A stretch of DNA of 64,000 bases from Candidatus Eiseniibacteriota bacterium (GTDB lineage Bacteria; Eisenbacteria; RBG-16-71-46; JAFGJU01). The position numbers were made by a program, and so were the translations under genes. The stretch lies in the NCBI GenBank assembly GCA_026388185.1, contig JAPLKG010000003.1, positions 22,871-86,870 of the forward strand, read 5' to 3'. The notes under the pieces are model-generated. The model did not search any database, had not been told where the DNA came from, and was given only the letters and a program-made list of their open reading frames with translations. How positions within the stretch are numbered: position 1 is the stretch's first letter; the number at the start of each line of letters is the position of its first letter. Positions 1 through 64,000 of this stretch are shown one piece after another.

Positions 1-136
1 ACATCCAAGCGCCAGTATGCTGGGGGCACGCATGGTTGAGGTGATAGTTTCTTCTACAAATGGGGCAGATATGATACCGATCGTATTCCTTAATTGCCCC
101 ACCGCATGCGGGGCATATCCTGGCTCCCACACTGCA

Positions 137-1279
137 TCACCTCGAGGCAATCCAAGCCTCTCCCACGGTATTTCCTTTACTAAACAAGACTCGAATCAAA
201 TGATTTGGAGGGATATGCAGAGATCTGAGAGAATATCCGTCTTCAAGTTCTTCTGTATACTTATCTGGAACGACTGCCAATGCCCCACAGGCAGGACAGC
301 AAGATCTCAGGAACTTCCCAAGCAGGCATGGCTGGATTGTGTGAGAGCCACCACATCCACGACAAACGACGGAGTACACTATCTGTTTGTCGTGTCTAAC
401 TTCTACCTCAGAGCATCCGAGGGCGGCTCGAAGCCTATTCTTGATCGAAAGAACATCATCGTCTAGGAGAGACTCTAGAAGGACTTTCGACTTGTCTGGC
501 GGAGGAACATGAGCAGGGCAATTTTCTTTTCTTGGCACTTCCCAGGTCAGGAATGCCCCGTTTTCTCCATCGAACCAGAAGAACACACTACTCCGGGCGG
601 AAGGACCTGAGTGCTTCAGATGAAGGATCTTAATGCACTCTTGAGCTGCAATGCCTCCCGCTATTGCGCCCGACGTAATGACCATGGGGATCTTGGGCTC
701 ATCTGGAAGCATTCCTATCTTTGAGCAGCTGTGTCTTTCCCATAGTTGCTGATACTCCCTTTTGGTCCAGCTGCATTCAATACATGCTCCGGATGGTGTG
801 GCAACGAATACACTGCTGACCAGACCACCTATCCCCGTATCAACTAGAGGCGTACCGTGTAGCCGACAGTACCTATTCACCCATAGTCGTGCCTCCAGAT
901 TATCTACAGTCAAAACGACACAGTCAAAGGAACTATATTCGAGGCTACCGAAATCATAGACGACATCGCGGTTCCAGCCTCTGGTTGTGATCCCTGGGGC
1001 AATCTCCTTGGCACGCCTGGCGGCTGTCTCCGATTTGGACTTGCCAATGTCCTCGGCCCGAAACAAAACACATCTGTTCAGATTCACTTCCTCAACCACA
1101 TCGCTGTCCAGAACGCTGATTTCTCCTACACCTGTAAGAGCAAGATTCTTGATCACCTCGTTGCCTGTAGTTCCCGCACCAACAACGAGGACACGACCTC
1201 CAGAGACGGCTTCCTGACGCCATCCTTTTATCATCTTCTGTCTTGTATACCTATTCGACATGAGCCTGATGTTCCTCAC
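137..1279 (-). CDS. E1-like adenylyltransferase of the ThiF/MoeB/HesA family (ubiquitin-activating-like), with a C-terminal Cys-rich zinc-ribbon-like extension
   Basis: The Rossmann nucleotide motif VLVVGAGTTGNEVIKNLALTGVGEISVLDSD...NLNRC is diagnostic of ThiF/MoeB/E1. CxxC pairs (CIEC, CRGC, CPAC) follow the adenylation domain. It is the last gene of the Ubl-E2-JAB-E1 operon and overlaps the JAB gene by about 28 nt. Confidence 0.85.
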   Translation of the reverse strand: MRNIRLMSNRYTRQKMIKGWRQEAVSGGRVLVVGAGTTGNEVIKNLALTGVGEISVLDSDVVEEVNLNRCVLFRAEDIGKSKSETAARRAKEIAPGITTRGWNRDVVYDFGSLEYSSFDCVVLTVDNLEARLWVNRYCRLHGTPLVDTGIGGLVSSVFVATPSGACIECSWTKREYQQLWERHSCSKIGMLPDEPKIPMVITSGAIAGGIAAQECIKILHLKHSGPSARSSVFFWFDGENGAFLTWEVPRKENCPAHVPPPDKSKVLLESLLDDDVLSIKNRLRAALGCSEVEVRHDKQIVYSVVCRGCGGSHTIQPCLLGKFLRSCCPACGALAVVPDKYTEELEDGYSLRSLHIPPNHLIRVLFSKGNTVGEAWIASR

Positions 1280-2516
1280 TGACTATGACTTGATACTGAT
1301 GTGTATCCAGAATGGCTCTTTCTCGGTGGGACCAAACTCTAAACCTTAGCTCTTGTGTTGCCAATGCGTTAACGGACGGCGAAGCAATCAGAAAGTAGTC
1401 ACCGCAATATTCCTCAAGAGCACCCAATTCGGGTGTGGGCGAGTCAAAAAACCATCGCTTGCGGCTTTTGGTGAGAGCAGCGGTCGTTTTGGCATTGCAA
1501 TATACCCCGATCATCTGTAGACCTTTTCCGGGGTGTCCCGACGGTAAGGACGCCTCAGAGTGCCGAGACAGTGTGTTCGAAGACTGCGCGGCAAATCCTC
1601 TAATGTATTTTCGGTACTCTTCAATCCTTTCCAACCCTAAGGCCAGGGAATCCACTAGATTTATTAGGCTGCAGCCCGCAAGATGATCAGTATACCCAAA
1701 GAGCAGCCCACCACTTTGAGAGGAATGCATTTCCTGCCACAGCTTCTTGTTGACACGCACAGGAACAATCACCATTGGCATAGGGAAATTGAGTCCGGTC
1801 GGCCCGATTTTAAGCAGGTTATGCAACCGCGAGCTCGCTTGCGCTATCTCCTGTCCGAGGTCTCTTCCCAGCCGTCTCGCAAGTGCCTCGTCGATTTCGG
1901 GGCGTTTTTCCACAAGAATGACATTACCCCTTGCTACTCTCACCTGTGTGCCTTCGTTGTTCCACCCAAAGAAACCAATCCATTCTAAGTCTGACTCGAA
2001 GCCTTGCGACCTGACTCGACTCGGATCGACTACAGCTGCGACCTGATATTGCTCGGGATGATAGTCAGAGAAGTTCTTTGTGTCGGTCCCGGAGAAGAAT
2101 ATGCCCAGTTTCGGATGCGAATGATAATACCCTACAAGGATCGTGCCCTCTCTTAGCCGAACCGCCTCAACGTCTCTGAAGCTCTCGGGAACCATTCTCA
2201 CGTGGGTTGGAGTGGAGACGTAGAGAGCACGAATCGCTCTTTCGACGTAGGTAATCCGTACCCCACTATCGGCATCCATGGCAGGAAAACCCAAGAGATA
2301 CCCACCGACCTCATGGTGCATTTCTCCTGAGGCATGATAATACATTTCTCGCAACGCACCTTTTTGGATGAGAAGCAGCGGTAGGTCTTCACGTGGGAGC
2401 AAGTCGGAGGCTCGTACGAATCGTCGCTCATCATATCTTGTGACTTTGCCAACCCTCACAGCCTGATCATCATCCTCGCGACCTGTCAATCCAAGCACGT
2501 AAGCGAGCCATATCAA
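1251..2516 (-). CDS. JAB/MPN+ (JAMM) metallopeptidase, deubiquitinase-like, with a roughly 250 aa C-terminal extension
   Basis: The JAMM signature HSHPKLGIFFSGTDT (H-x-H-x7-S-x2-D) is present, with an upstream Glu in HASGEMHHEVGGYLLG. A second degenerate GGLLFGY segment lies downstream. The listed start overlaps the E2 gene, so the true start may be a downstream GTG or ATG. Confidence 0.8.
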   Translation of the reverse strand: MIWLAYVLGLTGREDDDQAVRVGKVTRYDERRFVRASDLLPREDLPLLLIQKGALREMYYHASGEMHHEVGGYLLGFPAMDADSGVRITYVERAIRALYVSTPTHVRMVPESFRDVEAVRLREGTILVGYYHSHPKLGIFFSGTDTKNFSDYHPEQYQVAAVVDPSRVRSQGFESDLEWIGFFGWNNEGTQVRVARGNVILVEKRPEIDEALARRLGRDLGQEIAQASSRLHNLLKIGPTGLNFPMPMVIVPVRVNKKLWQEMHSSQSGGLLFGYTDHLAGCSLINLVDSLALGLERIEEYRKYIRGFAAQSSNTLSRHSEASLPSGHPGKGLQMIGVYCNAKTTAALTKSRKRWFFDSPTPELGALEEYCGDYFLIASPSVNALATQELRFRVWSHRERAILDTHQYQVIVSEEHQAHVE

Positions 2517-3015
2517 TAGGCCTTATGTAACGTGAAAGGTTTCCGCGATTTCTCTTCCACCACTCCATCGCTCCAGGATTCGCAGGAGAGTTGGCGTCTA
2601 TCTTCCACATACTACCTTCTTCTTGATTGTATTGAAGATACTCAATGATGCCGCGGATCCAGTCCGCAAGAGCCAGATCCGGCTGAGGGGTGCCACCCGA
2701 CCCCCAACACAAACGCCCGTCGGGCCAAATGTGTGGGTGAAAAGGAATTGGGGAGCGAAATCTCAAGCCAGGCACAGCGGACCATGGGTACCCTGATGCA
2801 ATCTCAGCCGCGACCAAAAATGTGTCACCAATGGCTGAAGAGCCGAGAGATGGATTGCCGATGAGACTCTGTATTCCCTTGATGGTCAGTTCGAATCGGC
2901 TGAAGTCTAAGCTCTTCCGCTCAACTTCAAATCGAAGGGGAAGGATGGAGTCTGCATCCAAGATACTTTTGATCTTCAATAGGTGTCGAATTTCTGTATT
3001 AAACCTCTCATCCAT
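2470..3015 (-). CDS. E2-like ubiquitin-conjugating enzyme homolog (UBC fold)
   Basis: The motif FHPHIWPDGRLCWG resembles the eukaryotic/prokaryotic E2 HPN...C active-site region, with the Cys 10 residues after HP. It is about 180 aa and sits between the Ubl and JAB genes. Confidence 0.65.
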   Translation of the reverse strand: MDERFNTEIRHLLKIKSILDADSILPLRFEVERKSLDFSRFELTIKGIQSLIGNPSLGSSAIGDTFLVAAEIASGYPWSAVPGLRFRSPIPFHPHIWPDGRLCWGSGGTPQPDLALADWIRGIIEYLQYNQEEGSMWKIDANSPANPGAMEWWKRNRGNLSRYIRPIDMARLRAWIDRSRG

Positions 3016-3086
3016 AAGCAGCCCCTTTGAACAATCAAGGTTATTCTCTGTCCGCGGATCTATTCGGACAACTACTCATCACAGGG

Positions 3087-3335
3087 CTAGCCCCCAACCT
3101 CCATTCTGGCTAGGGTTAGCTTGTCTCCGCTTTGCACCAATTTGTCCAGCGTTGCATCCCCACTGATTGGCTTACCATCTGAACCCAGCAATTTGTATGA
3201 ACCCTCTGCTGGCAACCCCAGTTGAGGGGCCACCAACGTACATACCTGCTGCGCATTGTCACCCGGAAATATTTCCACTTCCGCAGAAGCTGTACCGCCA
3301 GCCCTAACTATGGTTACCTTCTTGCCCTCTGCCAT
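3087..3335 (-). CDS. Ubiquitin-like beta-grasp protein ending in a native C-terminal Gly-Gly
   Basis: The 82 aa protein ends ...LTLARMEVGG followed directly by a stop codon. A strong Shine-Dalgarno (caagaGGAGGcagaaATG) precedes the start. It is the first gene of the operon. Confidence 0.75.
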   Translation of the reverse strand: MAEGKKVTIVRAGGTASAEVEIFPGDNAQQVCTLVAPQLGLPAEGSYKLLGSDGKPISGDATLDKLVQSGDKLTLARMEVGG

Positions 3336-3898
3336 TTCTGCCTCCTCTTGTACGATTTCATGTTATTGAACGCCAAGACTCCATCTCCGCGCCCTTCAAA
3401 CTCCAGGGAAAGGCAAAATAGTAAAGCCCCATCAGAACCGATGAGACCTAGTCCATTTTATGAAGACGCGCGAATCATCCAGGACCAACAAAGCGTTCGT
3501 GCCTCCACTTATGTTCTTCTCACCAAAACATCAGTTGCCTTCGATTTATGTAGCACAAATTGTATCACCAAAGTACCTACCGTGCAAGCAGAAACATCTG
3601 GTGGCGCAGCGGCCGCTCATTCCACGAATAGTCAAGACCCAGTAGACGCTCTTCTCACAGTTAGGGAAATCTGAACCCGAGGACTTATCGAAACCTGGGT
3701 CATGCGAGTTTGCCGGCTGCCCCCCACAAGTGACCCGGCCTTCCAGTCAACCGGCTTCTTTCTCACAACAGATTCGCGTCCACCCGCGGATACATTTCGT
3801 GTCTCGCGGATGGAAAGAAGGCCGCCACAGAATTGGGCGGACCCTTACAGAGGCCCTCCACCCTCAAGCTGTAGATAGAGGAGCACTCCGCGGCGTCC

Positions 3899-6307
3899 TC
3901 ACTTCGGTGGGTTTGTAATGACCTTCACCGGCTTTTTGGCATCCTCATGTGGCCACGGCTCAAGCTCTTGAATGTGCCTGCCAAGTTCGGGATAGGAATC
4001 CAATCTCGGCACATTTCGCATGGTTACTTGGCCGAGGGAGATATCGTGAAATCGAGACGCCAAAATTTCTATGCTGCGGATCCCATCAAATGGCATGGCA
4101 TTGTAGAATACCCTGAGTACATTTTGGTCGATGCTCGAGATTGGTCCGAAAACTCGATTGAGGAAATTAACGCCGTGGTAAACCAGTTCCGTTCGTCGGC
4201 GCTTGCTTTCAGGGTCGCTCCGAACCATCCTTTTCATCAGTACCTTTCGTCTTTCTTCGTCCTGCTCTGCATGAAGCTTTTCCCTACGGTCACCCCCAAA
4301 GAAATCCAACTCAATAATTGGTCCATTTATCCTGGACAAAAAGTCGCGCCCCTTCGATTCGACTCTCAGGTGGTTGAGAGGTTTAGTAGAAGCAAATACC
4401 CAGACGCAGGGTTCGATACGGTATGTGGTCCCTTCCGATGCGAAAGAGCCGTCCCATATCGGGCCCAAAAGAAGACCCATAGCTGTGTGGCTCTCAATCT
4501 GGGCATCTATTTCATCCACAAAAACGAGAACGCGGGCCCGTGTACGATTCTGAACAGACATTATCTGTTTAAGCGAGTTCATTAGATCCTGATTAGAGGC
4601 CATCTGGGCGACCGAGAAACTGAGATGTTGAAAATCAAAATGCTGGGCTAGACACTTCGCCAGAGTGCTTTTCCCCCATCCCGGTTCCGCGAGAAGAAGG
4701 CAATTAAAGGGGTACCGTGGATCTCGTTCATTTCCATACGCCTGCAGCCGGGTTATCAATTTGTTTATCTCAGATCGCTTATCTCCACCGGGACAGATGT
4801 AATCCTTGAGCGTTCCGTGAGCGCGCCAGAGATGAATCTGCTTTTCCCCGCCTACCGTAACAACCCCTTGGCCAATCGATGAACGATTCCACTCGTGCCA
4901 GCTCGCCAGATAAGTGAGCCGGTGAGACAGTCTCTGGCGGGGCCCGACCACCGCTGGAGGCCAGGGTGGCCTGTAGATCGCTTGGTCGAAGGGTCCAGTT
5001 AGATTAGAGGGCTTCTTTTCCAACCAAGCCTTCGTACAGCTGTCAGTCCAAAGGTACGCGTTTCGGAGCGCCCAAGAGCACGCACTGCTCATAGAGTTCC
5101 GCAGAGGGACAAACATCTGGTCCCAGTATACAAGCGAAGAAAAGAAAACTGTGGAGCGTCCAACGCAGATAGGTTTCTTTTCACCTGGCGCGCTGGCGAT
5201 GTTGACGAGATAAGCGTCATCTTTCTCGCGGCTCCGATTAGAGTGCCTACCCCGGACCCTTTTTGTGCCTGTAGTGCTCGTCGCAGCAATCACTGTATCA
5301 TCCTCGAACAAGAGGGCAGCATTCTCCGGCTTTACTCGAACAGAGTGGATTGTCTTAGTGTGGAGATACTTCTTCAGCCCAAGGAGATCACCCAGGACTT
5401 CCAAAGCTGCATGCCCTAGGACGGTCGGTCCGTGGCGCCAGACGCGTACCCCGTATGTATACTCCAGCAACTGTTCATCGGTAAACGTCAGCCGCGGTTT
5501 CTTCCTCGCTTTCTTCAGTTCGTCCATCCACGTTGCGGACTCTAGCTTGCTCCGAATGTACCATTTAGCCTTCGGAAAGGCCCTATGGAGCCGTTTGACC
5601 AGCTCATTGTCGATCACTCCATAGCCGTGATCGACCGCAACAATCGCGTCAACCTCAGTTTTGGGAATGGATTTCTTGATCTCACCCACGATGCCGTAGT
5701 TCTTGTACTGATTGTCGAGATCCAGTTTCCAATCGAAACGATATTGAAGACGAGGTTGATCACTGCCAAACCCTTCATAAAGACGGACCAAGTGGTTGGA
5801 AGACGTATTTGTTGCGGCTTTGGGGCAGTTTGTCTTAACTAGATTGAACATCGACCGCTGGTAGCAGCACTCAGTTTGAGTCCTGAGATGCGGACACCAC
5901 CTCTTGGCCTTGCTATTCCAGTGCGGAGTCGTGAGACCGGATAAACGGTACGGTGTGAGCCCTATGCTCACATCTTTCTTGTCACACAGCAGACACATAA
6001 GGAGATTGCTATCACTTGGGTTCCATGCCGTAAGCAAAAGCAGTTCGCATTTCTCCACCATTGAAGGAACCATGGATTTCCCCGCTGAGACAGTGCGATG
6101 TTGAAGACCCGGACCCCGTAGGGTGCGCCAAACACTAGCTGCTCCGCAAAAACTTATGATCCGGCAATCGGCGTTTGGCAGATTGCTAATGTAGTGTTCC
6201 TTGCCAACGTTGTAGCTGTGGTAGATGTCTCCGCGCGACATCAGCCAGTTCTCATCGATGAAGGAATCACCAACAATGAGCACAACGCGCTTCTGGTTGG
6301 ATGGCAT
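3899..6307 (-). CDS. Fusion protein: N-terminal PfkB/RfaE-domain-I-like carbohydrate-kinase fold plus C-terminal P-loop NTPase (STAND/AAA+-like)
   Basis: The N-terminus has VVLIVGDSFIDENW, CGAASVW and AIVAVDHGYG, which resemble the HldE/PfkB motifs VGDvmLDrYW, GGAANVA and SDYaKG. The C-terminal half has Walker A LLAEPGWGKSTLAKCL and Walker B RVLVFVDEID. The ORF track starts at a GTG at 6367, but a GGAGG Shine-Dalgarno precedes the in-frame ATG about 60 nt downstream (MPSNQKR...), so the start is called near 6307. Confidence 0.6.
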   Translation of the reverse strand: MPSNQKRVVLIVGDSFIDENWLMSRGDIYHSYNVGKEHYISNLPNADCRIISFCGAASVWRTLRGPGLQHRTVSAGKSMVPSMVEKCELLLLTAWNPSDSNLLMCLLCDKKDVSIGLTPYRLSGLTTPHWNSKAKRWCPHLRTQTECCYQRSMFNLVKTNCPKAATNTSSNHLVRLYEGFGSDQPRLQYRFDWKLDLDNQYKNYGIVGEIKKSIPKTEVDAIVAVDHGYGVIDNELVKRLHRAFPKAKWYIRSKLESATWMDELKKARKKPRLTFTDEQLLEYTYGVRVWRHGPTVLGHAALEVLGDLLGLKKYLHTKTIHSVRVKPENAALLFEDDTVIAATSTTGTKRVRGRHSNRSREKDDAYLVNIASAPGEKKPICVGRSTVFFSSLVYWDQMFVPLRNSMSSACSWALRNAYLWTDSCTKAWLEKKPSNLTGPFDQAIYRPPWPPAVVGPRQRLSHRLTYLASWHEWNRSSIGQGVVTVGGEKQIHLWRAHGTLKDYICPGGDKRSEINKLITRLQAYGNERDPRYPFNCLLLAEPGWGKSTLAKCLAQHFDFQHLSFSVAQMASNQDLMNSLKQIMSVQNRTRARVLVFVDEIDAQIESHTAMGLLLGPIWDGSFASEGTTYRIEPCVWVFASTKPLNHLRVESKGRDFLSRINGPIIELDFFGGDRREKLHAEQDEERRKVLMKRMVRSDPESKRRRTELVYHGVNFLNRVFGPISSIDQNVLRVFYNAMPFDGIRSIEILASRFHDISLGQVTMRNVPRLDSYPELGRHIQELEPWPHEDAKKPVKVITNPPK

Positions 6308-6370
6308 GACTTCCTCCTGAATAATTACGAGCCCTCTATCTACACCAGCGGGAGGCGTCTTGCGCACGCA

Positions 6371-7690
6371 TCAAAGATCAGACCTTTTCCTTGCCCACCG
6401 CACAATGGGTCCGAGGACCAGTCTGGCGACAAACTTGGTAACCGTACTGCTGGAAACAAACCCTGCCAAAGATGGGGAAACAAAATAATAGAGTCTGACT
6501 GCGAATGCACCGAGGCGGGAGTGTAATAACACTTCATCCCGAAATCTACTTAGTGTCGCCACCTCTGATGCCAGCGGAGAGTCAAACGCAGCAGTTGCGA
6601 TGAAACAGCGCGAACCTACACCTTCCACCTTGTACAGGTCCATACCCGGGGGCTCGAACTTCAGCACTATGAGTATTGTTGTTTCCCCAGCCAATCTTCT
6701 GGCCTCATCGAGAACTGCCAGGTCATCCGGAGCGAAGGAGCCGACTAGCTTAGTTCGGAAGTTGCCTTTGTACATGGCTGCTGGTTTTCCTTCTCTCAGA
6801 ATCGTGACGCGATCCTTCCTGTATTGGCTCTCGAGTTCGAGTATGCCTTCCCCAACTTCCTTGATTCTGGAGTTTCTGGCAACCTCTGTCTCCGCTGTGC
6901 CAATCGATTCCAACAGTCGTACGGTATTCCTGCGCGACACTTCATTCGTGTCGTGACTGAGACAAGTTTTGAGATCCTGAACAGCCTTGTCTTTCTCCCC
7001 CATGAGCAGCCACAGGTAGCCTCGATTGAAGTAAGTCGGAGGGTGATCAGGAGCCAGAGCAATGGCCCTCTCAAATGCGTCTAGTGCGAGCTCGTAGTAC
7101 TCTCCAGCTTTCGCCTCCTGCCCGGATTTGGTAAGCTCTGCCCCCATCGTCTTGTACACGTTTCCTAGACTGTTGAGTGGATGCGGCATCTTTGGCGATG
7201 AGGACACTGCCCGTCTTGCCCACTCCAATGCCAAATCGTACTTCCCTTTGTGGGTGTATATGATGGCGAGGGAATTCATCGCATCAGCAGCGTCGGGCGA
7301 TTCTTCAACACCATATTCGAGAGCCCAAGCCGCGAGATCCTCCTCACCGAGTCTTGCAAGCTGCATTCCCATATGCACCAACATGCGAGCAAGAGGCCAG
7401 TCGTCAAAATCGGCGGGATGCTTGCACTTCGCTCTTTGCAGAATAGAAGTGGCGCGACTAACAAGCTCAAGCCCCGGAATTCGGCGAAGAACGTCAAGTT
7501 TATCCTCGTCGCTCGGAAATTCCTTGAGGATCTTGCTCCGAAAGCGGGCTTTCTCCGCTTTCGAGAGGTTTGTGAAGTGCTGCACTTCCTTCTTCAGTGC
7601 GCGTTCCATATCAATCAGCTGAATTGTCGACAGACCTTGCGTTTGTTGGTGAATGCTGTCGATTTCGTCCATCTTGGATCCTCCATTCAC
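6371..7690 (-). CDS. TPR-repeat protein with a conserved C-terminal CFIATAAF...LSRFRD module
   Basis: Multiple 34-aa TPR-like repeats are present (AIIYTHKGKYDLALEWARRAV, LGNVYKTMG, YYELALDAFERAIALAPDHPPTYFNRGYLWLLMGEKDKAV). Its stop is 3 nt from the start of the downstream kinase/NTPase gene, implying translational coupling. Confidence 0.7.
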   Translation of the reverse strand: MNGGSKMDEIDSIHQQTQGLSTIQLIDMERALKKEVQHFTNLSKAEKARFRSKILKEFPSDEDKLDVLRRIPGLELVSRATSILQRAKCKHPADFDDWPLARMLVHMGMQLARLGEEDLAAWALEYGVEESPDAADAMNSLAIIYTHKGKYDLALEWARRAVSSSPKMPHPLNSLGNVYKTMGAELTKSGQEAKAGEYYELALDAFERAIALAPDHPPTYFNRGYLWLLMGEKDKAVQDLKTCLSHDTNEVSRRNTVRLLESIGTAETEVARNSRIKEVGEGILELESQYRKDRVTILREGKPAAMYKGNFRTKLVGSFAPDDLAVLDEARRLAGETTILIVLKFEPPGMDLYKVEGVGSRCFIATAAFDSPLASEVATLSRFRDEVLLHSRLGAFAVRLYYFVSPSLAGFVSSSTVTKFVARLVLGPIVRWARKRSDL

Positions 7691-8253
7691 GGAAAGGCCA
7701 GCAGCTGCGCTGGCCAGACTCAGGTGAAGGTTACATCAGAATAACGTCCGCGTCCTACCGGTGATGGAAATCTAGGGAGTTCTAGCTAAACGTATCAAAT
7801 CTGCCGGCTTGATAAATCAAAGCGTTAGTATATCACTAAAATACTGCCAGTGCAAGGGCGAAATCTCAGTGGTGTTCCATTAACTGGTGCTGATTGAGGT
7901 CTGAAGGCGACCAGTCAGGGCGGAAATTGATCACGTCGCTGCTGCCAACTTGGAGACATCCAAGCCGATGGACCCAGAGAGTGCAGTCATTTGTTTGCAA
8001 CCACGACATGAGCTCCAGATTATCACACATGTGACATGACACGACAGTGCCCAAACGAAACGTCACCTCTATGCATTGCTCTTGCTAACATCCTCCTAAC
8101 AAAACATCCCAAAACACCCCGAAAAACGAGAAAACACCAGAAAACGTGAGACCGCACAACTCTTTTCTGTTGTTACAGCTACGTCCCTGATGTTCTCTCT
8201 TGTTGTGACATCACAACGTTCTCATAACCCAAAGGTCGCTGGTTCACCTCGCT

Positions 8254-8577
8254 TCACGGCTTTCCTGTAATCTTCTGAAGCGTGGAGTCCCAGAGGTAAC
8301 CGGCGATCAAGGCGTGGCGCCAATCCGCCAACATCTTGCCGCCAACAGCTACAATCACCAGGGCAACGGCCAGCGAGAAGACAGAAAGTTTCGCGTAGGG
8401 CCCAACGTGCGGCCACACTGCTCGCAGCACCTTCGCCATTCTTCGCGTTAGCGGCGGCTTCTTGGGTTGCAGGCTCGAGCCCGGTGTCGTCGGGCCATAG
8501 GTTTTCTTGAATTCTTCGCTGACGGACTTTGCCGGCACAGATGTTTTGACCCCCGCTGCCAGCTGTAGTAAATTCAT
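8254..8577 (-). pseudogene. Truncated N-terminal fragment of an ABC exporter (MsbA-like transmembrane-domain N-terminus)
   Basis: The translation ...MAKVLRAVWPHVGPYAKLSVFSLAVALVIVAVGGKMLADWRHALIAGYLW resembles the start of type-I ABC exporter transmembrane domains (compare MsbA FRRLWPYI.PYK). The reading frame stops after 107 aa, far short of a full exporter, and it is divergent from the ABC-F gene. Confidence 0.4.
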
Positions 8578-8582
8578 GCGTT

Positions 8583-10880
8583 ATGGCACTAGTAACCACG
8601 CATGACCTCGGGAAATCTTTCGGCCTGGTAGATGTTTTCGCCGGTTTGTCTCTGAGTGTCCCTCGCGGGGCGCGCATTGCCGTGGTCGGGCCGAACGGAA
8701 TCGGGAAAACGAGCCTGCTGCGCGTCATCGCAGGGAAGGAACCTCCCTCCGCGGGTACGGTCCACCGCTCTCGGGGCCTCACGATCGGCTACTTGCCACA
8801 GGAATCTGTTTTCGAATCGGCTAACACTCTCTGGGACGAATGCCTGATTCCTCTGGCCCACTTGCTCGCGCAACAGAAGGAGCTGACCCGTCTCGAGGCC
8901 GAGATGGTCGCTGGCGGGAACGATGCCGCTGTCGGGAACGCCGGCGGGGCCGGGGGCATAGCCGAGACTGGGAACGCTGCTGGCGAGACCGCTGGGGCTG
9001 GCGATACTGCCGTAGCTGGAAACACCGGCCGCAGCGTTGAAGACACCCTGGAGCGCTACGGCGCGCTGCAGGCTCGCTTCGAAGAGGCCGGGGGGTACAC
9101 TTACGAGACGCGCATCCGACAGGTGCTCACGGGTCTGGGCTTCTCCCCCGACGAATACGCCCTACCCCTGACGTGCCTTTCGGGCGGACAGCGCACCCGG
9201 GCCCTTCTGGCGCGTTTATTGATAGAGAAGCCGGGTCTATTGATTCTCGACGAGCCGACCAATCATCTCGACGTCTCTGCCGTTGAATGGCTGGAAAGTT
9301 ACATCAGAGACTGGGACGGCGCCGTCCTCATCGTCTCACACGACCGCTATCTCCTCGACAAGGTCTGCAACAACGTCTGGGAAATGAGCAGGGCCGGGGT
9401 CGAGGCCTATCGCGGCAACTATAGCCACTACCTGCGCCAGCGTCAGGAGCGCTGGGATCGGCGTTCGACGGAGTTCGAGGCCGAGAAGGCTCGCCTCGAG
9501 AAAGAAATGGACTACGTCAAGCGGAACATCGCCGCGCAAAACGTAGCTCAAGCCAGGGGGCGTCTCAAACGCATGAGCCGCCAGATTCAGGCCATCGAAC
9601 AGATTGGACTGGACGCCATGCGGGGTAGGAAGTGGCTCAACATAAGTGAGGACGTGCAGACAACTACGGGTGTGATGACTGCGGAGGAGGCAGAACGACG
9701 GATCAAGTCCCTGCGCAATCCAATCCATCGCCCGAAAGAACTCAAGTTCAGACTTGCGGCCGGTCAGCGCGGCGGGAACATCGTACTTCGCACCCGTGAC
9801 CTGGCTGTCGGTTATCCCGGCAATCATCTTTTCACCGTCCCCGACATCGACCTCCAGCGCCTCGGGTGTGTCGCTCTCATCGGTCCCAACGGCTCCGGCA
9901 AGACCACGTTTCTTAAAGTCATCCTCGGCAAGCTTCCCCCTCTCAGCGGTGAGGCGCAAGTCGGGGCCAGTCTTGACGTCGGCTACTTCGCTCAGGCTCA
10001 CGAGGGTCTCAATCTGGACAACACACTTATGCAGGAGATCGAGTCGGTCGCTCCCCGCATGCTGGTTGACGCGATCCGAGGCTACCTTGCCCGCTACCTC
10101 TTCACCGGTGAGGACGTCTTCAAGAAAGTCCAAGTCCTCTCGGGTGGCGAGCGCGGACGCCTGGCGCTCGCGAAGCTTGCCTTGAGCAACGCCAACCTCT
10201 TGCTCCTCGACGAGCCGACCAATCACCTCGACATCCCTTCCCAGGAAGTTCTCCAAAACGTGCTGGTCGACTTCGACGGGACAATCATCCTGGTTTCGCA
10301 CGATCGCTTCCTGATCGACGCTCTGGCGACTCAGGTCTGGGAGATCGATAGAGATCACGCCGTCCTCAAGATTTTCGAGGGAACCTACAGCGAGTATCGC
10401 GCGAGTGGAGGGTCTCCCGGAGTTTCAGGTACGGCGGCGCGCGCGCCGGCAGTGGGCAGTTCTGCGGCGCAAGGCTCGGCGGCGGGTGGTTCTGCGATGC
10501 GCGACTCGATCACGCGCGGTCCTGCCCTCCAAGGTCCGACGTCGCAGGGCCCCGCGGCGCCAAGTTCAGCGGCACCACGCTCGGCGGCGGACGACTCTCA
10601 TTTACAGAAAGGTGACGCTTTCCGCAAGGCTCGCGCTGCCAAGAACCGCGAGATCGCCGAGGAGCGCCGTGCCCTCGCTCGGGAAAGGCGCCGCAAGGCT
10701 CGCATTGCAGAACTCGAAGGCCGCATTGCGATTCTACAAGAAGAAGTTACTCGTCTCGGAGGAAGTCTCGCCGATCCCCCGTCCGACCGGGCCGAGATCC
10801 TACGTTTGGGCGAAGAGTACATGCGCACAGAGAGCGAGATGGAGGCGCTCATCGCCGAGTGGGAGAACTTACAGGGGTGA
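8583..10880 (+). CDS. ABC-F family ATPase (two ABC nucleotide-binding domains, no transmembrane domain; EttA/Uup-like) with Gly/Ala-rich insertions and a coiled-coil tail
   Basis: There are two Walker A motifs (GPNGIGKTS, GPNGSGKTT), two ABC signatures (LSGGQRTRALLARLL, LSGGERGRLALAKL) and two Walker B motifs (LLILDEPTNHLD, LLLLDEPTNHLD). Confidence 0.9.
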   Translation: MALVTTHDLGKSFGLVDVFAGLSLSVPRGARIAVVGPNGIGKTSLLRVIAGKEPPSAGTVHRSRGLTIGYLPQESVFESANTLWDECLIPLAHLLAQQKELTRLEAEMVAGGNDAAVGNAGGAGGIAETGNAAGETAGAGDTAVAGNTGRSVEDTLERYGALQARFEEAGGYTYETRIRQVLTGLGFSPDEYALPLTCLSGGQRTRALLARLLIEKPGLLILDEPTNHLDVSAVEWLESYIRDWDGAVLIVSHDRYLLDKVCNNVWEMSRAGVEAYRGNYSHYLRQRQERWDRRSTEFEAEKARLEKEMDYVKRNIAAQNVAQARGRLKRMSRQIQAIEQIGLDAMRGRKWLNISEDVQTTTGVMTAEEAERRIKSLRNPIHRPKELKFRLAAGQRGGNIVLRTRDLAVGYPGNHLFTVPDIDLQRLGCVALIGPNGSGKTTFLKVILGKLPPLSGEAQVGASLDVGYFAQAHEGLNLDNTLMQEIESVAPRMLVDAIRGYLARYLFTGEDVFKKVQVLSGGERGRLALAKLALSNANLLLLDEPTNHLDIPSQEVLQNVLVDFDGTIILVSHDRFLIDALATQVWEIDRDHAVLKIFEGTYSEYRASGGSPGVSGTAARAPAVGSSAAQGSAAGGSAMRDSITRGPALQGPTSQGPAAPSSAAPRSAADDSHLQKGDAFRKARAAKNREIAEERRALARERRRKARIAELEGRIAILQEEVTRLGGSLADPPSDRAEILRLGEEYMRTESEMEALIAEWENLQG

Positions 10881-10971
10881 GCAGAAGCAGGGTCTGCGCG
10901 CCTTACGTGAGTCCTTGCGCTCTTCGAGAAATGGTAAGAGTCACAAGAGTGAGCAAGAAAGGGGTTAGACC

Positions 10972-12372
10972 ATGCGTATGCCGAACAAGGTGAAGCTGTC
11001 CTGTGCGGCAACGTGCGTAGCAATGATCGTGCTTTCCCTGGCAGTCACGGTTTTGGCTTCGGAGCAGTCGAAATTCGAGGACGCCAAGGAAAAGGGTACG
11101 ATCGAGGCTTACGAGAAATTTCTGAAAAAGTATCCGCAGGGAGAGCTCGCCGAGCAAGCCGTGGGCGAAATCTACAAGCTGGTCAGTAAGGAAGATTCGA
11201 TCGAGCTCTACAGAGATTTCGTCAACAGGTATCCGACCGATTCCTGGTCCGCACAGGCCAAGAGCCGCATCGAATACCTCCAGTCGGCAGAGAGAGAGTA
11301 CGTCAGCGTAGATACGTCCAGCGTTCCTGACTTGGAAGCTTTTGTGTCCAAGTTTCCAACGGGTCCACTTTCCATGACGGTGAGGGAGAAGGTTGAAAAC
11401 GCCAACATGCGCAGGATACGTGAAGGAGAAAAACGCTTCACTATTCCCGAGATACTGCCAGGAAAGGGCGCGGGAAGTTTCCACTTAGCAATAGCGCCGT
11501 CGGAGAACCACCCCGATGTCTTTCTCTACGAGAGCATGTATCCGGGGGACACAGTACCTTTCAGAGTTAGGATGGGTGGTGAGTATCCCTTGAACGGGGT
11601 TGGGATCGGAACAGGCAGCATATTCGCTACGATCGAGAATCTTGATTTCCTGAGCAGCGGTTCGATTGTGCGTTTTCGAGGAAAGATCACGTACAAGGGA
11701 TGTACGTTTAACGGGGACCAGCAGGATCCTCTGTCGTTCGCCCTCCTGGATGGAAAGGGTCTGGTTTATGTCACAGGGAAAGGAAAGGTCACGTTGAAGG
11801 ACGGGCGCGAAGTGACACTGCCCATGCCTCAAGCTGCAACGAACCGGGCTTTACCGTCGGGCCAGAGCAGTCCGAACGGTCATTCTGCGGCGCCGGGGGA
11901 TCAAGGCAGTTCGAGCAGTCGTTCCACGGCGGCCTCAACTCCGGAATGGGTCAAGACGTTGGACCAAGTCATCTCCGAAAACCAGAACCGACCCGTTCGT
12001 GTGTTCATCGAGACGGACAGAGAGGCGTATTGCGCGGGTGACTCGATTCTTGTCGTCGCCGTGGGGGAGAACACATCCGACGAGGTGGTCAATATAGGCG
12101 ATTACTGGAGTGGCAGGGTGGTCAGCGTTTTTCTGAGAAACCGGGACAAGGCGACAACATATACCGTCGTGGACATCACGTTCGATACTGTGACGCCCTC
12201 GATTGTCCAGCTCGACCCTCACAAGGTCGCCCTACTTGGAAGCGTCTCCTTCAATTCGCGATTGGGGAAAGATGAATCGGAGCTAGTTGGGAACTACATG
12301 CTCTACCTGAGGATGGGCAAACTGATATCGTCCCCGTGGGCAATTCGTCTCGTCAAGAGAGACCAACAATAG
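10972..12372 (+). CDS. Secreted hypothetical protein with a signal peptide
   Basis: The N-terminus has a hydrophobic signal sequence (KLSCAATCVAMIVLSLAVTVLASEQ). No catalytic motif was recognised. Codon usage is consistent with the flanking genes. Confidence 0.55.
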   Translation: MRMPNKVKLSCAATCVAMIVLSLAVTVLASEQSKFEDAKEKGTIEAYEKFLKKYPQGELAEQAVGEIYKLVSKEDSIELYRDFVNRYPTDSWSAQAKSRIEYLQSAEREYVSVDTSSVPDLEAFVSKFPTGPLSMTVREKVENANMRRIREGEKRFTIPEILPGKGAGSFHLAIAPSENHPDVFLYESMYPGDTVPFRVRMGGEYPLNGVGIGTGSIFATIENLDFLSSGSIVRFRGKITYKGCTFNGDQQDPLSFALLDGKGLVYVTGKGKVTLKDGREVTLPMPQAATNRALPSGQSSPNGHSAAPGDQGSSSSRSTAASTPEWVKTLDQVISENQNRPVRVFIETDREAYCAGDSILVVAVGENTSDEVVNIGDYWSGRVVSVFLRNRDKATTYTVVDITFDTVTPSIVQLDPHKVALLGSVSFNSRLGKDESELVGNYMLYLRMGKLISSPWAIRLVKRDQQ

Positions 12373-12413
12373 AAACGGGGACGCGCCGGATCGGGGCTGA
12401 AAGCGCAGGGACC

Positions 12414-12839
12414 TCAGTTCGAGGTGCCGGTTCTTTGCGGCTCGGTAACCACTTGCTTCTCGCTTTCCTCCAGTATCCGCTTTACTTCCGCGCGAAGGTG
12501 ATTCAGATCCACGGGCTTCTTGATGAAGGCGGCCACGTCCGACGTGCTTAGCACGGCATCGGTCTCCATTTTCTGGTAGGCCGTGCTGATTATTACCGGA
12601 GTGTTCTTGTCCACGTCCTTCATCCGTTGCAGGACCTCGACCCCGTGCATCCCCGGCATCTTGATGTCGAGAATCACCAAATCGGGTTTCTCGGAAATGA
12701 ACTTTTCACAGGCCTGCCTCCCGTCCTGGGCCAGCACAACCTCATAGCCCGCCTCGGTAAGAACTTCTTCGTAGAGAAGGCGTATCCTCGCCTCGTCGTC
12801 CGCCACAAGTACCTTCTTCATGCTCGTCCTCCTTATCAT
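12414..12839 (-). CDS. Stand-alone response-regulator receiver (CheY-like REC) protein
   Basis: KKVLVADDEARIR...DLVILDIKMPGMHG...VIISTAY contains the phospho-acceptor Asp and conserved Lys. Its start overlaps the histidine kinase stop (12836-12839). Confidence 0.85.
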   Translation of the reverse strand: MIRRTSMKKVLVADDEARIRLLYEEVLTEAGYEVVLAQDGRQACEKFISEKPDLVILDIKMPGMHGVEVLQRMKDVDKNTPVIISTAYQKMETDAVLSTSDVAAFIKKPVDLNHLRAEVKRILEESEKQVVTEPQRTGTSN

Positions 12840-14566
12840 GTCGAAGACACGGTTTCCGTTCTAGTTTCGTGTGCGTTGCGAAAGACCGGCACGGCTACTT
12901 TGAACGTGGCTCCGTATCCGGGTTCGCTCTCGACCTCTATGTTTCCACCATGGTCTTCGATTATTCTGTGACAGACCGGAAGACCAAGACCGGTTCCGTC
13001 CTGCTTTGTCGTGATGAACGGGAGAAAGATCTTGTCGATAATCTCGGGCGCTATTCCCGGTCCGGTGTCCCTCACGGTCGCCTCCACCCAGCCGTCGCGC
13101 GTTCCCGTGGCGACGTAAACGTCTCCGCCCTCCGGCATGGCCTGGATGGCGTTGAGAATCAGATTACCGAACACCTGCTCAAGCTGCCCCTTGCTTCCCT
13201 TCACGAGAGAAAGGTTTGGGTCAAGGTCGAGGTCGATCTTGACCGAAGCTTTCTCGGCCTTTTCAGAGAGCGCGGCCACGGACGACGCAATGACCTCGCT
13301 GATGTCGACCGAATCTGTGAGCTTCGGACCCTCCCTCGAAAACACCAACGTGTCGTTTACTATCCTCTCTATCCTTTGCGATTCTTCTATCACCACCTGC
13401 GCAAAGAGCTTCCGCTTGTCGCCCTCTTCGGTCCTTTCAACTATGAGTTGAGCGAAGCCCCAGATGGAGTTCAATGGATTTCTTATTTCGTGAGCCACGG
13501 AAGCCGCCATCTCACCGAGCAGGGCCATGTGTTCGGATCTCTTGAGCTTTCGCTTCATCTCCTTGCGCTCCGTGAGGTCTTTGAATATTGCGATGGCGCC
13601 GCACGGGTTCTGTTCGGAGTCGTGAAGGACGGCGGTCGAAATGCCGATCGGAACAGTTCTTCCCCCGGGTGTCGTCACGGCTATCTCGTCTTGCGCGCAC
13701 ACCCTTCCCTCTTCCGTGACCTTTGTGAGAAGCGAGTTGAACTCCGTAAGCTCCGGCACCTTGCCGAGCGGTTTCCCGACGACGGAATCCTTGGGAAGAC
13801 CCGTCACGCGCGAGGCTTCCGCGTTGAAAGTTGTTACGATTTGGTGAGATCCTATTACGAGAACGCCGGTGTTGAGACTCTCGAGGACGTTTTCATTGTG
13901 CTGATACTGCTCCCAGAGCTCTTCGCGGGTTCTTTCTTCCGTATCTTGCGCTTTCTCCAGTTCCTTCTGGAGAAGAACATTGGAGCGAGCAGTCTCCTCC
14001 TTTTCCTTTTCTCTCAATCTCGCCTGCGACACGAGGAAGCCAGAAAACACGGCCGTCAGCAGGAAGAAGGGGATCTTGAGCAGGAAGTTCGTGGTCAGGA
14101 ATTGATTCGCGTCCATTTGCCAGGAAGATATTCCGCCGTAGAGAAGTATGACCACAAGCGACGACAACACGCTCGTCCTGATGTCGCTGTTCAGGGCGGC
14201 GAGGAAGATCGTAAGGAGATACAAGAAATATAGGTCGCTCGTCAGGTTACCGGAGGCGTAGATGGCGGCCGTGACAAGGGCGATGTCTACGACCAGCATT
14301 GGTCCTTGCACGACGAGCCTGCCAAAGAACCGCAGGGGCACGAAAGAGAGAGCGACGTTAGTAAGCATGAAGAGGCCGGCGAGCAGAAGGCTCTTGGTGA
14401 GTGACACTGTGCCGTTTTCCGCGGAGAACATGAGCGCGATCACAACCAGGATCAGTAGCCAGCGAAAGATGAGGACCACGCGCTTCTGATCCAGATTCAC
14501 TTCCGCTCCGCGTAGGAACGCCCGCACCCTCATTCCGTTGCTCTTGTCGATTCTCTCGTTTGACAT
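12836..14566 (-). CDS. Membrane sensor histidine kinase (polytopic N-terminus, PAS, HisKA, HATPase_c)
   Basis: About six N-terminal transmembrane segments are followed by the H-box HEIRNPLNSIWGFAQL. The C-terminal ATPase has DTGPGI, GLGLPVCHRIIEDHGG and an N-box. Confidence 0.85.
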   Translation of the reverse strand: MSNERIDKSNGMRVRAFLRGAEVNLDQKRVVLIFRWLLILVVIALMFSAENGTVSLTKSLLLAGLFMLTNVALSFVPLRFFGRLVVQGPMLVVDIALVTAAIYASGNLTSDLYFLYLLTIFLAALNSDIRTSVLSSLVVILLYGGISSWQMDANQFLTTNFLLKIPFFLLTAVFSGFLVSQARLREKEKEETARSNVLLQKELEKAQDTEERTREELWEQYQHNENVLESLNTGVLVIGSHQIVTTFNAEASRVTGLPKDSVVGKPLGKVPELTEFNSLLTKVTEEGRVCAQDEIAVTTPGGRTVPIGISTAVLHDSEQNPCGAIAIFKDLTERKEMKRKLKRSEHMALLGEMAASVAHEIRNPLNSIWGFAQLIVERTEEGDKRKLFAQVVIEESQRIERIVNDTLVFSREGPKLTDSVDISEVIASSVAALSEKAEKASVKIDLDLDPNLSLVKGSKGQLEQVFGNLILNAIQAMPEGGDVYVATGTRDGWVEATVRDTGPGIAPEIIDKIFLPFITTKQDGTGLGLPVCHRIIEDHGGNIEVESEPGYGATFKVAVPVFRNAHETRTETVSST

Positions 14567-14891
14567 AACTTGCCCCGGTAACTGTTTCCTCCGTTAAATG
14601 CTCCCTAGTAGTATTATCGGCATCTACGTGTCCGCGATTGCTCAGAAAGTGAATCCGCCGGGCATCGCCATGCAAACAAACAGGTCCAGCCCCGCTCTCT
14701 TTCCGCGCCCACGGAACGCGTGACGATCAAATAGAAAGGCGGGTCACAAAATGCGGCACGAGTAGTGCTCGAACCCAAGTCTAGAAAGCGCCTCATCCCA
14801 AATCTAAGAGGCACCCCATCCCACCGAAAAACGTTCTGCGCACAACGACTCACTCTGGACATGGATCCACGAAATCCTCGCAGAATTCCGC

Positions 14892-14920
14892 TTGACTTCG
14901 GGTACGCAGTGGATTAATAT
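14892..14920 (+). promoter_or_regulatory. Sigma70-like promoter (TTGACT, 17 nt spacer, TAATAT) for the TetR-efflux operon
   Basis: A -35 TTGACT (14892-14897) and a -10 TAATAT (14915-14920) are separated by exactly 17 nt, upstream of the TetR gene. Confidence 0.5.
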
Positions 14921-14926
14921 GGACCA

Positions 14927-14947
14927 CTCGGTCGATAATCGACCGAG
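14927..14947. promoter_or_regulatory. Perfect 10-bp-arm palindrome CTCGGTCGAT-A-ATCGACCGAG, a putative TetR-family operator
   Basis: It lies immediately downstream of the -10 element, in the classic auto-repression position for TetR-family regulators that control adjacent efflux genes. Confidence 0.5.
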
Positions 14948-15090
14948 CGGTCGAGAACCGGTGGGGAGAGAGCCGACGCACAGGAACGCAGATGGGCTTG
15001 GGCCTAGACCGGCCGCCGATTGCCGGCCAGCGCACGAACCGTCTTATGCTCGGACCGCCACGAATGGTTCAGGGGTTTCGTAACAGGGAC

Positions 15091-15705
15091 ATGAACAACC
15101 TCACCTTACGCGAAAAGGAAAAGCTCAGACGCAGGAAGCAGATACTCGGCGCCGCCAGAAGGGTCTTTGGCAGGAGAGGCTTCCACGAGTCCACCCTCGC
15201 AGAGATCGCAAGGGAAGCCCATCTCGGCAAGGCGACGCTATACTGGTACTTTGCTGACAAGGCCACGCTTCTGAGAGCCGTGTTCGAGGACGCCATTAAC
15301 GAACAGCTTCGTGCCGTTGAGCAAGTCATCCACGACGTGCCCGATTGTCGCTCGCGGCTTGAGGCGATTGCGCTAGGACAATTTGAGCATTTCGTAAAGA
15401 ACCAGTACGTCCTCAGGATCTCCACTTCGGAGACCGGCTTTGCAATGGACCAGATGAAGAGAGAACTCAAGAGTTTTCTCATGAGCAAGTATGGCATTTA
15501 CGTGAGACTGCTTGAGAGTGTCTTTGTTTCCGGCATGAGAAAGAAGGAAATAAGAAATATAGACGCCGAGCAGATGTCTCATCTCTTTATCTCGATGCTG
15601 CATTCTATTGCCTGGACTTGGCACGTGCGCGGAGTGAAACCTCAGCCCGACAAGGACGCCCGCCAGGTATGCGACATGGTCTTCGAGGGGTTGCGAAAGC
15701 GATGA
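15091..15705 (+). CDS. TetR/AcrR family transcriptional repressor
   Basis: The N-terminal HTH reads RRKQILGAARRVFGRRGFHESTLAEIAREAHLGKATLYWYFADKATLL. The ORF track starts at 14992; the internal Met at 15091 gives a typical TetR length. Confidence 0.8.
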   Translation: MNNLTLREKEKLRRRKQILGAARRVFGRRGFHESTLAEIAREAHLGKATLYWYFADKATLLRAVFEDAINEQLRAVEQVIHDVPDCRSRLEAIALGQFEHFVKNQYVLRISTSETGFAMDQMKRELKSFLMSKYGIYVRLLESVFVSGMRKKEIRNIDAEQMSHLFISMLHSIAWTWHVRGVKPQPDKDARQVCDMVFEGLRKR

Positions 15706-15834
15706 CGGAAATTGTTGAGACTTGCCGGGTACGGCGGAAAGGCGTCACGAGAGAGTCCGACTCGCCAAGCACACGGAGTCGCGATTGTTGAGATCCGCCA
15801 GGCACGAGGGAATCTAACTTTAAGAGGAAACGAG

Positions 15835-17280
15835 ATGTTAAGTAGAGCGTTCGCCACGAGAATCTTGACCCGCGAAATATTCTTGCTCGCTGTCTCGGGC
15901 CTGATATGTGTCGCTTTCTGCCCGGTGGGTCTCGCCGCTGATCGCACAGCCGGTGCCCCGTCTACGACTCAGAACACGGCCACGGAGGGCCAGGGGCTTT
16001 CTGCAATCGCTACCACCACGACGCCGGCAACACAGATCGAAGCGCCCAACAAGCTGAGCCTGGATCAGAGCATTGAGATTGCGCTTCGGAACAACAAACA
16101 GCTTCTCGTCCAGAGGCAAGAAGTCGAACGAATGAAGGGACAGGTTACGCAGGCCCGCGCGACGGCGTTTCCCAGCCTTTCGGGAAACGCGAGCTACGTC
16201 AAGAGCCAAGGCAAGATGAATTATGGAGGAAGTGGCGGCTTCACCTTCAACCTGGATGACTCCTATTACGGAGGAAGCCTCTCTCTCGTCCAGCCGATCT
16301 ACACGGCCGGTCGGGTGGGAGGCGCACTCAGGGCCGCCCACGCCGCGAGGAGCTACGCGCAAGAGAATCTCCTCGCCACTACGAAGGACGTCGTCTACGC
16401 GGTGAAGGCGTCTTTCGGCGCGGTCCTGCTCGCCCAGGAAATGGCGACTCTCGCAAAGGAATCGCTGGAATTGGCCGACGCGCATCTTGCGAACGTCGAT
16501 CAGCTTTTCAAGCAGGGTGTGGCGTCTGAATACGAGCTGATCCGCGCGAAGGTGCAGGTTGCGCAGCTTCTGCCGGATCGCATAAAGGCCGAGAATGAGC
16601 TCGACCGTGCGTTGATTGTCTTTAGAAACACGCTCGGTCTTCCGGCCGACGACAAGGTTGCGCCCGAGGGCGAGCTCGAACGGAAAGACGTCGAGATAAC
16701 GACGGCGGATGCTTTCCGACTTGCAAAGGAGAACAGTCACGAACTTGCTGCCGCGAGGTTGCGCGTGAGTGGGATGAAGGCAGCTCTTGACGTTGCGAAA
16801 TCCGATAGATACCCGAGCCTCTCTTTTGTGGGAGCCGCGCTGATGGAAACCAAAGAGCCTCGGTGGAAATCGGAAGACTGGCGGTCCAGGACGTGGACTG
16901 CGTCTCTGGCGCTGTCAATCCCGATGTTTGATGGGCTGAGGACGAAGGGAAAAATAAGCCAGACGAAGGCCGAGTATGAACAGGCCGGCCTCTACGCCGC
17001 CCAGACTGAGGACGCGGTGAGACTCGAGGTTGAACAGTCCGTTTCCCAACTGGCTCAGGCAAGACAACTGATTCAGTCGCAGGTGGCTTCCATAGAGCAG
17101 GCTCAGAAGGGCCTGGACATCGCGAATATTCGCTACAAGAACGGTGTCGGTACGCAACTTGAAGTGCTCGATGCTCAGGTGGCATTGAGCACGGCCAGGA
17201 CGAATTACTTCACGTCCGTATACGAGTATTTCATGGCCGTGGCCGCGTTGGAGCGCGCAACGAGTGTCACGTTCGAATAA
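15835..17280 (+). CDS. Outer-membrane efflux protein of the TolC/OEP family
   Basis: It has a signal peptide and two repeated OEP coiled-coil halves. An RBS AGAGGAAA precedes the ATG at 15835. It sits in the TetR-OEP-MFP-RND operon. Confidence 0.85.
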   Translation: MLSRAFATRILTREIFLLAVSGLICVAFCPVGLAADRTAGAPSTTQNTATEGQGLSAIATTTTPATQIEAPNKLSLDQSIEIALRNNKQLLVQRQEVERMKGQVTQARATAFPSLSGNASYVKSQGKMNYGGSGGFTFNLDDSYYGGSLSLVQPIYTAGRVGGALRAAHAARSYAQENLLATTKDVVYAVKASFGAVLLAQEMATLAKESLELADAHLANVDQLFKQGVASEYELIRAKVQVAQLLPDRIKAENELDRALIVFRNTLGLPADDKVAPEGELERKDVEITTADAFRLAKENSHELAAARLRVSGMKAALDVAKSDRYPSLSFVGAALMETKEPRWKSEDWRSRTWTASLALSIPMFDGLRTKGKISQTKAEYEQAGLYAAQTEDAVRLEVEQSVSQLAQARQLIQSQVASIEQAQKGLDIANIRYKNGVGTQLEVLDAQVALSTARTNYFTSVYEYFMAVAALERATSVTFE

Positions 17281-17444
17281 GACAAGGCGCGCCTTTGCGG
17301 ACCCAAGATATCAACCGCGCGGGCCGCGCGCAGACTGTGCGCGGGCGACGCGCGCCGGCACGCTCAAGCATGTCGGTCTCGCGTGCAGCGCGAGTCAGTC
17401 GCAGAGTGTGAGTCAACCAGGTAGTTGAGGGGGAATTCCTGACA

Positions 17445-18497
17445 ATGAGAAAGAGAGTAATCATCCTCGTGATCATCGCCATCGTCGCCGCGCTCGTCGC
17501 CAATCGCATGTGGCAGCAATCCAGAAGGCCGGCGAGCAAGAGCATCGCGGAACTTCAAGGCGAGAGAGGGACTCCCGTCTCCGTAGAACCCGTCCGTCGA
17601 GGCGAAATCTCTGAGTCCGTCCAGCTCACTGGAACGGTCGAGGGGATCGTGCAGTCTGATTTGGTGAGCAGGATCTCCGAACGCGTGGTGAGTGTGCGAG
17701 TCAGTGTGGGGCAGTACGTAAAGAACGGGCAGCTCCTCATCCAATTCGACACGACCAATCCGACGGCCCAATACCGGCAGGCGAAAGCCGCGTTCGAGGA
17801 TGCCGAGAAGGATTTCGCGAGGATGAAGGCGTTGCTAGAACAGGGCGCCATATCCGAGCAGGCGTTCGAGAAAACCCGGATGGGTCTCGAGGTCGCTAGA
17901 GCCAACTTCGAGGCAGCGAGCTCCGTCGTGGATATCACGGCACCGATCGACGGAGTCGTGACTTCCGTGAACGTTCGCGAAGGCGAAGTGGTTGCGGCCG
18001 GAAAGCTCATGTGCACTGTGGCTCAATTGAACAAGGTGAAGGTCGTGGTCACTGCCAGCGAGTCCGAGATTCTCGGGTTGACGAAGGGTGCCGAGGCCAC
18101 GATAAGCTCGTCGGAGGGACGGTCCGTCACCGGTTCCGTTTCCAGTATTTCCTCCTCGGCCGATCCGATTACGAGAACGTTCCGGGTCGAGATTACTGCC
18201 GGCAACGATTCTCGGACACTGAAGCCCGGCTCGTTTGCGACGGTGGTGGTCAGAACCGGACACAAGAAAGACGCCCTGCTCGTTCCTTCCGGCGCCGTTC
18301 TAGACCAGCAGGGAAAACGCGTGGTCTTTGTCGTGACCAAGAACAATACGGCTCAACTTCGACCCGTGACCGTTGGGATTGTGAATCAGGAGTCGATCGA
18401 GATACTGAGTGGTCTGACGCAAGACGAAGTGGTCGTCACCTCGGGCCACGAACGCTTGAAGGGTGGAGAGAAACTCAACGTACTCAAGACTCAATGA
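17445..18497 (+). CDS. Efflux periplasmic adaptor subunit (membrane fusion protein, HlyD/AcrA family)
   Basis: An N-terminal transmembrane anchor is followed by coiled-coil, lipoyl and beta-barrel regions (DITAPIDGVVTSVNVREGEVV). Confidence 0.85.
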   Translation: MRKRVIILVIIAIVAALVANRMWQQSRRPASKSIAELQGERGTPVSVEPVRRGEISESVQLTGTVEGIVQSDLVSRISERVVSVRVSVGQYVKNGQLLIQFDTTNPTAQYRQAKAAFEDAEKDFARMKALLEQGAISEQAFEKTRMGLEVARANFEAASSVVDITAPIDGVVTSVNVREGEVVAAGKLMCTVAQLNKVKVVVTASESEILGLTKGAEATISSSEGRSVTGSVSSISSSADPITRTFRVEITAGNDSRTLKPGSFATVVVRTGHKKDALLVPSGAVLDQQGKRVVFVVTKNNTAQLRPVTVGIVNQESIEILSGLTQDEVVVTSGHERLKGGEKLNVLKTQ

Positions 18498-18525
18498 CAT
18501 CCGAAGCTTTGGGGGATAACGACTC

Positions 18526-21500
18526 ATGTTTCTTGCAAATCTGTCCGTTAGAAAATCTGTTCTCGCTACGATACTGCTCCTGGCGTTGGTTGTCATAGGC
18601 ATCTTCTCGTATCTCAGGCTCACCATCGATCTCATGCCTCCCGTTGATTTTCCATACGTGACCGTGGTCACGGTTTATCCCGGCGCGGGCCCCGAAGAGA
18701 TCGAAAGCCTCGTCTCGAAGCCCATCGAGGACGCAATCAGTTCGATCTCCGGACTGAAGAACACTTGGTCCTATTCGCAGGAAGGCGTTTCGGTAGTACT
18801 GGCGGAGTTCACGCTCGAAACCAAAGTGGACTTTGCCGCCATGGACGTCAAAGAGAAGGTCGATGCCGTAAGGTCCAACCTTCCCGACGACGTGGAGACT
18901 CCCACGATCAGCAAGTTCGACTTCAGTTCCTCCCCGATTCTCAATCTCGCGGTCACAAGCCAGAGACCCATACAGGAGACCTACGAGATCGCAGACAAGA
19001 CGATCAAGCGAGAGCTTTCCAAGGTGAACGGCCTCGCGCAGATCGAGGTCGTGGGCGGGCGAAAGAGGGAGATCGCGGTCCTCGTAAGCAAGGACAAACT
19101 CAAGGGCTACGATCTTTCCATAACGGACGTCATCGCGGCAATCGCCGCCGAAAATCTGAACATTCCCGGCGGTCACATCACCGAAGAAAGCAGGGAGTAC
19201 GGCGTACGCGTGACCGGCGAATTCGAGAGCGTCGACGAAATCAGAAACGTGAGGATCCAGAGGACCGATGCGCCACCCGTTCGACTGTCGGAAGTGGCCA
19301 ACGTCCAGGACTCGTTCGCCGAAGTGAGGGAACTCGCGAGGTACAACAGGAACGAGACCGTGGGGATGACGCTGCGTAAAAGGTCCGACGCGAACACGGT
19401 CAAAGTCGCGAGCGGAGTGAAGAAGACTCTCGAGCGCCTCAAGCAGACGCTCCCTGCCGACGTGAAGATCGAAATCGCAAGGGACCGCTCGACGTTCATT
19501 AAGGACATGGTCGCCGACCTGAACAGCAACATGATCACCGGGATCATTCTCACGGCGCTGGTGCTGTTCCTCTTTCTCCATAGTTGGGAAGGAATAGTGA
19601 TAGCAGGCATAGCCATGCCGGTTTCGGTAGTGTCTACGTACACGTTTCTCTACTTCGCTGGATTCACCATCAACGTCATGTCTCTCATGGGGCTTGCACT
19701 CTGCGTGGGAATCCTGATCGCAAATTCGCTCGTGGTCATGGAGAACATCTATCGCTACCTGCACATGGGCAAGGGGCCGCGCGAGGCCGCCGAGGAAGGC
19801 ACCTCCGAAATCGCGCTCGCCGTGCTCGCCTCCACGCTCACGAACGTCGTGGTCTTCGTCCCCATTGCGTTCATGTCCGGCATCATCGGCCAGCTCTTCA
19901 GGCAGTTCGGCCTCACGACCACGTTCGCGACTTTTGTGTCGCTGCTCGTCTCCTTCACGGCGACGCCCATGCTCGCCTCCAAGCTCTTGTCGTCACGCTC
20001 CGTGGACAAGAAGATATCGTGGCATTCGTCGATCCCGATAATAGGGAAATTCCTGGAGCTCTTGGACACGTTCTTCGCGAAATGGGATGCCTTTTACGAA
20101 GGAGCCGCCGCTTCATATCGCCGGGGGCTCGACTGGACTCTCAATCACAGATGGCGAGTGATCGGGATTAGTCTGGGAGTTTTCGTCGTCAGTCTCGCGC
20201 TCGTCCCGTTCATTGGTACTGAATTCTTCCAGAACTCGGATCAGGGCATGTTGACTGTGTCGGTCGAGATGCCGGTCGGTTCGAATCTCTGGGAGACTCA
20301 GAAGGCCATAGAGAGTGTCGAGCAGGTCGTCTCGTCGGTTCCCGAGACGGAATCTTTCTTTTCTTCCGTGGGATCCACCGAGAGCGAGCTTGGAGCCGGC
20401 GGAAGCGGTGTGAATGTGGGCGACGTTCTCCTCGTGCTCGTGGACAAGAGAGAGCGCAAGAGATCCGACAAAGACATCGCCGCGGCGCTGAGGACGATGC
20501 TGGCCGAGATTCCCGGTGCCAAGCTGACCGTTTCGCCCGCCTCGACCATGGGCGGAGGCGGCGAGAAGGACATACAGATTGAAGTCACGGGAGACGAGAT
20601 GCCGGTTCTCATTTCCGTCGCGAACAAGGTCGTTGCCATAGCACAGGAAACGCCGGGAACGGTGGACGTGGACACCGACTGGAGAATAGGCAAACCGGAG
20701 ATGAAGCTTGTGCCGCTACGCGAGAAAAGCGCCGACTACGGCGTCTCCACCGCAGAATTGGCAAATCTGACAAGGGCCTTCATCACGGGTACGGTCGCAT
20801 CCCAATTCAGAGATAGGGACGAGGAATACGACATAAGGGTGAAGCTGGATGAATCCGACAGGGACAACATAGAGAAGCTCGGCAGCCTGCTCGTCAGAAC
20901 CGGCAACGGAACGGTGCCCGTGGCAGAGCTTGCCTCCATCACTCACGACGAGGGACCCACGCAGATTGTGCGCAAGAACAGGCAGCGCATGATAACCGTG
21001 AGCGCCAACATTGCGCGGGGCACTCTGGGTGGACTCGTGGGCCAGCTCAAGAAGAAGACCGACGCCCTCTCTCTGCCGCCGGGATACAGAATCTACTACG
21101 GGGGGATGGCCGAGATAATGGGTGAATCTTTCGCATCACTCTTCCAGGCACTGATCCTGGCAATAGTACTGACTTACATGCTTCTTGCGGCCATGCTTGA
21201 TTCGTACGTACATCCGTTCACCATCATGCTGACAGTTCCGCTCGGTGCGGTGGGCGTGCTCTTGGCACTTTTCTTCACCGGTAGGACCATCAGCATCTTC
21301 TCCCTGATGGCGCTCATCATGCTCGTGGGCATAGTGGTCAACAACGCCATCCTGCTGCTCGACTACACCAACACGCTGAGAAAGAAGGGATACAATTTGC
21401 GCGAGGCCATACTGGAGGCGTGTCCCACGCGTTTGAGGCCTATCGTAATGTCCAACTTGGCCGCCGCCATGGCCATGCTCCCACTCGCACTGGGACTCGG

Positions 21501-21636
21501 AGCCGGGGCTGAATTCCGCTCGCCCATGGCGATAGTCTCGATCGGAGGCCTGGTGGTTTCTACGGTGTTCACGCTTTTCTTGATCCCCACGGTCTACAGC
21601 CTGCTGGACAGGTTCGCCGAGGGTAAGGGAAGGTAG
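18526..21636 (+). CDS. RND efflux permease (AcrB/HAE1-like, 12 transmembrane segments, about 1036 aa)
   Basis: Its length, the two large periplasmic loops and conserved transmembrane motifs fit the family (for example GLAQIEVVGG, ENIYRYLHMG). Confidence 0.9.
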   Translation: MFLANLSVRKSVLATILLLALVVIGIFSYLRLTIDLMPPVDFPYVTVVTVYPGAGPEEIESLVSKPIEDAISSISGLKNTWSYSQEGVSVVLAEFTLETKVDFAAMDVKEKVDAVRSNLPDDVETPTISKFDFSSSPILNLAVTSQRPIQETYEIADKTIKRELSKVNGLAQIEVVGGRKREIAVLVSKDKLKGYDLSITDVIAAIAAENLNIPGGHITEESREYGVRVTGEFESVDEIRNVRIQRTDAPPVRLSEVANVQDSFAEVRELARYNRNETVGMTLRKRSDANTVKVASGVKKTLERLKQTLPADVKIEIARDRSTFIKDMVADLNSNMITGIILTALVLFLFLHSWEGIVIAGIAMPVSVVSTYTFLYFAGFTINVMSLMGLALCVGILIANSLVVMENIYRYLHMGKGPREAAEEGTSEIALAVLASTLTNVVVFVPIAFMSGIIGQLFRQFGLTTTFATFVSLLVSFTATPMLASKLLSSRSVDKKISWHSSIPIIGKFLELLDTFFAKWDAFYEGAAASYRRGLDWTLNHRWRVIGISLGVFVVSLALVPFIGTEFFQNSDQGMLTVSVEMPVGSNLWETQKAIESVEQVVSSVPETESFFSSVGSTESELGAGGSGVNVGDVLLVLVDKRERKRSDKDIAAALRTMLAEIPGAKLTVSPASTMGGGGEKDIQIEVTGDEMPVLISVANKVVAIAQETPGTVDVDTDWRIGKPEMKLVPLREKSADYGVSTAELANLTRAFITGTVASQFRDRDEEYDIRVKLDESDRDNIEKLGSLLVRTGNGTVPVAELASITHDEGPTQIVRKNRQRMITVSANIARGTLGGLVGQLKKKTDALSLPPGYRIYYGGMAEIMGESFASLFQALILAIVLTYMLLAAMLDSYVHPFTIMLTVPLGAVGVLLALFFTGRTISIFSLMALIMLVGIVVNNAILLLDYTNTLRKKGYNLREAILEACPTRLRPIVMSNLAAAMAMLPLALGLGAGAEFRSPMAIVSIGGLVVSTVFTLFLIPTVYSLLDRFAEGKGR

Positions 21637-21661
21637 GAGGACGTGGCCGATCGCGCGGTCG

Positions 21662-22930
21662 CTAGAACACAAACCCGTCGGGTATGACTCCACCCTTGAC
21701 CACGACGATTATCCCATCACGGACATAGAACTGCTCGTTTGGGTCGTCGTAATGCGCCACACCTTCGCGGTTCACGAGTTGCACGCCGCGGCCGATGGAC
21801 GAGTTCTTGTCGACGATCGAGCGCCTGATGTAGGTGCCTTCGCCCACGCCGAGCAAGGGGCGGCGCACGCTTCGTCTTTCGTAGAAGTCCGATCCCATTA
21901 TGAGTGAGCTCTCGATTATCGACCCGGGCCGAACGCGCGAGCGCACGCCGAGGATGGAGTCGCGCACCGTTGCCCCTTCGATTATCACGCCTTCGCAGAG
22001 CACCGCGCACTGGACCGACGCGCGATTCAGTTTCGCGCCAGGCAGGGACCGCGCGTGCGTGTAAATGGGCATTTCGGGATCGAAGAGATTGAACTTCGGA
22101 AGCGGCATCACAAGATCCATGTTGGCTTCGTAGAAGGAGCGCACCGTGCCGATGTCCGCCCAGTAGCCTTCAAAGGGGAAGGCGTGCACGTCGATGTCAC
22201 GGATGGCGTCGGGGATGACGTGCCGGCCGAAATCCGTTTGCTCCGGATCGAGCTCCAGTCGCTCCTTGAGGACGTTGGTGTTGAACAGGTAGATGCCCAT
22301 ACTTCCAAGGTAGGGACGCTGCTTGGCCTCTTCCTCGGTCAATCCGCAGCAAGTAGTGTCGACCATCATGTCGTCCAACTGAGCGTCGTCCTGCGTCTTC
22401 TCGGCGAACTTGATGATGCGGCCGTTTTCGCCGGTCTTGACAATCCCGAGGTAGGACGCGTCGGCGCGCGACACCGGATGCACCGCGATAGAGGCCGCTG
22501 CGCCGGAGGCCACGTGTGCTTCCTTGAACTTGCGGTAATCCATGCGGTAGAGGTGGTCGCCGGAGAGAATCAACACGTAACTAGTATGCTGGCGGCTGAT
22601 GTGGAACCACGCCTGGCGCACCGCATCGGCAGTGCCGCGGAACCAGGTACCCCCCCTGGCAGTCTGCTCGGCTGCAAGGATGCCGACGAACCCGCTAGAG
22701 AATTGATCGAACTGATAGGTCTTTGCGATGTGTGCGTTGAGGCTCGCCGACTGGTACATCGTGAGCACGTAGATTCGGCGAATGTCGGAATTGATGCAGT
22801 TGGAGACCGGGATGTCAATGAGCCGGTACTTGCCGGCGATCGAGACGGCCGGTTTGGACCGATCCTTGGTGAGAGGAAAAAGACGCCTGCCTTCCCCACC
22901 ACCGAGGATCACAGCCATGCTTTCGTCCAT
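21662..22930 (-). CDS. glgC: Glucose-1-phosphate adenylyltransferase
   Basis: MAVILGGGEGRRLFPLTKDRSKPAVSIAGKYRLIDIPVSNCINS is the canonical GlgC N-terminus. The C-terminal left-handed beta-helix region is present. Confidence 0.9.
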   Translation of the reverse strand: MDESMAVILGGGEGRRLFPLTKDRSKPAVSIAGKYRLIDIPVSNCINSDIRRIYVLTMYQSASLNAHIAKTYQFDQFSSGFVGILAAEQTARGGTWFRGTADAVRQAWFHISRQHTSYVLILSGDHLYRMDYRKFKEAHVASGAAASIAVHPVSRADASYLGIVKTGENGRIIKFAEKTQDDAQLDDMMVDTTCCGLTEEEAKQRPYLGSMGIYLFNTNVLKERLELDPEQTDFGRHVIPDAIRDIDVHAFPFEGYWADIGTVRSFYEANMDLVMPLPKFNLFDPEMPIYTHARSLPGAKLNRASVQCAVLCEGVIIEGATVRDSILGVRSRVRPGSIIESSLIMGSDFYERRSVRRPLLGVGEGTYIRRSIVDKNSSIGRGVQLVNREGVAHYDDPNEQFYVRDGIIVVVKGGVIPDGFVF

Positions 22931-23032
22931 GAGTTCACTCCCTTGAGACCTCGCTTGTGTCGAGGATTAGTATTATACCCCTCCGCTGCAGACTTGAAAG
23001 CGTTTTCTTGGCTTCCTTTTCATCACAATTCA

Positions 23033-23111
23033 GACACGATTTGGCAGGGGCGCGCAGTGCCGAGCACGCTTTCGCAGGGCGCGGTCTGACAAGCTACACG
23101 ATTTGGCAGGG
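23033..23111. repeat. Imperfect tandem duplication of about 61 bp; both units begin ACACGATTTGGCAGGGGC
   Basis: An 18-bp identical block occurs at about 23033 and about 23094. The following sequence is similar (gcagggcgcgg versus gcagagcgcgcgg). It lies in the divergent glgC / TonB-receptor intergenic region. Confidence 0.4.
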
Positions 23112-23378
23112 GCAAGTCTGGCAGAGCGCGCGGTGGCGGGTTAGTTAATCATATTATTTCCCACGTGTTGGGGCGTCAAGAAAGAACGCCATTGGGAGGC
23201 GCGATCTACAGGAATCTGAGGTAATTGTCTCACGCACAACGGGCAAAATGCCGATATTGATAATGCAAGCTCCGGGTGCTCCACCAACAGAGTGGTTCTG
23301 CAACTTCACCCACACTAATCGAATACGAACAGCCAAGATTGACCAAAGTGTAAGTATCAGAGTGTTGAGGTATCGAAG

Positions 23379-25502
23379 ATGAAACACATTGTTGCGATTC
23401 TCGTGACTCTAGGTATCCTGCTCTTGGGAATCGGCGTCAGCGCGCACGATCAAGAACTGACTGCCGTGACCAGAGCGCAAGCCGAAGAAGGCGCCTTCCC
23501 CGCGCAAAACACGAGTGACCTCACTCGGGGACAAACCCGAGCGGAGCCGAGCGCCGAGGATCTCGTGTTCATGGAGATTCCCGTCGTCTTCGCAGCGTCA
23601 AAGTTCGAGCAGCCGAGCACCGAGGCACCCGCGACCGTCTCCATCATCACCGCGGACGACATCCAGCGCTACGGTTACCGGACGCTCGACGAAGCACTCC
23701 AAGGAGTCACAGGTCTCTACGTGACGTATGACGACAATTACAGGTACCTCGGCGTGCGAGGCTATAGCATTCCGGGCGACTACAATTCGAGAGTACTCCT
23801 CCTGGTGGACGGCATGGCATCCAACGACGACATATACGGAAGTGCAACCTTCGGCACCGTTTTCGGCGTCGACATGGACCAGGTGAAGCAAATCGAGATT
23901 ATCAAGGGTCCGGGCTCGGCGTTGTACGGAACCAACGCCCTGTTCGCCGTCATCAACGTTGTGACCAAGGACGCGAAAGACTCGGACGGCCTCAGGGTCT
24001 CCGCAGAATATGGAAGCTACGATTCTCGAAAGGGCCTCATGAGCTACGGAAAGAGACACGGCGATCTCGACTTTGTCGTCGCGGGTTCATACGCGAACGC
24101 GGAGGGACAGGACCGCTATTTCCCAGAGTACGACGGTTACGTGGACGAGGCAGGAATAGTCTACGACGGAACGTTCAGGAATGGTGACTGGGACAGGTCC
24201 CCGAGCATCTGGGGCAAATTGTCCTACAAGCAATTCGCCCTCCGTGGCTGGCACAAAACGCGCGACAAGGGAATCCCCACTGCAGCTTATTGGACCGTTT
24301 TCAATGACAACAGAACAAACAACACCGACGAGAGCGAATTCCTGGAACTGAGGTACGCGCCGACACTGGATGAGACGAAAGACCTGTTGGCAAGAGTGTA
24401 CTACAATCGCTATCGCTACTACGGCGACTGGATGCTGTTGTACGAAGGAGAATCGGACTACTACGAAGAAATGGGCAAGGACGTGGCCAAAGGAGACTGG
24501 ATTGGTTCGGAGCTCCAGCTCAACTGGAAGACTTCTGCCCGTAACCGGCTGACTGCGGGCGGAGAGGCCCAATATCACAGTGTCGCTCAGAAGTACTGGG
24601 ACGAAGGCCTTCTCGGCAGCGAGTATCGACACCAGTACTTGGACTACAACCAGCAGTTCGATGTCTGGTCCCTCTATGCCCAGGACATCTACAAACTCTC
24701 GAGTCTGTCTTTTGTTCTCGGTGCCAGGTATGACAACTATCCGACTTTTGGTGGAACCACCAATCCGAGAGTAGGCTGCATATATACTCCCTTTGACAAG
24801 ACCAACATCAAGCTACTCTACGGAACGGCCTTCCGCGCTCCCTCGCCCTACGAGCTTTACTATCACGACGGCTACTATCTTATGGAACCCAATGAGAGTC
24901 TCACTCCCGAGAGACTGAAGACTACAGAGCTCGTGCTCGAGCAAGGAATCGCGCGAAATGTGAAAGCCCTGTTCTCCTTGTATCACACGGACCTTACCAA
25001 CTTGATCTATCAGGTAGTAACTGCAGACACGGGCATTGAAGGAGATCCGTTGCTACAGTTCCGGAACGTCGGATGCGTCCAGGCCTCTGGTCTTGAGTTC
25101 ACCCTGGACGGAACATTCTCGGGAGTTCTTACCCGGTTTGGCTACAGTTATCAGGAAACACGGGACCAGCACGGGAAAGAACAACTCGTCAATTCGCCCA
25201 ACAGTTCAGGTAATTTCAGCATCAGCGTTCCCATTCTCTCCGGGAACGAGTACGTGAGTGCCGAAGTGCGCTACGTGGGAAAGCGGTTCACCACCAGCCG
25301 TGAAGAGTTGGATCCCTACGTCTCCACCAATCTCATTCTGTTCATGAAGGACTTGCTGCCGCACATCGAGATTACGGCAAAGGTGAATAACGTATTCGAC
25401 GTTTCTTATGAAGATCCATGCAGCACAGAGTATTTCCAGACCAGAATTCCGCAAGATGGAAGAAGTTTCTTCTTGAAATTGACGTACAGGAGCCAACGGT
25501 GA
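23379..25502 (+). CDS. TonB-dependent outer-membrane receptor
   Basis: A signal peptide is followed by a plug domain (VSIITADDIQRYGYRTLDEALQGVTGLYV) and a long beta-barrel region. Confidence 0.8.
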   Translation: MKHIVAILVTLGILLLGIGVSAHDQELTAVTRAQAEEGAFPAQNTSDLTRGQTRAEPSAEDLVFMEIPVVFAASKFEQPSTEAPATVSIITADDIQRYGYRTLDEALQGVTGLYVTYDDNYRYLGVRGYSIPGDYNSRVLLLVDGMASNDDIYGSATFGTVFGVDMDQVKQIEIIKGPGSALYGTNALFAVINVVTKDAKDSDGLRVSAEYGSYDSRKGLMSYGKRHGDLDFVVAGSYANAEGQDRYFPEYDGYVDEAGIVYDGTFRNGDWDRSPSIWGKLSYKQFALRGWHKTRDKGIPTAAYWTVFNDNRTNNTDESEFLELRYAPTLDETKDLLARVYYNRYRYYGDWMLLYEGESDYYEEMGKDVAKGDWIGSELQLNWKTSARNRLTAGGEAQYHSVAQKYWDEGLLGSEYRHQYLDYNQQFDVWSLYAQDIYKLSSLSFVLGARYDNYPTFGGTTNPRVGCIYTPFDKTNIKLLYGTAFRAPSPYELYYHDGYYLMEPNESLTPERLKTTELVLEQGIARNVKALFSLYHTDLTNLIYQVVTADTGIEGDPLLQFRNVGCVQASGLEFTLDGTFSGVLTRFGYSYQETRDQHGKEQLVNSPNSSGNFSISVPILSGNEYVSAEVRYVGKRFTTSREELDPYVSTNLILFMKDLLPHIEITAKVNNVFDVSYEDPCSTEYFQTRIPQDGRSFFLKLTYRSQR

Positions 25503-26431
25503 GAGCTGCGGTACTCATAACGCTCTGTCTGGCTTTGAGTGTCTTTGGTTGTTGCCTGGCAGAGCAATGCCACGCGGCAGGCCGACTCGCGGTCTCGGTC
25601 ATTTTTTCTTCCGACATCGAGGCCTACACGCAGGCGTGGAACGGATTCCGAAGCTATTTCGACGAACAAGAGGTGTCGTTGGCCGTGTCCACGTACAACT
25701 TGAAGGATCAAGAACCTGCAATGGTCTGTTCAGAGATAGAGGCGAGAGGATCCGACGTGGTTTTCACGCTGGGAACGCAGGCGTCAAGACTGGCGCGAGA
25801 AAGAATAAAGAACATCCCCGTCATATTCTGCATGGTGTTCAATCCAGGCGAGTTCGCCGGCACAAACAGCACCGGCGTCTCGATGGAGATCCCCATCGAG
25901 GCAAGATTGCAGGGGATCAAGAAAATACTCCCTCACGCCAAGAATGTGGCAGCCGTCTATTCGACAGAGACGGCAGAGGCATACAGGCAGGTCTTCTCGA
26001 AGGGCAGCCAATTGGGTCTGACCATAATCGGAAAGCAGATTGATTCTGAGAGACAGCTTCCCGACGCCATTAGAGAACTGGACTACAGGATGGATTGTTT
26101 TCTGATGCTCGCCGATTCTCAACTATATTCCCCCGCATCGGTAAAGCATCTGCTGCTCGAGAGTCTGAGACAGGGATTCCCCGTAGTAGGACTCTCGTCT
26201 CATTACACCCAGGCAGGAGCACTCTTTTCGTTCGATTGCGACTACGGCGACCTCGGTCGCCAGGCAGCAGAAATCGCGTCGAGGATCACGAACGGCGAAA
26301 CGCCGGGAGCGATTCCTCCCCTGGCACCGAGAAAGATCAGGCTTTCAATAAACATGCTCGCCGCCGACAGGTTGGGAATCGAGATTTCCTCTGAGACGGC
26401 GAAACGGGCGAGTGAGGTGTTCGGTAGATGA
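25499..26431 (+). CDS. Periplasmic substrate-binding protein (ABC_sub_bind / Bmp-like sensory SBP)
   Basis: A GTG start overlaps the TonB-receptor stop (GTGA). GGAG lies 7 nt upstream. A signal peptide (AAVLITLCLALSVFGCC) is followed by a type-I periplasmic-binding fold. It is immediately followed by a histidine kinase. Confidence 0.65.
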   Translation: MRAAVLITLCLALSVFGCCLAEQCHAAGRLAVSVIFSSDIEAYTQAWNGFRSYFDEQEVSLAVSTYNLKDQEPAMVCSEIEARGSDVVFTLGTQASRLARERIKNIPVIFCMVFNPGEFAGTNSTGVSMEIPIEARLQGIKKILPHAKNVAAVYSTETAEAYRQVFSKGSQLGLTIIGKQIDSERQLPDAIRELDYRMDCFLMLADSQLYSPASVKHLLLESLRQGFPVVGLSSHYTQAGALFSFDCDYGDLGRQAAEIASRITNGETPGAIPPLAPRKIRLSINMLAADRLGIEISSETAKRASEVFGR

Positions 26432-28407
26432 GACTGAGCATCAACAAGAAGGTCGAGCTGCTCTCCGTGAGCATCATTCTGTTTCTCGCCGTCGCACTGT
26501 CCTTCCACTTCATCAGGCAGGGATCAAGTGCTGTGAGCTCCGAGCTCAACGAACGTGCGGCAGTTATCCTCAGGGGCCTGACCATCAACTGCGAATATCC
26601 GATTCTCGTTGGAGATCGGGAGTCGATTCATAGGTTGGTGAGGATCGCTCTTGCCGAGAAGGACGTCGTTTTCTGCAGAATCGACGGCCCAGACGGTAAA
26701 CCGATCATCGAGGCAGGGTCAAGAACGCTCGGACCGACGAGAGAGTTCGTGGCCCCGGTGGTCACGGAGAAGACAGGAGAACAAGAGCAAGAGGGAGTAG
26801 TCCTGGGGGTCCCCACCGGCATCAAGGAGGAAATCGCAAAGATACATCTGGGAATTTCTCTTTCCGGGTTGAACAAGAAAGTGGCCGACATGAAAAGGGC
26901 GGCCGCCTTGTTCGCCGTTCTTGCAATTCTCGTCGTCTCCCTCGCCAACACCTTTCTGCTCAAGTTTCTTCTCATCGGTCCCATCACAGCGTTGGTAAGG
27001 GGCACCGCCAGGATTGCGGGAGGAGATCTCAACCACAGAGTGCAGGTCAAGAGTAACGACGAAATAGGCGCCCTCGCCTTGTCTTTCAACAAAATGGTGG
27101 AGGATCTCTCCAAAACGCTCGTGTCCAGGAACTACATGAACAATATCATCAAGTCGATGACCGACACCCTGCTCGTCACTGACCCGGAAGGCAGAATAAG
27201 GACCGTCAATCGTGCCACTCTCAACCTGTTGGGATACTCCGAGGACGAGCTGATCGGAAAGCCAATTTGTGTGCTCTTCAGAGAAGACCCGCTCGACAGT
27301 GAACAAATCACTGCTATCAAGAGCGGGATGGGCATGGGCAATGTCGAGAAGACCTACGTGTCCAAGGACGGGAGAAAGATCCCGATGCTCTTCACCAGTT
27401 CAGTGATGCGCAACGAGAACGGAGAAATAGAGGGAAACGTGTGCGTGGCGCAGAACATCACGGAACGGAGGAAGGCCGAGGAGGCTCTGTTACGACAGGC
27501 AGAAGCGCTCACGCACTCCAACACTCAGTTGGAGGCGGCGAATGCGGAGCTGATGCTACTGGACCTCGCGAAATCGGAGTTCGTGTCCAACGTGTCGCAC
27601 GAACTGAGGACCCCCTTGACGGCGGTCAAGGCATACGCTGAGACCCTCCTGCAGTACGGTTCCATTTCTGAGGAAAAGCGCAACTCCTTCGTTGGAATCA
27701 TTCTGAAACAGGCCGAGAGGCTGGCCGTCCTGGTCGATGATCTGCTGGATCTCTCGAAGATTGAGGCAGGTGAAATCAAGCTCAATCTCACGCTCTTGGA
27801 TGTCGAGACGGCAATAGAAGACGCATTGCAGAGCGTCAGGCCGGCTGCCCAGAAGAAGGACATCGAGATCCAGGTGTCGTTGTCTGAAGAAGGATCTCTA
27901 TCAGGAACGGAGACCTCACCGACGGTCGGCAATCAAGTGCTTGCCGACGAAAACAGGTTTGACCAGGTGCTCGTCAACCTGCTCAACAATGCGGTCAAGT
28001 TCACGGAGCCTGGAGGACGCGTCTGGATCGGTTCGAGGGTCGTGCAAGATCGCACGGGAGGTCCTGCGATCGGGCCTGGCGCACATGCGCCCGGCGGGCC
28101 TCGCTATCTCCGCATCACAGTCGCGGACAACGGCATTGGCATCCCGGCGGAGGAACTGGGAAGCATCTTCGACAAGTTCAAGCAAGTGGAGGAGAAGACC
28201 AGGGGCAAGCCGACGGGAACCGGCCTGGGTCTGTCCATCAGCAAGCACCTTGTGGAGAGAATGGGCGGGCACCTCTGGGTGGAAAGCAAAATGGGAGAGG
28301 GAAGCAGTTTCCACTTCACTGTCCCTCTCGCTCAGAGCGATAGCCTCGTGACTGCGGAAGAGGTGACGGCGGGAGCGGGTGCGCAATCGCGATCAGAATC
28401 TGTTTGA
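26428..28407 (+). CDS. Sensor histidine kinase (transmembrane, HAMP, PAS, HisKA, HATPase_c)
   Basis: The H-box is SHELRTPLTAVKAYAETL. The ATPase region has NAVKFTEPGG, DNGIGIP and GTGLGLSISKHLVE. Its start overlaps the SBP stop. Confidence 0.85.
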   Translation: MRLSINKKVELLSVSIILFLAVALSFHFIRQGSSAVSSELNERAAVILRGLTINCEYPILVGDRESIHRLVRIALAEKDVVFCRIDGPDGKPIIEAGSRTLGPTREFVAPVVTEKTGEQEQEGVVLGVPTGIKEEIAKIHLGISLSGLNKKVADMKRAAALFAVLAILVVSLANTFLLKFLLIGPITALVRGTARIAGGDLNHRVQVKSNDEIGALALSFNKMVEDLSKTLVSRNYMNNIIKSMTDTLLVTDPEGRIRTVNRATLNLLGYSEDELIGKPICVLFREDPLDSEQITAIKSGMGMGNVEKTYVSKDGRKIPMLFTSSVMRNENGEIEGNVCVAQNITERRKAEEALLRQAEALTHSNTQLEAANAELMLLDLAKSEFVSNVSHELRTPLTAVKAYAETLLQYGSISEEKRNSFVGIILKQAERLAVLVDDLLDLSKIEAGEIKLNLTLLDVETAIEDALQSVRPAAQKKDIEIQVSLSEEGSLSGTETSPTVGNQVLADENRFDQVLVNLLNNAVKFTEPGGRVWIGSRVVQDRTGGPAIGPGAHAPGGPRYLRITVADNGIGIPAEELGSIFDKFKQVEEKTRGKPTGTGLGLSISKHLVERMGGHLWVESKMGEGSSFHFTVPLAQSDSLVTAEEVTAGAGAQSRSESV

Positions 28408-28569
28408 AAGGCGGATCAGATGTAGTTAGAATCTGTTCATGCGCGTGACCTTGACCATACGATTCGACACCCACTGCCTGGTACCCCCACCTCCATTCCT
28501 GCGTCCATCGATGCTCATGTCCATGGCTCTCCCGCTTCCACTCCGTCTCGATCACACCCTCGGTGCCCC

Positions 28570-29322
28570 ATGAAAAACCCCATGAAAACTCACCCCGGAA
28601 GATTGATAAGGACCTTGACAATCTGCGTTCTGGCTCTGGCCCTGGCCGTGACGGCTTTTTGCGTTTTCTTTGATGAGGCAGTCTTTCTGAGAAAGGGCAC
28701 GGTTTATCGCGTGCCCACACTCGGCAAGGTCGTGGCGCTGACATTCGATGACGGACCCTCCCCGGTGTGGACCCCTCGGATACTGGACGAACTCAAGGCG
28801 CTGAACGTCAAGGCCACATTCTTTGTGCTTGGTAAGCACGTCAGAGAGTATCCCGAGATAGCAAGGCGCACGGCAAGCGAAGGTCACGAAATCGAGAACC
28901 ACTCGTACGATCACCACGTTATCATTTACTACAGGACGAACAAGTTGGAGAAAGAAATAAGGGACACCGAGAGTATCGTCAACACCGTAACCGGCCGGAC
29001 CACGCGATACTTCCGGCCGCCCAAGGCCTGGCTCACTAACCGAGAGAAGACAAAGATAGAAAAGATGGGCTACAAAGTGGTCTTGTGGTCGTTGAACTCG
29101 AAAGATTGGGTGACTTTTGATGATAAGTACGTGCTGAAGTACCTTCTCAGCAATGTCCAACCGGGGGACGTGATACTCTTCCACGACAGCGGAGGTGTCC
29201 TTGGCACCGAGGGAGGAAATCGCGAAGAAACGATCAAGACAATCCATCGACTAGTGCCGAAACTGAGAGAAAGAGGCTACAGATTTGTTACCGTGGAAGA
29301 ACTTCTGGGTGGAACCCCGTAA
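28570..29322 (+). CDS. Polysaccharide deacetylase (NodB homology domain, CE4)
   Basis: VALTFDDGPSP...ATFFVLG...EGHEIENHSYDHH contains the CE4 metal-binding Asp/His/His motifs. Confidence 0.85.
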   Translation: MKNPMKTHPGRLIRTLTICVLALALAVTAFCVFFDEAVFLRKGTVYRVPTLGKVVALTFDDGPSPVWTPRILDELKALNVKATFFVLGKHVREYPEIARRTASEGHEIENHSYDHHVIIYYRTNKLEKEIRDTESIVNTVTGRTTRYFRPPKAWLTNREKTKIEKMGYKVVLWSLNSKDWVTFDDKYVLKYLLSNVQPGDVILFHDSGGVLGTEGGNREETIKTIHRLVPKLRERGYRFVTVEELLGGTP

Positions 29323-29334
29323 GCGAGAGGCCGG

Positions 29335-31179
29335 ATGAGCGAGAAGTTCCAGTCCTTTCGGACGACGACAAGACATGAGACTTTCAGGAGCGTAATGATA
29401 TTGCTCGCCCTTTCCCTTGCTTTCCTCGTTCTGGGCAACGGCGTCTTGAGTCTCACTAATCCCGACGAAGTCTTCTACGTCCAGACTGCGAAGGAAATGA
29501 TCCGGCGAGGCGAGTGGATGACGCCCTATATCTTCGGAGCCCCTCAATTCGAGAAACCCGTCTGTCTGTACTGGCTCCTGCGCATCGGGTTCGACGTATC
29601 CGGAACTTCGGCGTCCCTGGCGGCGACATCCTTGGCTCCTTCGGCGTCCCTCACGTCGTTCGCTCACCCGGCTACCCTGGTTCCCCCCGCCGCCTCCCCT
29701 TCCGTTGCGTTCGCCGCGCGGCTCTTCCCCGCGATGTTCGCCGTCGTGGGGGTAATCGCGACCTATTTTCTCGTTGGTCTCGGATTTGGGACCGAGAAGA
29801 AGGCCTTTGTCTCGGCAATTGTCCTAATGTCCGCGGGGCTATACATCGGTCTCGCAAGGACCGTTTATACGGACATGATTTTTTCGGTGTTCATTCTCCT
29901 GGCCATGACGTCGTTCTTTTGGGGACACACAAACGCCGCGAGGAGAGGCGTAGGATCAATGCTGTTCTTCGTCTTTTCTGCTCTAGCAGTCTTGACAAAG
30001 GGACCGCTGGGTCTTGCAATACCCTTTCTGGCCGTCACTCTTTTTCTGGCGGTGAGAAGGGAGCTCGGGGTCTTTTTCTGCAGACATTTCGCGTGGGGAT
30101 TCTTGGTATTTCTCCTGATCGCACTGCCGTGGTACGTGTTCATGATTCAGCGATTCGGCAAGGCGTTCACCCACGAATTCTTTTACAACGATCACATACG
30201 AAGACTTTTTGAAGCTGAACATCCGCAAAACGACCGCTGGTATTTCTACCCGGGGACGGCCGTCATCGGCATGTTCCCATGGAGCATTTTTGTCTTGATT
30301 GCGTTTGCGCGACTCATCAGGCGTGTGGCACAAGGAGGCGCGCGACCCGTGTATCTGTTCCTGGCGTGTTGGATTCTCGTTACGTTCGCAGTCTTCCAGC
30401 CCGCGCACTCAAAGTTGGTCAGTTATATCTTCCCCATGTTTCCTGCGCTCGCAGTCATGACCGGAGATCTCGTCTACGACTGGATCGAGGCGAAGGGCCG
30501 CAGACTCGCCTACGGCCTTGCAATCGTCTCGAGTATCACGTTTGCGCTGGCACCCTTGGGATTGGTCGCCGGCCACGCGCTCTACCGCGAGTACGTACCT
30601 TCCAGCCAGTCAGTCAACGGCCTCATCGCGCTGCTCGGGGCCCTGCTCATAACGATGTTACTTTTCGCTGCCAGAAAGAAGTACTCGCAGTGCGTTTACT
30701 TGCTGAGCTTACAGCTTCCGGTGTTGTTCTTTTTCGGGCTCCTGTCTCACGGCGAAATCGACCCGCGCTTGTCTACGAAGAGCGCCTGCCAGTGGTTGCT
30801 CCAGCACGATGCGTCGGAAGATACGGTGCTTTGCTCCAAGTACTTCGCGCGTGGCGTGCACTATTTCACGGACAAGAACGTCGCCGTGATCGACATCGGA
30901 GGGCTTGGTTTTTTCAGTCCTCACCCGATTCCCTACCTGGTCAAAGACGAGGAGGTCAGGGGCTTCTTGCGAAGACAACCAGAAACTCACTGCATCGTCG
31001 ACCATTCTTCCCTGAATCACCTGCGGCGGATAGCCGGTCACGAGATGGCGGTCGACGTGCTGAAGAAGGCGGGAAACGAATACGTTGTGCGCGTGACAGC
31101 CGACCCCGTTCTTGCTACGCCTCCGGCGGCTTCGTCAGTGCGTCCGTGGTCTGGATTCCGTAAGCCACTTCCGGAATGA
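29335..31179 (+). CDS. GT39 / ArnT-PMT-like membrane glycosyltransferase (undecaprenyl- or dolichyl-phosphate-sugar dependent)
   Basis: The N-terminus LTNPDEVFYVQTAKEMIRRGEWMTPYIFGAPQFEKPVCLYWL matches the GT-C ArnT/PMT signature. Multiple transmembrane segments follow. Confidence 0.7.
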   Translation: MSEKFQSFRTTTRHETFRSVMILLALSLAFLVLGNGVLSLTNPDEVFYVQTAKEMIRRGEWMTPYIFGAPQFEKPVCLYWLLRIGFDVSGTSASLAATSLAPSASLTSFAHPATLVPPAASPSVAFAARLFPAMFAVVGVIATYFLVGLGFGTEKKAFVSAIVLMSAGLYIGLARTVYTDMIFSVFILLAMTSFFWGHTNAARRGVGSMLFFVFSALAVLTKGPLGLAIPFLAVTLFLAVRRELGVFFCRHFAWGFLVFLLIALPWYVFMIQRFGKAFTHEFFYNDHIRRLFEAEHPQNDRWYFYPGTAVIGMFPWSIFVLIAFARLIRRVAQGGARPVYLFLACWILVTFAVFQPAHSKLVSYIFPMFPALAVMTGDLVYDWIEAKGRRLAYGLAIVSSITFALAPLGLVAGHALYREYVPSSQSVNGLIALLGALLITMLLFAARKKYSQCVYLLSLQLPVLFFFGLLSHGEIDPRLSTKSACQWLLQHDASEDTVLCSKYFARGVHYFTDKNVAVIDIGGLGFFSPHPIPYLVKDEEVRGFLRRQPETHCIVDHSSLNHLRRIAGHEMAVDVLKKAGNEYVVRVTADPVLATPPAASSVRPWSGFRKPLPE

Positions 31180-32437
31180 TGCCCTTCTCTGCGTATATGG
31201 GGTGCACCAGGGCCTTGAGTACAGGTAGTTTTCTGGCAAAGAGTAGACCGCCACAGATGCAACAGAGCCCGGATACCAGCAGAGTCTTCGGGGCGCCTAT
31301 CTTGTCGGCCATACTTCCTGCCCACAGGCTGCCGAACGGCACGGTGCCCATGAACGCCATCGTGTAAAGACTCATAACACGTCCCCGCTTATCGTCATCC
31401 ACGATGGTTTGCAGGGTTGTGTTGCTCGCCGCCATCATCACCATCATCCCAAAACCGGTCACCAACATTAATGCCAGGGAAAGCCAAAGGAAATGAGACA
31501 AAGAGAATCCGATAAGACCCACGCCAAAGATGCCCGCGGCCACTGGAATCGTTCTTCCTAACCTGAGGATTTGTCTGCGCGACGCGAGATAGAACGCGCC
31601 CGTCAACGCACCCGCACCCGATGCCGCGACGAGAAAGCCGAAGATGTTTGAGCCGCCGTGAAGAATCTGCCTTGCAAAAACCGGCATCAATATTTGATAA
31701 GGCATTCCCATTAGGCTCACCAGAGCGAGAAGCAAAATGATCGACCTGATGGGATCAAAGCCGAATGCGTAGGAAAAACCGTCCTTCAGACCCCGTAGAA
31801 CGTGGGTGTTCTTCGCCTCGGTTTTTCGCGGGGTGACTCTCATCGCCAGAAGAGATCCGATCACTGCAATGTAACTCAGGCCGTTGAGGAGAAAGCACAC
31901 ACCCTCTCCCACGACGGCAATGAGTATGCCGGCGACTGAAGGACCCACGAGCCGCGCACCGTTGAACAATGAGGAATTGAGTGCGATCGCATTCCCGAGG
32001 TCTTCCTTTTTTCTGTCGACCATCTCCACGACGAACGTCTGGCGTGCAGGCATGTCAAAGGCATTCACGAGACCCAGGAATATGCTCAAGACCACTATCT
32101 CCCAGACAGTGATCGCATTCGTTAGAACAAGGACCGCGAGAACGAAAGCCTGTACCATGGCGAGAACCTGCGTGATGACAAGAATCCGGCGGCAGTTCCA
32201 TCTGTCGGCCAGCACTCCGGCCACGGGGGCAAGAAGAAAGGTCGGAATTTGCCCCGCAAATCCAACCACACCCAACAGTAGAGCGGAATTGGTGAGGCGG
32301 TACACCAGCCAGCTCAGCGCGATGCGCTGCATCCAGGTTCCGATCAGAGAGATTCCCTGACCTCCGAAAAAGAGTCTGTAGTTCCTGTAACGCAACGCGC
32401 GGAAGACGAGCCTGAGTCCGGTTGTCTCTTTGTGCAT
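31115..32437 (-). CDS. MFS transporter
   Basis: It has twelve predicted transmembrane segments and the motifs GVLADRWNRRRIL and GQIPTFLLAP. The likely start is MHKETTGL. Confidence 0.8.
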   Translation of the reverse strand: MHKETTGLRLVFRALRYRNYRLFFGGQGISLIGTWMQRIALSWLVYRLTNSALLLGVVGFAGQIPTFLLAPVAGVLADRWNCRRILVITQVLAMVQAFVLAVLVLTNAITVWEIVVLSIFLGLVNAFDMPARQTFVVEMVDRKKEDLGNAIALNSSLFNGARLVGPSVAGILIAVVGEGVCFLLNGLSYIAVIGSLLAMRVTPRKTEAKNTHVLRGLKDGFSYAFGFDPIRSIILLLALVSLMGMPYQILMPVFARQILHGGSNIFGFLVAASGAGALTGAFYLASRRQILRLGRTIPVAAGIFGVGLIGFSLSHFLWLSLALMLVTGFGMMVMMAASNTTLQTIVDDDKRGRVMSLYTMAFMGTVPFGSLWAGSMADKIGAPKTLLVSGLCCICGGLLFARKLPVLKALVHPIYAEKGIIPEVAYGIQTTDALTKPPEA

Positions 32438-32604
32438 GATCGTGTCTCCGAACCAAAAACGAGGGAGAATCGCTTCTCCCTCGTTTGTCACTGCCTTTGC
32501 GCAGTGTAACATGGCTGGTAACTTACTGCAAAGGATGGATCGTTAAGTTGGGACTATCTCAGAACGGCACGTGCAGCTTCGCAACATGCCTACCAGTGTA
32601 GTCA

Positions 32605-32871
32605 CTAGTATCTTCGATATTCCGTTCTCTCTCTGCTCTTGGGCGGACGAGCTTCGTCCACCTTCAGGGTACGGCCCTTGAATTCATAAGCATCCAGCGC
32701 CTCTTTTGCCTTTTCGGCCTCAGCGGTGCTGGACATTTCGACGAATCCAAAACCCTTACCTTCAATGACGTTGACTTGCTTAACCACGCCATGGGCTGCA
32801 AAGAGCTCTTCCAACTGCTCGTTGCTCACGTCATAGCCAAGATTTCCTACGTAAAGCCTACTAACTTGCAT
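32605..32871 (-). CDS. RRM-domain RNA-binding protein (glycine-rich RNA-binding protein-like)
   Basis: RNP2 LYVGNL and RNP1 KGFGFVEM are present. The protein is about 88 aa. Confidence 0.85.
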   Translation of the reverse strand: MQVSRLYVGNLGYDVSNEQLEELFAAHGVVKQVNVIEGKGFGFVEMSSTAEAEKAKEALDAYEFKGRTLKVDEARPPKSRERTEYRRY

Positions 32872-33688
32872 TCTAATCTCCTGTTCATCTCATTCAGTTT
32901 CTCTGTCCAAGTAATGTCTCTATCGGAGGTAGAAGCAAGATAGTTGTTCAGACCTCGTTGCGGGAGCATTACTAATCACAAGAGAATCCTAACGAAGAAT
33001 GTGCTTAACAAGAATTAACCGATTGTTTCCACCACCCCTTTCAGCAGTTACCAGCCAATTTGTGACGTGTCTGAAGCCATGCGGCCTGACACGAGTCTCT
33101 TCGCAACTTTCCAGACCCCGGTAGACGGGCTGCCCTGAGCCTTCTACGGGTTCTGACATGGTAAGTTGTTTTACATCTGTTCAGATATTCCATTGTCTCG
33201 ACGTAGAGAGGGCGGAGTGAGTAAACTCTAGCAGCAAGCAACTCTTGGGCAATTACGTGCAGGCTATCGTCGTCAGAGCGGCGAACTCAAGCTGTCCTCT
33301 TCAATCACATCGCTGGCTCAGAAACGCATGCTCGAACTTGCGAGCGAGCCTCAATTCATTTGCTATATTAAGTATAGCTGATAATCGGTCACTTGTCAAT
33401 CCGCAAAGATGGAATTATTTGATGTGGTGCCCGACTGCCGTTACTTCTTGCGGGTAACCTCTTGCATCAGTTCGGGTTGGATCTCTTGAATCTCAAGGAG
33501 CCTTTGCCATTGATGCCAGAGAAGGTGATCCGGTTTTTCGTGTAGATGGCGTATCTCCAGCTCCGCCTTGAGGTTCACGCGTTCGTCATCTCGCTCGCCA
33601 CTAATACGTGAGGCCCGCGATCCTCCCTCTTCTCCCTGTAGTCTCTGCTCTTCGGAAGACGCGCCTCAGCCACCTGCCCCGTGCCGTT

Positions 33689-34099
33689 TCAGGAGCAGCG
33701 ACCCGTTCCACCCGCGCCTTGGTCGTCCCTGGCTTGGCCGCCCTGGCCCTTCTTGAGCATGCCACCGGCCATTATCACAAAACCCAGTCCGAAAAGAATT
33801 ACAAATATGCCGATCATGTACGGGAACAGGAGATGGGGGAAATATATGATTCCGAGTCCGCTGACGACGAAAACAATCCCCAACACGATCAAGAAATAGG
33901 CGGAAGCGCTCGAGGGAATCCTCAATTCGACTGGTTCCTCTCTGGTCTTCACGAAGGCCATGAGGATGAAACCGATACCCATTCCTATTGCGCCGCCGAC
34001 GTCCGGCCGGCCAAGGGCCAGGCCGATTCCTCCGCCGACGAACATGCACGCGACAAAGACCAGGCCTGACGCCTTCCCCTTTTCCCGTTCTTCGCTCAT
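33689..34099 (-). CDS. Small integral membrane protein (3-4 transmembrane segments), hypothetical
   Basis: A GGAGG Shine-Dalgarno lies 6 nt upstream of the MSEEREKG start. The sequence is strongly hydrophobic (FVACMFVGGGIGLALG...). Confidence 0.5.
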   Translation of the reverse strand: MSEEREKGKASGLVFVACMFVGGGIGLALGRPDVGGAIGMGIGFILMAFVKTREEPVELRIPSSASAYFLIVLGIVFVVSGLGIIYFPHLLFPYMIGIFVILFGLGFVIMAGGMLKKGQGGQARDDQGAGGTGRCS

Positions 34100-34271
34100 C
34101 TCGTGCCTCCGTTCATGAAAAGGTTCCTTGTCCTTCCAGCCCATGCTGGTGTCCCTGCTAAGCACGCTAGATGCAAAGGCACGCCGTGTCAAGACACTAG
34201 AAAAGAGGCAGGAGTGGTTTTGCGCTCCTGCCTCTCACTTTCAGGCGAGGCATACGTGACTTGGCTGTCGC

Positions 34272-34864
34272 TTACCTCGAAAAGAGCTCCTTCACCCTCC
34301 CCCACGTGGTCGTCCCTATCGGTGTCATCTCCGGCGGTAACTCGCTCGTCACCCCAATCTCAGACCCACTGGAGGACATCAAATCGTAGTTCTGCGACCC
34401 AGGCAAAGTCCCAGCCTTATTCCACGTAAACTGCACAGCATACCCATCAAGCGTGTCGTTCAGCGCTACGTAATACTGCGACAGCGACGCCCTAAACCTC
34501 AACTTCCAGTTGTAGTTCGGTGCTACAGGAGCCCAGTAAGTGATCGCCCAATCCGTCGGAGACAACGCAGATGTTACGCCACCCAAAGACCAAGACTGTC
34601 GGAATTAAAGAAGATCATGTACTGATAAACACCATTAGCAAACTGATAGTTCATCACCGAGTACTCGTACTTCCACACGTTCGTAGGAGACACCCCTCCA
34701 CCGGACGGAAACGTGTCGCCCTGACGATACCTCACCCACTCAGACCCCTCCTGGTGGTAAAGCTTGTAACCAACGGCCCCCTTGGGCAAGGCATCGGCTC
34801 CCAGAGGCACCAGAAGAAATCCTACCAGTAGCACAATCAAGAAAAACGGTACCACTCGTGTCAT
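34272..34864 (-). pseudogene. Secreted small protein, paralog of the 34899-35441 gene, apparently split by a frameshift
   Basis: Two adjacent ORFs (34574-34864 carrying a signal peptide, and 34272-34586) overlap by 13 nt in different frames. Together they are about 200 aa and share Y-x-Y-x-V-x-N...FF[ND][AS]D motifs with the neighbouring gene. Confidence 0.4.
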
Positions 34865-34898
34865 TTACCGGCTCCTTCCAGCTCACGCCTTTGGGCGT

Positions 34899-35441
34899 CT
34901 ATCTAAACGCGTTCTTTATGCAGCCCCACGACGTGTTTTCGAACCCGGTGGGACCAGTTAGGATAACGACTGTCGTTCCTTCGAAAACGGTGCTGTTCCA
35001 AACCTCAAACTCCTGAGAGCCCGGGCAAACGTCGAGGTCCTTCCAGACGAAGGTGACTGAGAAGCCATTCAGGCTTTCTCCGGGATAGATCGGGTTAGGG
35101 TGGTCGTAGCCCCCATCCCACTCCACACTCCATGCGCCACCGCCCTCGGGCTCAGAATAAACAAATATGTCTTCCCAACCTGAAGGGTAAGTGTATGAAA
35201 CAAAATCCGAACGGTCCTGGCCATCGGCATCGAAGAAAACCACGAATCCCCATATGAAAGGTTCAAGGGTGAAGTTCTCAACCGTGTAGTCAAAGCGATA
35301 AAGCCGATTGCCGGGAGGACCTGATATGTAAGTAAGCTGTGCAGTAACTCCTGCTGCGTCAGGATCGGCAGAACCCACCTCAGGCACAAGCAGAACCCCG
35401 AGAAGAAACAAAACGCACGCTACCTTAGCAAATCCTCTCAT
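34899..35441 (-). CDS. Secreted small hypothetical protein (member of the tandem paralog pair)
   Basis: It has a signal peptide (MRGFAKVACVLFLLGVLLVP) and YRFDYTVENF...VVFFDADG motifs like its neighbour. Confidence 0.5.
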   Translation of the reverse strand: MRGFAKVACVLFLLGVLLVPEVGSADPDAAGVTAQLTYISGPPGNRLYRFDYTVENFTLEPFIWGFVVFFDADGQDRSDFVSYTYPSGWEDIFVYSEPEGGGAWSVEWDGGYDHPNPIYPGESLNGFSVTFVWKDLDVCPGSQEFEVWNSTVFEGTTVVILTGPTGFENTSWGCIKNAFR

Positions 35442-35954
35442 CAGAATCCTCCTTTGGACGACGAAAGCAACAGGGCCTTGAGAGAACACCAGGAAATCGT
35501 GAGAATAGGATTACAAAATGGGGGCCCAAACCAGAGTGCTGTGCTCCGGATCAGTTCAAGCTCCCGGCTGCTACCACACTGACTGCACAACGTCAAGCGA
35601 ATTAAGCTGTTACTTTCTCCCCGTCGTGCTATACTGATTGGTTGTGCAGAGCCTGGGATGGCGTCCCGGACGATTCGGCGAGAGGCGCTCCAAGTCATCC
35701 GACCCGCCTTCCCCCGCCCGTCCATGATGCGAAGGAACCATTACCACCGAATCGGTGTCTAACGTGTTGTGGAGTCTGACGAGACAACGTGGCGTGCCTT
35801 CTGCGAAAGTGGCATACAAGATGAAAAACGACCAGAGAGAACGTGATGAAAGGAGGGGGATTCGACAAGGCAATACGTGTGGGAGTAGCGAAATTCAAGA
35901 CGTGACGCGCGAATAGTGGGTGCGACGTCCGGTAATAACAGGAGGGACGAGATA

Positions 35955-36692
35955 ATGAAGCGATTTCTAGCGATGTGGGTGATTCTAATGTTGGGCCTTC
36001 TCATGTTTGGCGGTCTGGTTGTTGCGCAGGAGGAAGAGGAGGAAGCCACTCAAACCAAAACAATCGAGACCAGGATCATGACGCAGGCGCCATCGTCCTG
36101 CCAATTCATGATGCAACCCATGGCCGGGATGACCGGTTCTATGTGCCAGGGTTCGATGGGCTGTGGAATGATGGGCGGAAATGCGTGCTGCGGGATGACG
36201 TCGGGCGGGATGATGGGATGCGGCAAGTCTGGTGCCAGAGGTCAGTGTGGCATGCAAGGCGGGATGGGATGCGGCCCCTGTTGTCAACAGCTACACGAGC
36301 TGGGATGTCCCAGCCATCTGGTAGGAATGGCGGGCGAGCTGGAATTGTCCGAGAAACAGATCACCGAACTCAAGGCGATCTGCGCTGCGCACAAGAAGGA
36401 AGTCGTCCGCAAGCAGGCCGATCTCAAGATCGTCGGCATGGAGCTGGACGAGATCGTCGGGCTGCCCGGCGTTGACCTCGCAAAAGTCAAGGCCAAGATG
36501 ATGGAGATTTGCTCAATGCGGCAGAGTATGTGCCTTGCGCAACTGGCGACCATTGAGAAGGCGCAGAAAGTTCTCACCGCGGCACAGATGACGAAGTTCA
36601 AGGAAATGAAGAAGGAAATGTCCTGTCCGGCCGGGAAGCCGGGAACGATGTCAAGGGTCAAGAAGCACATCAAGGTGAACGTAGAAGAATAG
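35955..36692 (+). CDS. Periplasmic Spy/CpxP/ZraP-family (LTxxQ) protein with an N-terminal Met/Cys/Gly-rich segment
   Basis: An AGGAGGG RBS precedes the start, followed by a signal peptide. The segment MMQPMAGMTGSMCQGSMGCGMMGGNACCGMTSGGMMGCG...GCGPCC is Met/Cys/Gly-rich. Two LTxxQ-like motifs are present (LSEKQITELK, LTAAQMTKFK). Confidence 0.55.
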   Translation: MKRFLAMWVILMLGLLMFGGLVVAQEEEEEATQTKTIETRIMTQAPSSCQFMMQPMAGMTGSMCQGSMGCGMMGGNACCGMTSGGMMGCGKSGARGQCGMQGGMGCGPCCQQLHELGCPSHLVGMAGELELSEKQITELKAICAAHKKEVVRKQADLKIVGMELDEIVGLPGVDLAKVKAKMMEICSMRQSMCLAQLATIEKAQKVLTAAQMTKFKEMKKEMSCPAGKPGTMSRVKKHIKVNVEE

Positions 36693-36924
36693 GGCGCTTC
36701 TGTTGAGCGACCAGTAATGAAGTAGGGCTTCCGCGGTGGTCAGCCTCCCTTGCCCCGCCCGGAGGCCCTTACTCCTTATCGCCACCGCACGTGGCCGCGC
36801 TCCGACCTCGGGGGGCGACGCTTCTCGTGTCTCCCCGATTGCCACACCCTCCCCTTGCGAATAGGCATCGACTGCCTTAGACTCCGAAGCACGTCCGCCA
36901 CGCCGGGCGTCGAAAGGAGACACG

Positions 36925-38232
36925 ATGGAGGAGAGGACTCCCACAGTAAGAGACGACATAGAACTTCATCCACTCCGCCACGCTGATCGACAAATGGTGC
37001 TCGTGAGAGACCCACTGGGCCTCATCAAGGAACCCATAGTTCTCAACGAGGCGCTTCTGGCCGTCCTCAGCATGCTGGACGGAACCCACACCATTTCCGA
37101 TCTCCGGCTGTTCCTGACGCGAAGCCAGGGCGGCGTGCTCGTCACTACGAACGAGGTTCAACGAGTACTGAATCAATTGAGCACCGCTTTTCTTCTCCAG
37201 GACGAGCGTTTCGTGAAGGCGAGGGACGAGATAGTCGCGAAATACGCGGCCCAACCGGTCCGGCACGCCTTCCACGAGGGGGTCGCGTACCCGGCGGACC
37301 GAGAACAGTTGGCGAGTATGTTGGATCAGATTCTCGCGGCAGCCAGGCCGGAGCCTCAGCTTGACCCCGAAAGCCTCGAGCCGCCGGCCGGGAGCGCCGG
37401 CGCCAATTGGCCGCGCGTAGAGACCATCACCTTCCCGCAAGAGGACATCATTGCCTTGGCCGCCCCGCACATGGAAATAGACGCGAGCGCCCACTGCTAC
37501 GGCGTTGCATACAATCAGATAATGGGGGCTCCCGTGGAGCTCGTCTTCATTCTCGGGACCGGGCACAGTCTGAAAAGCCAGACCTTCTCTCTCACGATGA
37601 AGGATTTCGAGACGCCCCTGGGCACGGCGTCAACCGAGAAGCAGATCGTCGAGGAACTCCTTGCGTGCGCACCTGGCTGCGTGCTCGACAACGACATGCC
37701 TCATCGCCACGAACACTCAATAGAGTTCGAAGTCGTATTTCTCCAGCACGTGCTCCGAGATCCGAGTATTCACATCGTGCCGATTCTCTGCGGATCGTTC
37801 CGTTCTCAGCTCGACGCGCACTGCAGGGCCTCGGAGATCCCGTGCGTCGGAGATTTCTTGAAGAAGCTACGTTCGATAATCGAGCGCGAGGTGGAATATC
37901 GAAAGCGAAAGTGCCTCGTCGTTGCCGGAGTGGACTTCTCCCACATCGGGCTCAAGTTCGGCGACCAGTACACGGGGCGCACACTGCTCGAGGAGACGGT
38001 GGAATATGATAGAGCCCTCATAGAAAATCTCTGTAACTGGGACGCGAACGGCTTCTGGCAAACGGCCAAGAACGTGAGCGACAGATACAAGGTGTGCGGC
38101 TTCGCGCCGCTCGCCTCGATGCTGGAAATGTTCGAGAGTGCGAAGGGACATCTTCTCGGGTACGACGTCTGGCACGAAGACGCAACTCACTCCGCTGTGA
38201 GCTTCGCGTCGATGGTTTTCACGAGGAAGTAG
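36925..38232 (+). CDS. Memo-like (MEMO1 / AmmeMemoRadiSam protein B family) protein with an N-terminal extension of about 170 aa
   Basis: The C-terminal two-thirds has AAPHMEIDASAHCYGVAY, VAGVDFSHIG and HSIEFEVVFLQ, which resemble the Memo APHAGY.YSG and SSDFSHYG motifs. Confidence 0.65.
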   Translation: MEERTPTVRDDIELHPLRHADRQMVLVRDPLGLIKEPIVLNEALLAVLSMLDGTHTISDLRLFLTRSQGGVLVTTNEVQRVLNQLSTAFLLQDERFVKARDEIVAKYAAQPVRHAFHEGVAYPADREQLASMLDQILAAARPEPQLDPESLEPPAGSAGANWPRVETITFPQEDIIALAAPHMEIDASAHCYGVAYNQIMGAPVELVFILGTGHSLKSQTFSLTMKDFETPLGTASTEKQIVEELLACAPGCVLDNDMPHRHEHSIEFEVVFLQHVLRDPSIHIVPILCGSFRSQLDAHCRASEIPCVGDFLKKLRSIIEREVEYRKRKCLVVAGVDFSHIGLKFGDQYTGRTLLEETVEYDRALIENLCNWDANGFWQTAKNVSDRYKVCGFAPLASMLEMFESAKGHLLGYDVWHEDATHSAVSFASMVFTRK

Positions 38233-38329
38233 TTCACGCGTGCTCTGCCGCCGGTCGTCGTCTTCCCGGCAGGTTCTCCCCGCATTGTGATGCAACCGGT
38301 GGGCATCGTAGCCGGCGGAGTAGACCGGG

Positions 38330-39679
38330 TCACTGCTTCGAGGCGATTTCCCGCATTGTGATGCAACCGTGGACGGGACAGACGAGGGAGCAGAGGTTGC
38401 ATCCCACACACTGAGTTTGGTCCACCCAGGGGACTCTGTAGCCCGTTCTCGCTGTAGATACGGAGTGGGCTCTTCTTCTCGACGAGTCCGCACTCCCAGG
38501 CGACGCCGTTTCGGTTGCGGCCGCCAATCGTTCCGTTATGATCGGACGGCGCGGCGCCAAGTGGCCGGGCGTCAACGCGTCTTCCGGAAGGTGTATTGCG
38601 CTGTGACCTCCGTCCCTGCATGAGACGTAGCAGACCTGGCAACCGATGCAGGTGTCGGGGTCAATGTCGGCCGCCACTTTGTAGCCCAACTCGAGTTCCC
38701 CCCACTCCCCCACGGTCCTTGCGACACGACCGATCAGTTCGTTGACCGAGGTCATTTCCTTTTCGTCGAGGTAGTTCGAGAGGCCTTCGACGAGGTCTTC
38801 GATGATTCGGAATCCGTGATGCATGACCGCCGTGCAGATCTGGACGCTGGTCGAGCCGAGGGCAATGAATTCTGCCGCGTCCCGCCACGTGTTTATTCCG
38901 CCGATTCCGGAGATGGGAACGCTTATTCTTGGGTCGCGCGCGAGCGCACTCACCATGTGAAGCGCTATGGGCTTCACGGCGGGGCCGGAGTATCCCCCGG
39001 GGGTACCGCGACCGGCCACGGAGGGGACTGGCACAAGCCTGTCCAAGTCAACGCCGATCATGCTTCTCACGGTGTTGATGAGAACAAGCCCGTCGGCTCC
39101 GGCCTCAACTGCGGCAGTCGCAGGTTCTCTTATGTCTGTGATATTCGGAGTGAGCTTGACCAGCACAGGAACTCTTGCCGCTTTCTTGACCCACGAAGTG
39201 ATCTTGCGCACGACCGCGGGCTCCTGCCCGACGGCGGAGCCCATGCCGCGTTCGCACATCCCGTGAGGGCACCCGAAGTTGAGCTCGAGGCCGTCGGCTC
39301 CCGCGTCTTCGGAGCGCCGGACCATGTCGTGCCACTCCTTCTCGGAGTCAAGCATGAGAGAGGCAACGACCGCTCTGTCTGGGAAACGCTTCTTCACTTC
39401 CGCGATCTCTCTGAAATTCGTCTCGATCGGCCTGTCGCTTATGAGCTCGATGTTGCTCAGGCCGACCATCCTGCGATCGGCTTCGTCCAAGCCTCCGAGC
39501 CTGCTCGAAACGTTCACGATGGGTCGACCGATGGTCTTCCACACCGCGCCCCCCCAACCCATTTCGAAGGCTCGCGCGACTTGCTCGCCGGTGTTTGTGG
39601 GCGGCCCGGACGCGAGCCAGAACGGATTGGGACTCTTTATGCCTGCGAAGTTGATGGAGAGATTCGCCATGGACTGCAA
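38330..39679 (-). CDS. preA: NAD-dependent dihydropyrimidine dehydrogenase subunit PreA (DHOD-like TIM barrel plus 2x[4Fe-4S] ferredoxin)
   Basis: FAGIKSPNPFWLASGPPTN... is dihydroorotate-dehydrogenase-like. The C-terminal CIGCQVC and CVGCNLCSLVCP are ferredoxin motifs. Confidence 0.8.
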   Translation of the reverse strand: MQSMANLSINFAGIKSPNPFWLASGPPTNTGEQVARAFEMGWGGAVWKTIGRPIVNVSSRLGGLDEADRRMVGLSNIELISDRPIETNFREIAEVKKRFPDRAVVASLMLDSEKEWHDMVRRSEDAGADGLELNFGCPHGMCERGMGSAVGQEPAVVRKITSWVKKAARVPVLVKLTPNITDIREPATAAVEAGADGLVLINTVRSMIGVDLDRLVPVPSVAGRGTPGGYSGPAVKPIALHMVSALARDPRISVPISGIGGINTWRDAAEFIALGSTSVQICTAVMHHGFRIIEDLVEGLSNYLDEKEMTSVNELIGRVARTVGEWGELELGYKVAADIDPDTCIGCQVCYVSCRDGGHSAIHLPEDALTPGHLAPRRPIITERLAAATETASPGSADSSRRRAHSVSTARTGYRVPWVDQTQCVGCNLCSLVCPVHGCITMREIASKQ

Positions 39680-40993
39680 CTAGCCTTTCAACGTCTTGTC
39701 GATCTCTATGGCCGCACGCTTTCCATCGGCGACGGCATTCACGACTTCCTTCCCGCCGTTTACGCAATCGCCTCCCGCGAAAATCCTGGGATTGCCCGTG
39801 CGACCGGTCTTCTCGTCTACGATGACGCGTCCGTTCGAATCACATTTCACGCCAGGAAACTTGGAAACAACGCCTGCTTCTCCCGCCTGGCCGATCGCGA
39901 TGACGACCATCTGCGCCTCGAATTCGCGTTCCGTGCCGGGAACGGGGCGCGCCTTCTCTGCGCGCGCCACAACGAGCCCCTTCAGTCGTCCTTTTTCCTC
40001 GAGTATTCGAACGGGCAAAGTCTTCTCGATGAATCGCACGCCCGCCGCCCTAGCGGCCTTGAGCTCGTGTGCGTAACCAGGCATCTCACTCTCGGTGCGC
40101 CTGTAAAGTATGCTGACGTCCGCGACACCCAAGTGCGCGAGTTCCCTTGCGACGTCGGTGGCCGTGTTCCCGCCTCCAATGACGGCGGCGCTCTCCAGTC
40201 CGTCAAGGCTAAGGCTCGCGTCGAGCTTGATTCTTTCGATCATTTCGATCGCGCTGAGAACGCCGGGGACATTCTCGCCGGGTATGCCGAGTGAGCTGTC
40301 TTTGCCCATCCCCACACCTACGAAAACCGCGTCGTATTCCGTGACAAGGCGCTCGCAGGACACGTCTTTGCCTATTTCAACACCGGTCCTCAGCTCGATT
40401 CCCGACGAGAGAATCCACTCGGTCTCCCGCAGGCAGTCGTGAGCGTGCATCTTGTAAGGCGCGATGCCGGACAAGTTGAGCCCGCCAGGAACGGCGCGTT
40501 TCTCAAAAATGACGGACTCGTGCCCCAGTCCGACTAGATGGAAGGAACATGCAAGCGACGCGGGACCCGATCCCACGAGAGCGATCTTCCGTCCGGTGCG
40601 CTTCGCGAGAGGCCTTCCGAAAAAGCTCGTCCCAACGAACGGCTCCGTTGCATAACGCTGAAGACGACCTATCTCGATGGGGGGCCGATACTGAAGGCTC
40701 AGAACGCACGCGCCGGCACACAGGACGTCGACCGGACACACCCTCGCACAGGAAAATCCGAGCACGTTGGCTTCCAGAATCGTCCTCGCCGCACCCTTCA
40801 GGTTTCCGGTTGCAATCTTTCTCACGAAACCCGGTACGTCAATCCGCGTAGGACAAGCTTTCGTGCAAGGAGCGTCGTAGCAATACAGGCAGCGCTGAGC
40901 CTCGGCGAGCGCCTCGGCGCGAGAATAGAGCGCCTTTAAATCTGCGAAGACGAGTTCCGTTCTCTGAGAACGAAGCTGGAAACGATCGCTCAT
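39680..40993 (-). CDS. preT: Dihydropyrimidine dehydrogenase subunit PreT (GltD-like FAD/NAD(P) oxidoreductase)
   Basis: It has N-terminal Fe-S cysteines (CLYCYDAPCTKACP, CARVCP) and two Rossmann motifs (VGSGPASLACS, IGGGNTATD). It is adjacent to PreA. Confidence 0.8.
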   Translation of the reverse strand: MSDRFQLRSQRTELVFADLKALYSRAEALAEAQRCLYCYDAPCTKACPTRIDVPGFVRKIATGNLKGAARTILEANVLGFSCARVCPVDVLCAGACVLSLQYRPPIEIGRLQRYATEPFVGTSFFGRPLAKRTGRKIALVGSGPASLACSFHLVGLGHESVIFEKRAVPGGLNLSGIAPYKMHAHDCLRETEWILSSGIELRTGVEIGKDVSCERLVTEYDAVFVGVGMGKDSSLGIPGENVPGVLSAIEMIERIKLDASLSLDGLESAAVIGGGNTATDVARELAHLGVADVSILYRRTESEMPGYAHELKAARAAGVRFIEKTLPVRILEEKGRLKGLVVARAEKARPVPGTEREFEAQMVVIAIGQAGEAGVVSKFPGVKCDSNGRVIVDEKTGRTGNPRIFAGGDCVNGGKEVVNAVADGKRAAIEIDKTLKG

Positions 40994-41002
40994 CGGCCTG
41001 CC

Positions 41003-42343
41003 TTAACCTGTTTTCATCGCCGCAAACGCCTCACCCAGAATCTCGATCGCCTCTTCCACCTCCTCCTTAGACACCGTCATTGGCGGAGAAATGCGGATGG
41101 CGTTGCCGTAGAGTCCGCCCTTGCCGATGAGCAAGCCGCGCTTCTTCGTTTCTTCGAACAGCTCGAGCGTTGCTTTGGTGTTCGGAGTCCTGTCCTTCTT
41201 GCTCTCGTCCTCCACAAGTTCTATCGCCTGCATCAGACCCATGCCGCGCACGTCACCGATGACTCGCGGATGCTTGTCCTTGAGGCGCACCAGGCCGGAC
41301 CGCAGCACGGCGCCGACCTGCTCGACGTGAGCGGCCAATTTCTCTTCGCGGATGACCGCCAGCGTGGCGTTTGCAGCGGCGCACGAGACCGGGTTACCGC
41401 CGAACGTGGAAATCGTGAGACCCTTGAGAGAATCCGCCACCGCGGGAATCGCGGTCGTCACGCCGAGAGGAAATCCGTTGGCCACTCCCTTCGCCATCGT
41501 CATTATCTCCGGTAGAACGCCGTAGTGCTCGATGCCGAACATTTTTCCGCCCGTTCGCCCGAACCCCGTCTGGACTTCATCACAAATGAAGACGCCGCCG
41601 TAGCGCCTCACGATCTCGACGGCGATCTTGAAGTACTCTTTCGGGGGAGTCACAAATCCACCCACACCTTGGATCGGCTCCGCCAGGAATCCCGCGATCT
41701 GCCCGACGGTGGTCGTGCGTATCAATTCCTCGATGTCGCGGGCACATTTCATGTCGCACGAAGGGTAGTTCAATCCAAACGCGCACCTGTAACAGTACGG
41801 AGAGACGGCGTGCTTTATGGCGCCCACCTGGGTGGGCAGGACTCTCCACGGCGCGTGGGCCGTGAGTGCCTGGGCAAGCATGGACCTGCCGGAATACCCG
41901 TGGCGTAAAGCTACGATTTCCTGGCGCCCCGTGTAGACCTGGGCCAGCATGACGGCGGTTTCGTCCGCCTCCGTTCCGGAAGCGGTGAAGAAAGATTTCT
42001 TGAGCTCTCCCGGCGTGATCGCGGCGATCGTCTCTGCGAGCTCGACGGCGGGAATCGTCTGGTACAGGGTAGAAGTGTGCACCAGCTTGTCGATCTGCTC
42101 TTTCGCCGCGGCGGATACGCGCGGATGCGCGTGCCCGATCGAGACGGTCAGAATTCCTCCGAAGAAGTCGAGATACTCCGTTCCTTCCACGTCGGTGACG
42201 TGCCTGCCCTTTCCCTCGACGAGCACGAGAGGGTCCTTGTAGTAAGTGATTACGCTCGGGAAGAGGAACTGTTTTTGTTTCTCGTGTATGTTCTGCGCGC
42301 TGCCCACGATTCCGCTACCCGCTCCCTGCTTCTGTTGTGCCAT
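41003..42343 (-). CDS. Class-III (omega) aminotransferase, likely beta-alanine / 4-aminobutyrate aminotransferase
   Basis: The PLP fold-type-I class-III pattern is present (FICDEVQTGFGRTGGKMFGIEHYGVLPEIMTMAK). The gene sits inside the pyrimidine reductive catabolism cluster. Confidence 0.8.
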   Translation of the reverse strand: MAQQKQGAGSGIVGSAQNIHEKQKQFLFPSVITYYKDPLVLVEGKGRHVTDVEGTEYLDFFGGILTVSIGHAHPRVSAAAKEQIDKLVHTSTLYQTIPAVELAETIAAITPGELKKSFFTASGTEADETAVMLAQVYTGRQEIVALRHGYSGRSMLAQALTAHAPWRVLPTQVGAIKHAVSPYCYRCAFGLNYPSCDMKCARDIEELIRTTTVGQIAGFLAEPIQGVGGFVTPPKEYFKIAVEIVRRYGGVFICDEVQTGFGRTGGKMFGIEHYGVLPEIMTMAKGVANGFPLGVTTAIPAVADSLKGLTISTFGGNPVSCAAANATLAVIREEKLAAHVEQVGAVLRSGLVRLKDKHPRVIGDVRGMGLMQAIELVEDESKKDRTPNTKATLELFEETKKRGLLIGKGGLYGNAIRISPPMTVSKEEVEEAIEILGEAFAAMKTG

Positions 42344-42382
42344 TTCAAACCTCCGTTACGAACCGAATGTAGGTTTTCACCA

Positions 42383-43762
42383 TCACCTCACGGGTCTCTT
42401 CATGAATCGACCGGCTCCCCTATCAACCTTCAGGCCGGCCTCGGAGAAGGCGACCCTGCCACCGAGAATGACTCGTGCAACGCGTCCTTTGACGGCGAAG
42501 CCTTCGTAAATGTTGCGGTCACACCTCTGGTGGTGAGTAGAGGCGGAAATCCTGGTCTCGCCCGACGGATCGTAGACGACGATGTCCGCGTCCGCCCCGA
42601 CCAAGAGAGAACCCTTGCGCGGATAGAGACCGAATATCTTTGCCGGTCGCGTCGAGACGAGATCTACAAAGCGATTCAGATCGATCTTGCCCGCGCATAC
42701 TCCGTAAGAATAGAGAAGCGCCAGCCTGTCCTCGACGCCGGCGGCGCCGTTTGGAATCTTCGTGAAATCGTTTCTTCCCATCTCCTTCTGACCTTTGAGA
42801 TTGAAGGGACAGTGGTCGGTGCCGACGGTGTCGATTATGCGCGCTTGAATGCCTCCCCAAAGTGCGTCTTGATGCCCCTTCGGCCTGATCGGAGGGGACA
42901 TGACGTAAGCCGCTCCCTCGAAATTCGGTTTCTTGTAAACCTCGTCGTCAAGAAGCAGGTATTGAGGGCAGGTTTCGCCGTACACCTCCTGGCCTCTGAG
43001 CTTTGCTTCGGTCACCGCCTCCAGCGCTTCGCGGCAGGTCATGTGAACGACGTAGAGCTTCTGCCCAACGGCACGGCCGATCATTATGGCGCGATGGGTG
43101 GCCTCACCCTCGACAAAGCTGGGCCTCGAGATGGGATGATAATACGGCTCGGTCTTGCCTTCGCAGATGAGTCTCCTCTGGAGGTTGGCGACGACGTCTC
43201 CGTGCTCGGCGTGGATCATGGTCAAGCCTCCCGCCATGCGGGTGAAGCTCATGATCTTGAATAGCTCGTCATCATCCACGCCGATGGCGCCCTTGTAAGC
43301 CATGAAGCTCTTGAACGAAGTTATGCCCTCGTCCCGCACGCAACTTGCGATTTCCTCGCCGGTCTTCTCTCCGAACCAGGTGACGGCCATGTGCAACGCG
43401 TAATCGCTCACCGCCTTCTGGGCCCTTCCCATCCAGACTTTGAGACCTTCGTGAAGCGACTGGCCGCGGCCGGGAATGGCCACGTCGATGATTGTCGTCG
43501 TTCCGCCGGCGACCGCTGCCGCGCTTCCGGTCTCGAAATCGTCGGAAGATTCGGTTCCCATGAACGGGAGTTCCATGTGGACATGAGGGTCGACACCTCC
43601 GGGAAAGACAAGCGCTCCCGACGCATCGACGACGTCGTCCTTCGCGCTCCGCTTCTCGATGGACGGACCGATGGCGGCTATCTTCCCGTTCTCACAGTAG
43701 ATGTCTCCGACGAAACGCTCGGCGGCAGTAGCGATTTCGCCATTCTTTATGAGAAGACCCAT
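42383..43762 (-). CDS. Dihydropyrimidinase / D-hydantoinase (cyclic amidohydrolase)
   Basis: GGVDPHVHMELPFMG is the metal-binding HxH of the amidohydrolase fold. The N-terminus is MGLLIKNGEIATA, the length is about 459 aa, and the carboxylated Lys region is present. Confidence 0.85.
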   Translation of the reverse strand: MGLLIKNGEIATAAERFVGDIYCENGKIAAIGPSIEKRSAKDDVVDASGALVFPGGVDPHVHMELPFMGTESSDDFETGSAAAVAGGTTTIIDVAIPGRGQSLHEGLKVWMGRAQKAVSDYALHMAVTWFGEKTGEEIASCVRDEGITSFKSFMAYKGAIGVDDDELFKIMSFTRMAGGLTMIHAEHGDVVANLQRRLICEGKTEPYYHPISRPSFVEGEATHRAIMIGRAVGQKLYVVHMTCREALEAVTEAKLRGQEVYGETCPQYLLLDDEVYKKPNFEGAAYVMSPPIRPKGHQDALWGGIQARIIDTVGTDHCPFNLKGQKEMGRNDFTKIPNGAAGVEDRLALLYSYGVCAGKIDLNRFVDLVSTRPAKIFGLYPRKGSLLVGADADIVVYDPSGETRISASTHHQRCDRNIYEGFAVKGRVARVILGGRVAFSEAGLKVDRGAGRFMKRPVR

Positions 43763-43814
43763 TTGGACACTTCCTTTCCGAGATTCACGCGGCTGGCCGC
43801 AAAACCGGCAATCC

Positions 43815-45269
43815 CTAGAACCAGCGCGATATGATGACCCGTTTGTCTGTGAAAAACTCTATGGAATCGCGTCCGTGCGCCTTGAGATCTCCGAAGAACG
43901 AACCCTTCGATCCGCCGAACGTAAAGAACGCCATCGGAGCGGCGATGCCGATGTTTATCCCGATCATGCTTATTCCAACGTTGTACGCGAATTTTCTCGC
44001 GTGACCGCCATTCTGCGTGAATATGGAGGTCGCGTTTCCAAACTCCGACCGAGAGATCATATCGAGGGCTTCCTGGAGCGATTTGGCCCGCATGAGGCAC
44101 ACAACCGGTCCAAAGATCTCTTCCTTCGCGATCGACATGGAGGGAGTGACTTTCTCAAACACGGTCGGCCCGACAAAGTAACCCTTGGGACAATCCGCGA
44201 CCTTGCATCCCCTGCCGTCAAGAAGAAGCTTTGCGCCTTCGCGCACCGCAGAGTCAATGTGGGCCACGATCTTGTCTCTGTGCTTCTTCGAGATGACGGG
44301 GCCCATCGTCGTCTTCTCGTCGAGTCCGTTCCCCACGACGATCTTTCGTGCCGCCCGGAGAAACTTCTCTTTGAAGGCTTCATACACGTCTCCGACAGCC
44401 ACTATGAGACTCCCGGCCAGGCAACGTTCTCCGGCGCATCCGAAACAGGAATCAATGAGTGTCGCGACGGTATTGTCAAGGTCGGCATCGGGCATCACGA
44501 CGAGAAAATTCTTTGCCCCACCGAGCGCCTGGACGCGCTTGCCGTGTAGAGAAGCGGTAGAATAGACGTAGCGAGCCACGGGGCTCGACCCCACGAAGGA
44601 GATGCCGCACACATCCGGATGTTCAAGAAGCGCATCGACCGCCTCCTTCGCTCCGTTCACGAGGTTCACCACTCCCGGCGGAAAGCCGACGTCGTGCATG
44701 AGCTCGAAGATGCGGTTCTGACAAAGCGGGGTCTGCTCCGACGGCTTCACGACGAACGTGTTGCCGCAGGCCATGGCGTAAGGAAAGAACCAGAGGGGCA
44801 CCATTGCGGGAAAATTGAAGGGCGTCACGCAAGCGAACACGCCGAGAGGCTGCCGCATGGCCACGCAGTCGATATCCTTGGCAATATCTTCCAGGCTGTA
44901 GCCCATCATGAGAGACGGAATCCCCGCGGCGACTTCGACGTTCTCGATTGCCCTGCGCACGCTGCCACGCGCTTCCGGCAGGGTTTTTCCGTTTTCTTTC
45001 ACAAGAAGCCGCGAGATGTCCTCGAAGTTCTCTTCGAATAGGTTCTTGAACTTGAAAAAGTAACGGGCACGAACCAGGGGCGGAGTCTCTCTCCACTGCG
45101 AAAACGCTTTCCGGGCAAGAGAGACGGCTTTGTTGACCTCTTCCCGCGTCGAGAGAGGAACGCGCGCAATAATCTCGTCCGTGGCCGGATTTCTTACGTC
45201 GAGCGCCTTCGTGGACTTTGAGCTGACCCACTTTCCTCCGACGTAGTTGCGAATGGTTTCGATTGGCAT
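43815..45269 (-). CDS. mmsA: Methylmalonate/malonate-semialdehyde dehydrogenase (CoA-acylating)
   Basis: It starts MPIETIRNYVGGKWV... It has the ALDH catalytic Cys (FGCAGERC) and Glu motifs. An AGAGG RBS precedes the Met. The ORF track's upstream extension probably does not belong to the gene. Confidence 0.85.
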   Translation of the reverse strand: MPIETIRNYVGGKWVSSKSTKALDVRNPATDEIIARVPLSTREEVNKAVSLARKAFSQWRETPPLVRARYFFKFKNLFEENFEDISRLLVKENGKTLPEARGSVRRAIENVEVAAGIPSLMMGYSLEDIAKDIDCVAMRQPLGVFACVTPFNFPAMVPLWFFPYAMACGNTFVVKPSEQTPLCQNRIFELMHDVGFPPGVVNLVNGAKEAVDALLEHPDVCGISFVGSSPVARYVYSTASLHGKRVQALGGAKNFLVVMPDADLDNTVATLIDSCFGCAGERCLAGSLIVAVGDVYEAFKEKFLRAARKIVVGNGLDEKTTMGPVISKKHRDKIVAHIDSAVREGAKLLLDGRGCKVADCPKGYFVGPTVFEKVTPSMSIAKEEIFGPVVCLMRAKSLQEALDMISRSEFGNATSIFTQNGGHARKFAYNVGISMIGINIGIAAPMAFFTFGGSKGSFFGDLKAHGRDSIEFFTDKRVIISRWF

Positions 45270-45972
45270 TTTTACCTCTTTCTTGGAATCTGCCCTTGCC
45301 GGTCCTAGATCGCTCTGACTGGCGCGGAATCCATCCTTGCCGGCGTACGGTTTGCAAGAAGCGGCCCCAGAAAGGGCCGACCTCATCTTTCATGCTAAGT
45401 TGGTCGTCCTCTGAAGTCAAGACCGAACATGTGGATAGCTGTCTGAAGCGCACGGCCACTAGCGAACCGGTGCAAAGTCAGTGCCGCCCAGGATCGAACT
45501 TATGGATGGCGTAGGTTATCGCAAGATTGTTATTGACTTACGAGGTCAAGGTGTCGTATAATCGCGGTCGCTTGCGGGTCACAAATGACTGGCCCTGTGC
45601 GCCTGGGGAGCACCCTGTAGAGATCGCGTAAGCGGCTGACGCATTCCGCAGCAGCCGTGTGTCGCCAACCTCCGTTACTGGCGCGTAGCTCTCTGCTCCC
45701 GCTGGTGTAGCTTCCTCGAATTCTCACGCGACTGTGTAATGCCCTGTCACAGGAGGAGGCTTCCGTCTTGCCTGCACACAGTTCCGGGATACCTGCGCAA
45801 TTTGGACAACAGATCGACAATCGACTTCAACGCGCTTTCCGTCTGGCATTCGTTTCTGCGAGGGAGGTGATCCGGCGTAGAGGAAAATGCTTCAGTTTTC
45901 GCCGCGTGTTGTATCACATCACTCTAACAGTGCGTACGAATCCGGGATTTCATGGATTCGGGAGGTCAAATC

Positions 45973-47169
45973 ATGAAGGGAAGAACCTTGGTGACGGGGA
46001 TTCTGGGGTTGGCCCTGCTGCTATTTTCTTTTCCGGCGTCGGCGCAGCCAATGGCCGACTATGGGGATGCGCCTGATCCGGCGTTCCCGTCGCTCTTCGC
46101 CAGCAGCGGCCCCCGGCACACGAATGTAGGGGATTGCTTTGTTGGGTGGACGTCAACAACGGAGCCAAACGCCCTGATTCCGGACCTGGACGCCGATGAC
46201 GGCGCCCCGCTGATATTCGCAAACTACACACCCTCGGGCTGGACGGCGTGGGTCTACGTGCCGATCACGATCGCCCAAGGCGCTCAGGCGAAGCCCCGTT
46301 ACTTGAACGTCCTTCTTGACGCGAATTCCAGCGGAAGCTGGTGCGACGTACCTGGAGAGTGGATTGTCCGCAATTTCCCACTTCCGACAACATACTACTA
46401 TGTCCACTTTCCCGGGCAAACGGTGTGGTACTGCATAGGCGGCTACACCGGCGTGGCTAACTACAGTGGCATGCACTGGCTGCGTGTCACGCTCAGTGAC
46501 GCGATGGTCACCCCCGATCTCCCGATGATGGGATGGAGTGGGCGCGTCTCGAGCAGTTTCCTAATCGGTGAGACCGAGGACTGGCTGCTTCAGTGGTACT
46601 ACAATCCTCCTAAACCACCGGACCCACCCAATCCTCCGCCCAACACGGGCATACCGCCACTCCCGGCACCGGTTCCTGAATGCAACAAGACGGGCGCCGT
46701 TTACCAGTCGCCCCCTCCGACGCACGTCGGGCACTCGGGGACTTTCGACATCGTCGTCGAGAACTCGAGCGTCAACCATCCGATGCACATAGTTGAGGGG
46801 CCGTTCGCGACTGACGTCAACGGGAGTCCGATTGATATCGGTCTGGAGAGTCTAGAAAGCACTTACCTGAACCCGGGACAAAAGGCCACCTCCCACGGGA
46901 GCTGGGATTTCGATAACCCGGGTTCTAACCAGGCATGGTGCAACTGGGACGTCGTGGTCGACCCACAGGGACAGTACATTGTCGTCGCTAACGTGGGCGA
47001 TTACGTTGACGCCACCGGCAATCAGCCGACCGGCGGCAGCTTCCAGGAATCAACACCCACCAAGGTTCCCCTGACGACTCGGACAGGGCTTGTCGTGCTT
47101 CTCGTTACGCTCGGCCTGGTTTCCGCTTATTTCATCGTGAGGAGGCGTGCCCTCGCGTCAGGAAAATAG
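45973..47169 (+). CDS. Secreted protein with a C-terminal transmembrane helix plus Arg cluster (exosortase/sortase-type sorting-signal-like)
   Basis: A GGGAGG RBS precedes the start, followed by a signal peptide (MKGRTLVTGILGLALLLFSFPASAQ). The C-terminus is ...TKVPLTTRTGLVVLLVTLGLVSAYFIVRRRALASGK. Confidence 0.55.
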   Translation: MKGRTLVTGILGLALLLFSFPASAQPMADYGDAPDPAFPSLFASSGPRHTNVGDCFVGWTSTTEPNALIPDLDADDGAPLIFANYTPSGWTAWVYVPITIAQGAQAKPRYLNVLLDANSSGSWCDVPGEWIVRNFPLPTTYYYVHFPGQTVWYCIGGYTGVANYSGMHWLRVTLSDAMVTPDLPMMGWSGRVSSSFLIGETEDWLLQWYYNPPKPPDPPNPPPNTGIPPLPAPVPECNKTGAVYQSPPPTHVGHSGTFDIVVENSSVNHPMHIVEGPFATDVNGSPIDIGLESLESTYLNPGQKATSHGSWDFDNPGSNQAWCNWDVVVDPQGQYIVVANVGDYVDATGNQPTGGSFQESTPTKVPLTTRTGLVVLLVTLGLVSAYFIVRRRALASGK

Positions 47170-47291
47170 TGATATCCTTTGACTATCGGTGAGGGAAGAA
47201 TCGATGGCGGCGGCCTCAGTTCCGCCGCCATCAGTTTTTGTGAGCTGTCGTTAGGGTTTTCTTTGCCTCTGCGTGCAGCGCATGATATTAT

Positions 47292-48623
47292 ATGTGGTTT
47301 CAGTATCGAAGCGTGAATCGCTCCCGGAACGACGGGACCCTCTACGAGTCGATAGTCTCACCGATCAACCTCCGTGAGGGCCAAACGAGAGTTCAGTTGA
47401 ATCGCCATAGCGGTGCCGCCACAAGCGACCGCCCGACGGCCTTCGGCCAAAACCAACCTGGATTGTCATTCACGCTTGGCTCCCTGCTGTGCGTCCTTCT
47501 GCTGGCGGCGCTCTCCGTTCCTCGAGATGCCGTATGCGGACTGGCATGGTCTGAGGCCGAGGTCGTGAACAAAGACGTGATGGCGGCTTTCGCGACTCCG
47601 AACAATGCCCGTTCGATCGAGGTCGATGCAGCGGGCGCGGCCCACATCGTTTTCTCCGGAAACATAGACTTTTACTACAACATTTTCTACAGACAACGCA
47701 GCCGCTCGGGCTGGGGAAGACTTGAGCAGGTAAACGTAAGCGCCTCCACGTCCACCACGCCCACCTTGGCAATCGGGCCCGGAGACGCTGTCTACGTGGT
47801 ATGGTCCGACAATGTGACCGGAAACGGCGACCTCTACTTCTCCGCTCGTCTCGGCGGCAGGTGGACAATCCCCGAGAACTTGACCGCCGATTCGACTTCT
47901 TCTCTCTTCCCCGCTCTCTGCCGAGTCGGAGGCGGAAGACTTCACTTGGTTTGGGAGGACAGGCTGGGAGAATCGTCAAGAATCCTCTATTCTTCTCGAT
48001 TCGGCTCGGAGTGGACTCTCCCCGTTTGCCTGAGCCATGCGGGACGCGGCGCGACCTCACCCGCAATAGACGTTTCGCCTGACGGAACTATTCATTGTGT
48101 CTGGACCGAAGAGGCGAAGGGAAAGAAAGAAATAGTCTACAGAGAGTTCTCAAAGAGATCTTGGAAGAAGTCCGTGCGATTGAGCGAGCCGTCGAGCTCT
48201 GCCAATAGACCCTCTCTGGCCGCAGACAAGGACGGCGGAGTCCACGTCGTCTGGGAAGACCACAGATTTCGCTTGCCCGCAATCTGCTACAGGGAAAGGA
48301 GTGCGAAACACTGGCAACAGGACGTTCTTCTCACGGACGGAAGCTCCAAGGCGTTTAGACCCGCAATCGCAACGGGACCGCGCTCGACTCTTTGTGTCGT
48401 GTGGTATGATAGTAAGTGGGGCGCCACCGACGCGGTCTACCAGAGCAGAAAAGATAGAACCTGGAGTCAACCCTTCAGGCTATCCTGCTCCCCGGCTCCC
48501 ACTTATTTCGCCTCGGTAGCTGCGGGCGACGACGGCTGCGTGCACGCGATCTTTCAGGATCGACAGAGAGGCAACTACGACGTGTATTACAGGAAGGCCG
48601 TGCCGGCAACACAAGCTGAGTGA
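47292..48623 (+). CDS. Secreted repeat protein, probably a beta-propeller (six repeats of about 45 aa, each containing [VI]-[VW]-x-[DE])
   Basis: The periodic motifs are VVWSDN, LVWEDR, CVWTEE, VVWEDH, VVWYDS and IFQDRQ. A signal-peptide-like stretch (LLCVLLLAALSV) is present. The true start is uncertain. Confidence 0.5.
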   Translation: MWFQYRSVNRSRNDGTLYESIVSPINLREGQTRVQLNRHSGAATSDRPTAFGQNQPGLSFTLGSLLCVLLLAALSVPRDAVCGLAWSEAEVVNKDVMAAFATPNNARSIEVDAAGAAHIVFSGNIDFYYNIFYRQRSRSGWGRLEQVNVSASTSTTPTLAIGPGDAVYVVWSDNVTGNGDLYFSARLGGRWTIPENLTADSTSSLFPALCRVGGGRLHLVWEDRLGESSRILYSSRFGSEWTLPVCLSHAGRGATSPAIDVSPDGTIHCVWTEEAKGKKEIVYREFSKRSWKKSVRLSEPSSSANRPSLAADKDGGVHVVWEDHRFRLPAICYRERSAKHWQQDVLLTDGSSKAFRPAIATGPRSTLCVVWYDSKWGATDAVYQSRKDRTWSQPFRLSCSPAPTYFASVAAGDDGCVHAIFQDRQRGNYDVYYRKAVPATQAE

Positions 48624-48644
48624 TTTCCACCAGGGAGGAAGAAG

Positions 48645-49367
48645 ATGCAAGAGACATTTGAAGTGATCATCCTCGTAGGAAGACCCGCTGCCGGAAAAAG
48701 CGAGATCATCGACTACTTGAAGAAGGAAAGCGTTGAGAGGAGGAAAGAGCGTTTCAGAATCGGAACGTTCGAGGAGATAGACGATTTCCCATTTGTGTGG
48801 GAGACTTTCGAGATTGACGACATCCTCTCGAAACACGGACGCGAGCGTATCTTCACGACGCCCGACTATTACTTCAAGGACCCCTTTACTTGGAATCTAT
48901 TCATCGAGAGAATAAACCTCGAGTTCGCGAAGAGACTCGCAGGGAATCCGAACTATCTGAGAGACACGACCTCGATAGTCGAGTTTGCTCGCGGAGGAGA
49001 AAACGGCTTCGGAGAGGCGTTCTCTCTTCTTTCCGACGAGATACTCACGCGCGCTGGGGTCGTGTACATAAACGTCTCCTACGAAGAATCCTGCCGCAAG
49101 AACAGACGCAGATTCGACCGGAAACAAGCCCACAGCATCCTCTTTCACTCCCTACCCGACGAGAAGATGGAGTTTTACTACAAGATGAATGACTGGCACA
49201 AGATCGCCCCGGGCAATGATGGGTACCTCACGATCAGGGGACAGGCCGTTCCCTTCTCTGTGTTCAACAACGAACCAGAGGTAACCGACAAGCCTGAGGA
49301 ACTTGGCCGGGCATTGGAAGACGTCTTTGGAAAACTCTGGACGAGGCTGCAAGAAAGGCATCGGTGA
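48645..49367 (+). CDS. P-loop kinase-like hypothetical protein
   Basis: The Walker A motif is ILVGRPAAGKSE. FARGGENG suggests a nucleotide or polynucleotide kinase fold. No close named family was recognised. Confidence 0.5.
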   Translation: MQETFEVIILVGRPAAGKSEIIDYLKKESVERRKERFRIGTFEEIDDFPFVWETFEIDDILSKHGRERIFTTPDYYFKDPFTWNLFIERINLEFAKRLAGNPNYLRDTTSIVEFARGGENGFGEAFSLLSDEILTRAGVVYINVSYEESCRKNRRRFDRKQAHSILFHSLPDEKMEFYYKMNDWHKIAPGNDGYLTIRGQAVPFSVFNNEPEVTDKPEELGRALEDVFGKLWTRLQERHR

Positions 49368-49394
49368 CAGCCCCGTTCGCCCACGGTCTGGTGT

Positions 49395-50528
49395 CTACGT
49401 TCTGGTGGGTGCGCCGGAACTCGCAGCGTGTCCGGCGGCAACGTCAATCTCGTGTGCCGCCACGAGTTCGGCCACACGCTTCCTCTCGGCCACAGTCAAA
49501 AAGCCCACCGCAACGAGGATGAACGCAAGAGAAAACCAGTCCTGGATTTTGGGGAAGCTCCCTCCGCAGGCAAAGCAGAAAACCAGCGTGGCAGCAGTGC
49601 CGGCAACAAGCGAGGTGAGCCGGTTCACAAGACCGGCGAAGGTTGCCGTCCTGCCTTTGAACATGAAGATGAAGACCGAGAAGAAGGCGACCATGCCGTA
49701 AGCCATGCCGGCCAGGATCGCCCACGACCACATCGGCCTGGGATTGGTTAAGGCCCCTCTGAAAAGTCCGAGCTGGGCGCTCTCCCACCCGAAATGCCGA
49801 GGACCGTAGAAGAGAAACAACCCAACCACCACCATGGTTGTGCAAGCAGCAATCTGCTCGATGGAAAAGAACCACTTATTGTCGAGCTTCATCCCTTTGG
49901 CGCGCGTGTTCTTGTAGTAGTTCATTATGTAGATGCGGATGGCGTAAGCTGTGATGTAGCTGCCGAGAATCGTCATGGCCACGCCCGAACGCGCGAAGTC
50001 GAAGTCCCCCTCCTTGCGCCAGAATATCTGCACGCTTGCTGCAATCAACGCAAACACAACGCCTATGTTTTCTTCAACGTAGACCTTCTTATGAAGTATG
50101 CCCTTTTGAATCTGGACTGCGTCCACGGCGCGACTGATCACTATAATGCTGGCCCGCATGATCACCATCGCAACCATGACCGAGATGGGAAGGGAATACA
50201 TGAGCGTCGTGGTCGGGATCACAACCGCCGTGCATACACCGGACGGGATTATGTACAAGTACTCCCGCGGAAAACTGAGAGCGCCCCAATGAACCAAGTT
50301 GGTCGATTTGGTTCTAAACCAACGCAGAACCAACACGACGGCCACGCACAGGCTGGTTCCTCCCAAAGTGCTGTAAACCAGAAACTCGGTTTGCGTCATC
50401 CCCGGGAACCCGAGCTCCGGCTTACCCGTAAAGTACTTCACGGTGAATCCCGTGATGACGTAGAAGAAGAAATAGCTAAAGCACAACTGGAGCAGTCTTC
50501 CCGTACTACCTTCGGTTGTCTTCCACAT
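49395..50528 (-). CDS. Polytopic integral membrane protein (about 10 transmembrane segments), hypothetical
   Basis: Hydrophobic segments run through the whole protein. The probable start is MWKTTEG. Confidence 0.5.
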   Translation of the reverse strand: MWKTTEGSTGRLLQLCFSYFFFYVITGFTVKYFTGKPELGFPGMTQTEFLVYSTLGGTSLCVAVVLVLRWFRTKSTNLVHWGALSFPREYLYIIPSGVCTAVVIPTTTLMYSLPISVMVAMVIMRASIIVISRAVDAVQIQKGILHKKVYVEENIGVVFALIAASVQIFWRKEGDFDFARSGVAMTILGSYITAYAIRIYIMNYYKNTRAKGMKLDNKWFFSIEQIAACTTMVVVGLFLFYGPRHFGWESAQLGLFRGALTNPRPMWSWAILAGMAYGMVAFFSVFIFMFKGRTATFAGLVNRLTSLVAGTAATLVFCFACGGSFPKIQDWFSLAFILVAVGFLTVAERKRVAELVAAHEIDVAAGHAASSGAPTRT

Positions 50529-50727
50529 ATTCACTCGTCCTGTTCTGGAGGCAGAAGGCCAGGCGTCAGAGAAACCCGCAGGTCTTGACGCCAGCGACAC
50601 GGAATCAAAAGACTACTCCACTCCGCTTCTGAAGTCGAGATATTACTTGTCGAGCGCCCGGCCCTTTCTTCGCGTCAATTGAAGAAAAAACGCTTCGTGG
50701 ACTCGTCCAGTAAGCCTCGGCGCCAGG

Positions 50728-50881
50728 TTACTGCCGCGGCAGTAACCTGGTCATGACCAGCCACGGGAGACAGAGCCCCACACCCCAGACAACGTAGCGC
50801 CACGGCGCCACGAGGGCGTTGTCGCCGATGATTACGCCGCCCACGATTAATGTGAGCAGAAATGACACTCCCGCTTTGCTC
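50728..50881 (-). CDS. Small two-transmembrane membrane peptide of about 50 aa (hypothetical)
   Basis: MSKAGVSFLLTLIVGGVIIGDNALVAPWRYVVWGVGLCLPWLVMTRLLPRQ begins about 10 nt after the stop of the Cys-rich protein, so it is probably co-transcribed. Confidence 0.3.
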
Positions 50882-50891
50882 ATCTGACACC

Positions 50892-51623
50892 TCACTCTTT
50901 CATGGCGATGTAGACACACACGGCCGCCGCCACCCCGCAACACGAACCAGTGCATTTCAACCACAGAGGGCCGGTGAAGGCACATCCGGCTATGCACGGA
51001 CCGCACGTGGCCACGAAACAATCGGCCCACTTCTTCTTGTTGAACTTGATCGCTTGCTCTTCAACGTCCGACTCATCGTCGGCAGAAACCAACTCCGTCA
51101 GCTCATTGGTGGCCGTGTCCACGGTCATTGCAAGGACGCTTCCGTCTTCTTCCCGGTAGAGCATGGCAGTGGCAAACCTGTCACCTCTTGGATTTATCAT
51201 GGGCACGACGAAGTATCCAGGACCGGAACTCCCGTCGGGCTCAGAAAGCTCAAAGGCCTGTTCGGGCAGTTCCACCATTCCGAGCGCCCGGCAGCGTGCG
51301 AGAATTTTGCCCGCCTTCGGCAACTCCAGCACCTGTCTCGCCCTATCTGGACCGGAGTCCACCGACGGCCACGGATTCGGGTTTACCTTTTCCCGCTGCT
51401 CTCTTGAGGTATCCGTCCACTGATAGGTTGAGTGAAAGCCTGCTGTTGCCGTTGCGCGGCCGCTATGATAATCGCGACCTGCCACGGTGTCAAACGGATT
51501 GACAGAGTGTATGTCGGCCCTTGCTGCGGCCGCCACTGCGAGGGCGGGCACGACTGACACGCAGGCAATGAAGAAAACCGAAACGACTACCGACGGCGTC
51601 GAAAATCTCCTTGTTCTCACCAC
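50892..51623 (-). CDS. Secreted protein with a Cys-rich hydrophobic C-terminal tail (9 Cys in the last 45 aa)
   Basis: A GAGGAGG Shine-Dalgarno lies 5 nt upstream of a GTG start (VVRTRRFSTPSVVVSVFFIACVSVVPALAVAAAARA signal peptide). The tail is KWADCFVATCGPCIAGCAFTGPLWLKCTGSCCGVAAAVCVYIAMKE. Confidence 0.5.
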   Translation of the reverse strand: MVRTRRFSTPSVVVSVFFIACVSVVPALAVAAAARADIHSVNPFDTVAGRDYHSGRATATAGFHSTYQWTDTSREQREKVNPNPWPSVDSGPDRARQVLELPKAGKILARCRALGMVELPEQAFELSEPDGSSGPGYFVVPMINPRGDRFATAMLYREEDGSVLAMTVDTATNELTELVSADDESDVEEQAIKFNKKKWADCFVATCGPCIAGCAFTGPLWLKCTGSCCGVAAAVCVYIAMKE

Positions 51624-52072
51624 AGCCACCTCCTCTTTCCAGAAACACCACGGACATGAGACAAACTCAGGGGGAACAACGGCCGCGCGCCTGCACCCTC
51701 TCACTGCGATCTGCGTTTACTCTGGACGAAGACAGGACAGAAGATCGACCGGCCCGAGGGCCTTCTGTTTCACGAAGCCGGACTCACACTCCGGCAAGCG
51801 CCGTGCCACGGCGACTGGAGTCGCGCTCGGGCTTGCTGAATGCTGTAACCAGGGTCGTGTGGTGGAGTTGTAGGGGCGGCCCGAGGCGGCGCGGGGCGCC
51901 TCGCGACGTTACCGCCGCCGCGCCCTGTAAACTTTGGAGGCGCCTCTGTCGACGAGAGTGACGGGAGCTGGGCAGGTGGGCCGTGGCGCGCATACAGGCC
52001 GCCCCTCGAGAAATCGGCTCATGCCTGCCGCGCATGCGGCCGACGGCGGCGCCCGCAATGAAACGCGAGAGA

Positions 52073-52576
52073 TTATTCGAAGCTTCGGATCACTCTGAGT
52101 ATCTCGTGTGGGTCACTCGCGCTTCGCAGCTCCTGGACGGCATTCTCGAAACGCAGTAAATCGGCGAGAGACTTGTAAACCCTGAGATAGAACACGTCGT
52201 CGCTGGGAGGGGCCGCCATCGGAAAGAAAACGTTCACTGGCTTTCCGTCGAGCGCCTCGAATTCCAACCCCTTGTCCGAGCGCGCGAACGCGATTACGAA
52301 TTCTTTTACCTGGACGGTTCTTACGTGAGGGAGAGCCACGCCGCCTCCGATGCCCGTCGTGGCCTTCTTCTCACGGTTGTGCAAGTCGCGGAAGAGGCGA
52401 CGAGAATTTCGCACGTTCCCCGAGCGGTCGAGGAGGTCTGCCAGGGCGGTCACTATTCTCTCCTTCGTTTCCCTGACCACTCTTTGAGGGCTCATTTCCT
52501 CGGGAAAATCAAGAGTCACGAGAGAATCAAGGTTGAGCTCAACAAGCTCGGGAGTCAGATACCTCGAAAGTCGCAT
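52073..52576 (-). CDS. ptsN: PTS EIIA-Ntr (PtsN-like) regulatory protein
   Basis: GIGGGVALPHV carries the phosphorylatable His of EIIA(Fru/Ntr). The protein is about 167 aa. Confidence 0.75.
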   Translation of the reverse strand: MRLSRYLTPELVELNLDSLVTLDFPEEMSPQRVVRETKERIVTALADLLDRSGNVRNSRRLFRDLHNREKKATTGIGGGVALPHVRTVQVKEFVIAFARSDKGLEFEALDGKPVNVFFPMAAPPSDDVFYLRVYKSLADLLRFENAVQELRSASDPHEILRVIRSFE

Positions 52577-54130
52577 CAGATGTCTCCCAAGGCCGGCGGC
52601 TGCGTGTCGCTCAAGCTATGCCGCGTCAGACGGTGCGCTCGGGTCGCTCGGGTCGCGGCGGAGCCTCCAACGGAGGGCGCCATCACGAGGCACGCCGAGA
52701 CAATGGCGGCGTTCAAGTACCAGTTATATCGCATCATGTTGTGACCGAACAGACCGAGTAAAAGCAAGAGCCAATAGGCGGCCAAACAGGCACGGCAGAC
52801 GGCACTGATACCCTTCGCTTCGGGAGTGTCCACCGAGGACAACAACGACCCCGCCCGTGCGGCCCCCCTCATACAGACAATCACAAAGCCTGCAAACGCG
52901 ATCAGGCCGAGTATTCCGGTCTCACCGCCTACCTGTGCCAACAGATTGTGCGCCTCGAACCAATTGCGGTTCTGCGGGGGCGAATAGATCATGCCGTGCG
53001 CGATGCCGAAATCCCCAATTCCTACGCCCAGGAGCGGTCTGTCCATGAACATCTGAGATCCGACTCTTAACCCTTCGATTCGTCCCATCGCAGATTCGGC
53101 CGCGGAAGCGTTCTTTTGGAACTCAAAGATGGTCAAGAATCTCTCCTTGTACTGCATAGGCATGGCAACCCATGCCCCCACGGCGACCAGCATGACTATG
53201 ATGCCCGTCAGCATCCTTCTCTTGTGCGTGATCCACATGTAGAACAACAGGAACAGAACGCCCAACATCCCTGACCTGGAACCAGTGAGAACCACAACGA
53301 CGCTCCCGGCGCAGATGACGCCAAGCCAGCACAGCCGCCAGAAGAGGTTTCGATTCGCTCCGATGCAATACAACCCGAAACAGACGGCGAGAACCAAGCT
53401 GGCGGCAAGCGAGTTCGGGTCCCCCCTCGAAAGAGAGTCGGTGGTCGCCCTGACGATGCCCATTGCAGTGTAGTTATAGCCCACGGAGTAGTAGAGCCTC
53501 AAGCTCTCCGCTGCCATCCACACATGCCCCAGCGCAAAAACCGACAAGAAGACAAAGAGCCTCCTTGGAGTATTCACCATTTGCGAAGTGAGAAAGGCAA
53601 GAACCCCCAACTTGAGAAGCTCAATCCATGCAGTGGCGGCCCCCAACTTCCACACCGCCGTGAAAACGGAGAGAAAACACACGACCACGAAGACGAGAAG
53701 CCACGAAGCAATGCCGCGCGAAACCGGCCAGAACCTTCTCCCCGCGGCAACCTGAAATCCCCAACCAACCGCGGCCAACACCGCGCACAACCTCTCGACG
53801 TGCAACGGCTCGAGCTGCACTATACCTTCTTGCGGCCTCACGGCGACGAGAAGCATGAAGAGTAGCAAGGCTGGAAAGGGGTTGAAGAGAAACCACAGTG
53901 ATGCGTAGAGTGCCACCGCAATCAAGAAGACCAGCAGAGGATCAAAAAAGAGAAGCATAAGTCCTGCGGTCACCGGTATCACAAACACCGCGAATATCTT
54001 GAAAAGCGTGCCAGGGTTTATCGGCGGTCGCGGGCCCGCACCCCGCACCCGTCCCGACTCAACCCGGACAGGCTCTCTTCCGTCTTCCGTATCGTGCTCG
54101 TTCACTGGCCGGTGTCTCCCCCAAACATCA
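52576..54130 (-). CDS. O-antigen ligase / polymerase-like (Wzy_C family) polytopic membrane protein
   Basis: It has more than 10 transmembrane segments and a large periplasmic loop. The ORF track's start (54318) overlaps the upstream GT2 gene, so the real start is probably an internal GTG or TTG near 54130. Confidence 0.5.
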
Positions 54131-54140
54131 TCGCCGTCCG

Positions 54141-55178
54141 TTATCGCTCTGCAGGACTCCGGGCCGGACGCCCGAAGCCGATCATACCTCTCCAAAAACC
54201 GGCGAAAAGCCCCGCGTGAGTGATTAGCAGCGCCACGAAGATCGAGGGCATCAGCCGTAACCCGTGTCTCAAGGAGAGGACAAGAGAAGCCGATGCTATC
54301 AAGAGAACGTACGCGCACGCCAGGAAAAACAAGGCTTGTCCGGCTGCCATGAAAAACAGTGCGAGCACGGCGAGGGCAACAACAATGACGAGTGGCGTTC
54401 CAAGCAGAATCGGGCCCGAGGTCGCATCTCTGGGATGCTTCAGGAACAGCCTGGCGCGACCCGCACCGTAACGCGCCATCTGTCTAAACAGAGGGCCAAG
54501 ATCGTCTCTGGCATGGTAGCGGACCATCACGCGCGGGCTGGTGAAGGCCCTCAGCCCCGCCTTCCTTGCTCTTAGATTGAAGTCAACGTCCTCGCACGCA
54601 TCCAGTCTTTCGTCATAGTACCCTATTCGCTCAAACACGCGACGCGTGTAGGCTGCGCCGGAGCTGTCTGGATCGACGAGGTCCTCCTTCGCAGTAGAGA
54701 AAATCAGCGAAGAAGGATTGTGGCCGAGCCACGAGGTCCTCGCGATGACTATGGCCCTCTGGACGTCGCCCGATCCAGTCCACTCCAACGGCTGAGGTCT
54801 GCATATCACGTCTGCCGACGTCGTTCGAAAAAGGTCCGCCAGATTCCTGAGCAGAAACTCATCCGGAATCTCACAGTGACCATCTACAAACAAGACTGCG
54901 TCCCCCCTGGCCGCTCTGGCTCCAACGTTTCTCCCAGAGCTCGACAGACGCCGGGGGTTCTCGAGCACGCGGATGTTCCGATGAATCTTGCTCAGGCCTG
55001 CGGCGACGGACACGGTTTCGTCGGTAGAACCCCCGTCCACCACGAGAAGCTCAAATCTGTCTGGCGGAAACTTCTGCCTGCACAGTGCTTCCAGAACGCC
55101 GCCTATGTGCCTGCCTTCGTTCAGCACGGGAAGGACAACGCTGATGAAGATGGGCTCGGATGTGCCGTTGCTCTCCAT
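54141..55178 (-). CDS. Family 2 glycosyltransferase
   Basis: FISVVLPVLNEGRHIGGVLEAL...LLVVDGGSTDET is GT2 (GT-A). The DxD motif is in ACEDVDFNLR. Confidence 0.85.
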   Translation of the reverse strand: MESNGTSEPIFISVVLPVLNEGRHIGGVLEALCRQKFPPDRFELLVVDGGSTDETVSVAAGLSKIHRNIRVLENPRRLSSSGRNVGARAARGDAVLFVDGHCEIPDEFLLRNLADLFRTTSADVICRPQPLEWTGSGDVQRAIVIARTSWLGHNPSSLIFSTAKEDLVDPDSSGAAYTRRVFERIGYYDERLDACEDVDFNLRARKAGLRAFTSPRVMVRYHARDDLGPLFRQMARYGAGRARLFLKHPRDATSGPILLGTPLVIVVALAVLALFFMAAGQALFFLACAYVLLIASASLVLSLRHGLRLMPSIFVALLITHAGLFAGFWRGMIGFGRPARSPAER

Positions 55179-55184
55179 GAATCG

Positions 55185-56360
55185 TCACGCCCTCTCTACT
55201 GCGAGAGTCTTCGTGTAAACCTCCGTCAGGAGTCGGAGCTGTCCTTCGAAGGAATGTGATCTACGAATCGCTTCCTGCCCGGCTTGCCCCATGGCCCTGG
55301 CAAGTCCGGGATCAGACAACAATTCAGTGATCGCCCTCGCCAATTGGCCGCTCTCTCCGGGCGAGACAAGAATCCCGGTCTCTCCGTTAACGACAATTTC
55401 GGGGACGCCGCCAACCGCGGTCGCTATCACCGGCGTTGCCGCAGCAAGAGCCTCGAGGAGCACGTTCGGAAGCCCTTCCGTCAGAGAAGGAAGAACGAAC
55501 AAGTCAACGTTCCTGAGAGATGAAGCAAGGCCCGGGACATGGCCAAGGAAATGAATCGAATCGGCGCACCCAATCTTTTCCGCAAGTCTCGCGAGATGGT
55601 CTCGCAGGGGACCGTCACCGAAAACCAAGAGTACTGCCTCCTTCTCGCTGGCGAGCACGCGCGGCATGGCCTCAATGAGGTACTCTTGCCCCTTTTCGGG
55701 CGAGAGCCTCCCCGCGGTTGCGATTATCGTTTTCCCGCAGAACTTGCTGAACAGCGCCGAGAGTCCGTCGTCCGATCCCGCGTCCGCCGGCACATCGCAC
55801 TGCGCGGCCTCGCCTTCGTTTCGACGGTGCTCTGCGCGGTCATCCTGTTTCTCTCGTTCTACAGACACGGCATTGGGGACGAGCGAGACTTTGTTTTCCG
55901 GCAGACCTCGTGACGCCAGAACGTTCTGTTGCTCTCTCGAAACGACGACAACGTGATCCATCCGTCTCAGAAGCCAATTCTCGAGTTTGTAGTAGAGAGC
56001 AACCTTCAGATTCTCCCTCGTCGTCCCTCTCCAGAACGCAATCTGCCGCGCGGGAAGCCCCGCTCGTCCGACAAGACAGAGAAAAGTGGATCGATAGTCG
56101 TGCGTGCAAATCAGTTCGGGTCTCTGAGTCTTGAAGAGCTTTCTCAAACGAAGAACCTGCGTCGGATCGTAGGCGCTAATACACGGAACAGAGAAGGACC
56201 GTATCCCTAGAGCGTTAGCCCTCCGGGCAAGCTCTGTCTCCTTGCCGTTTTCGTAGAAGCTGCACAGTAGGGCCTCAATCTGAGTTCCCCGGAGCAGCTT
56301 CAGGTGCTCGACTATCTGCTTCTCGGGCCCCCCGAAAAAGTTGCTCGCGCGCACGTGCAT
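55185..56360 (-). CDS. Family 4 (GT-B) glycosyltransferase
   Basis: The C-terminal region has LFVLPSLTEGLPNVLLEALAAATPVIATAVGGVPEIV with the E-x7-E motif. Confidence 0.8.
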   Translation of the reverse strand: MHVRASNFFGGPEKQIVEHLKLLRGTQIEALLCSFYENGKETELARRANALGIRSFSVPCISAYDPTQVLRLRKLFKTQRPELICTHDYRSTFLCLVGRAGLPARQIAFWRGTTRENLKVALYYKLENWLLRRMDHVVVVSREQQNVLASRGLPENKVSLVPNAVSVEREKQDDRAEHRRNEGEAAQCDVPADAGSDDGLSALFSKFCGKTIIATAGRLSPEKGQEYLIEAMPRVLASEKEAVLLVFGDGPLRDHLARLAEKIGCADSIHFLGHVPGLASSLRNVDLFVLPSLTEGLPNVLLEALAAATPVIATAVGGVPEIVVNGETGILVSPGESGQLARAITELLSDPGLARAMGQAGQEAIRRSHSFEGQLRLLTEVYTKTLAVERA

Positions 56361-56473
56361 TACTTTGACCTTGAGCGAGCCGATCATCCTGGACGAGCCG
56401 ATTCCGTCGGCAGAACCAACCATGTTCCTCTACTTTCAAACGTCTCCGGTCCACGAGGACCATGATCCTGACG

Positions 56474-58675
56474 CTAGCTACCTTTCGGTATTGAACCACT
56501 CCTGGGTTGCATCAGTCTCCAGTAAAGACACCACAACTGTCTGAGCGCGTCCCTGAACAGGAATTTCTGATCCGCCTCCATTCTCGCGTGCGACCCCAGC
56601 CACGTACGCAGGTGAGAGTCCCTGAGAAGCCTCAGTATTCCCCTCCCGAGCATGGCGGGATCGTCCGACTGAACCAGCAAGCCGCTTTCACAGTCGGCCA
56701 CTATCTCAGCATTTCCACCCACGTCAGTTGCGACGATGGCGGAACCGGCAGAGCAATACTCCAGCAGGGCGTTGGCGCAGCCCTCGCTTCTCGAAGAAAT
56801 CACCGCCACGTCAAAGCCTGGAATCAGTGTATGTGCGTCCCGCCTGAAACCGAAGAACGTCACTGCCCCAGCGATGCCCAGTGACGAGGCAAGATTCTCC
56901 AGCTCTTCGCGAAGCTCTCCCTCCCCGAATATGCAGAAGCGTGACAGGGGCTCTTCCTTGAAGACGACCGACGCCGCTGCGATAAACACGTCCACGCCTT
57001 TCACGTATCTGAGATTGGCTACCATCCCCACGCAGAGTTCTCCCGGCTTGAGTTCAAGCCCCAGCTTGGCCTCGTGTGCCGGCAGTGCCACGCCCTGAGG
57101 CGCAACCATACCGTTGTGAATCACCAGAGCTTTGTGCCGGGGGATCTTCTCGTCTGCCCGCACGGATTCTTCTACGGCGTGCGAGTTGGAGAGAACGCAC
57201 GTGGCGAGCGTATCGAGCATTCTGACGAACACTACCTGCGGCCACGTGAACGCGAGACTTCTGATGCCTCTCCTGCTGGTTATTATCACCGGTACTCGCG
57301 CCAGACGCGCCGCCAGAGTGCCCAGCACGACGGAGTCAAAGAACGACAGGTGGACAACGTTTATTCTTTGCTTCCTCATCAGTCTGGTCAGACGCCACAG
57401 ACCCGAGACAAAGCCGGGGTCGAGTAGCTTGGCGACTCCAAGTATCGTTACCGGGCATTTGAAATCGGACGTAACGACGCCCCGAAGGGTGCACAGGAAG
57501 GGATTCACTAGATCCCTGTCGGCGTTGCTGATGGTGCTTTCGAGTTGAGTCTCCGTTCCACCCGCATATTGTGGATGCAGAGAGTCAATTACGTAAAGCA
57601 CGTTGATTCGCCCGTCGTGCGCGGCCAGAGATTTCAGTGTCCTTTCGCGTTTCGCACATAGGACTGACTCGACGGCGGAGAGACACGAAAACACAGGCAG
57701 CGGTAGTTCCTCGTATCCGCCGGGTGCCTCGATGCGCGGGAGAAGGAACGCGCCACTGGACAGCCTCACGACGCCACGCACGGTTGACAAGACCGCACGA
57801 TACCCGGCTTCCCGAGCGAGAGAAACGTCGAGCGGCCGGAAATCCGCTCTTGTTCCACTCGGAAATGCGAAACAGTCCACCTTCTTCCCGGCAATTTCCT
57901 CGAGAATGTGCTTGGACGTGAGGAGCTCACTCCTGGCCTCTTCTTTGGAGAGCAAGGAGAAGACTTCATGAGAGTGACTGTGAGAACAGATCTCCATCCC
58001 CGATTCAAGCAGTTGGAGTACGTCTTCCCGGGAGAGATAGAGTCGCGAGCAGGGGAGTTCCCTTTCCTTGACGTCGTTCACTCTGAGCAATTCCCTCACC
58101 GCAGCCTGCCTCCTGCGGGCAGGAAGATATCGGAGATACGCTTTGAGTCTTATTACTGCGGCCCTCTTGAGCGGGAAAGTGCCGGTTTCGAGTGACTCAA
58201 CGTAGTCAAGATACTTGGGAAGACGCACATTCTCCAAGCAGGCCACGAGCTCCTCCACCAAATCGGTCCATATAACGAAGGAAGGCTCAAGTGTTTTTGT
58301 GACTATGGAAACCGCCGCGCTGACGCCGTGATTTCGCAGAACGGGAACCGCATGAGTGAGAAAACTCCTTCTACCGTCGTCGAAGGTGATCGCAAGTGCC
58401 GGGGGCGTGAGTTCCCTCTTGCCCTCTATTGCGTCAAGTACGTGGCTCAGAGGAACCACGTTAAAATGTTTGGTGACGTAGCGGATACTCTCTTCGAGCG
58501 CCTCAGGCGAGATGCCGTAGGACAGTTCATCGCCCCTGGCCCAGACGTCGTGAAAAGTGACGATCGACGCTTGCGGGCCGGAGATCAAAGGGCCGACACG
58601 CGACGTTACGAATGGAAAGACGCCCGACTTCTCGCCCAGTCGGCAAAAACCACGCACCATGCGACGACTTTTCAC
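56474..58675 (-). CDS. Fusion of a polysaccharide deacetylase (NodB-like) to a GT4 glycosyltransferase
   Basis: The N-terminus has ALAITFDDGRRSFLTHAVPVL plus HSHSH. The C-terminus has VAVISSRSEGCANALLEYCSAGSAIVATDVGGNAEIV. Confidence 0.7.
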   Translation of the reverse strand: MKSRRMVRGFCRLGEKSGVFPFVTSRVGPLISGPQASIVTFHDVWARGDELSYGISPEALEESIRYVTKHFNVVPLSHVLDAIEGKRELTPPALAITFDDGRRSFLTHAVPVLRNHGVSAAVSIVTKTLEPSFVIWTDLVEELVACLENVRLPKYLDYVESLETGTFPLKRAAVIRLKAYLRYLPARRRQAAVRELLRVNDVKERELPCSRLYLSREDVLQLLESGMEICSHSHSHEVFSLLSKEEARSELLTSKHILEEIAGKKVDCFAFPSGTRADFRPLDVSLAREAGYRAVLSTVRGVVRLSSGAFLLPRIEAPGGYEELPLPVFSCLSAVESVLCAKRERTLKSLAAHDGRINVLYVIDSLHPQYAGGTETQLESTISNADRDLVNPFLCTLRGVVTSDFKCPVTILGVAKLLDPGFVSGLWRLTRLMRKQRINVVHLSFFDSVVLGTLAARLARVPVIITSRRGIRSLAFTWPQVVFVRMLDTLATCVLSNSHAVEESVRADEKIPRHKALVIHNGMVAPQGVALPAHEAKLGLELKPGELCVGMVANLRYVKGVDVFIAAASVVFKEEPLSRFCIFGEGELREELENLASSLGIAGAVTFFGFRRDAHTLIPGFDVAVISSRSEGCANALLEYCSAGSAIVATDVGGNAEIVADCESGLLVQSDDPAMLGRGILRLLRDSHLRTWLGSHARMEADQKFLFRDALRQLWCLYWRLMQPRSGSIPKGS

Positions 58676-58685
58676 GTTCGAGATC

Positions 58686-59498
58686 TCACCGTCCTTTCGA
58701 CTGGCTCATCCACATCTTTTCGGGTGGGAAGCTGAAGAAACTCAAACCAAGAAGAGCAAACCAAGAGATGACTCGCACCGGCTTGAAACTACATTTCTGA
58801 TAGGCCTTTATTGACGCCAGGTTCTTGACGCGAATGTGACAATAAATCTCCGTGTATCCCTTCTCCTTCATGAGCCCGGAAACTCTATCGATCAGAAAGG
58901 GAGCAACGTTCTTTCCTCTCAGCCTCGGGTCCACGTAGGTATCATAGATGAAGGCCACGCCGGGCGGGAGGTCGAACTCTTTCTTGAAGTCCAGAACGTA
59001 GACTCGCTCGAACCCGATCTTCATGTATCCCACGATCTCGCCTTCCATTCTAACGTGGGGCAAGAGATGCCTTAGCTTCTCGGCAAGCTCTAGCTCCCTG
59101 GGGTCAACGGTTCCCGGCATGTGTTGTCTCAAGAGCCAGGCCGTCGTCTCCTCCGGCCGGGAAAAATCTATCTCGACCGGAGCCGAGGTCGTGTTTGCAG
59201 GAAAAGTTACCGACAAGTCCCTCACCATCCAGATCGCTCTCTGGTAGTTCCAGATTCTCCGACGGATTTCTCGCAGGAGCGCCCGTGCACCTTCGTTTCT
59301 GCGGGTCTCCAGAGCCCTCTCGACTAGCGAACTGACCCAAACCACCTTCGCGGATTCCTCATGAAACGGTAGGTTCTCTCCAGCAAGAGCTGCCGGAAGG
59401 TCCGGTTTCTTTGCACTCCCAGAATGCAGTGCCTGCAAAAACCCGACCAAATCTTGCCAAGATTTCGTATGAAACTGAGATGCTTCTCGTTCCGCCAT
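58686..59498 (-). CDS. GNAT-family N-acetyltransferase
   Basis: The C-terminal acetyl-CoA-binding region is VDPRLRGKNVAPFLIDRVSGLMKEKGYTEIYCHIRVKN. The N-terminal portion overlaps the upstream radical-SAM gene, so the true start is probably internal. Confidence 0.55.
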   Translation of the reverse strand: MAEREASQFHTKSWQDLVGFLQALHSGSAKKPDLPAALAGENLPFHEESAKVVWVSSLVERALETRRNEGARALLREIRRRIWNYQRAIWMVRDLSVTFPANTTSAPVEIDFSRPEETTAWLLRQHMPGTVDPRELELAEKLRHLLPHVRMEGEIVGYMKIGFERVYVLDFKKEFDLPPGVAFIYDTYVDPRLRGKNVAPFLIDRVSGLMKEKGYTEIYCHIRVKNLASIKAYQKCSFKPVRVISWFALLGLSFFSFPPEKMWMSQSKGR

Positions 59499-60472
59499 AT
59501 CCGTGCCAGGTCTTCGTTCCGGATGTTTCCCAAATGATAGTCACCGAAAAACGGACAAGGCAGCACATTGCCGTAGGGGTCAACGGTGACCTTGAAGCGG
59601 GCGACGTAGCATTTCTTGTTGCCGAATCGGCCCGTGACCAGGTTTCGGGCCTTGAGACAATCCACGTTCTCGGTCATCAGAGCGATCCTCATGCCGCGCG
59701 CTTCCTTTTTCAGTTCACGCACTTTCCGCTTCAGCGTCCGGGCTTGTGCTTGATCGACTAAGATGGAGTCTCCCTGGAAAATGTAATATGGATTGGGTCT
59801 GATACCATTTATGCTTGCGTGATCGACCATCTCCGGAAGGAATTCGCCTGCGTATTCCAAATGCATCAAATCCAGGCCCACAGCCTCTGCAAAGGATAGG
59901 ACCTTCTCGAACGCGTCGACGTTGAACTTGGAGATGGTGGTGTTGCAGTGTAATAACGGGCGCTTCTTCTCACCTCGGGCTCTCTTGACCGCTTCTATGC
60001 AGTTTAGCACCTTGTCGTAGGAACCGTCTTTACCTCTTACGAGGTCTTGACTCTCCCCAACTCCGTCGACGGACAGCCACAGGTCATCCAGACCGGCTTG
60101 AACCAAGCCCTCCGCCGTGGCCCGATCCATAAGATTACAATTCGTGACCAAATCGGCTTCTATGGGGTATTTCTTGATATGAGAAATCAAAGGAATCACG
60201 ACTTCCTTTCGCAGAAGCGCATCTCCCCCAAAAAGCTCGATGTACTTTACTCCCAGGCCATAACACATATCTACGGTTCGTTGCCACTCTGCCAGGCTAA
60301 GCTCCTCCCCGGTTTGCCTCCTCTGCCACATACTGCAAGTCTTACAGCCGGAGGTGCAGCGATACGTGATGAAGAAGAGCGCGTCTCGCGGTTTGACGAG
60401 ATGGTAGTCTATCTCTCGCCGAGAAAGATATCCCAGTTGCCGAGCGACTTTTCCGAAAAAAGTTGAGATCAC
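59324..60472 (-). CDS. Radical SAM enzyme with a C-terminal SPASM/twitch-like Cys cluster
   Basis: CTSGCKTC (CxxxCxxC) follows FFITYR. The C-terminus has CYVARFKVTVDPYGNVLPCPFF and CRHC. Confidence 0.8.
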   Translation of the reverse strand: MISTFFGKVARQLGYLSRREIDYHLVKPRDALFFITYRCTSGCKTCSMWQRRQTGEELSLAEWQRTVDMCYGLGVKYIELFGGDALLRKEVVIPLISHIKKYPIEADLVTNCNLMDRATAEGLVQAGLDDLWLSVDGVGESQDLVRGKDGSYDKVLNCIEAVKRARGEKKRPLLHCNTTISKFNVDAFEKVLSFAEAVGLDLMHLEYAGEFLPEMVDHASINGIRPNPYYIFQGDSILVDQAQARTLKRKVRELKKEARGMRIALMTENVDCLKARNLVTGRFGNKKCYVARFKVTVDPYGNVLPCPFFGDYHLGNIRNEDLARIWRNEKHLSFIRNLGKIWSGFCRHCILGVQRNRTFRQLLLERTYRFMRNPRRWFGSVR

Positions 60473-60544
60473 TCTGATTCCTCCGGCTGCCGGCCTTCAC
60501 CGAGCCTCCGACAGAACCCCCGACGCTGCAAAGCGTGAGTCAGG

Positions 60545-61666
60545 TCAAGTGTTGGACAAAACCATCTTCTTGAGCCGCACGAGAATCCCGAACCTCCTGA
60601 GATAGTCTCTCAGTCTGAAGTCGAGCCAGAAAGGCATTCGCGCGTAAGCTCTGTTCTTCAGGATGTAGTACCTCACGTGTCTGTGGACCGATTCAGTCCA
60701 GCACATCTTGTAAGGATCGTCGTAACCCAGGAGGTCGTACGTCTTCAACCCTCGGTCGAACAGACTCTCTACGATGAATTGGTCCAACACGCCCCCCGGC
60801 GAACCCTGCTTGAAGCGTTCATCATATTCCGCCTTGAGACCGAACTCCGTTTGACCACTACGCAGGTGGTATTCATACGCTATGGGAATGGAATTCAATA
60901 TCAATAGCCACAACACCAGGAATCGCTCCTGATTCGCCCATCTAGCTAAGTTAACGTAAAAATTCAGACTTTCCTTAGTGGAAAAAGCGGAGCTGCCTCT
61001 GCCGCCCTGCCAGCTTTTTCGGGTGACGTTCTGAATTTGCGCCAGCAGGCCGTCAAGATCGTCTATCTGTGAGTGCTCCTCTATTCTAAAGTCCCCCGAT
61101 TCTCCCAGTCGCCGCTGTCGATTTCTCATGTTCTTTCTGAATTTCCTGGAGCGTGTGGCCAGAAAGCTGTTCCAATCGGATTGAATGGAAATGTAGGGGG
61201 ACAGGCGGATCATTCTCTTGCCCCAGAGAAGCCGGGCGTCTCCGCACTTCTTCTCGATCAGATCGATGACCGGCGAACTCTCCAATATGTCTTCCAGCTT
61301 GAGCAGATCCCAGTTGTTTCTTCTCCACAGATGGTCGAGAATCTTCTCCGCGCCGGCCGTATTGTCCGGCGGAAAGATGAAGTCGATCTTGGGCGACTGG
61401 TGGTTGGCCATGAATTCGATGATCCTCATGGGGAATCCCATGTAGGACCCTCTCGAGATCATCAGCGGAGCTATGGCCAGGACCTTCTGCTCCTGCCTGG
61501 CAACCAGAACATAGAGTTTTTTCTTCGTGCCGAAGCTGTCCCACCAGATCCTGAACCACTGATGCATGTAGAACGGCTTTTCGTCCGAGTGGCCGCGCAA
61601 GAGTCCGTTCCATTCGGATTCCAGTCGTAGAAAACTCTCGTAATCGGTGATTTCGACTATCTGCAT
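60545..61666 (-). CDS. FemAB/CelD-like acyl(amino-acyl)transferase (GNAT-fold, Acetyltransf_6 / BioF2-like family)
   Basis: The N-terminal pattern YESFLRLESEWNGLL...PFYMHQWFRIWWDSFG is characteristic of CelD/FemAB-related proteins in polysaccharide loci. Confidence 0.65.
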   Translation of the reverse strand: MQIVEITDYESFLRLESEWNGLLRGHSDEKPFYMHQWFRIWWDSFGTKKKLYVLVARQEQKVLAIAPLMISRGSYMGFPMRIIEFMANHQSPKIDFIFPPDNTAGAEKILDHLWRRNNWDLLKLEDILESSPVIDLIEKKCGDARLLWGKRMIRLSPYISIQSDWNSFLATRSRKFRKNMRNRQRRLGESGDFRIEEHSQIDDLDGLLAQIQNVTRKSWQGGRGSSAFSTKESLNFYVNLARWANQERFLVLWLLILNSIPIAYEYHLRSGQTEFGLKAEYDERFKQGSPGGVLDQFIVESLFDRGLKTYDLLGYDDPYKMCWTESVHRHVRYYILKNRAYARMPFWLDFRLRDYLRRFGILVRLKKMVLSNT

Positions 61667-62800
61667 CTAATGGTCTAGAAGTTGACGAAAACACTCTCGA
61701 TGACGGTCTATCATCTGCGTCAGAGAGAACTTCTCCCGGACGATTCTTTGATTTGTCTTCCCCATCGCGTTTCTGAGTCCGGCGTCATTCAGAAGCAACG
61801 TGATCTTCTCGGCCAACGCCGCGGAATCGTCAGGCGGAACCAGGAAACCACCCTCTCCCTCTACCACGAGCTCCGGCGTGCCCCCGACCGACGCAGCTAC
61901 GACGGGCAACCCGCTGGCCATATACTCCAGGATGGTGTTGGACAGTCCCTCAGATCGAGAAGACAAGACGCCCAAATCCAACACGTCAAGATAGGGAGTC
62001 ACATCCTCAACAACTCCCGTCCACGTTACCTTCCGTCCTATTCCCAAGTCATCGGAGAGCCGTCTCAGTCGCCGAGTTTCTGCCGCTTCCCCGTCGCCCA
62101 CTATCAGGAACCTGGCTTGAGGAACGTCCCCGGCCACTTGGGCGGCCGCGCACAAGAAGCCCTCGATATTCTTGATCGGCCGCAAATTCGACACTAGCCC
62201 CACGGTCAGTTCCCCGTCTCGAACACCCAGTTCTTGTTTGAGCTCGTTGGGCGACTTGTCGGTAACTCTTCCGAATTTCTGATATTCTATTCCGTTGTAG
62301 ATGACGCCCACCTTGTCTCGAGGAACGCCCAGCTTCAGAATCAAGCTCTCCCTGACCGCCTGGCAGTTGACCAGGTAGCGATCCACCCTGGTACTCACTA
62401 CTTTCAACGCAAGGATTCGACTGCGATTCAGATCGTGTCCCAGGTTGCGTTGGGTGGAGACGATTTTCCTCGCCCTACCCCATCTGGCGGCCATCACGCC
62501 CGCCAGATTCGAATCGGGAAAATAGGTTTGCACTATGTCGAACTTCTCGTTCCGTATGAAGGCTACCAGTCGTCGGATCTTCAGCCAGGCGCCGGGATTC
62601 CTGAAGGAAGTAATTCCTACGACGAACTTGGGACAGTCGAAGTAACCGGTCTCGATCCAAGAGCTGTGCCTAAGCACCGCCAGATGCACTTCAAATTCAT
62701 TCCGATCCAGACCGTTGACGAGTTTCGAAAGCTGCCCTTCCGTTCCACCGCCAATGTGACCGACGTGATCGATGACGAACAGTATCTTAGTTCTTCTCAT
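61667..62800 (-). CDS. Family 4 glycosyltransferase
   Basis: The N-terminus is MRRTKILFVIDHVGHIGGGTEGQ. The C-terminus has LSSRSEGLSNTILEYMASGLPVVAASVGGTPELV. The ORF track's N-terminal extension is probably spurious. Confidence 0.8.
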   Translation of the reverse strand: MRRTKILFVIDHVGHIGGGTEGQLSKLVNGLDRNEFEVHLAVLRHSSWIETGYFDCPKFVVGITSFRNPGAWLKIRRLVAFIRNEKFDIVQTYFPDSNLAGVMAARWGRARKIVSTQRNLGHDLNRSRILALKVVSTRVDRYLVNCQAVRESLILKLGVPRDKVGVIYNGIEYQKFGRVTDKSPNELKQELGVRDGELTVGLVSNLRPIKNIEGFLCAAAQVAGDVPQARFLIVGDGEAAETRRLRRLSDDLGIGRKVTWTGVVEDVTPYLDVLDLGVLSSRSEGLSNTILEYMASGLPVVAASVGGTPELVVEGEGGFLVPPDDSAALAEKITLLLNDAGLRNAMGKTNQRIVREKFSLTQMIDRHRECFRQLLDH

Positions 62801-63923
62801 GAGAGACTTCCGATTTGTGTGGAAGGAACAGTCTTTTGATTCGCTCCTTGACCGGCCACCACACGAGCAAGGGCAGACCGGCCAGGCCGCGCTGGAAGCC
62901 GCAGAAAAGCACAGTTCGACGGAACTCCTTCGTCCAATGCCACTTGTACTCGTGTTCTCCGCGCAGGAAATCAAACTCTCGGACGGACTTTGCTATCAGG
63001 TCTTCCACAACGTAGCCAAGCATGGCCGCGCCCACTCGATTCTTCTCGAATTGAGGGTCATAGCCGGTCTGATAGTCATAGTACTTCGAACCATAAAGGT
63101 AGCCGTAACGGAATGCAACCGGACGCTGATCGACCTCGAGGAAAGCCAAGTAGAGCCAACCGTTGCCGGCAATGACCTGAGACAGTTTGAGATGAAAGGC
63201 CAGGTAGTTCTTTCTACAAAAGTTACCCGTCTCACCCTTTTTCTGCCGTGACAGACGGTGCAGGCGAGCCGCCTGTTCAAAGGCGTGGGGCAGAGAAGCG
63301 GGGTCTTCTGCGAGAACGAGCTTGACTGCGGAGGAACTCTCCAGTTTCTTGCGCGTCCTCTTGACGGCGCTTCTCTTCTTGTAGGAATACGAATTCAAGA
63401 GCTCGTCCAAGCTTGAGGGCAGTCTCAAGTAAGGACACACATTGAAATTTCTCTGCCACACGAACACGTTCCCGCCGGAAAGGAGCTTCTTGAGCAAAGG
63501 CAAGACCGGGGAGTTTGCGTCTACATCTGAGAGATATAGAACGTCCCAGCTTTCCTTGTTTCTCATCAAGGCCTCGACTATTTCCGTCACTATCTCTTCA
63601 TAATCCTGCTCGGCCACAATGAAATCCAAATATTCCGGCGAAACCGGTGAACCGTACCCGATGAACTCAAGTAGTCTTACCGGAAAAAGACCGAGCGTCT
63701 TTCGTGAGCTTATCTTCAAGGGGGCAAGACCGACCAGTTTCCCGCCGGCATCCCTGACCGCGACTACAAAAAGAACGGAGTTCGTCCCAAAAAATTCCCA
63801 CCAGGTCGAAACCCATTCCCAGGTCAGAAAGATGTTTGCGTTGCTCCGGGACAGGAGCTGATTCCACTCTGCCCTGTAAGCTCCAAGCTCGTCAAAATTG
63901 GAAATGATGTCGGCGTGGAACAT
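62787..63923 (-). CDS. FemAB/CelD-like acyl(amino-acyl)transferase, second copy
   Basis: FDELGAYRAEWNQLLSRSNANIFLTWEWVSTWWEFFG is parallel to the 60545-61666 protein. Confidence 0.65.
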   Translation of the reverse strand: MFHADIISNFDELGAYRAEWNQLLSRSNANIFLTWEWVSTWWEFFGTNSVLFVVAVRDAGGKLVGLAPLKISSRKTLGLFPVRLLEFIGYGSPVSPEYLDFIVAEQDYEEIVTEIVEALMRNKESWDVLYLSDVDANSPVLPLLKKLLSGGNVFVWQRNFNVCPYLRLPSSLDELLNSYSYKKRSAVKRTRKKLESSSAVKLVLAEDPASLPHAFEQAARLHRLSRQKKGETGNFCRKNYLAFHLKLSQVIAGNGWLYLAFLEVDQRPVAFRYGYLYGSKYYDYQTGYDPQFEKNRVGAAMLGYVVEDLIAKSVREFDFLRGEHEYKWHWTKEFRRTVLFCGFQRGLAGLPLLVWWPVKERIKRLFLPHKSEVSHEKN

Positions 63924-64000
63924 GCGATTGCCTCAAGAATCCCTTACGCGTCGATCCATGGTCTGACTTTCCGGGGGGTACTATAACAGAGGAAGCCAAA

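Follow-up and report, generated by a model that had tools for sequence, protein, structure and literature searches.

Do the minus-strand genes at the left end of this window, the whole 64-kb stretch analyzed here from a Candidatus Eisenbacteria metagenome-assembled genome, form one mobile defense island, or are they separate systems that happen to be neighbors? The preliminary description took the genes from 137 to 7690 for a single island and found in them a ubiquitin-like (Ubl) system, an NTPase, and a TPR protein. The Ubl, E2, JAB, and E1 genes, an AAA+ ATPase gene, and a TPR gene are indeed there, and all long open reading frames between these coordinates lie on the minus strand as described. 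We consider it probable, however, that they belong to an accessory region of about 13 kb that is a mosaic, foreign in composition, of independent modules and not one system. The modules would be a TPR protein that ends in a CFI-box domain, a stand-alone fusion of a ribokinase fold to an AAA+ ATPase, and a five-gene ubiquitin-like conjugation cassette. The features of the region and its right flank are as follows.

1 to 130, minus strand: zinc-finger protein of 337 aa, of whose gene the 5' end (43 codons) lies in the window (L001, 10103 to 11116)
137 to 1261, minus strand: E1, 374 aa by gene call, longest open reading frame to 1279 (Pfam ThiF, 5.6e-47)
1251 to 2498, minus strand: JAB/MPN metallopeptidase, 415 aa (Pfam Prok-JAB, 1.7e-12)
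2470 to 3015, minus strand: E2, 181 aa, canonical UBC fold (profile matches, AlphaFold2, Foldseek)
3087 to 3335, minus strand: ubiquitin-like protein, 82 aa, C terminus exactly Gly-Gly (family alignment)
3336 to 3898, no strand: gap of 563 nt between the ATPase and Ubl genes, with no credible open reading frame
3899 to 6307, minus strand: orphan 802-aa protein, ribokinase fold plus AAA+ ATPase (Pfam AAA, 1.2e-7; AlphaFold2; Foldseek)
6371 to 7672, minus strand: TPR protein, 433 aa, with a C-terminal CFI-box-CTERM domain at aa 356 to 424 (Pfam TPR families, NCBIfam)
7691 to 8253, no strand: noncoding spacer of 563 nt and composition change point, AC-rich core at 8091 to 8145
8254 to 8577, minus strand: small membrane protein, 107 aa, intact (homolog alignment; GC3 of 0.68, host-like)
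8583 to 10880, plus strand: ABC-F protein, right-hand flank (Pfam; GC3 of 0.71, host-like)

The five large minus-strand genes between 137 and 7690 have GC3 values of 0.49 to 0.57, while the 29 other window genes of at least 200 aa average 0.69 ± 0.04 (range, 0.625 to 0.783), and the two sets do not overlap (Mann-Whitney p = 3.6e-6). GC content per kilobase is 0.50 to 0.52 over window positions 1 to 8000 and mostly 0.54 to 0.61 elsewhere, codon-usage distance is 0.17 to 0.23 for the block genes and 0.125 ± 0.026 for the others (p = 4e-5), and the tetranucleotide L1 distance of the block is 0.29 to 0.32 compared with 0.14 to 0.20 elsewhere. The lower GC and different codon usage previously proposed for the block were therefore upheld by every measure. 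Its left limit was not: the atypical composition does not begin at 137 but continues about 4.8 kb past window position 1 (locus L001), so that the region spans about 13 kb in total, more than the 8 kb assigned earlier, with its right end at window position 8253. Given a composition unlike that of the host, horizontal acquisition is the most likely origin of the region, in one or perhaps more events, the insertion being deduced from composition alone.

Two other origins for this composition were weighed. The region could be native DNA, its low GC3 being the result of weak expression or of relaxed selection; a GC content of 0.51 to 0.53 is also reached in other patches of the window, and signatures of mobility were not found in the 13 kb. 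No integrase, recombinase, or transposase is encoded among the genes of L001 1980 to 15070, no tRNA or tmRNA target and no Rfam match was found in this interval, and no flanking direct repeats or att repeats were found at its boundaries. We nevertheless regard a native origin as quite unlikely, since GC3, codon usage, and tetranucleotide content shift jointly and sharply at about 8250 and the gene families of the region are all rare and scattered (Eisenbacteria, Blastocatellia, Chloroflexota, and Zixibacteria). Of the hallmarks of an integrative island, the region thus displays the atypical composition and lacks the recombinase gene and the tRNA or repeat target; the search reached past window position 1, on a contig read as far as L001 17146, and it leaves the proposed mobility of the island unsupported. 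That the junction at about 8250 is an assembly or binning chimera might be suspected of any metagenome-assembled genome, but here it is extremely improbable. The succession of ABC-F, 107-aa, TPR, and ATPase genes was obtained identically in independent assemblies of two sequencing runs (L001/L006 and L007), the junction also falls inside the 64-kb window examined, and the left part of the region was likewise assembled in two runs (L001 and L002).

The right boundary bears on whether an insertion disrupted a host gene. The spacer at 7691 to 8253 holds no credible gene and has no match in Rfam. It had been described as an AC-rich noncoding border of about 550 bp, which is correct as to its length and lack of coding but not as to its overall composition: A+C amounts to 55% over the whole spacer, and only about 55 nt at 8091 to 8145, which are GTTTT repeats on the minus strand, reach 84%. 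The 107-aa open reading frame beyond it had been read as the N-terminal start of a truncated ABC exporter. We rejected this identification. The protein is full length in comparison with eight homologs of 102 to 116 aa (42 to 51% identical), and all nine family members stop at the invariant C terminus ALIAGYLWDSTLQKITGKP; searches against Pfam and NCBIfam (E ≤ 0.01) gave no match, ABC_membrane included. These homologs are distant and show no synteny to this site. The gene on the other side of it encodes an intact, soluble protein of the ABC-F type; it has two nucleotide-binding domains as well as the domains ABC_tran_Xtn and ABC_tran_CTD, but no membrane domain. The 13-kb region sits downstream of an intact gene for a small membrane protein, and the suggestion that an exporter gene was truncated by the insertion has to be abandoned.

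If the components functioned jointly, as had also been suggested, their genes might be expected to travel together. The 802-aa protein belongs to a family of 22 proteins, and its homologs occur in five unrelated contexts, all of which lack both ubiquitin-system genes and the TPR gene; conversely, the ATPase and TPR genes are absent from all other cassette loci examined. Because the ATPase and TPR genes and the cassette never co-occur in other loci, joint function is not supported. The gap at 3336 to 3898, in which promoter and terminator signals did not exceed chance expectation, marks a module boundary. The idea of one mobile defense island in which TPR protein, NTPase, and Ubl system act together, inserted into an ABC exporter gene, draws on the atypical composition, the shared orientation of the genes, the adjacent ABC gene, and one ATPase homolog that lies among defense-like genes (L009). 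Against the mutual absence of the modules from each other's loci, the full-length 107-aa protein beside an intact ABC-F gene, and the missing mobility genes and att sites, it appears highly improbable. PADLOC likewise returned only weak, generic matches to the E1 and JAB proteins and none to the E2, Ubl, ATPase, and TPR proteins (four of the six), and the label of defense island is in this respect unproven.

In the 802-aa protein, the N-terminal 450 aa or so are modeled with a ribokinase/PfkB-like fold (AlphaFold2 pLDDT, 82.5; pTM, 0.83), and the C-terminal part is an AAA+ ATPase in which Walker A (GWGKST, 543 to 548) and Walker B (VFVDEID, 595 to 601) are both intact. In Foldseek, the model matched HldA (4e8y, 6e-10), ribokinases, and RuvB, NtrC1, and Vps4; in predicted fold, the halves thus agree with ribokinase/PfkB kinases and classical AAA+ ATPases, respectively. 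Unlike PfkB kinases, the protein has no PfkB match at the sequence level, and VGRST stands at the position expected for the GAGD anion-hole/catalytic motif, a position assigned by reading the sequence and not by superposition. The fusion had no match as a family in Pfam, NCBIfam, or PADLOC. The protein may be a ligand-sensing NTPase.

The third module consists of genes for a Ubl, an E2, a JAB peptidase, an E1, and a membrane-anchored RING/PHD-like zinc-finger protein. Similarity of the Ubl to ubiquitin is weak (Caldiarchaeum Ub, E of 0.06; single-copy ubiquitin, E of about 0.04 to 0.08), and its di-glycine is invariant in eight of eight aligned family members, being terminal in most, with two extending a few to about 18 residues beyond it. 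The E2 has the invariant motif FHPH(93-95)...G100..C103WG, spaced as in the eukaryotic HPN...C; its homologs bear Pfam UQ_con, a search with the family profile hits human UBE2A (1.5e-8), and the AlphaFold2 model (pLDDT, 91.4) retrieved only eukaryotic E2s among its best 50 Foldseek matches in the PDB. The JAB protein has an intact JAMM motif (E63; H126-S-H-P-x7-S-x2-D139) followed by a C-terminal extension of about 250 aa. In the E1, a ThiF-type adenylation domain with GAGTTGNE (28 to 35) is accompanied by CIEC (160 to 163) and C-terminal CxxC pairs, and the best PDB matches are eukaryotic UBA1 (1e-30) and then MccB/ThiF/MoeB (1e-15). These motifs of the E1 are kept in five loci, as is the pattern (H/Y)SC(S/L)K, and the cysteine of HSCSK (177 to 181) is the candidate catalytic residue. 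The catalytic motifs of the E2 and JAB proteins are likewise intact and conserved.

The order Ubl-E2-JAB-E1-zinc finger is kept in all other loci whose length allows it to be seen: L013/L017 (Blastocatellia), L015, L016, L018 (Chloroflexota), L019, L020/L021, and L022. In L013/L017, the zinc-finger gene that follows E1 has decayed and is split by a transposase; two further zinc-finger genes, both intact, are located upstream. The distribution of the cassette is extremely sparse and patchy across phyla. The finger encoded at 1 to 130 (CPACGGAIKEYDRYHICPICRRNYHLNHACPQH) is followed in the 337-aa protein of L001 by a single transmembrane helix (aa 119 to 137) and a C-terminal domain of about 190 aa. 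Its eight ligands are conserved next to E1 in all related loci (as the decayed copy in L013/L017) with the spacing CxxC-x11-12-CxxC-x4-H-x2-[H/C]-x-C-x2-H, which is closer to PHD or C1 than to a classical RING. The fingers never reached the gathering score of the Pfam RING families, PHD, or C1. Prok-RING_1 is the only recurrent RING-family signal, in seven of eight fingers, and none of its scores attains the cutoff of 29.1 bits (the highest, 21.4, belongs to the finger described here). Bacterial versions of Prok-RING_1 also have transmembrane helices. Burroughs, Iyer, and Aravind reportedly predicted in 2011 prokaryotic neighborhoods of RING-finger, E1, E2, JAB, and Ubl genes, said to be the source of Pfam Prok-RING_1 to -4; the cassette likewise has a bacterial zinc finger beside E1, E2, JAB, and Ubl genes, and we regard it as a further case of this predicted kind. 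As far as can be read from sequence, the gene set is rare, complete, and eukaryote-like in its ubiquitin-tagging content.

Two further systems provide comparisons. The Caldiarchaeum subterraneum (Aigarchaeota)/Asgard operon encodes ubiquitin, E1-like and E2-like proteins, a small RING finger protein, and Rpn11 (Nunoura 2011; Hennell James 2017, PMC5654768; Fuchs 2018, PMC6043591), and the cassette is predicted to share all five of these functions. As in that system, the E2 is a canonical UBC protein (UQ_con) with an HPN-type motif and an active-site cysteine (HPx...C), the E1 is of the UBA type and resembles eukaryotic UBA1 more than it does ThiF or MoeB, and the peptidase is of the Rpn11/JAMM type; the Caldiarchaeum Rpn11-like protein (6fjv, 1.8e-6) is the best solved relative of the JAB protein, and CsUb is the best, if weak, single-sequence PDB match of the Ubl. 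Judged by these sequence matches, the cassette E1, E2, and JAB are closest to the eukaryotic and Caldiarchaeum enzymes. The cassette differs in its bacterial host, in its gene order with JAB inside the operon, in a Ubl that in most loci ends at GG without a propeptide, and in having, instead of a small soluble RING protein, a membrane protein of 240 to 526 aa with PHD/C1-like ligands. With the Bil operons it shares the order of the first four genes (Ubl-E2-JAB-E1), the overall chemistry, and the sparse distribution. A classification as Bil by sequence was rejected: the PADLOC Bil models gave no BilA, BilB, or BilC match for the Ubl, E2, and JAB proteins, the E1 matched BilD at 1.1e-6 over part of the protein only, and the E2 showed no similarity to Ensifer aridi BilB (BLASTP E of 1.6; hhalign probability, 0.1%). 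Unlike BilB, this E2 keeps the eukaryotic C-terminal helices and an HPN-like motif, and the zinc finger is a fifth gene that Bil lacks.

From what is directly observed, namely, composition, gene content, catalytic motifs, folds, and the conserved five-gene order, we infer the following enzymology, topology, and role. E1 would adenylate the Gly-Gly end of the 82-aa Ubl, form a thioester on the HSCSK cysteine, and hand the Ubl to Cys103 of the UBC-type E2. The zinc-finger protein, with its RING/PHD-like finger in the cytoplasm and its variable domain on the far side of the membrane, may act as an E3 adaptor that steers conjugation to membrane targets, and the Rpn11-like JAB peptidase would reverse or edit the conjugates. 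With a finger that scores below the RING cutoffs and is spaced more like PHD or C1, E3 activity of the membrane-anchored 337-aa protein is a guess.

Only by analogy to Bil is a role of the cassette in antiphage defense plausible. The gene order is that of antiphage Bil operons, the sparse, patchy distribution and foreign composition are typical of defense or accessory genes, and the neighbors are transposases and a methyltransferase gene of the Eco57I type in L013 and CHAT and VWA genes in L015. Against these points stands a possible, if rather unlikely, alternative: the cassette would not be an antiphage system but would serve regulation or quality control, and signals picked up by the extracytoplasmic domains of the zinc-finger proteins would lead to the tagging of membrane or envelope proteins. 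The zinc-finger partners across loci carry, besides transmembrane helices, domains of an extracytoplasmic type (Fn3 in L018, multipass in L016/L020/L021, and jelly-roll-like domains among the extracytoplasmic parts), the L016 and L018 cassettes are flanked by metabolic genes, a conserved membrane protein of 228 to 239 aa is encoded upstream in L013 and L015, and the cassette was not found in viral, phage, or plasmid collections. The literature also names stress responses as a possible role of the Bub and type II Bil pathways, which counts in favor of this alternative.

Directly downstream of the first cassette, outside the window, lies a second, decayed one. Its JAB gene is gone, as is most of its E1 gene, but it retains an intact E2 (52% identical to the first) and a multipass zinc-finger protein (58% in the zinc finger), along with a 45-aa E1 C-terminal remnant (44%). 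The retained pair may draw on the E1 and Ubl of the first cassette. A bolder and, in our view, unlikely proposal sees in the cassette a full bacterial E1-E2-E3 set for ubiquitylation that works at the membrane. Zinc-finger E3s spanning the membrane would detect events outside the cell (phage adsorption or envelope damage, for instance) through their outward-facing jelly-roll-like, Fn3, or multipass domains, recruit charged E2, and tag targets at the inner face, with one E1 and one Ubl serving two E2/E3 pairs in this genome. Were this true, the two pairs would constitute a minimal network of the eukaryotic type, bacteria would possess working canonical UBC E2s and E3 adaptors of the RING/PHD type, and the finding would bear on the question of an exclusively archaeal origin of the eukaryotic system.

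A smaller observation concerns the TPR protein, whose CFI-box domain (NCBIfam NF041770, 71.5 bits against a cutoff of 40) also occurs in one zinc-finger protein of cassette locus L013; through this common domain, the TPR protein and the ubiquitin cassette could conceivably be loosely connected in function.

The minus-strand block at 137-7690 of the window is filled by six ORFs (ORF listing, with starts from the gene caller). The TPR protein comes first in transcription order and the AAA-type ATPase second, and after a gap these are followed by the first four genes of a five-gene cassette (Ubl-E2-JAB-E1-zinc finger), the fifth of which runs off the left end of the window. This eukaryote-like ubiquitylation cassette is the most interesting content of the region.

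Features of the block and its right flank, in window coordinates
8583-10880, plus strand, ABC protein of 765 aa, divergent from the 107-aa ORF
8254-8577, minus strand, 107-aa ORF, right of the gene-free stretch
7691-8253, gene-free stretch of 563 nt, right of the block
6371-7672, minus strand, TPR protein of 433 aa
3899-6307, minus strand, AAA-type ATPase of 802 aa
between the ATPase gene and the Ubl gene, gap of 563 nt
3087-3335, minus strand, Ubl of 82 aa with Gly-Gly at the C terminus
2470-3015, minus strand, E2 of 181 aa
1251-2498, minus strand, JAB peptidase of 415 aa
137-1261, minus strand, E1 of the ThiF family, 374 aa
130-1, first 43 codons of a 337-aa protein that follows E1

The preliminary description held that the block is lower in GC and different in codon usage, and this proved correct and strong by GC, GC3, codon usage, and tetranucleotides. 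GC per kb in the window was 0.50 to 0.52 up to 8 kb and mostly 0.54 to 0.61 beyond. The five large genes of the block had a GC3 of 0.49 to 0.57, compared with 0.69 ± 0.04 (minimum, 0.625) for the 29 other window genes of at least 200 aa (Mann-Whitney p = 3.6e-6); their codon-usage distance to the host set was 0.17 to 0.23 versus 0.125 ± 0.026 (p = 4e-5), and the tetranucleotide distance of the block was 0.29 to 0.32 versus 0.14 to 0.20. The 107-aa ORF and the ABC gene are host-like (GC3 of 0.68 and 0.71), so the shift in composition sits in the spacer near 8100-8250. This spacer had been called AC-rich, which is true of 8091-8145 (84% A+C) but not of the spacer as a whole (55%). Further low-GC patches (0.51 to 0.54) occur at 24000-26000, 32000-34000, and 59000-64000 of the window, and a stretch at ~32.9 to 33.6 kb is without an ORF of at least 80 aa.

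When the Ubl protein was looked up by exact match, two Logan assemblies proved to contain this DNA. One of the contigs, L001, matches the window without a difference over 10,232 nt and runs 6.9 kb further left.

Features of L001 left of the window
11202-12717 (~1.0 to 2.5 kb left of window position 1), second cassette, directly downstream of the first, containing:
E2 of 187 aa, intact, catalytic Cys kept, 52% identical to the first E2
E1 C-terminal remnant, 45-aa ORF, 44% identical to E1 residues 336-380
zinc-finger membrane protein of 283 aa, six helices (multi-pass), N-terminal zinc finger 58% identical to that of the 337-aa protein
after the 283-aa protein, two ORFs without assigned function
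after these two ORFs, response regulator
after the response regulator, Liv-type ABC permease genes

GC3 stays at 0.46 to 0.57 up to and including the response regulator and is back at 0.655 to 0.66 in the Liv-type permease genes, which places the extent of the atypical region at ~13 kb. Overall, the preliminary observation is confirmed in part and its interpretation supported in part, in that the region does stand out as a compositional island and does carry a real Ubl system. It had also been read as a mobile defence island, with an integrase or a tRNA gene to be sought in its flanks. Neither is present in the ~13 kb, including the part left of position 1, nor is a transposase. ARAGORN detected no tRNA or tmRNA in the window and the compared loci, and Rfam had no match anywhere in either; an attachment site in a tRNA, tmRNA, or noncoding RNA was therefore dropped. 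The search for boundary (att) repeats gave short chance matches only, apart from a single long direct repeat (99 nt, 77% identical) that is paralogous zinc-finger coding sequence, and counts of promoters and terminators equaled the shuffled expectation. Two independent assemblies show the same junction at ~8250, which is also internal to the 64-kb window, and an assembly chimera at this point is thus unlikely. The mobility and the defence role of the region are unproven.

The supposed insertion was said to have truncated an ABC-exporter gene, of which the 107-aa ORF would be the remnant. A homologue search and alignment of this ORF ruled that out. The 107-aa protein matched no Pfam or NCBIfam family and has eight homologues (102 to 116 aa, 42 to 51% identity); an identical invariant C terminus, ALIAGYLWDSTLQKITGKP, is found in 9/9 family sequences, the window copy included, and the ORF is therefore full length. 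Relative to its homologues, the window's protein has 8 residues deleted in the first hydrophobic helix and a ~20-residue Pro/Lys-rich insertion after the deleted helix part, and one clear transmembrane segment is left. The product of the neighboring ABC gene is an ABC-F protein, with two ABC_tran domains, ABC_tran_Xtn, ABC_tran_CTD, and no membrane domain in Pfam. No gene is truncated at this junction. Low-complexity sequence rich in Gly, Ala, and Asn is inserted into the first half of the ABC-F protein (8583-10880), around residues 110-150, and a long Ala/Ser/Pro-rich linker precedes its C-terminal coiled coil.

Both of the other contigs with some sequence downstream of a 107-aa homologue gene carry accessory DNA there. 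In L004 (1001-11351) it encodes a PHP/SMC_N protein, a HATPase_c_3 protein, an AbiTii-TIR protein, an HTH_17 excisionase-like protein, and a phage integrase, and in L003 (10001-10614) it encodes, by our own reading of the sequence, the N terminus of an IS5-like transposase. These cases hint that the 3′ side of this gene may be a recurrent insertion site. Inspection by eye of the DNA downstream of the 107-aa homologues revealed no conserved sequence that could be a shared integration motif.

A joint function of the Ubl system, the ATPase, and the TPR protein, suggested earlier from the gene content, is unsupported by their contexts elsewhere. The loci of the E2 family (L013/L017, L015, L016, L018, and L019 to L023) were compared by BLAST with all window proteins. 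Every one of them contains Ubl-E2-JAB-E1, with a gene for the same zinc finger directly after E1 wherever the locus is long enough to show it, and the ATPase and the TPR protein are absent from all. The copy after E1 in L013 is decayed and transposase interrupted, and two intact copies lie upstream. Conversely, the neighbors of the ATPase differ among five independent contigs, and none of the five (0/5) contains Ub-system or TPR genes. Its homologues lie among housekeeping genes (L008), SLFN/RelA-SpoT/SNF2/Fic genes (L009), and sulfate-reduction genes with an Ogr_Delta gene (L011, a Zixibacteria MAG), L024 being a further context. In L025 (205-5501) the homologue is accompanied by a PDDEXK_2 gene and by a second, 47-aa copy of the 3′ end of mnmE, with the full mnmE gene adjoining, and this looks like insertion at the mnmE end with target duplication. 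The TPR protein ends in a CFI-box-CTERM domain (residues 356-424, window 6371-6640; NF041770, 71.5 bits) that also ends a 171-aa zinc-finger protein of L013 (2734-3249, Blastocatellia; 43% identical over 70 aa). This common domain is the only hint that the TPR gene may be linked to the Ub system. We therefore regard the block as a mosaic of modules.

The 802-aa family, of which 22 proteins were detected, always occurs alone and in variable contexts, and no member was found on viral contigs or plasmids. In the AlphaFold2 model (pLDDT 82.5, pTM 0.83) the N-terminal domain is ribokinase/PfkB-like, with HldA (4e8y, 6e-10) and human ribokinase as best matches, and an AAA+ module like those of RuvB, NtrC1, and Vps4, with Walker A and B intact, forms the C-terminal part. 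This fusion of a ribokinase/PfkB fold with an AAA+ ATPase is previously undescribed. The sequence reads VGRST where the PfkB catalytic motif GAGD is expected (our own reading, made without structural superposition), which suggests that the ribokinase-fold domain may bind a ligand rather than act as a kinase.

The enzymes of the cassette resemble those of eukaryotes and Caldiarchaeum. The window's 181-aa E2 had no Pfam match itself, whereas most of its homologues carry UQ_con. An alignment of the family showed an invariant FHPH...G..CWG with spacing exactly as in the eukaryotic HPN...C, and the family profile matched human UBE2A/Rad6 at 1.5e-8. The AlphaFold2 model of the E2 (pLDDT 91.4) shows a complete UBC fold, C-terminal helices included, and its best 50 Foldseek matches in the PDB were all eukaryotic E2s. 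Among solved structures, the E1 is closest to the eukaryotic UBA1, UBA7, SAE2, and UBA3 (1e-30 to 1e-22), with MccB, ThiF, and MoeB following at 1e-15 and weaker. Five orthologues keep GAGTTGNE, the cysteines of the zinc site, and the crossover-region cysteine in (H/Y)SC(S/L)K. The JAMM motif of the JAB peptidase is intact, and in the PDB this protein is best matched by the Caldiarchaeum Rpn11-like protein (1.8e-6). The di-glycine of the Ubl is invariant in 8/8 aligned members, most of which end there, while two extend by a few to ~18 residues. Similarity of the Ubl to Caldiarchaeum Ub and ubiquitin is weak; very low E values of the Ubl profile against poly-ubiquitin chains in the PDB were rejected, since they are an artefact that arises when nine weak repeats are added up.

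The fifth protein has a zinc finger with the consensus CxxC-x11-12-CxxC-x4-H-x2-[H/C]-x-C-x2-H, eight ligands in all, and one or several transmembrane helices. Prok-RING_1 matched 7/8 copies below threshold (best, 21.4 bits versus a cut-off of 29.1), and PHD and C1 also matched one copy weakly. The C-terminal parts vary: that of the 337-aa protein is a ~190-aa domain without family assignment, and elsewhere they are Fn3 (L018), CFI-box (L013), or multi-pass (L016/L020/L021 and the second copy in the window's genome). The 3-keto-disaccharide-hydrolase protein upstream in L018 showed no relation to the C-terminal domain of the zinc-finger protein.

Because the chemistry of E1/E2/RING cascades is established and the Caldiarchaeum E1/E2/RING system has been reconstituted (PMC5654768, PMC6043591), we infer a four-step conjugation mechanism by analogy. 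The Ubl would be adenylated by E1, forming the thioester E1~Ubl, and would then be handed on to Cys103 of the E2. The E3 adaptor would be the zinc finger, which would face the cytoplasm from its membrane anchor, and the JAB peptidase would carry out deconjugation.

The second cassette has decayed, apparently through a clean deletion of ~2.3 kb that covers JAB and residues 1-335 of E1. The divergence between its E2 and the first one equals that between E2s of different phyla, and the second cassette therefore did not arise by recent duplication. Its E2 and zinc-finger protein are both intact, and they are either decaying or served by the E1 and Ubl of the first cassette.

To our knowledge, only three bacterial Ubl conjugation pathways have been studied experimentally, namely, CBASS type II, Bil, and Bub; their E2s are divergent, and we know of no E3 in any of them. 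The present cassette combines a canonical E2 and a UBA1-like E1 with an Rpn11-like peptidase and a candidate E3 in the membrane. The anti-phage operon BilABCD has the same gene order as Ubl-E2-JAB-E1, but membership in Bil was ruled out: PADLOC gave no BilA, BilB, or BilC match and a partial BilD match at 1e-6 only, and the window E2 has no similarity to Ensifer aridi BilB, which lacks the C-terminal helices of the former. Among characterised systems, the archaeal Caldiarchaeum operon is the closest; among described classes, it is the prokaryotic RING/E1/E2/JAB/Ubl neighborhoods predicted by Burroughs et al. (2011). For bacteria, Hennell James et al. (PMC5654768) speak of "some examples of complete operons"; Grau-Bové et al. 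(2014) found no such bacterial operons. No experimental study of this bacterial five-gene cassette was found in the literature searched. We rate the cassette as a rare, eukaryote-like, five-gene system with a membrane zinc-finger partner, of a kind predicted before yet uncharacterised.

The E2 family is extremely rare, amounting to some 15 to 20 clusters in a set of 1.8 billion representative proteins. Exhaustive HMMER searching of this set (1.84 billion) gave 15 matches at E ≤ 1e-30 and 21 at E ≤ 1e-10. Two loci (Blastocatellia and Chloroflexota) came from a pattern scan over 185,579 species genomes and five from a metagenome scan, and the viral, phage, and plasmid collections gave no E2. The cassette family is scattered over three or more phyla. 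The cassette therefore offers a compact, testable model, which bears on how bacteria use E3-dependent ubiquitylation and on whether a eukaryote-like toolkit moved between archaea and bacteria.

Several loci carry additional features. A membrane protein of 228 to 239 aa with a Gly/Ala-rich C-terminal helix, absent from the window, is encoded upstream of the Ubl gene in L013 (413-1132) and L015 (7330-8016), the two copies being 59% identical. In L016 (1229-1679), two partial Ubl-like ORFs immediately precede the intact gene for the Ubl and may be remnants of a Ubl duplication. L023 (313-2697) holds a more distant variant of the cassette, in which the E2 is 32% identical and the ORF at the Ubl position has ~190 codons; the order is still Ubl-E2-JAB-E1.

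Follow-up and report, generated by a model that had tools for sequence, protein, structure and literature searches.

The sugar kinase domain of HldA and HldE (domain I, or RfaE; D-glycero-beta-D-manno-heptose-7-phosphate kinase, PDB 4e84 and 4e8y) belongs to the PfkB family, and genuine HldE carries in addition a C-terminal adenylyltransferase domain of the cytidylyltransferase-like type, PF01467. Ribokinase (RbsK in E. coli, RBKS in human) and the other PfkB carbohydrate and nucleoside kinases have an overall alpha/beta fold with a lid. Among sensor-regulated AAA+ proteins, activators of the NtrC1/PspF type place a regulatory domain at the N-terminus, followed by the ATPase. The bacterial ISG15-like anti-phage operons, BilABCD, are published as four-gene units in the order Ubl-E2-DUB(JAB)-E1, and the term 'AAA' is absent from the main text of their description (bioRxiv 10.1101/2023.09.26.559546).

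The window analysed here is a stretch of 64,000 nucleotides from a Candidatus Eiseniibacteriota contig (JAPLKG010000003.1). One of its minus-strand genes encodes a protein in which a domain of the ribokinase/PfkB fold is joined to an AAA+ ATPase. On the same strand, it lies between a gene for a TPR protein and a cassette having the Bil gene order (Table 1).

Table 1. Coordinates of the fusion gene, its domains and motifs, and the neighbouring features (numbering of the window; aa numbering of the 802-aa protein).
Feature	Position	Strand	Basis or remark
Whole gene, PfkB-like domain + AAA+ domain, 802-aa protein	3899..6307	-	ORF list; stop codon 3899-3901
Shine-Dalgarno-like AGGAGG	6313..6318	-	read from sequence, about 5-6 nt upstream of ATG 6307
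Predicted ribokinase/PfkB-fold domain, aa 1 to about 432, closing with a long helical hairpin, aa 384-430	5012..6307	-	AF2 models, Foldseek against PDB
Strand-1 motif VGDSFIDENW, aa 12-21	6245..6274	-	family conservation
G383-R384-S385-T386, putative site of the PfkB 'GAGD' anion hole and catalytic Asp, no acidic residue	5150..5161	-	weak hhalign alignment and model
Linker and pre-AAA region, aa 433-530; conserved W473, G481, W494-R495, K510-R511	4718..5011	-	conservation 80-99% in 117 members
AAA+ ATPase core, aa 531 to about 680	4268..4717	-	PF00004, E 1.2e-7
Walker A GWGKST, aa 543-548	4664..4681	-	G543 99%, G545 100%, K546 100% in 117 members
Walker B LVFVDEID, aa 594-601	4505..4528	-	D598 and E599 100% in 117 members
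D655-F-L-S-R659, second region of homology, candidate arginine finger R659	4331..4345	-	position relative to classical AAA motifs
AAA+ lid plus C-terminal extension, aa 681-802; R744 resembling sensor-2	3902..4267	-	full-length model
TPR gene	6371-7690	-	adjoins the fusion gene
Spacer between fusion gene and Ubl gene, 563 bp	3336..3898	-	context, outside the protein
Ubl-E2-JAB-E1 cassette	3335 down to 137	-	beyond the 563-bp spacer

The gene and its family

Two starts are available to the reading frame, a GTG (3899..6367, minus strand, 822 aa) and the ATG at 6307, which gives 802 aa. The ATG is favoured because the AGGAGG sequence lies just upstream of it. It is also the start of the NCBI gene call for an identical protein (P0001), from a Candidatus Eisenbacteria MAG, annotated as 'AAA family ATPase'. 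The gene had been delimited in the same way by the initial annotation, and ATG, AGGAGG and P0001 all agree with it. The motifs it quoted are found as well (CGAAS at 54-58, DHGYG at 226-230 and GWGKSTLA at 543-550, along with VGDSFIDENW and LVFVDEID of Table 1), and so are the two same-strand flanks it described.

As the source is a metagenome-assembled genome, we considered that the fusion could be an artefact, that is, a mis-assembled or read-through ORF uniting two separate genes. No positive support was found for this reading, which is extremely improbable and was rejected. The same full-length architecture recurs in 17 aligned homologs (41-65% identity) from independent samples. Over 100 distant representatives, 650-1010 aa long, share it, and all ten of the distant members tested have PF00004 at the C-terminus. 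Conservation runs unbroken over the junction (W473, W494-R495, K510-R511), and the full-length model has a pTM of 0.80.

The fusion defines a family. With a profile of the N-domain, 398 representatives clustered at 50% identity were retrieved at E <= 1e-3 among 1.84 billion, mostly 700-900 aa long; conservation percentages given below are from 117 members. Its spread is patchy, over Eisenbacteria, Zixibacteria, Ignavibacteria, Desulfobacterota, Nitrospirota and Firmicutes MAGs, and 11 loci were found when 185,579 species genomes were scanned, a count limited by the search patterns used. The N-terminal extension of one homolog, P0005, looks like upstream read-through.

The N-domain is not covered by any model of Pfam, NCBIfam, PHROG or PADLOC, and against PADLOC-DB v2 the best matches of the whole protein are short, at E 0.03-0.04, with no match to a defence-system profile. 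The viral contig scan returned no relative, and none of the viral structures in BFVD matched at E <= 1e-3. Literature searches on PfkB/ribokinase and AAA+ fusions, or on their role in defence, found nothing relevant; the 'PfkB' of the Pf-phage KKP literature is an unrelated Ser/Thr kinase. The initial annotation knew of no characterised protein with such a fusion, and neither a curated family nor a characterised protein turned up in the profile libraries or the literature. The family is coherent and its conservation strong; as far as these searches reach, it is also rare, undescribed and unannotated.

A ribokinase-like domain that has lost the kinase motifs

The N-domain was modelled separately; with the full-length model, Foldseek matched AAA+ proteins only. 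The AF2 model of residues 1-445 (pLDDT 73.5, pTM 0.82) has 194 PDB matches at E <= 1e-3, mostly PfkB-family kinases. The top match is Burkholderia HldA (4e8y, E 4e-11, TM 0.65 on the target), and human and E. coli ribokinase are found at E about 1e-9 to 1e-7, among dozens of such PfkB-type matches. The predicted alpha/beta fold is that of a ribokinase and has a beta-sheet lid, several segments of which are modelled at pLDDT below 50 (aa 21-49, 69-78, 113-126, 178-186 and 349-360). The likeness of this model to ribokinase exceeds chance. Of what had been proposed for this half of the protein, a ribokinase/PfkB fold with HldA/RfaE domain I as its closest relative, the fold stands and the length does not: instead of some 330 aa, the domain spans about 430 aa, with insertions. 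It also has a cluster of Cys residues (C105, C108, C138, C147).

At the level of sequence, the Pfam model PF00294 has no match in the target even at E <= 1, and a profile of the N-domain searched against PDB sequences gave no match at E <= 10. A local hhalign comparison of a 13-sequence profile with PfkB remained at Prob < 1%. When the family profile was extended to 100 sequences, the alignment with E. coli ribokinase was co-linear over the whole domain, but weak (E 0.004, Prob 8%). A large protein search seeded with E. coli HldE brought back enterobacterial HldE sequences alone, all of them at least 84% identical.

HldE and the N-domain have the same order of motifs, with VGDxxxDxxW on strand 1 (VGDVMLDRYW in HldE), GGA or CGA, and D-x-x-K-G. 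However, identity with HldA/HldE is about 10%, with no sequence-level match; the target is devoid of GAGD and NXXE, and about 130 extra residues are inserted. Moreover, it has PF00004 where genuine HldE has PF01467. A bifunctional enzyme of the HldE type was rejected, because the protein has PF00004 instead of PF01467 and no homolog locus examined is an LPS core locus. The initial annotation had argued against a role in LPS heptose metabolism, naming as its counter-case a single known enzyme family with homologs in LPS core loci. Its view holds, since there is no adenylyltransferase domain, no PF00294 match and no homolog in such loci.

The strand-1 motif is kept across the family (G13, D14, D18 and W21 in 93-97% of members, E19 in 84%). 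In the weak alignment (Prob 8%), D18 (97%) falls opposite the sugar-binding Asp16 of E. coli RbsK, and C54-G55 (88% and 87%) opposite its GG dipeptide, G41-G42. At the site of GAGD the family consensus is G-[RMW]-[TSA]-[ST]. Position 386, where ribokinase has its catalytic base (Asp255), is Ser or Thr in 113 of the 117 members, and an Asp or Glu anywhere within 382-387 occurs in only six; the register in this segment was set by the same weak hhalign alignment (E 0.004, Prob 8%) together with the strand-then-helix position in the model. The NXXE motif (Mg2+/phosphate) is likewise absent, the positions aligned with it, again weakly, varying across the family (gap, P or E at 278; A or L at 281).

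Conservation is unevenly distributed. Residues conserved at 84-100% are G13, D14, D18, E19, W21, G35, H38, C54-G55-A56, W95, D99, T170, R172, R175, R190, D192, W193, D226, G230 and K254. The ATP-binding half (aa 270-445) has just three residues above 80%, L273, W290 and L392. Judged from these alignments, the kinase signature is gone from the N-domain and the side of the presumed sugar pocket is strongly conserved. We read the domain as a putative ligand-binding pseudokinase that would gate the ATPase.

The AAA+ module

In the full-length model, the linker forms a small beta unit, and then a helix (508-525) enters the AAA core. This core scores 32.6 bits with PF00004, for a curated cut-off of 21.2. 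Both nucleotide-binding patterns, GxxGxGK[ST] for Walker A and hhhhDE for Walker B (VFVDE, 595-599), are found. D655, S658 and R659 are conserved at 99%, 91% and 99%. Upstream of DFxSR, the candidate sensor-1 residue T641 is Thr in 88% of members and Ser in 8%, and R744 is kept in 113 of 117 (96%). By their position relative to classical AAA motifs, T641 and R659 would act as sensor-1 and arginine finger. The lid region is modelled as helices (684-720) followed by a small alpha/beta unit. Taken together, the sequence predicts that the C-terminal AAA+ module is catalytically intact.

Signals of clade differ: PDB profile matches of the core (Rpt4, Vps4, spastin, Msp1, FtsH) point to the classical AAA clade, and Foldseek matches of the full-length model to RuvB, ClpB and PspF, with Lon and NtrC1 also matched. 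For this half, the initial annotation had left a choice between STAND/NB-ARC and AAA+. The former was not borne out and the latter was, by PF00004 and by Foldseek. The STAND assignment was rejected, as nSTAND3 and nSTAND_NTPase5 reach only E 0.03 and 14.5 bits, for cut-offs of 27-34, and as the 'DE' of Walker B and an Arg of the SRH type are present.

With the NtrC1/PspF-type activators and its other structural neighbours (ClpB, Lon, RuvB, Vps4), the protein shares the Walker A/B core and, as candidates, sensor-1, the arginine finger and the sensor-2-like Arg. It also has their layout, with a putative regulatory domain ahead of the ATPase. It differs from them in having no GAFTGA loop, DNA-binding domain, aromatic pore loop or protease domain; an aromatic-hydrophobic-Gly pore loop 1 was sought in the stretch that connects strand 2 to helix 2, which reads [SN]-I-[TA]-Q-M (565-569). 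Effector-type domains were not detected with Pfam, PADLOC, NCBIfam or PHROGs. A PfkB-like N-domain is undescribed for NtrC1/PspF, ClpB, Lon, RuvB and Vps4, as far as searches reach.

Genomic context and possible function

The fusion gene lies in a low-GC island, with a GC content of 0.49-0.54 over positions 1-8400 versus 0.60-0.64 at 8400-11000. The spacer that separates it from the Ubl gene has no minus-strand ORF above 44 aa. It contains a terminator-like hairpin (3449-3424), although promoter and terminator scan totals are not above those of shuffled controls, and Rfam gave no match in 1-9000.

The initial annotation had tied the gene to the Ubl operon, and this was not sustained. In tblastn with the four proteins of the window, Ubl, E2, JAB and E1 had no match in 40 homolog loci, equivalent to 36 non-redundant ones (at least 1.5 kb available downstream in 19, and upstream in 26). 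Conversely, two related cassettes (L043 and L044) keep Ubl-E2-JAB-E1 without the fusion gene or a TPR gene. A conserved TPR partner was also rejected, the TPR protein of the window having no counterpart beside the homologs, and among 37 loci with 922 ORFs no conserved neighbour of any kind was found. The fusion gene is therefore a stand-alone accessory gene: it has no conserved partner, its homolog loci have no Ubl, E2, JAB or E1, and relatives of the cassette do without it. The Ubl-E2-JAB-E1 cassette, for its part, is a self-contained module. Lying next to a Bil-like operon is no reason to read these genes as a five- or six-gene ubiquitination system.

What does surround the homologs is varied. 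About nine of the 37 loci have defence or mobile-element neighbours (restriction, HEPN, toxin-antitoxin, integrase, transposase), among which are GmrSD_N with HEPN, AAA_15/AAA_21/DUF3696, phage integrase, PIN toxin, IS66 and PDDEXK_2. Housekeeping genes surround about half of the loci whose flanks are long enough for a judgement. The proposal of a role in a defence island thus fares partly well: the low-GC island and the conflict-type neighbours of these nine or so loci agree with it, and the link to Ubl fails. By guilt by association, a defence role is plausible.

The explanation we favour, to which we give an even chance taken as a whole, is that of a self-contained AAA+ accessory protein gated by a pseudokinase and working alone, the Bil-like cassette being co-resident cargo of the same low-GC island. 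The N-domain would have descended from a PfkB sugar kinase of the HldA/RfaE type and lost the phosphoryl-transfer machinery, while strong selection preserved that side of the fold which bears the substrate pocket and the lid. It would bind a small phosphorylated sugar or a nucleotide-type ligand without phosphorylating it, and binding would control the assembly or the ATPase cycle of the C-terminal AAA+ module, presumably the part that does the protein's work. The gene, its two folds, the family, the motifs kept and lost and the absence of conserved partners are what the analysis shows; that the protein senses a ligand, that this gates the ATPase and that it takes part in conflict with phages or mobile elements are steps that we infer. 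If the pocket does bind a sugar phosphate or a nucleotide, this would be a new case of a metabolic enzyme fold recruited to signalling; sensor-coupled AAA+ ATPases are common, but a PfkB/HldA-derived pseudokinase as their sensor is undescribed, as far as searches reach.

The pseudokinase part of this explanation would fall if the N-domain were a working kinase, or another sugar or nucleotide enzyme with a re-invented active site. Instead of a sensor coupled to a motor, the protein would then be a bifunctional enzyme of metabolism or signalling. Its PfkB fold with HldA as the nearest structure would fit, as would the HldE-like motifs that are kept (VGDxxxDExW, CGA and D-x-x-K-G). Invariant charged residues are unusually many (D14, D18, E19, H38, D99, R172, R175, R190, D192, D226, K254), and the many invariant Asp, Arg, His and Lys could make up an active site of a new kind instead of lining a passive pocket; a phosphate could still be held by the conserved G-x-x-[ST], which lies where a helix begins. 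We nevertheless find an enzyme improbable, given that the catalytic Asp and NXXE are missing, that conservation within the domain is lowest in the ATP-binding half, that PF00294 has no match at E <= 1, and that no metabolic gene neighbourhood is conserved. Independence from the cassette would be wrong if the protein were an accessory of it, either as a Cdc48/p97-like unfoldase for Ubl-conjugated phage proteins or as an infection sensor switching the cassette on. The shared strand and island and the position 563 bp upstream of the Ubl gene speak for such a role, and so does the region from Walker A to Walker B, which scores best against classical-clade AAA (proteasomal Rpt subunits, Vps4, Cdc48-type). 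It is very unlikely, however, as the four Bil-like genes are all absent from the 36 non-redundant homolog loci, L043 and L044 exist without the fusion gene, published Bil operons have four genes and 'AAA' does not figure in the main text of their description (10.1101/2023.09.26.559546), a long spacer with a terminator-like hairpin intervenes, and the protein has neither a canonical pore loop nor a Ubl-binding domain.

A protein that works alone need not act in defence. In certain anaerobic lineages it could serve housekeeping or the stress response, as an AAA+ chaperone or regulator, its presence in an island being coincidental here. In keeping with this, about half of the usable loci lie among core genes (for example aspS, phoH, ybeY, tig, clpP, mnmE, yidC, sat/apr and polysaccharide genes), and neither viral-contig relatives nor a PADLOC match were found. 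We consider it somewhat unlikely: the family is very rare and patchy, with the 11 loci in 185,579 genomes that the search patterns allowed, its genomic position is in no case conserved, the local GC content is unusual within the window, and restriction, HEPN, toxin-antitoxin, integrase or transposase genes lie nearby in several loci. Returning to the pseudokinase-gated protein, its most specific form would be a single-gene immune or conflict sensor, in which the degenerate HldA-like pocket would detect a phosphosugar or nucleotide metabolite of infection (for example a heptose-phosphate, ADP-heptose-like or nucleotide-derived signal), upon which the AAA+ machine would assemble and remodel or disable a host or phage target, independently of the co-located cassette. 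In so precise a form the idea is rather unlikely; the family might, even so, be a new stand-alone defence gene.

The fusion gene and its family

On the minus strand, the ORF that opens at a GTG (3899..6367) has 822 codons for amino acids, and an internal ATG at 6307, with AGGAGG six bases 5' of it by sequence inspection, gives an 802-aa product. The same 802-aa sequence is on record as P0001, named 'AAA family ATPase', from a 165-kb contig of a Candidatus Eisenbacteria MAG. Every motif quoted in the initial annotation was found in it, and the placement given there, on the same strand between a TPR protein and a Ubl operon, matches the minus-strand gene row (see table).

A word-indexed search of 5.8 billion clusters returned 21 relatives, the full-length ones being 41-65% identical. 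When the N-domain profile was run exhaustively as an HMM against 1.84 billion cluster representatives, 398 scored E <= 1e-3; of these, 285 reached E <= 1e-10 and 71 reached E <= 1e-30. Their length was mostly 700-900 aa, and a C-terminal PF00004 domain was present in 10/10 distant members tested. The PfkB-like and AAA+ fusion is a family rather than an isolated case. Its distribution is rare and patchy, over MAGs of Eisenbacteria, Zixibacteria, Ignavibacteriaceae, Desulfobacterium and Desulfobacterales, Thermodesulfobacteriota, Syntrophorhabdaceae, Nitrospirae and Eubacteriales; no relatives were found in viral contigs or in BFVD structures. Source names are limited to 'AAA family ATPase', 'ATP-binding protein' and 'hypothetical', Pfam, NCBIfam, PHROGs and PADLOC hold no curated model for the N-domain, and the literature gave nothing relevant on such a fusion. 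Within the reach of these profile libraries and the literature, the initial annotation's statement that the fusion lacks any characterised example still holds.

In one member of 1003 aa (locus L022), approximately 150 additional residues separate the AAA+ core from the kinase-like domain. In family member P0042, a weak Sina/TRAF-like match (PF03145, E 0.0014, aa 516-594) lies in the extra region.

Table. Features of the window, of the fusion protein (aa, 802-aa numbering; conservation among 117 members) and of fetched loci
Feature	Position	Strand	Remarks
TPR protein gene	7690-6371	-	first in row, before AAA+ fusion
AAA+ fusion gene	3899-6307	-	
Spacer, 563 bp	3336-3898		between AAA+ fusion and Ubl gene
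Terminator-like hairpin	3449-3424	-	11-pair stem, in spacer
Ubl gene, 82 aa	3335-3087	-	C-terminus ...ARMEVGG (di-glycine); directly upstream of E2-like gene
E2-like protein gene	3015-2470	-	
JAB/MPN protein gene	2516-1251	-	
ThiF-type E1 gene	1279-137	-	
ABC-F-like protein gene	8583-10880	+	765 aa
VGDSFIDENW	aa 12-21		
CGAAS	aa 54-58		
Cys cluster	5864-5995 (aa 105-148)	-	C105, C108, C138, C147
DHGYG	aa 226-230		
GWGKSTLA (Walker A)	aa 543-550		G543 99%, G545 100%, K546 100%
LVFVDEID (Walker B)	aa 594-601		D598 and E599 100%
Sensor-1 position	T641		88%, plus Ser 8%
Candidate arginine finger	D655-F-x-S-R659		R659 99%
Sensor-2-like	R744		96%
L043 four-gene cassette	8135-11295		
L044 four-gene cassette	8125-11409		
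L022 family member	5214-8225	+	1003 aa
L022 neighbours	1983-3119		GmrSD-like protein at these positions; also AAA_15/AAA_21/DUF3696 ATPase; upstream of family member
L023 neighbours	3758-5589		GmrSD_N at these positions, upstream of family member, then RiboL-PSP/MAE_28990 HEPN
L015 neighbour			phage integrase
L017 neighbour			AAA_14/DUF4143
L004 neighbours			SNF2, RelA_SpoT, NA37, Fic
L008 neighbour			PIN toxin
P0009 contig neighbour			IS66
L006 family member and neighbours	205-5501		PDDEXK_2 beside mnmE fragment

A kinase-like domain and an AAA+ ATPase

Residues 1-445 were modelled on their own (pLDDT 73.5, pTM 0.82). Among its 194 Foldseek matches in the PDB (E <= 1e-3), virtually all were kinases of the ribokinase/PfkB family. 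The first seven ranks were Burkholderia cenocepacia HldA (best E 4e-11; TM 0.65 normalised to target, approximately 10% identity), followed by human ribokinase and, lower down, E. coli ribokinase. The earlier assignment to this fold, down to RfaE/HldE domain I as nearest subfamily, is thus borne out by HldA.

Conservation, calculated on an alignment of 117 full-length members, is concentrated in the first 260 residues of the N-domain (G13, D14, D18, E19, W21, G35, H38, C54-G55-A56, G93, W95, D99, T170, R172, R175, R190, D192, W193, D226, G230, K254 and W260), a stretch which corresponds to the substrate-pocket and lid side of the PfkB fold. The HldE-like pocket motifs VGDxxxDExW, CGA and D-x-x-K-G are still present in the family. 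The ATP-binding half (aa 270-445) is far less conserved, only L273, W290 and L392 exceeding 80%.

Phosphoryl transfer in PfkB kinases is defined by two motifs, NXXE and an Asp-bearing anion-hole segment. The family profile aligned co-linearly but weakly (aa 1-419 versus 1-284, E 0.004, Prob 8%) with E. coli ribokinase, HldE and one PfkB protein. This alignment pairs D18 with ribokinase Asp16, C54-G55 with the GG dipeptide, and G383-R384-S385-T386 with A252-A253-G254-D255, a register that fits the strand-then-helix position in the 1-445 model. Since NXXE falls on non-conserved positions, residue 386 is Ser or Thr in 113/117 sequences, and an acidic residue occurs anywhere in 382-387 in just 6/117, both motifs are absent in the register set by the weak alignment and the model. 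The kinase-like lid has an insertion, modelled with low confidence, that contains the Cys cluster. Close homologs keep this cluster with little or no variation, and C138 and C147 are majority residues family-wide; it may be a zinc site.

On the whole protein, Pfam recognised the C-terminal half alone, as PF00004 (aa 557-627, 32.6 bits versus a cut-off of 21.2). In the PDB, a profile of 17 full-length homologs matched no proteins but classical AAA ones (Rpt4, Vps4, spastin, Msp1, FtsH), and these only within the Walker A-to-Walker B stretch; Foldseek with the full-length AlphaFold model (pLDDT 79, pTM 0.80) matched RuvB, ClpB, PspF, Lon, NtrC1 and HslU. From this evidence the domain is AAA+, the sequence favouring the classical AAA clade and Foldseek favouring RuvB, ClpB and PspF. 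The initial annotation had left the choice between STAND/NB-ARC and AAA+; the latter is retained and the former is not, as STAND-type Pfam models scored far under their thresholds. With motifs so nearly invariant, the ATPase is almost certainly active. No aromatic-hydrophobic-Gly pore loop was seen in the 117-member alignment, where the segment reads [SN]-I-[TA]-Q-M, and no effector domain was found with Pfam, NCBIfam, PHROGs or PADLOC.

The Ubl cassette and readings of function

Exact look-up and scans of genome and metagenome collections gave 40 loci, 36 of them non-redundant, with at least 1.5 kb downstream in 19 and upstream in 26. Neighbourhoods were different in every case. A tblastn search of the 40 loci with the four cassette proteins of the window (Ubl, E2, JAB, E1) detected none of these genes. 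When 922 ORFs flanking the gene in 37 loci were compared all against all, no neighbour proved conserved, generic ABC ATPases being the sole recurring type, and no counterpart of the window's TPR protein lay beside any homolog. Conversely, JAB homologs led to two loci, L043 and L044, each holding a compact Ubl-E2-JAB-E1 cassette (Ubl 80-89 aa, E2 181-184 aa, E1 374-375 aa, plus JAB), with neither the fusion nor the TPR gene. The gene order in the window and in both loci is that published for Bil, Ubl-E2-DUB-E1 (bioRxiv 10.1101/2023.09.26.559546). Because none of the 40 homolog loci has Ubl, E2, JAB or E1 and both cassettes lack the fusion, the adjacency in the window is not a conserved functional link, and the data lend no support to the functional tie that had been proposed. 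Neither a convincing ORF nor an Rfam match was seen in the spacer, and the terminator scan that gave its hairpin scored no higher than its shuffled controls.

The fusion is a single polypeptide, in which a PfkB-fold N-domain, devoid of kinase catalytic motifs and strongly conserved on its pocket and lid side, is joined by a conserved linker to an intact AAA+ ATPase. It has neither an effector domain nor a conserved partner. In the likeliest mechanism, the N-domain would bind a small phosphorylated sugar or nucleotide and would gate oligomerisation or the ATPase cycle of the AAA+ module, which would act on some target. Two readings, that the fusion is a Bil accessory or an assembly artefact, are contradicted by the conservation data and essentially excluded. 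Rivals to the ligand-gated ATPase are that the N-domain has re-invented its active site and is a genuine enzyme, and that the fusion is a housekeeping chaperone. What would be new is a PfkB-derived pseudokinase sensor on an AAA+ ATPase, sensor-domain-regulated AAA+ ATPases being already known as a kind. This is a real and coherent family that carries no annotation; known here from sequence and models, it yields a testable hypothesis.

Island and conflict context

GC content is 0.49-0.54 over positions 1 to ~8400, versus 0.60-0.64 at 8400-11000, with a sharp step near 8.2-8.4 kb. Given this step, the TPR gene, the fusion and the Bil-like cassette share one compositionally distinct, low-GC island, which runs off the window's left end. 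No tRNA gene is present anywhere in the window.

Conflict or mobile-element neighbours were seen in approximately 9 of 37 loci, the window itself counted, and approximately 10 of the other loci whose flanks are of sufficient length lie among core genes. GmrSD_N (DUF262-type) restriction-like proteins, homologous in L023 and L022 and upstream of two unrelated family members, are the only recurring defence-type neighbour (2/37 loci). This purely descriptive tally agrees with a mobile accessory gene and is also consistent with a role in defence; service in phage or mobile-element conflict is speculative.

Some further observations concern the neighbours. In L006, family member P0006 adjoins a 47-aa MnmE_helical fragment and a PDDEXK_2 protein, then intact mnmE, a layout that resembles a scar left by insertion next to this gene. 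The window's TPR protein (439 aa) has a C-terminal CFI-box-CTERM domain (NF041770, E 3.8e-20, aa 362-430; motif CFIATAAFDSPLA), which points to sorting or membrane anchoring. Only aa 53-152 of the 421-aa JAB/MPN protein form a recognisable Prok-JAB domain, the other ~270 residues having no family match; this long form is kept in relatives of 381-427 aa (P0288-P0297). At the start of the high-GC flank, the 765-aa protein resembles ABC-F proteins in having two ABC ATPase cassettes (first GPNGIGKTSLL...LSGGQRTR, second GPNGSGKTTFL...LSGGERGR), and carries Ala/Gly-rich low-complexity inserts mid-protein and near its C-terminus.

Follow-up and report, generated by a model that had tools for sequence, protein, structure and literature searches.

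A conserved cassette of FemX-like transferase, Twitch-type radical SAM enzyme and GNAT in a Wzx/Wzy-type heteropolysaccharide operon

Gene content of the locus

We sought to determine what a radical SAM (rSAM) enzyme may be doing among glycan genes in a 64,000-nt stretch of a Candidatus Eiseniibacteriota genome (hereafter the window), and whether it belongs with them at all. Between positions 58686 and 63923, Pfam searches identified five minus-strand genes in the order PF13480, GT4, PF13480, radical SAM/SPASM and GNAT, so that the co-directional, tightly packed group described in an earlier, sequence-only reading of the window is present in full. Gene starts and spacing are those called on L001, an identical public contig, and were mapped back onto the window; by these calls, overlaps do not exceed 22 nt and gaps do not exceed 72 nt. 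The operon's first gene within the window codes for Fem2 (62787..63923; PF13480, E = 4.6e-27), one of two paralogous tandem-GNAT, FemX-like transferases, and is followed by that for a 377-aa GT4 glycosyltransferase (61667..62800; Glycos_transf_1, 1.2e-32; Glyco_transf_4, 1e-18), the ORF of which reaches 62974, the start being adopted from the L001 gene call. The best NCBIfam matches of this GT4, namely stp2, BshA and MshA, all fall below cutoff. The other paralogue, Fem1 (60545..61666; PF13480, E = 7.1e-27), is encoded directly upstream of the 382-aa rSAM enzyme, which has a Twitch-like C-terminal domain (59324..60472; Radical_SAM, 1.6e-14; SPASM, 2.7e-11). The 219-aa GNAT acetyltransferase, which represents the "partner" family (58686..59345; PF00583, E = 2.3e-13), has a GTG start that places it in a 22-nt overlap with the rSAM stop, in an ORF reaching 59498.

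A Wzx/Wzy-type heteropolysaccharide operon of nine or ten genes has these five at its upstream end. It continues on the same strand with a 733-aa CE4 polysaccharide deacetylase-GT4 fusion (56474..58675; Pfam Polysacc_deac_1 and GT4 domains) carrying the CE4 motifs TFDDG and HSHSH, a GT4 glycosyltransferase (55185..56423; Pfam), a GT2 glycosyltransferase with C-terminal TM segments (54141..55178; Pfam Glycos_transf_2, TM-like windows), and a Wzy_C-type polymerase or O-antigen-ligase-like membrane protein with multiple TM segments (52576..54105, start as in the L001 gene call; Wzy_C, E = 4.9e-22). A PtsN-like PTS EIIA (52073..52576; PTS_EIIA_2, E = 1.2e-29; NCBIfam nitro_reg_IIA below cutoff), with a 1-nt overlap between its start and the Wzy stop, is possibly co-transcribed with the glycan operon, its membership in the system being uncertain. 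The window yielded no initiating phosphoglycosyltransferase. Fem2, the adjoining GT4, Fem1, the rSAM enzyme, the GNAT and the CE4-GT4 fusion have no TM or signal-like segments, and the fusion protein is predicted to be cytoplasmic.

Conservation and fusions of the cassette

Homologues of the rSAM enzyme number 302, at 40-75% identity. Conservation was assessed in 62 related loci from GTDB species genomes, which represent about a dozen phyla, archaea included, and span FCB, Zixibacteria, Omnitrophota, Verrucomicrobiota, Planctomycetes, Armatimonadetes, Nitrospirota, Desulfobacterota, Gammaproteobacteria and Thermoplasmata; a cultured strain, Citrifermentans bremense R1, is among the carriers. 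Fem1 orthologues are found on the same strand within 2.5 kb of the rSAM gene in 50 of the 62 loci, and in about 15 loci other than that in the window a Fem2-type gene stands in tandem with the Fem1-type gene, upstream of rSAM. Neighbouring genes across the loci include GT4, GT2, CE4, Wza, Wzc, Wzz, PGT and exosortase genes, and just two loci, L005 and L039, are without glycan context.

The trio is also joined covalently. PF13480 is fused to rSAM in L025, P0160, P0165, P0168 and P0172, rSAM to GNAT in P0108, P0109 and P0114, and PF13480 to GNAT in L057, so that every pair within the trio is linked by some fusion protein; in addition, GNAT is fused to the Wzx flippase in L014 and L017, rSAM is fused to GT4 in L048, and P0176 is an 1183-aa all-in-one protein with the arrangement PF13480-GNAT-rSAM-GNAT. 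Domain order differs among fusions. The PF13480 FemX-like transferase, the Twitch-type rSAM enzyme and the GNAT form a conserved three-enzyme cassette, and we found no description of such a module in curated families or the literature. Since it recurs beside sugar-polymer genes and is sometimes fused, the cassette probably serves to decorate surface sugars chemically.

The adjacency to PF13480 genes, together with fusions, across several lineages, to PF13480, GNAT, GT4 and, via the GNAT, Wzx, argues against assigning the rSAM enzyme to a housekeeping clade conserved outside EPS loci, and supports the view, already taken in the sequence-only reading, that it is a true member of the glycan locus rather than a housekeeping cofactor maturase. 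That it might nevertheless belong to a RiPP-like or cofactor maturation system merely adjoining glycan genes, with the GNAT and PF13480 proteins as unrelated neighbours, is suggested by the fact that most characterised SPASM/Twitch enzymes act in peptide or cofactor maturation, and that its nearest NCBIfam and PDB matches are NirJ, PqqE, SkfB, CteB and SuiB. However, its NCBIfam scores all stay far below the model cutoffs (at best, 87 bits versus 650), its AF2 model (pLDDT 94) contains no RRE or peptide-recognition domain, and the genes abut or overlap, with no conserved small ORF among them. Along with the fusions and the rarity of loci lacking glycan context, this makes such a system extremely improbable, and the precursor-peptide option that had been raised for this locus finds no support.

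Capping genes and the GNAT partner

The GNAT partner adjoins rSAM in 36 of 63 loci (the 62 related loci plus the close relative L003). Within this set, 34 loci have the GNAT only, 12 a formyltransferase only, and 15 neither, many of the latter being on truncated contigs; the remaining two, L004 and L045, carry both, indicating that the two enzymes are not strictly alternatives. A Geobacter-type variant has DUF362 and an unknown ORF in their place. Of 29 long loci, 17 have a same-strand CE4 gene no more than 10 kb away, ten of them in a long CE4-GT4 form; as CE4 is common without being universal, the acceptor amine need not arise by de-N-acetylation.

The rSAM-GNAT fusions (P0108, P0109, P0114 and P0176) mirror the domain pair of Elp3, and the two genes overlap in the window. 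By analogy with the established Elp3 mechanism, the GNAT, instead of N-acetylating, could present acetyl-CoA to the rSAM enzyme, which could generate an acetyl-CoA methyl radical and so carboxymethylate the glycan or its side chain through a C-C bond. We consider this highly unlikely: the presence of a formyltransferase in the GNAT position at 12 loci suits small-acyl N-capping and not acetyl-radical chemistry, domain order among the fusions is variable, and the enzyme is of the SPASM/Twitch type, with Pfam matches to Radical_SAM, SPASM and Fer4_12 and none to the Elp3-type Radical_SAM_C.

The radical SAM enzyme

The rSAM family has exactly seven universal cysteines, C39, C43 and C46 of the CxxxCxxC motif plus C288, C306, C346 and C349, the last four of which align with the auxiliary-cluster ligands C169, C188, C232 and C235 of BtrN. 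The label "SPASM-type" initially given to this enzyme agrees with its Pfam SPASM match; the domain, however, has just four conserved Cys and is, therefore, Twitch-like, with a single auxiliary cluster. Among Twitch enzymes, BtrN is a dehydrogenase, HygY and NeoN are epimerases, and BlsE is a decarboxylase. The rSAM enzyme shares with them the CxxxCxxC motif, one auxiliary cluster and the lack of an RRE domain, but its Foldseek identity is 12-19%, its core is weakly similar to that of BtrN (8.9 bits for the BtrN core stretch), than which it is about 110 residues longer, and, whereas those enzymes belong to aminoglycoside or nucleoside antibiotic clusters, it sits in polysaccharide operons paired with PF13480 and GNAT. 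Foldseek TM scores do not exceed 0.62 for SkfB, SuiB, CteB, BlsE, PqqE and anSME. The enzyme defines an unnamed family.

If the rSAM enzyme acted directly on a sugar carbon in the manner of BtrN, HygY/NeoN or BlsE, the product would be a keto, epimerised or decarboxylated sugar within the repeat unit, and PF13480 and GNAT would place their decorations on this sugar or one next to it instead of supplying the rSAM substrate. The best alignment of the C-terminal domain to the BtrN Twitch, with all four cluster ligands conserved, the presence of the sugar-modifying enzymes DesII and BlsE among structural neighbours, the missing peptide-recognition domain, and the rSAM-GT4 fusion would all be consistent with such a reaction. 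Yet the closest and commonest links, fusions included, are to PF13480 and GNAT and not to glycosyltransferases, and the rSAM core fits the peptide-modifying SkfB, CteB and SuiB at least as well as sugar-modifying enzymes. Moreover, no conserved Cys beyond the cluster ligands, a possible H-atom donor, exists across the family, which argues against epimerisation, albeit not against dehydrogenation. Overall, direct action on a sugar appears possible, if rather doubtful.

The PF13480 transferases

Fem1 and Fem2 are 24% identical to each other. Their initial description as FemAB/CelD-like holds as far as Pfam PF13480 and the fold are concerned; neither protein matches Pfam FemAB (PF02388) or TIGR03019. 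The AF2 model of Fem1 (pLDDT 91.7) has as its top Foldseek PDB matches FemX, FemA, MprF C-domains and Sba18/Sbb17 (the last of these using an amino-sugar scaffold as substrate), all of them aminoacyl-tRNA dependent, with modest TM scores to FemX of about 0.55-0.57, and acyl-CoA tandem GNATs rank lower. The tandem GNAT fold is thus common to Fem1 and to FemX/FemA/FemB, MprF and Orf11/Sba18, but there is no significant sequence similarity to the FemX/MprF/Orf11 type, the Fem1 family being PF13480 and not PF02388; a sequence-profile search of the PF13480 protein yielded no significant PDB relative. FemX transfers aminoacyl groups from aminoacyl-tRNA to peptidoglycan precursors. Orf11 aminoacylates the amino-sugar amine of streptothrisamine from Gly-tRNA (PMC12945691). 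In contrast to Lipid II/UDP-MurNAc-peptide, phosphatidylglycerol or an antibiotic scaffold, the acceptor proposed here is a lipid-linked glycan. Close to its C-terminus, Fem1 has a conserved aromatic-Lys pair, Y319-K320, recalling F304-K305 of FemX (PMC12945691), and the motif Y-K-x-x-W is present in Fem2 as EYKWHW; in 16 of 62 PF13480 sequences, the K320 position holds another residue, usually Leu.

A CE4 deacetylase and a putative FemX-like N-acyltransferase likewise serve a Wzx/Wzy-type polysaccharide in the Caulobacter holdfast system, which offers a precedent, where HfsH (CE4) frees hexosamine amines of the adhesive polysaccharide and HfsK, a FemX-like double-GNAT that is peripheral at the membrane via a basic C-terminal extension, is thought to re-acylate them (PMC5362036). 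The C-terminus of Fem1 likewise forms a long basic helix (residues 340-372), the comparison with HfsK being by published description. Unlike the locus in the window, the holdfast account names neither a radical SAM enzyme nor a GNAT or formyltransferase dedicated to capping (PMC5362036), and the CE4 domain in the window differs in being fused to GT4 and predicted to be cytoplasmic.

Sequence does not tell whether Fem1 and Fem2 draw on aminoacyl-tRNA or on acyl-CoA as donor. PF13480 is annotated just as a GNAT-clan acetyltransferase, HfsK counts as a putative N-acyltransferase with unknown donor (PMC5362036), K320 is not universal, and beyond the window the locus extends to a CapK-like adenylate-forming enzyme and another GNAT, all of which would agree with a cassette that uses acyl-CoA or another non-tRNA donor to install, and then modify, an unusual N-acyl group. 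Such a donor nonetheless seems unlikely, given that the top-ranked structural neighbours all depend on aminoacyl-tRNA, with CoA-dependent tandem GNATs ranking lower, and that a newly created free alpha-amine would be the simplest reason for having a separate N-capping enzyme, be it GNAT or formyltransferase.

A possible pathway

We favour, with moderate confidence, a scheme in which the glycan-operon cassette tailors a lipid-linked repeat unit by deacetylation, aminoacylation or acylation, N-capping and a radical step. It draws on the observed gene content, cassette conservation, fusions, cluster-ligand pattern and folds, from which we infer substrate, donor, order of steps and radical chemistry. 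The cassette would most likely operate as a physical complex at the cytoplasmic face of the membrane, on a repeat unit yet to be flipped, with the GNAT-Wzx fusion putting this step at the flippase. A HexNAc would be added by a GT4, and the CE4-GT4 fusion, through its cytoplasmic CE4 domain, would remove the N-acetyl. The PF13480 enzymes would then load the freed amine with an aminoacyl group taken from aminoacyl-tRNA or, with lower likelihood, with an acyl group, and, since there are two such enzymes at this locus, possibly two residues are transferred. The new alpha-amine would be acetylated by the GNAT or, in other lineages, capped with formyl by the formyltransferase. Finally, the rSAM enzyme would abstract a hydrogen either from the residue just added or from the sugar bearing it, and passage of an electron to the fully Cys-ligated auxiliary cluster would complete a two-electron oxidation, either dehydrogenation or a C-X cross-link, although the reaction is constrained just to one with a single fully ligated auxiliary cluster. 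The idea of amino-acid or acyl decoration followed by radical chemistry, put forward in the sequence-only reading, would fit both the FemX/MprF-like fold of the PF13480 protein and the swap between GNAT and formyltransferase among loci.

The proposed order of operations (GT4, de-N-acetylation, amino-acid attachment, GNAT) is the same as in the mycothiol pathway, where, by the mycothiol/bacillithiol logic, the GT4 enzyme MshA adds GlcNAc, MshB deacetylates it, MshC ligates Cys to the GlcN amine and the GNAT MshD N-acetylates this amino acid. However, the GT4 at 61667..62800 is far below cutoff for BshA (121.6 versus 273.7 bits) and MshA (84.2 versus 462.5), the deacetylase is CE4 and not of the LmbE/MshB type, the ligase would be FemX-like and not CysRS-like, and the proposed product is a polymer repeat unit, with a radical SAM step in addition.

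Relationship to exosortase-associated loci

EPS loci with a CE4 deacetylase and a FemAB-like protein are also characteristic of Haft's XrtA system (TIGR03019 FemAB-like, TIGR03006 deacetylase), and a PEP-CTERM/exosortase connection had been suggested for this locus, with extension of the contig as a check. In contrast to the XrtA system, no exosortase homologue was detected in the 64-kb window or 10 kb beyond, nor were homologues of Wza, Wzc or Wzz, and the PF13480 proteins have no TIGR03019 match, even at loci with exosortases, so that the connection does not hold for the window. To our knowledge, the curated XrtA-associated families have no radical SAM member, and none of the scanned proteins matched an XrtA-associated radical SAM family. 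The presumed sorting-signal protein at 45973 has neither a PEP motif nor a family match; its gene (45952-47169) lies on the opposite strand, more than 5 kb from the locus and behind unrelated genes, and its product ends with a C-terminal TM helix and an RRR tail. Elsewhere, the cassette is preceded by an exosortase/EpsI fusion, one to six genes away, at eight other related loci, among them L036, where the exosortase is XrtW.

Gene content of the polysaccharide operon

The sequence-only reading had described a locus with a radical SAM enzyme, a GNAT, two FemAB-like proteins and a GT4, and open reading frame and Pfam analysis found all five genes on the minus strand of 58686-63923. These are Fem2, one of two PF13480 (FemX-like) paralogues of the window (62787-63923; Acetyltransf_6, E = 4.6e-27), a GT4 glycosyltransferase (61667-62800; Glycos_transf_1, 1.2e-32), the second paralogue Fem1 (60545-61666; PF13480, 7.1e-27), the 382-aa radical SAM enzyme, here called rSAM (59324-60472; Radical_SAM, 1.6e-14, and SPASM, 2.7e-11), and a GNAT (58686-59345; PF00583, 2.3e-13), so that the gene content is confirmed by domain E-values far beyond chance. 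With likely gene starts taken from the called genes of L001, an identical public contig, the five genes overlap by at most 22 nt or leave gaps of no more than 72 nt. Farther downstream on the same strand, Pfam shows that the operon also comprises a CE4 deacetylase-GT4 fusion (56474-58675), a GT4 (55185-56423), a GT2 (54141-55178), a Wzy_C membrane protein (52576-54105) and a PtsN-like EIIA (52073-52576). The start of the latter, of EIIA(Ntr) type, overlaps the Wzy stop by 1 nt, which suggests a possible link between expression of the polysaccharide operon and nitrogen-PTS regulation. A consensus scan for promoters and terminators over 51-64 kb gave no matches above chance, and there are no tRNA genes within the window. 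Fem2, GT4, Fem1, rSAM, GNAT and CE4-GT4 are all devoid of TM or signal-like segments, indicating that their chemistry is cytoplasmic, as a SAM- and reductant-dependent enzyme needs.

L001 reaches 10 kb beyond window position 64000, and in this extension (L001 1-9788) the gene immediately upstream of the operon, in the same direction, encodes an M6 (immune inhibitor A-like) peptidase. Its C-terminus has a weak Por_Secre_tail/FlgD_ig match, a T9SS-type tail, and it occupies the same upstream place in the Eisenbacteria-type loci L003, L024, L027 and L028. Farther on, a divergent operon encodes a second CE4 deacetylase, a GNAT, a CapK-like adenylate-forming enzyme, an fn3 protein and a Polysacc_synt (Wzx) flippase. 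Parts of a putative Wzx/Wzy pathway are divided between the window, with Wzy_C and the GT4 and GT2 enzymes, and the divergent operon just outside, with Wzx; HMMs made from the neighbours of related loci detected no phosphoglycosyltransferase in the window or its 10-kb extension.

A Twitch-type radical SAM family

The rSAM protein is 100% identical to one from a Candidatus Eisenbacteria MAG, and its counterpart in L003, a close relative with a syntenic locus, shares 74% identity. The family comprises 302 homologues at 40-75% identity in a collection of 5.8 billion proteins, and 1085 representatives of a 50%-identity library are related at E<=1e-30. Exactly seven cysteines are universal among 57 full-length members. 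Three of them form C39-x3-C43-x2-C46 (CxxxCxxC), kept in 57/57, which together with the PF04055 match (E 1.6e-14) places the family in the radical SAM superfamily, and the four others, at the C-terminus, are arranged as C288-x12-G301-x4-C306 and C346-x2-C349. A full SPASM domain carries the seven-cysteine motif Cx9-15Gx4C ... Cx2Cx5Cx3C ... C and two auxiliary [4Fe-4S] clusters, and a Twitch domain is a truncated SPASM fold with a single auxiliary cluster held by four cysteine ligands. The label "SPASM" given earlier to the enzyme agrees with its Pfam match (44 bits), but with the Cx5Cx3C portion missing and only four C-terminal cysteines conserved, full SPASM status is rejected and Twitch-like is the better name. 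In a family-profile alignment, positions 278-356 pair with BtrN 158-242, its Twitch domain (chain E 1.7e-13), and C288, C306, C346 and C349 coincide with the BtrN auxiliary ligands C169, C188, C232 and C235. At the level of ligand pattern the enzyme is therefore of the BtrN type, with a cluster content predicted from sequence: it probably holds one fully Cys-ligated auxiliary cluster.

The AlphaFold model (pLDDT 94) consists of a single N-terminal helix followed by the core, with no RRE domain, and in Foldseek comparisons it matches solved radical SAM structures over most of its length. Its neighbours are a generic SPASM/Twitch assortment (SkfB, SuiB, CteB, BlsE, PqqE, anSME, viperin, MoaA and DesII) at 12-19% identity and query-normalised TM <=0.62, and all NCBIfam models score far below their cutoffs, NirJ1 leading with 87 vs 650 bits. 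The family is thus distinct, unnamed and of Twitch type. An unrelated RiPP or cofactor system, which several of these neighbours might call to mind, has next to no probability: a RiPP-maturing identity is rejected by the missing RRE, by flanking genes that touch or overlap, leaving no conserved small ORF for a precursor peptide, and by the lack of any NCBIfam maturase at cutoff.

Among relatives of known function, an auxiliary cluster that is fully ligated serves as electron sink for two-electron oxidation, as in the dehydrogenations of BtrN and anSME and in the formation of sactipeptide or C-C cross-links. An analogous electron-sink role would fall to the auxiliary cluster of rSAM, and among the 57 family members there is no further conserved cysteine able to return an H atom. 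The BtrN-like ligand set is also what would be expected of a BtrN-like reaction directed at a sugar, a reading that we consider unlikely. BtrN orthology itself (DOIA dehydrogenase) is rejected, as the core aligns weakly (8.9 bits) and the context is one of EPS genes, not an aminoglycoside cluster.

Fold and possible donor of the PF13480 proteins

Sequence and profile searches found no significant PDB relatives of the PF13480 proteins, and no NCBIfam family matched Fem1, Fem2 or the PF13480 proteins of exosortase-linked loci. Membership in FemABX by sequence (Pfam PF02388, FemAB) is rejected, since Pfam gives PF13480 alone. The link to FemX came from predicted structure only: the Fem1 model (pLDDT 91.7) is a tandem GNAT with the FemABX fold, whose substrate cleft lies between the two domains, and its top Foldseek matches (TMq 0.48-0.57) are FemX (7z6a, 1ne9, 6snr), FemA, MprF and Sba18/Sbb17. 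These best matches, namely Weissella and Staphylococcus FemX, FemA, the C-domains of MprF/aa-PG synthases and Sba18/Sbb17, are all aminoacyl-tRNA-dependent, and Sba18/Sbb17 act on an amino-sugar scaffold, streptothrisamine. Orf11 provides a precedent for aminoacylation of an amino-sugar amine, and in FemX the catalytic lysine follows an aromatic residue, F304-K305 (both reviewed in PMC12945691). Among the aligned PF13480 sequences, Y319 is kept in 56/62, K320 in 46/62 and W323 in 56/62. Fem1 and Fem2 alike carry this Y319-K320-W323 motif, in which the Y-K pair recalls the FemX F304-K305 pair, a likeness in sequence rather than a structural superposition.

The ranking of structural neighbours and the Y-K pair are suggestive of an aminoacyl-tRNA donor, for which we put the chances at about even. 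An acyl-CoA donor is the competing possibility for enzymes with a tandem GNAT fold; acyl-CoA tandem GNATs score below the aminoacyl-tRNA-dependent ones in the Fem1 search, and we regard such a donor as quite improbable. In polysaccharide pathways the one studied precedent that we found is HfsK, a FemX-like protein of the Caulobacter holdfast. It is regarded as a putative N-acyltransferase whose presumed substrates are the amines exposed by the CE4 enzyme HfsH (PMC5362036). If the donor is aminoacyl-tRNA, exopolysaccharides would join the cell wall, lipids and antibiotics as targets of non-ribosomal tRNA-dependent aminoacylation.

Conservation of the cassette in glycan loci

A comparative scan of one genome per GTDB species recovered 62 loci with related genes, spanning the FCB group, Zixibacteria, Omnitrophota, Verrucomicrobiota, Planctomycetes, Armatimonadetes, Nitrospirota, Desulfobacterota, Gammaproteobacteria and two Thermoplasmata archaea. 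Neighbours were analysed by phmmer with the window proteins and by agnostic all-against-all clustering. In 50 of the 62 loci a PF13480 gene lies <=2.5 kb from the rSAM gene on the same strand, usually at position -1, with a second PF13480 paralogue at -2 in about 15 loci, and a specific GNAT partner is found mostly at +1. It is this conserved adjacency, together with repeated fusions between members, that defines the PF13480-rSAM-GNAT cassette.

Family HMMs run over 63 loci (the 62 and the close relative L003) found the GNAT partner only in 34, a formyltransferase only in 12 (Formyl_trans_N, nearest to ArnA and Fmt types), both in two, and neither in 15, mostly truncated contigs or a Geobacter-type variant. 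Strict exclusivity of GNAT and formyltransferase is rejected, as L004 and L045 carry both. The latter belongs to the cultured Lentisalinibacter sediminis C23 (Gammaproteobacteria), in which a 223-aa ORF (L045:7005-7673) is a diverged GNAT partner (probability 96.9). In the other cultured carrier, Citrifermentans bremense R1 (Desulfobacterota, L047), a 231-aa ORF between the PF13480 and DUF362 genes (L047:8182-8877) was tried as a diverged GNAT partner and rejected (hhalign probability 0.05). The DUF362 gene recurs in 17 loci as a fourth neighbour of the cassette, at positions +1, +2 or -1 (e.g. L047:8892-9980 and L039:11130-12281), especially where the formyltransferase stands in for the GNAT.

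A CE4 gene occurs <=10 kb away on the same strand in 17 of 29 long loci, in 10 of them as a CE4-GT4 fusion, and further neighbours include GT4, GT2, Wza, BY-kinase/Wzc, Wzz and phosphoglycosyltransferase genes. Of the 62 loci, all but L005 and L039 have a glycan context, and a housekeeping cofactor-maturase role of rSAM was considered and rejected. The central idea of the sequence-only reading, a glycan bearing amino-acid or acyl groups and modified by radical chemistry, survives, including its own test of whether the enzyme groups with housekeeping proteins and is conserved outside EPS loci.

Two Phycisphaerales loci have tandem duplicate rSAM genes between PF13480 and GNAT (L033:3244-6190 and L042:9901-12625), and a second, more distant rSAM paralogue is found nearby in L004, L013, L019 and L032.

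Fusions between cassette members

Each pair of cassette members exists as one polypeptide somewhere. PF13480 is fused to rSAM in L025, on an Armatimonadetes chromosome, and in the single homologous proteins P0160, P0165, P0168 and P0172; rSAM is fused to GNAT in P0108, P0109 and P0114, and PF13480 to GNAT in L057. The entire cassette is contained in P0176, a metagenomic protein of 1183 aa with the order PF13480-GNAT-rSAM/SPASM-GNAT. In addition, the GNAT partner is joined to a Wzx flippase in the Omnitrophota loci L014 and L017, and rSAM to a GT4 in a single ORF of one Geomonas MAG (L048). Collectively, the fusions are strong evidence that the three cassette proteins act together, at a membrane-associated assembly line. 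An apparent rSAM-GT4 fusion in L041 was rejected, the overlap consisting of two reading frames. P0176 is a natural candidate for structural work.

The rSAM-GNAT fusions could also bring to mind Elp3-like acetyl-radical chemistry; despite them, Pfam shows Radical_SAM and SPASM in rSAM and no Elp3-type Radical_SAM_C, and we view this chemistry as very unlikely.

Exosortase and the PEP-CTERM connection

The association of exosortase with the cassette is real in other lineages: an exosortase/EpsI fusion is present in eight related loci, the one in L036 being XrtW (584 bits vs a cutoff of 425). For the window locus, the PEP-CTERM link proposed from its FemAB-like genes did not hold up. When the contig was extended past 64 kb by the 10 kb of L001, HMMs from related-locus neighbours detected neither exosortase nor Wza, Wzc or Wzz homologues in window or extension, an HMM built from the eight exosortases had no match in the window or L001, and no exosortase is among the genes listed for the extension. 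TIGR03019 (FemAB-related) matched neither Fem1 nor Fem2, nor the PF13480 proteins of exosortase-linked loci.

The protein near 45973 that had been named as a sorting-signal link is a secreted 405-aa protein (45952-47169, +) with a proline-rich linker and the tail ...KVPLTTRTG-[TM]-RRRALASGK. This tripartite architecture resembles that of a sorting signal without a PEP or LPxTG motif, and the protein has no match in Pfam or NCBIfam, is encoded on the other strand and is parted from the operon by unrelated genes, so that a link to the operon is not supported. The next gene codes for a BNR_4/PDIAV-like lipoprotein.

A candidate tailoring pathway

Polysaccharide tailoring is usually credited to acetyl-, pyruvyl-, succinyl- or methyl-transferases, and to our knowledge radical SAM chemistry on sugars has been described mainly in antibiotic pathways, not surface polymers. 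The cassette is a case of polysaccharide tailoring, but one whose enzyme trio and radical step we did not find described: no specific Pfam or NCBIfam (release 20) model exists for rSAM, the partner GNAT or the PF13480 proteins, public records give them generic names only, and searches of full text, largely of papers outside subscription journals, yielded no description.

We propose that GT4 would place a HexNAc on a lipid-linked repeat unit, from which the cytoplasmic CE4 domain of CE4-GT4, retaining TFDDG and HSHSH motifs in translation, would strip the acetyl group. Fem1 and Fem2 would then attach an aminoacyl residue (an acyl group being the less likely alternative), the GNAT, or the formyltransferase in other lineages, would cap the new alpha-amine, and the Twitch rSAM would oxidise the side chain or its sugar, after which the finished unit would be flipped by Wzx and polymerised by Wzy. 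Beyond the observed gene content, conservation, fusions, folds and cluster-ligand pattern, we infer the acceptor, donor, order of steps and rSAM reaction, and we lean slightly towards the scheme as a whole. The same logic of GT4, deacetylase, amino-acid ligation to GlcN and GNAT capping operates in mycothiol biosynthesis, and the window GT4 has BshA and MshA among its strongest NCBIfam matches below threshold.

A more specific version, which we offer tentatively and hold to be on the doubtful side, is an unprecedented glycan side chain of one or two tRNA-derived amino acids on a de-N-acetylated hexosamine, N-acetyl- or N-formyl-capped and matured by rSAM. If true, it would amount to a mini-peptide attached to a sugar polymer, built in a tRNA-dependent way and matured by a radical SAM enzyme, in at least 12 phyla, including archaea. 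By analogy with mycothiol, the residue may be cysteine, giving an AcCys-GlcN unit on the polymer with a thioether cross-link made by rSAM; SkfB and CteB, both structural neighbours of rSAM, form such cross-links. The sole hint for cysteine comes from five Zixibacteria/Ignavibacteria-type loci (L007, L008, L010, L011 and L062), in which genes for an Rrf2-type regulator and a CysK-like cysteine synthase stand just upstream of the PF13480 pair; the cysteine synthase gene could point to the amino acid used or be coincidental synteny.

All support for the cassette is computational, and its carriers are mostly uncultured members of largely anaerobic lineages, with the two cultured strains, C. bremense R1 and L. 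sediminis C23, making experiments feasible. The cassette offers a concrete, testable way into a new glycan modification, and possible functions for three generically annotated families, PF13480 ("CelD/BcsL-like"), the unnamed Twitch rSAM and DUF362.

Other features of the window

A separate CE4 deacetylase gene (28570-29322, +) is immediately followed by one for a PMT/ArnT-like GT-C membrane glycosyltransferase (29335-31179, +). At 137-7690 (-), genes for a ThiF/E1-like protein (137-1279), a Prok-JAB deubiquitinase-like protein (1251-2516), an 822-aa AAA ATPase (3899-6367) and a TPR protein (6371-7690) stand in a row and resemble a bacterial module of the ubiquitin-like conjugation or defence type. 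An apparent cluster for reductive pyrimidine or amine catabolism (38330-45386, -) encodes PreA-like DHO_dh/4Fe-4S and PreT-like Fer4_20/Pyr_redox_2 proteins, a dihydropyrimidinase-like amidohydrolase, a class III aminotransferase and an aldehyde dehydrogenase. Finally, 36925-38232 (+) encodes a Memo-like protein (PF01875), of a family that is part of the AmmeMemoRadiSam trio.
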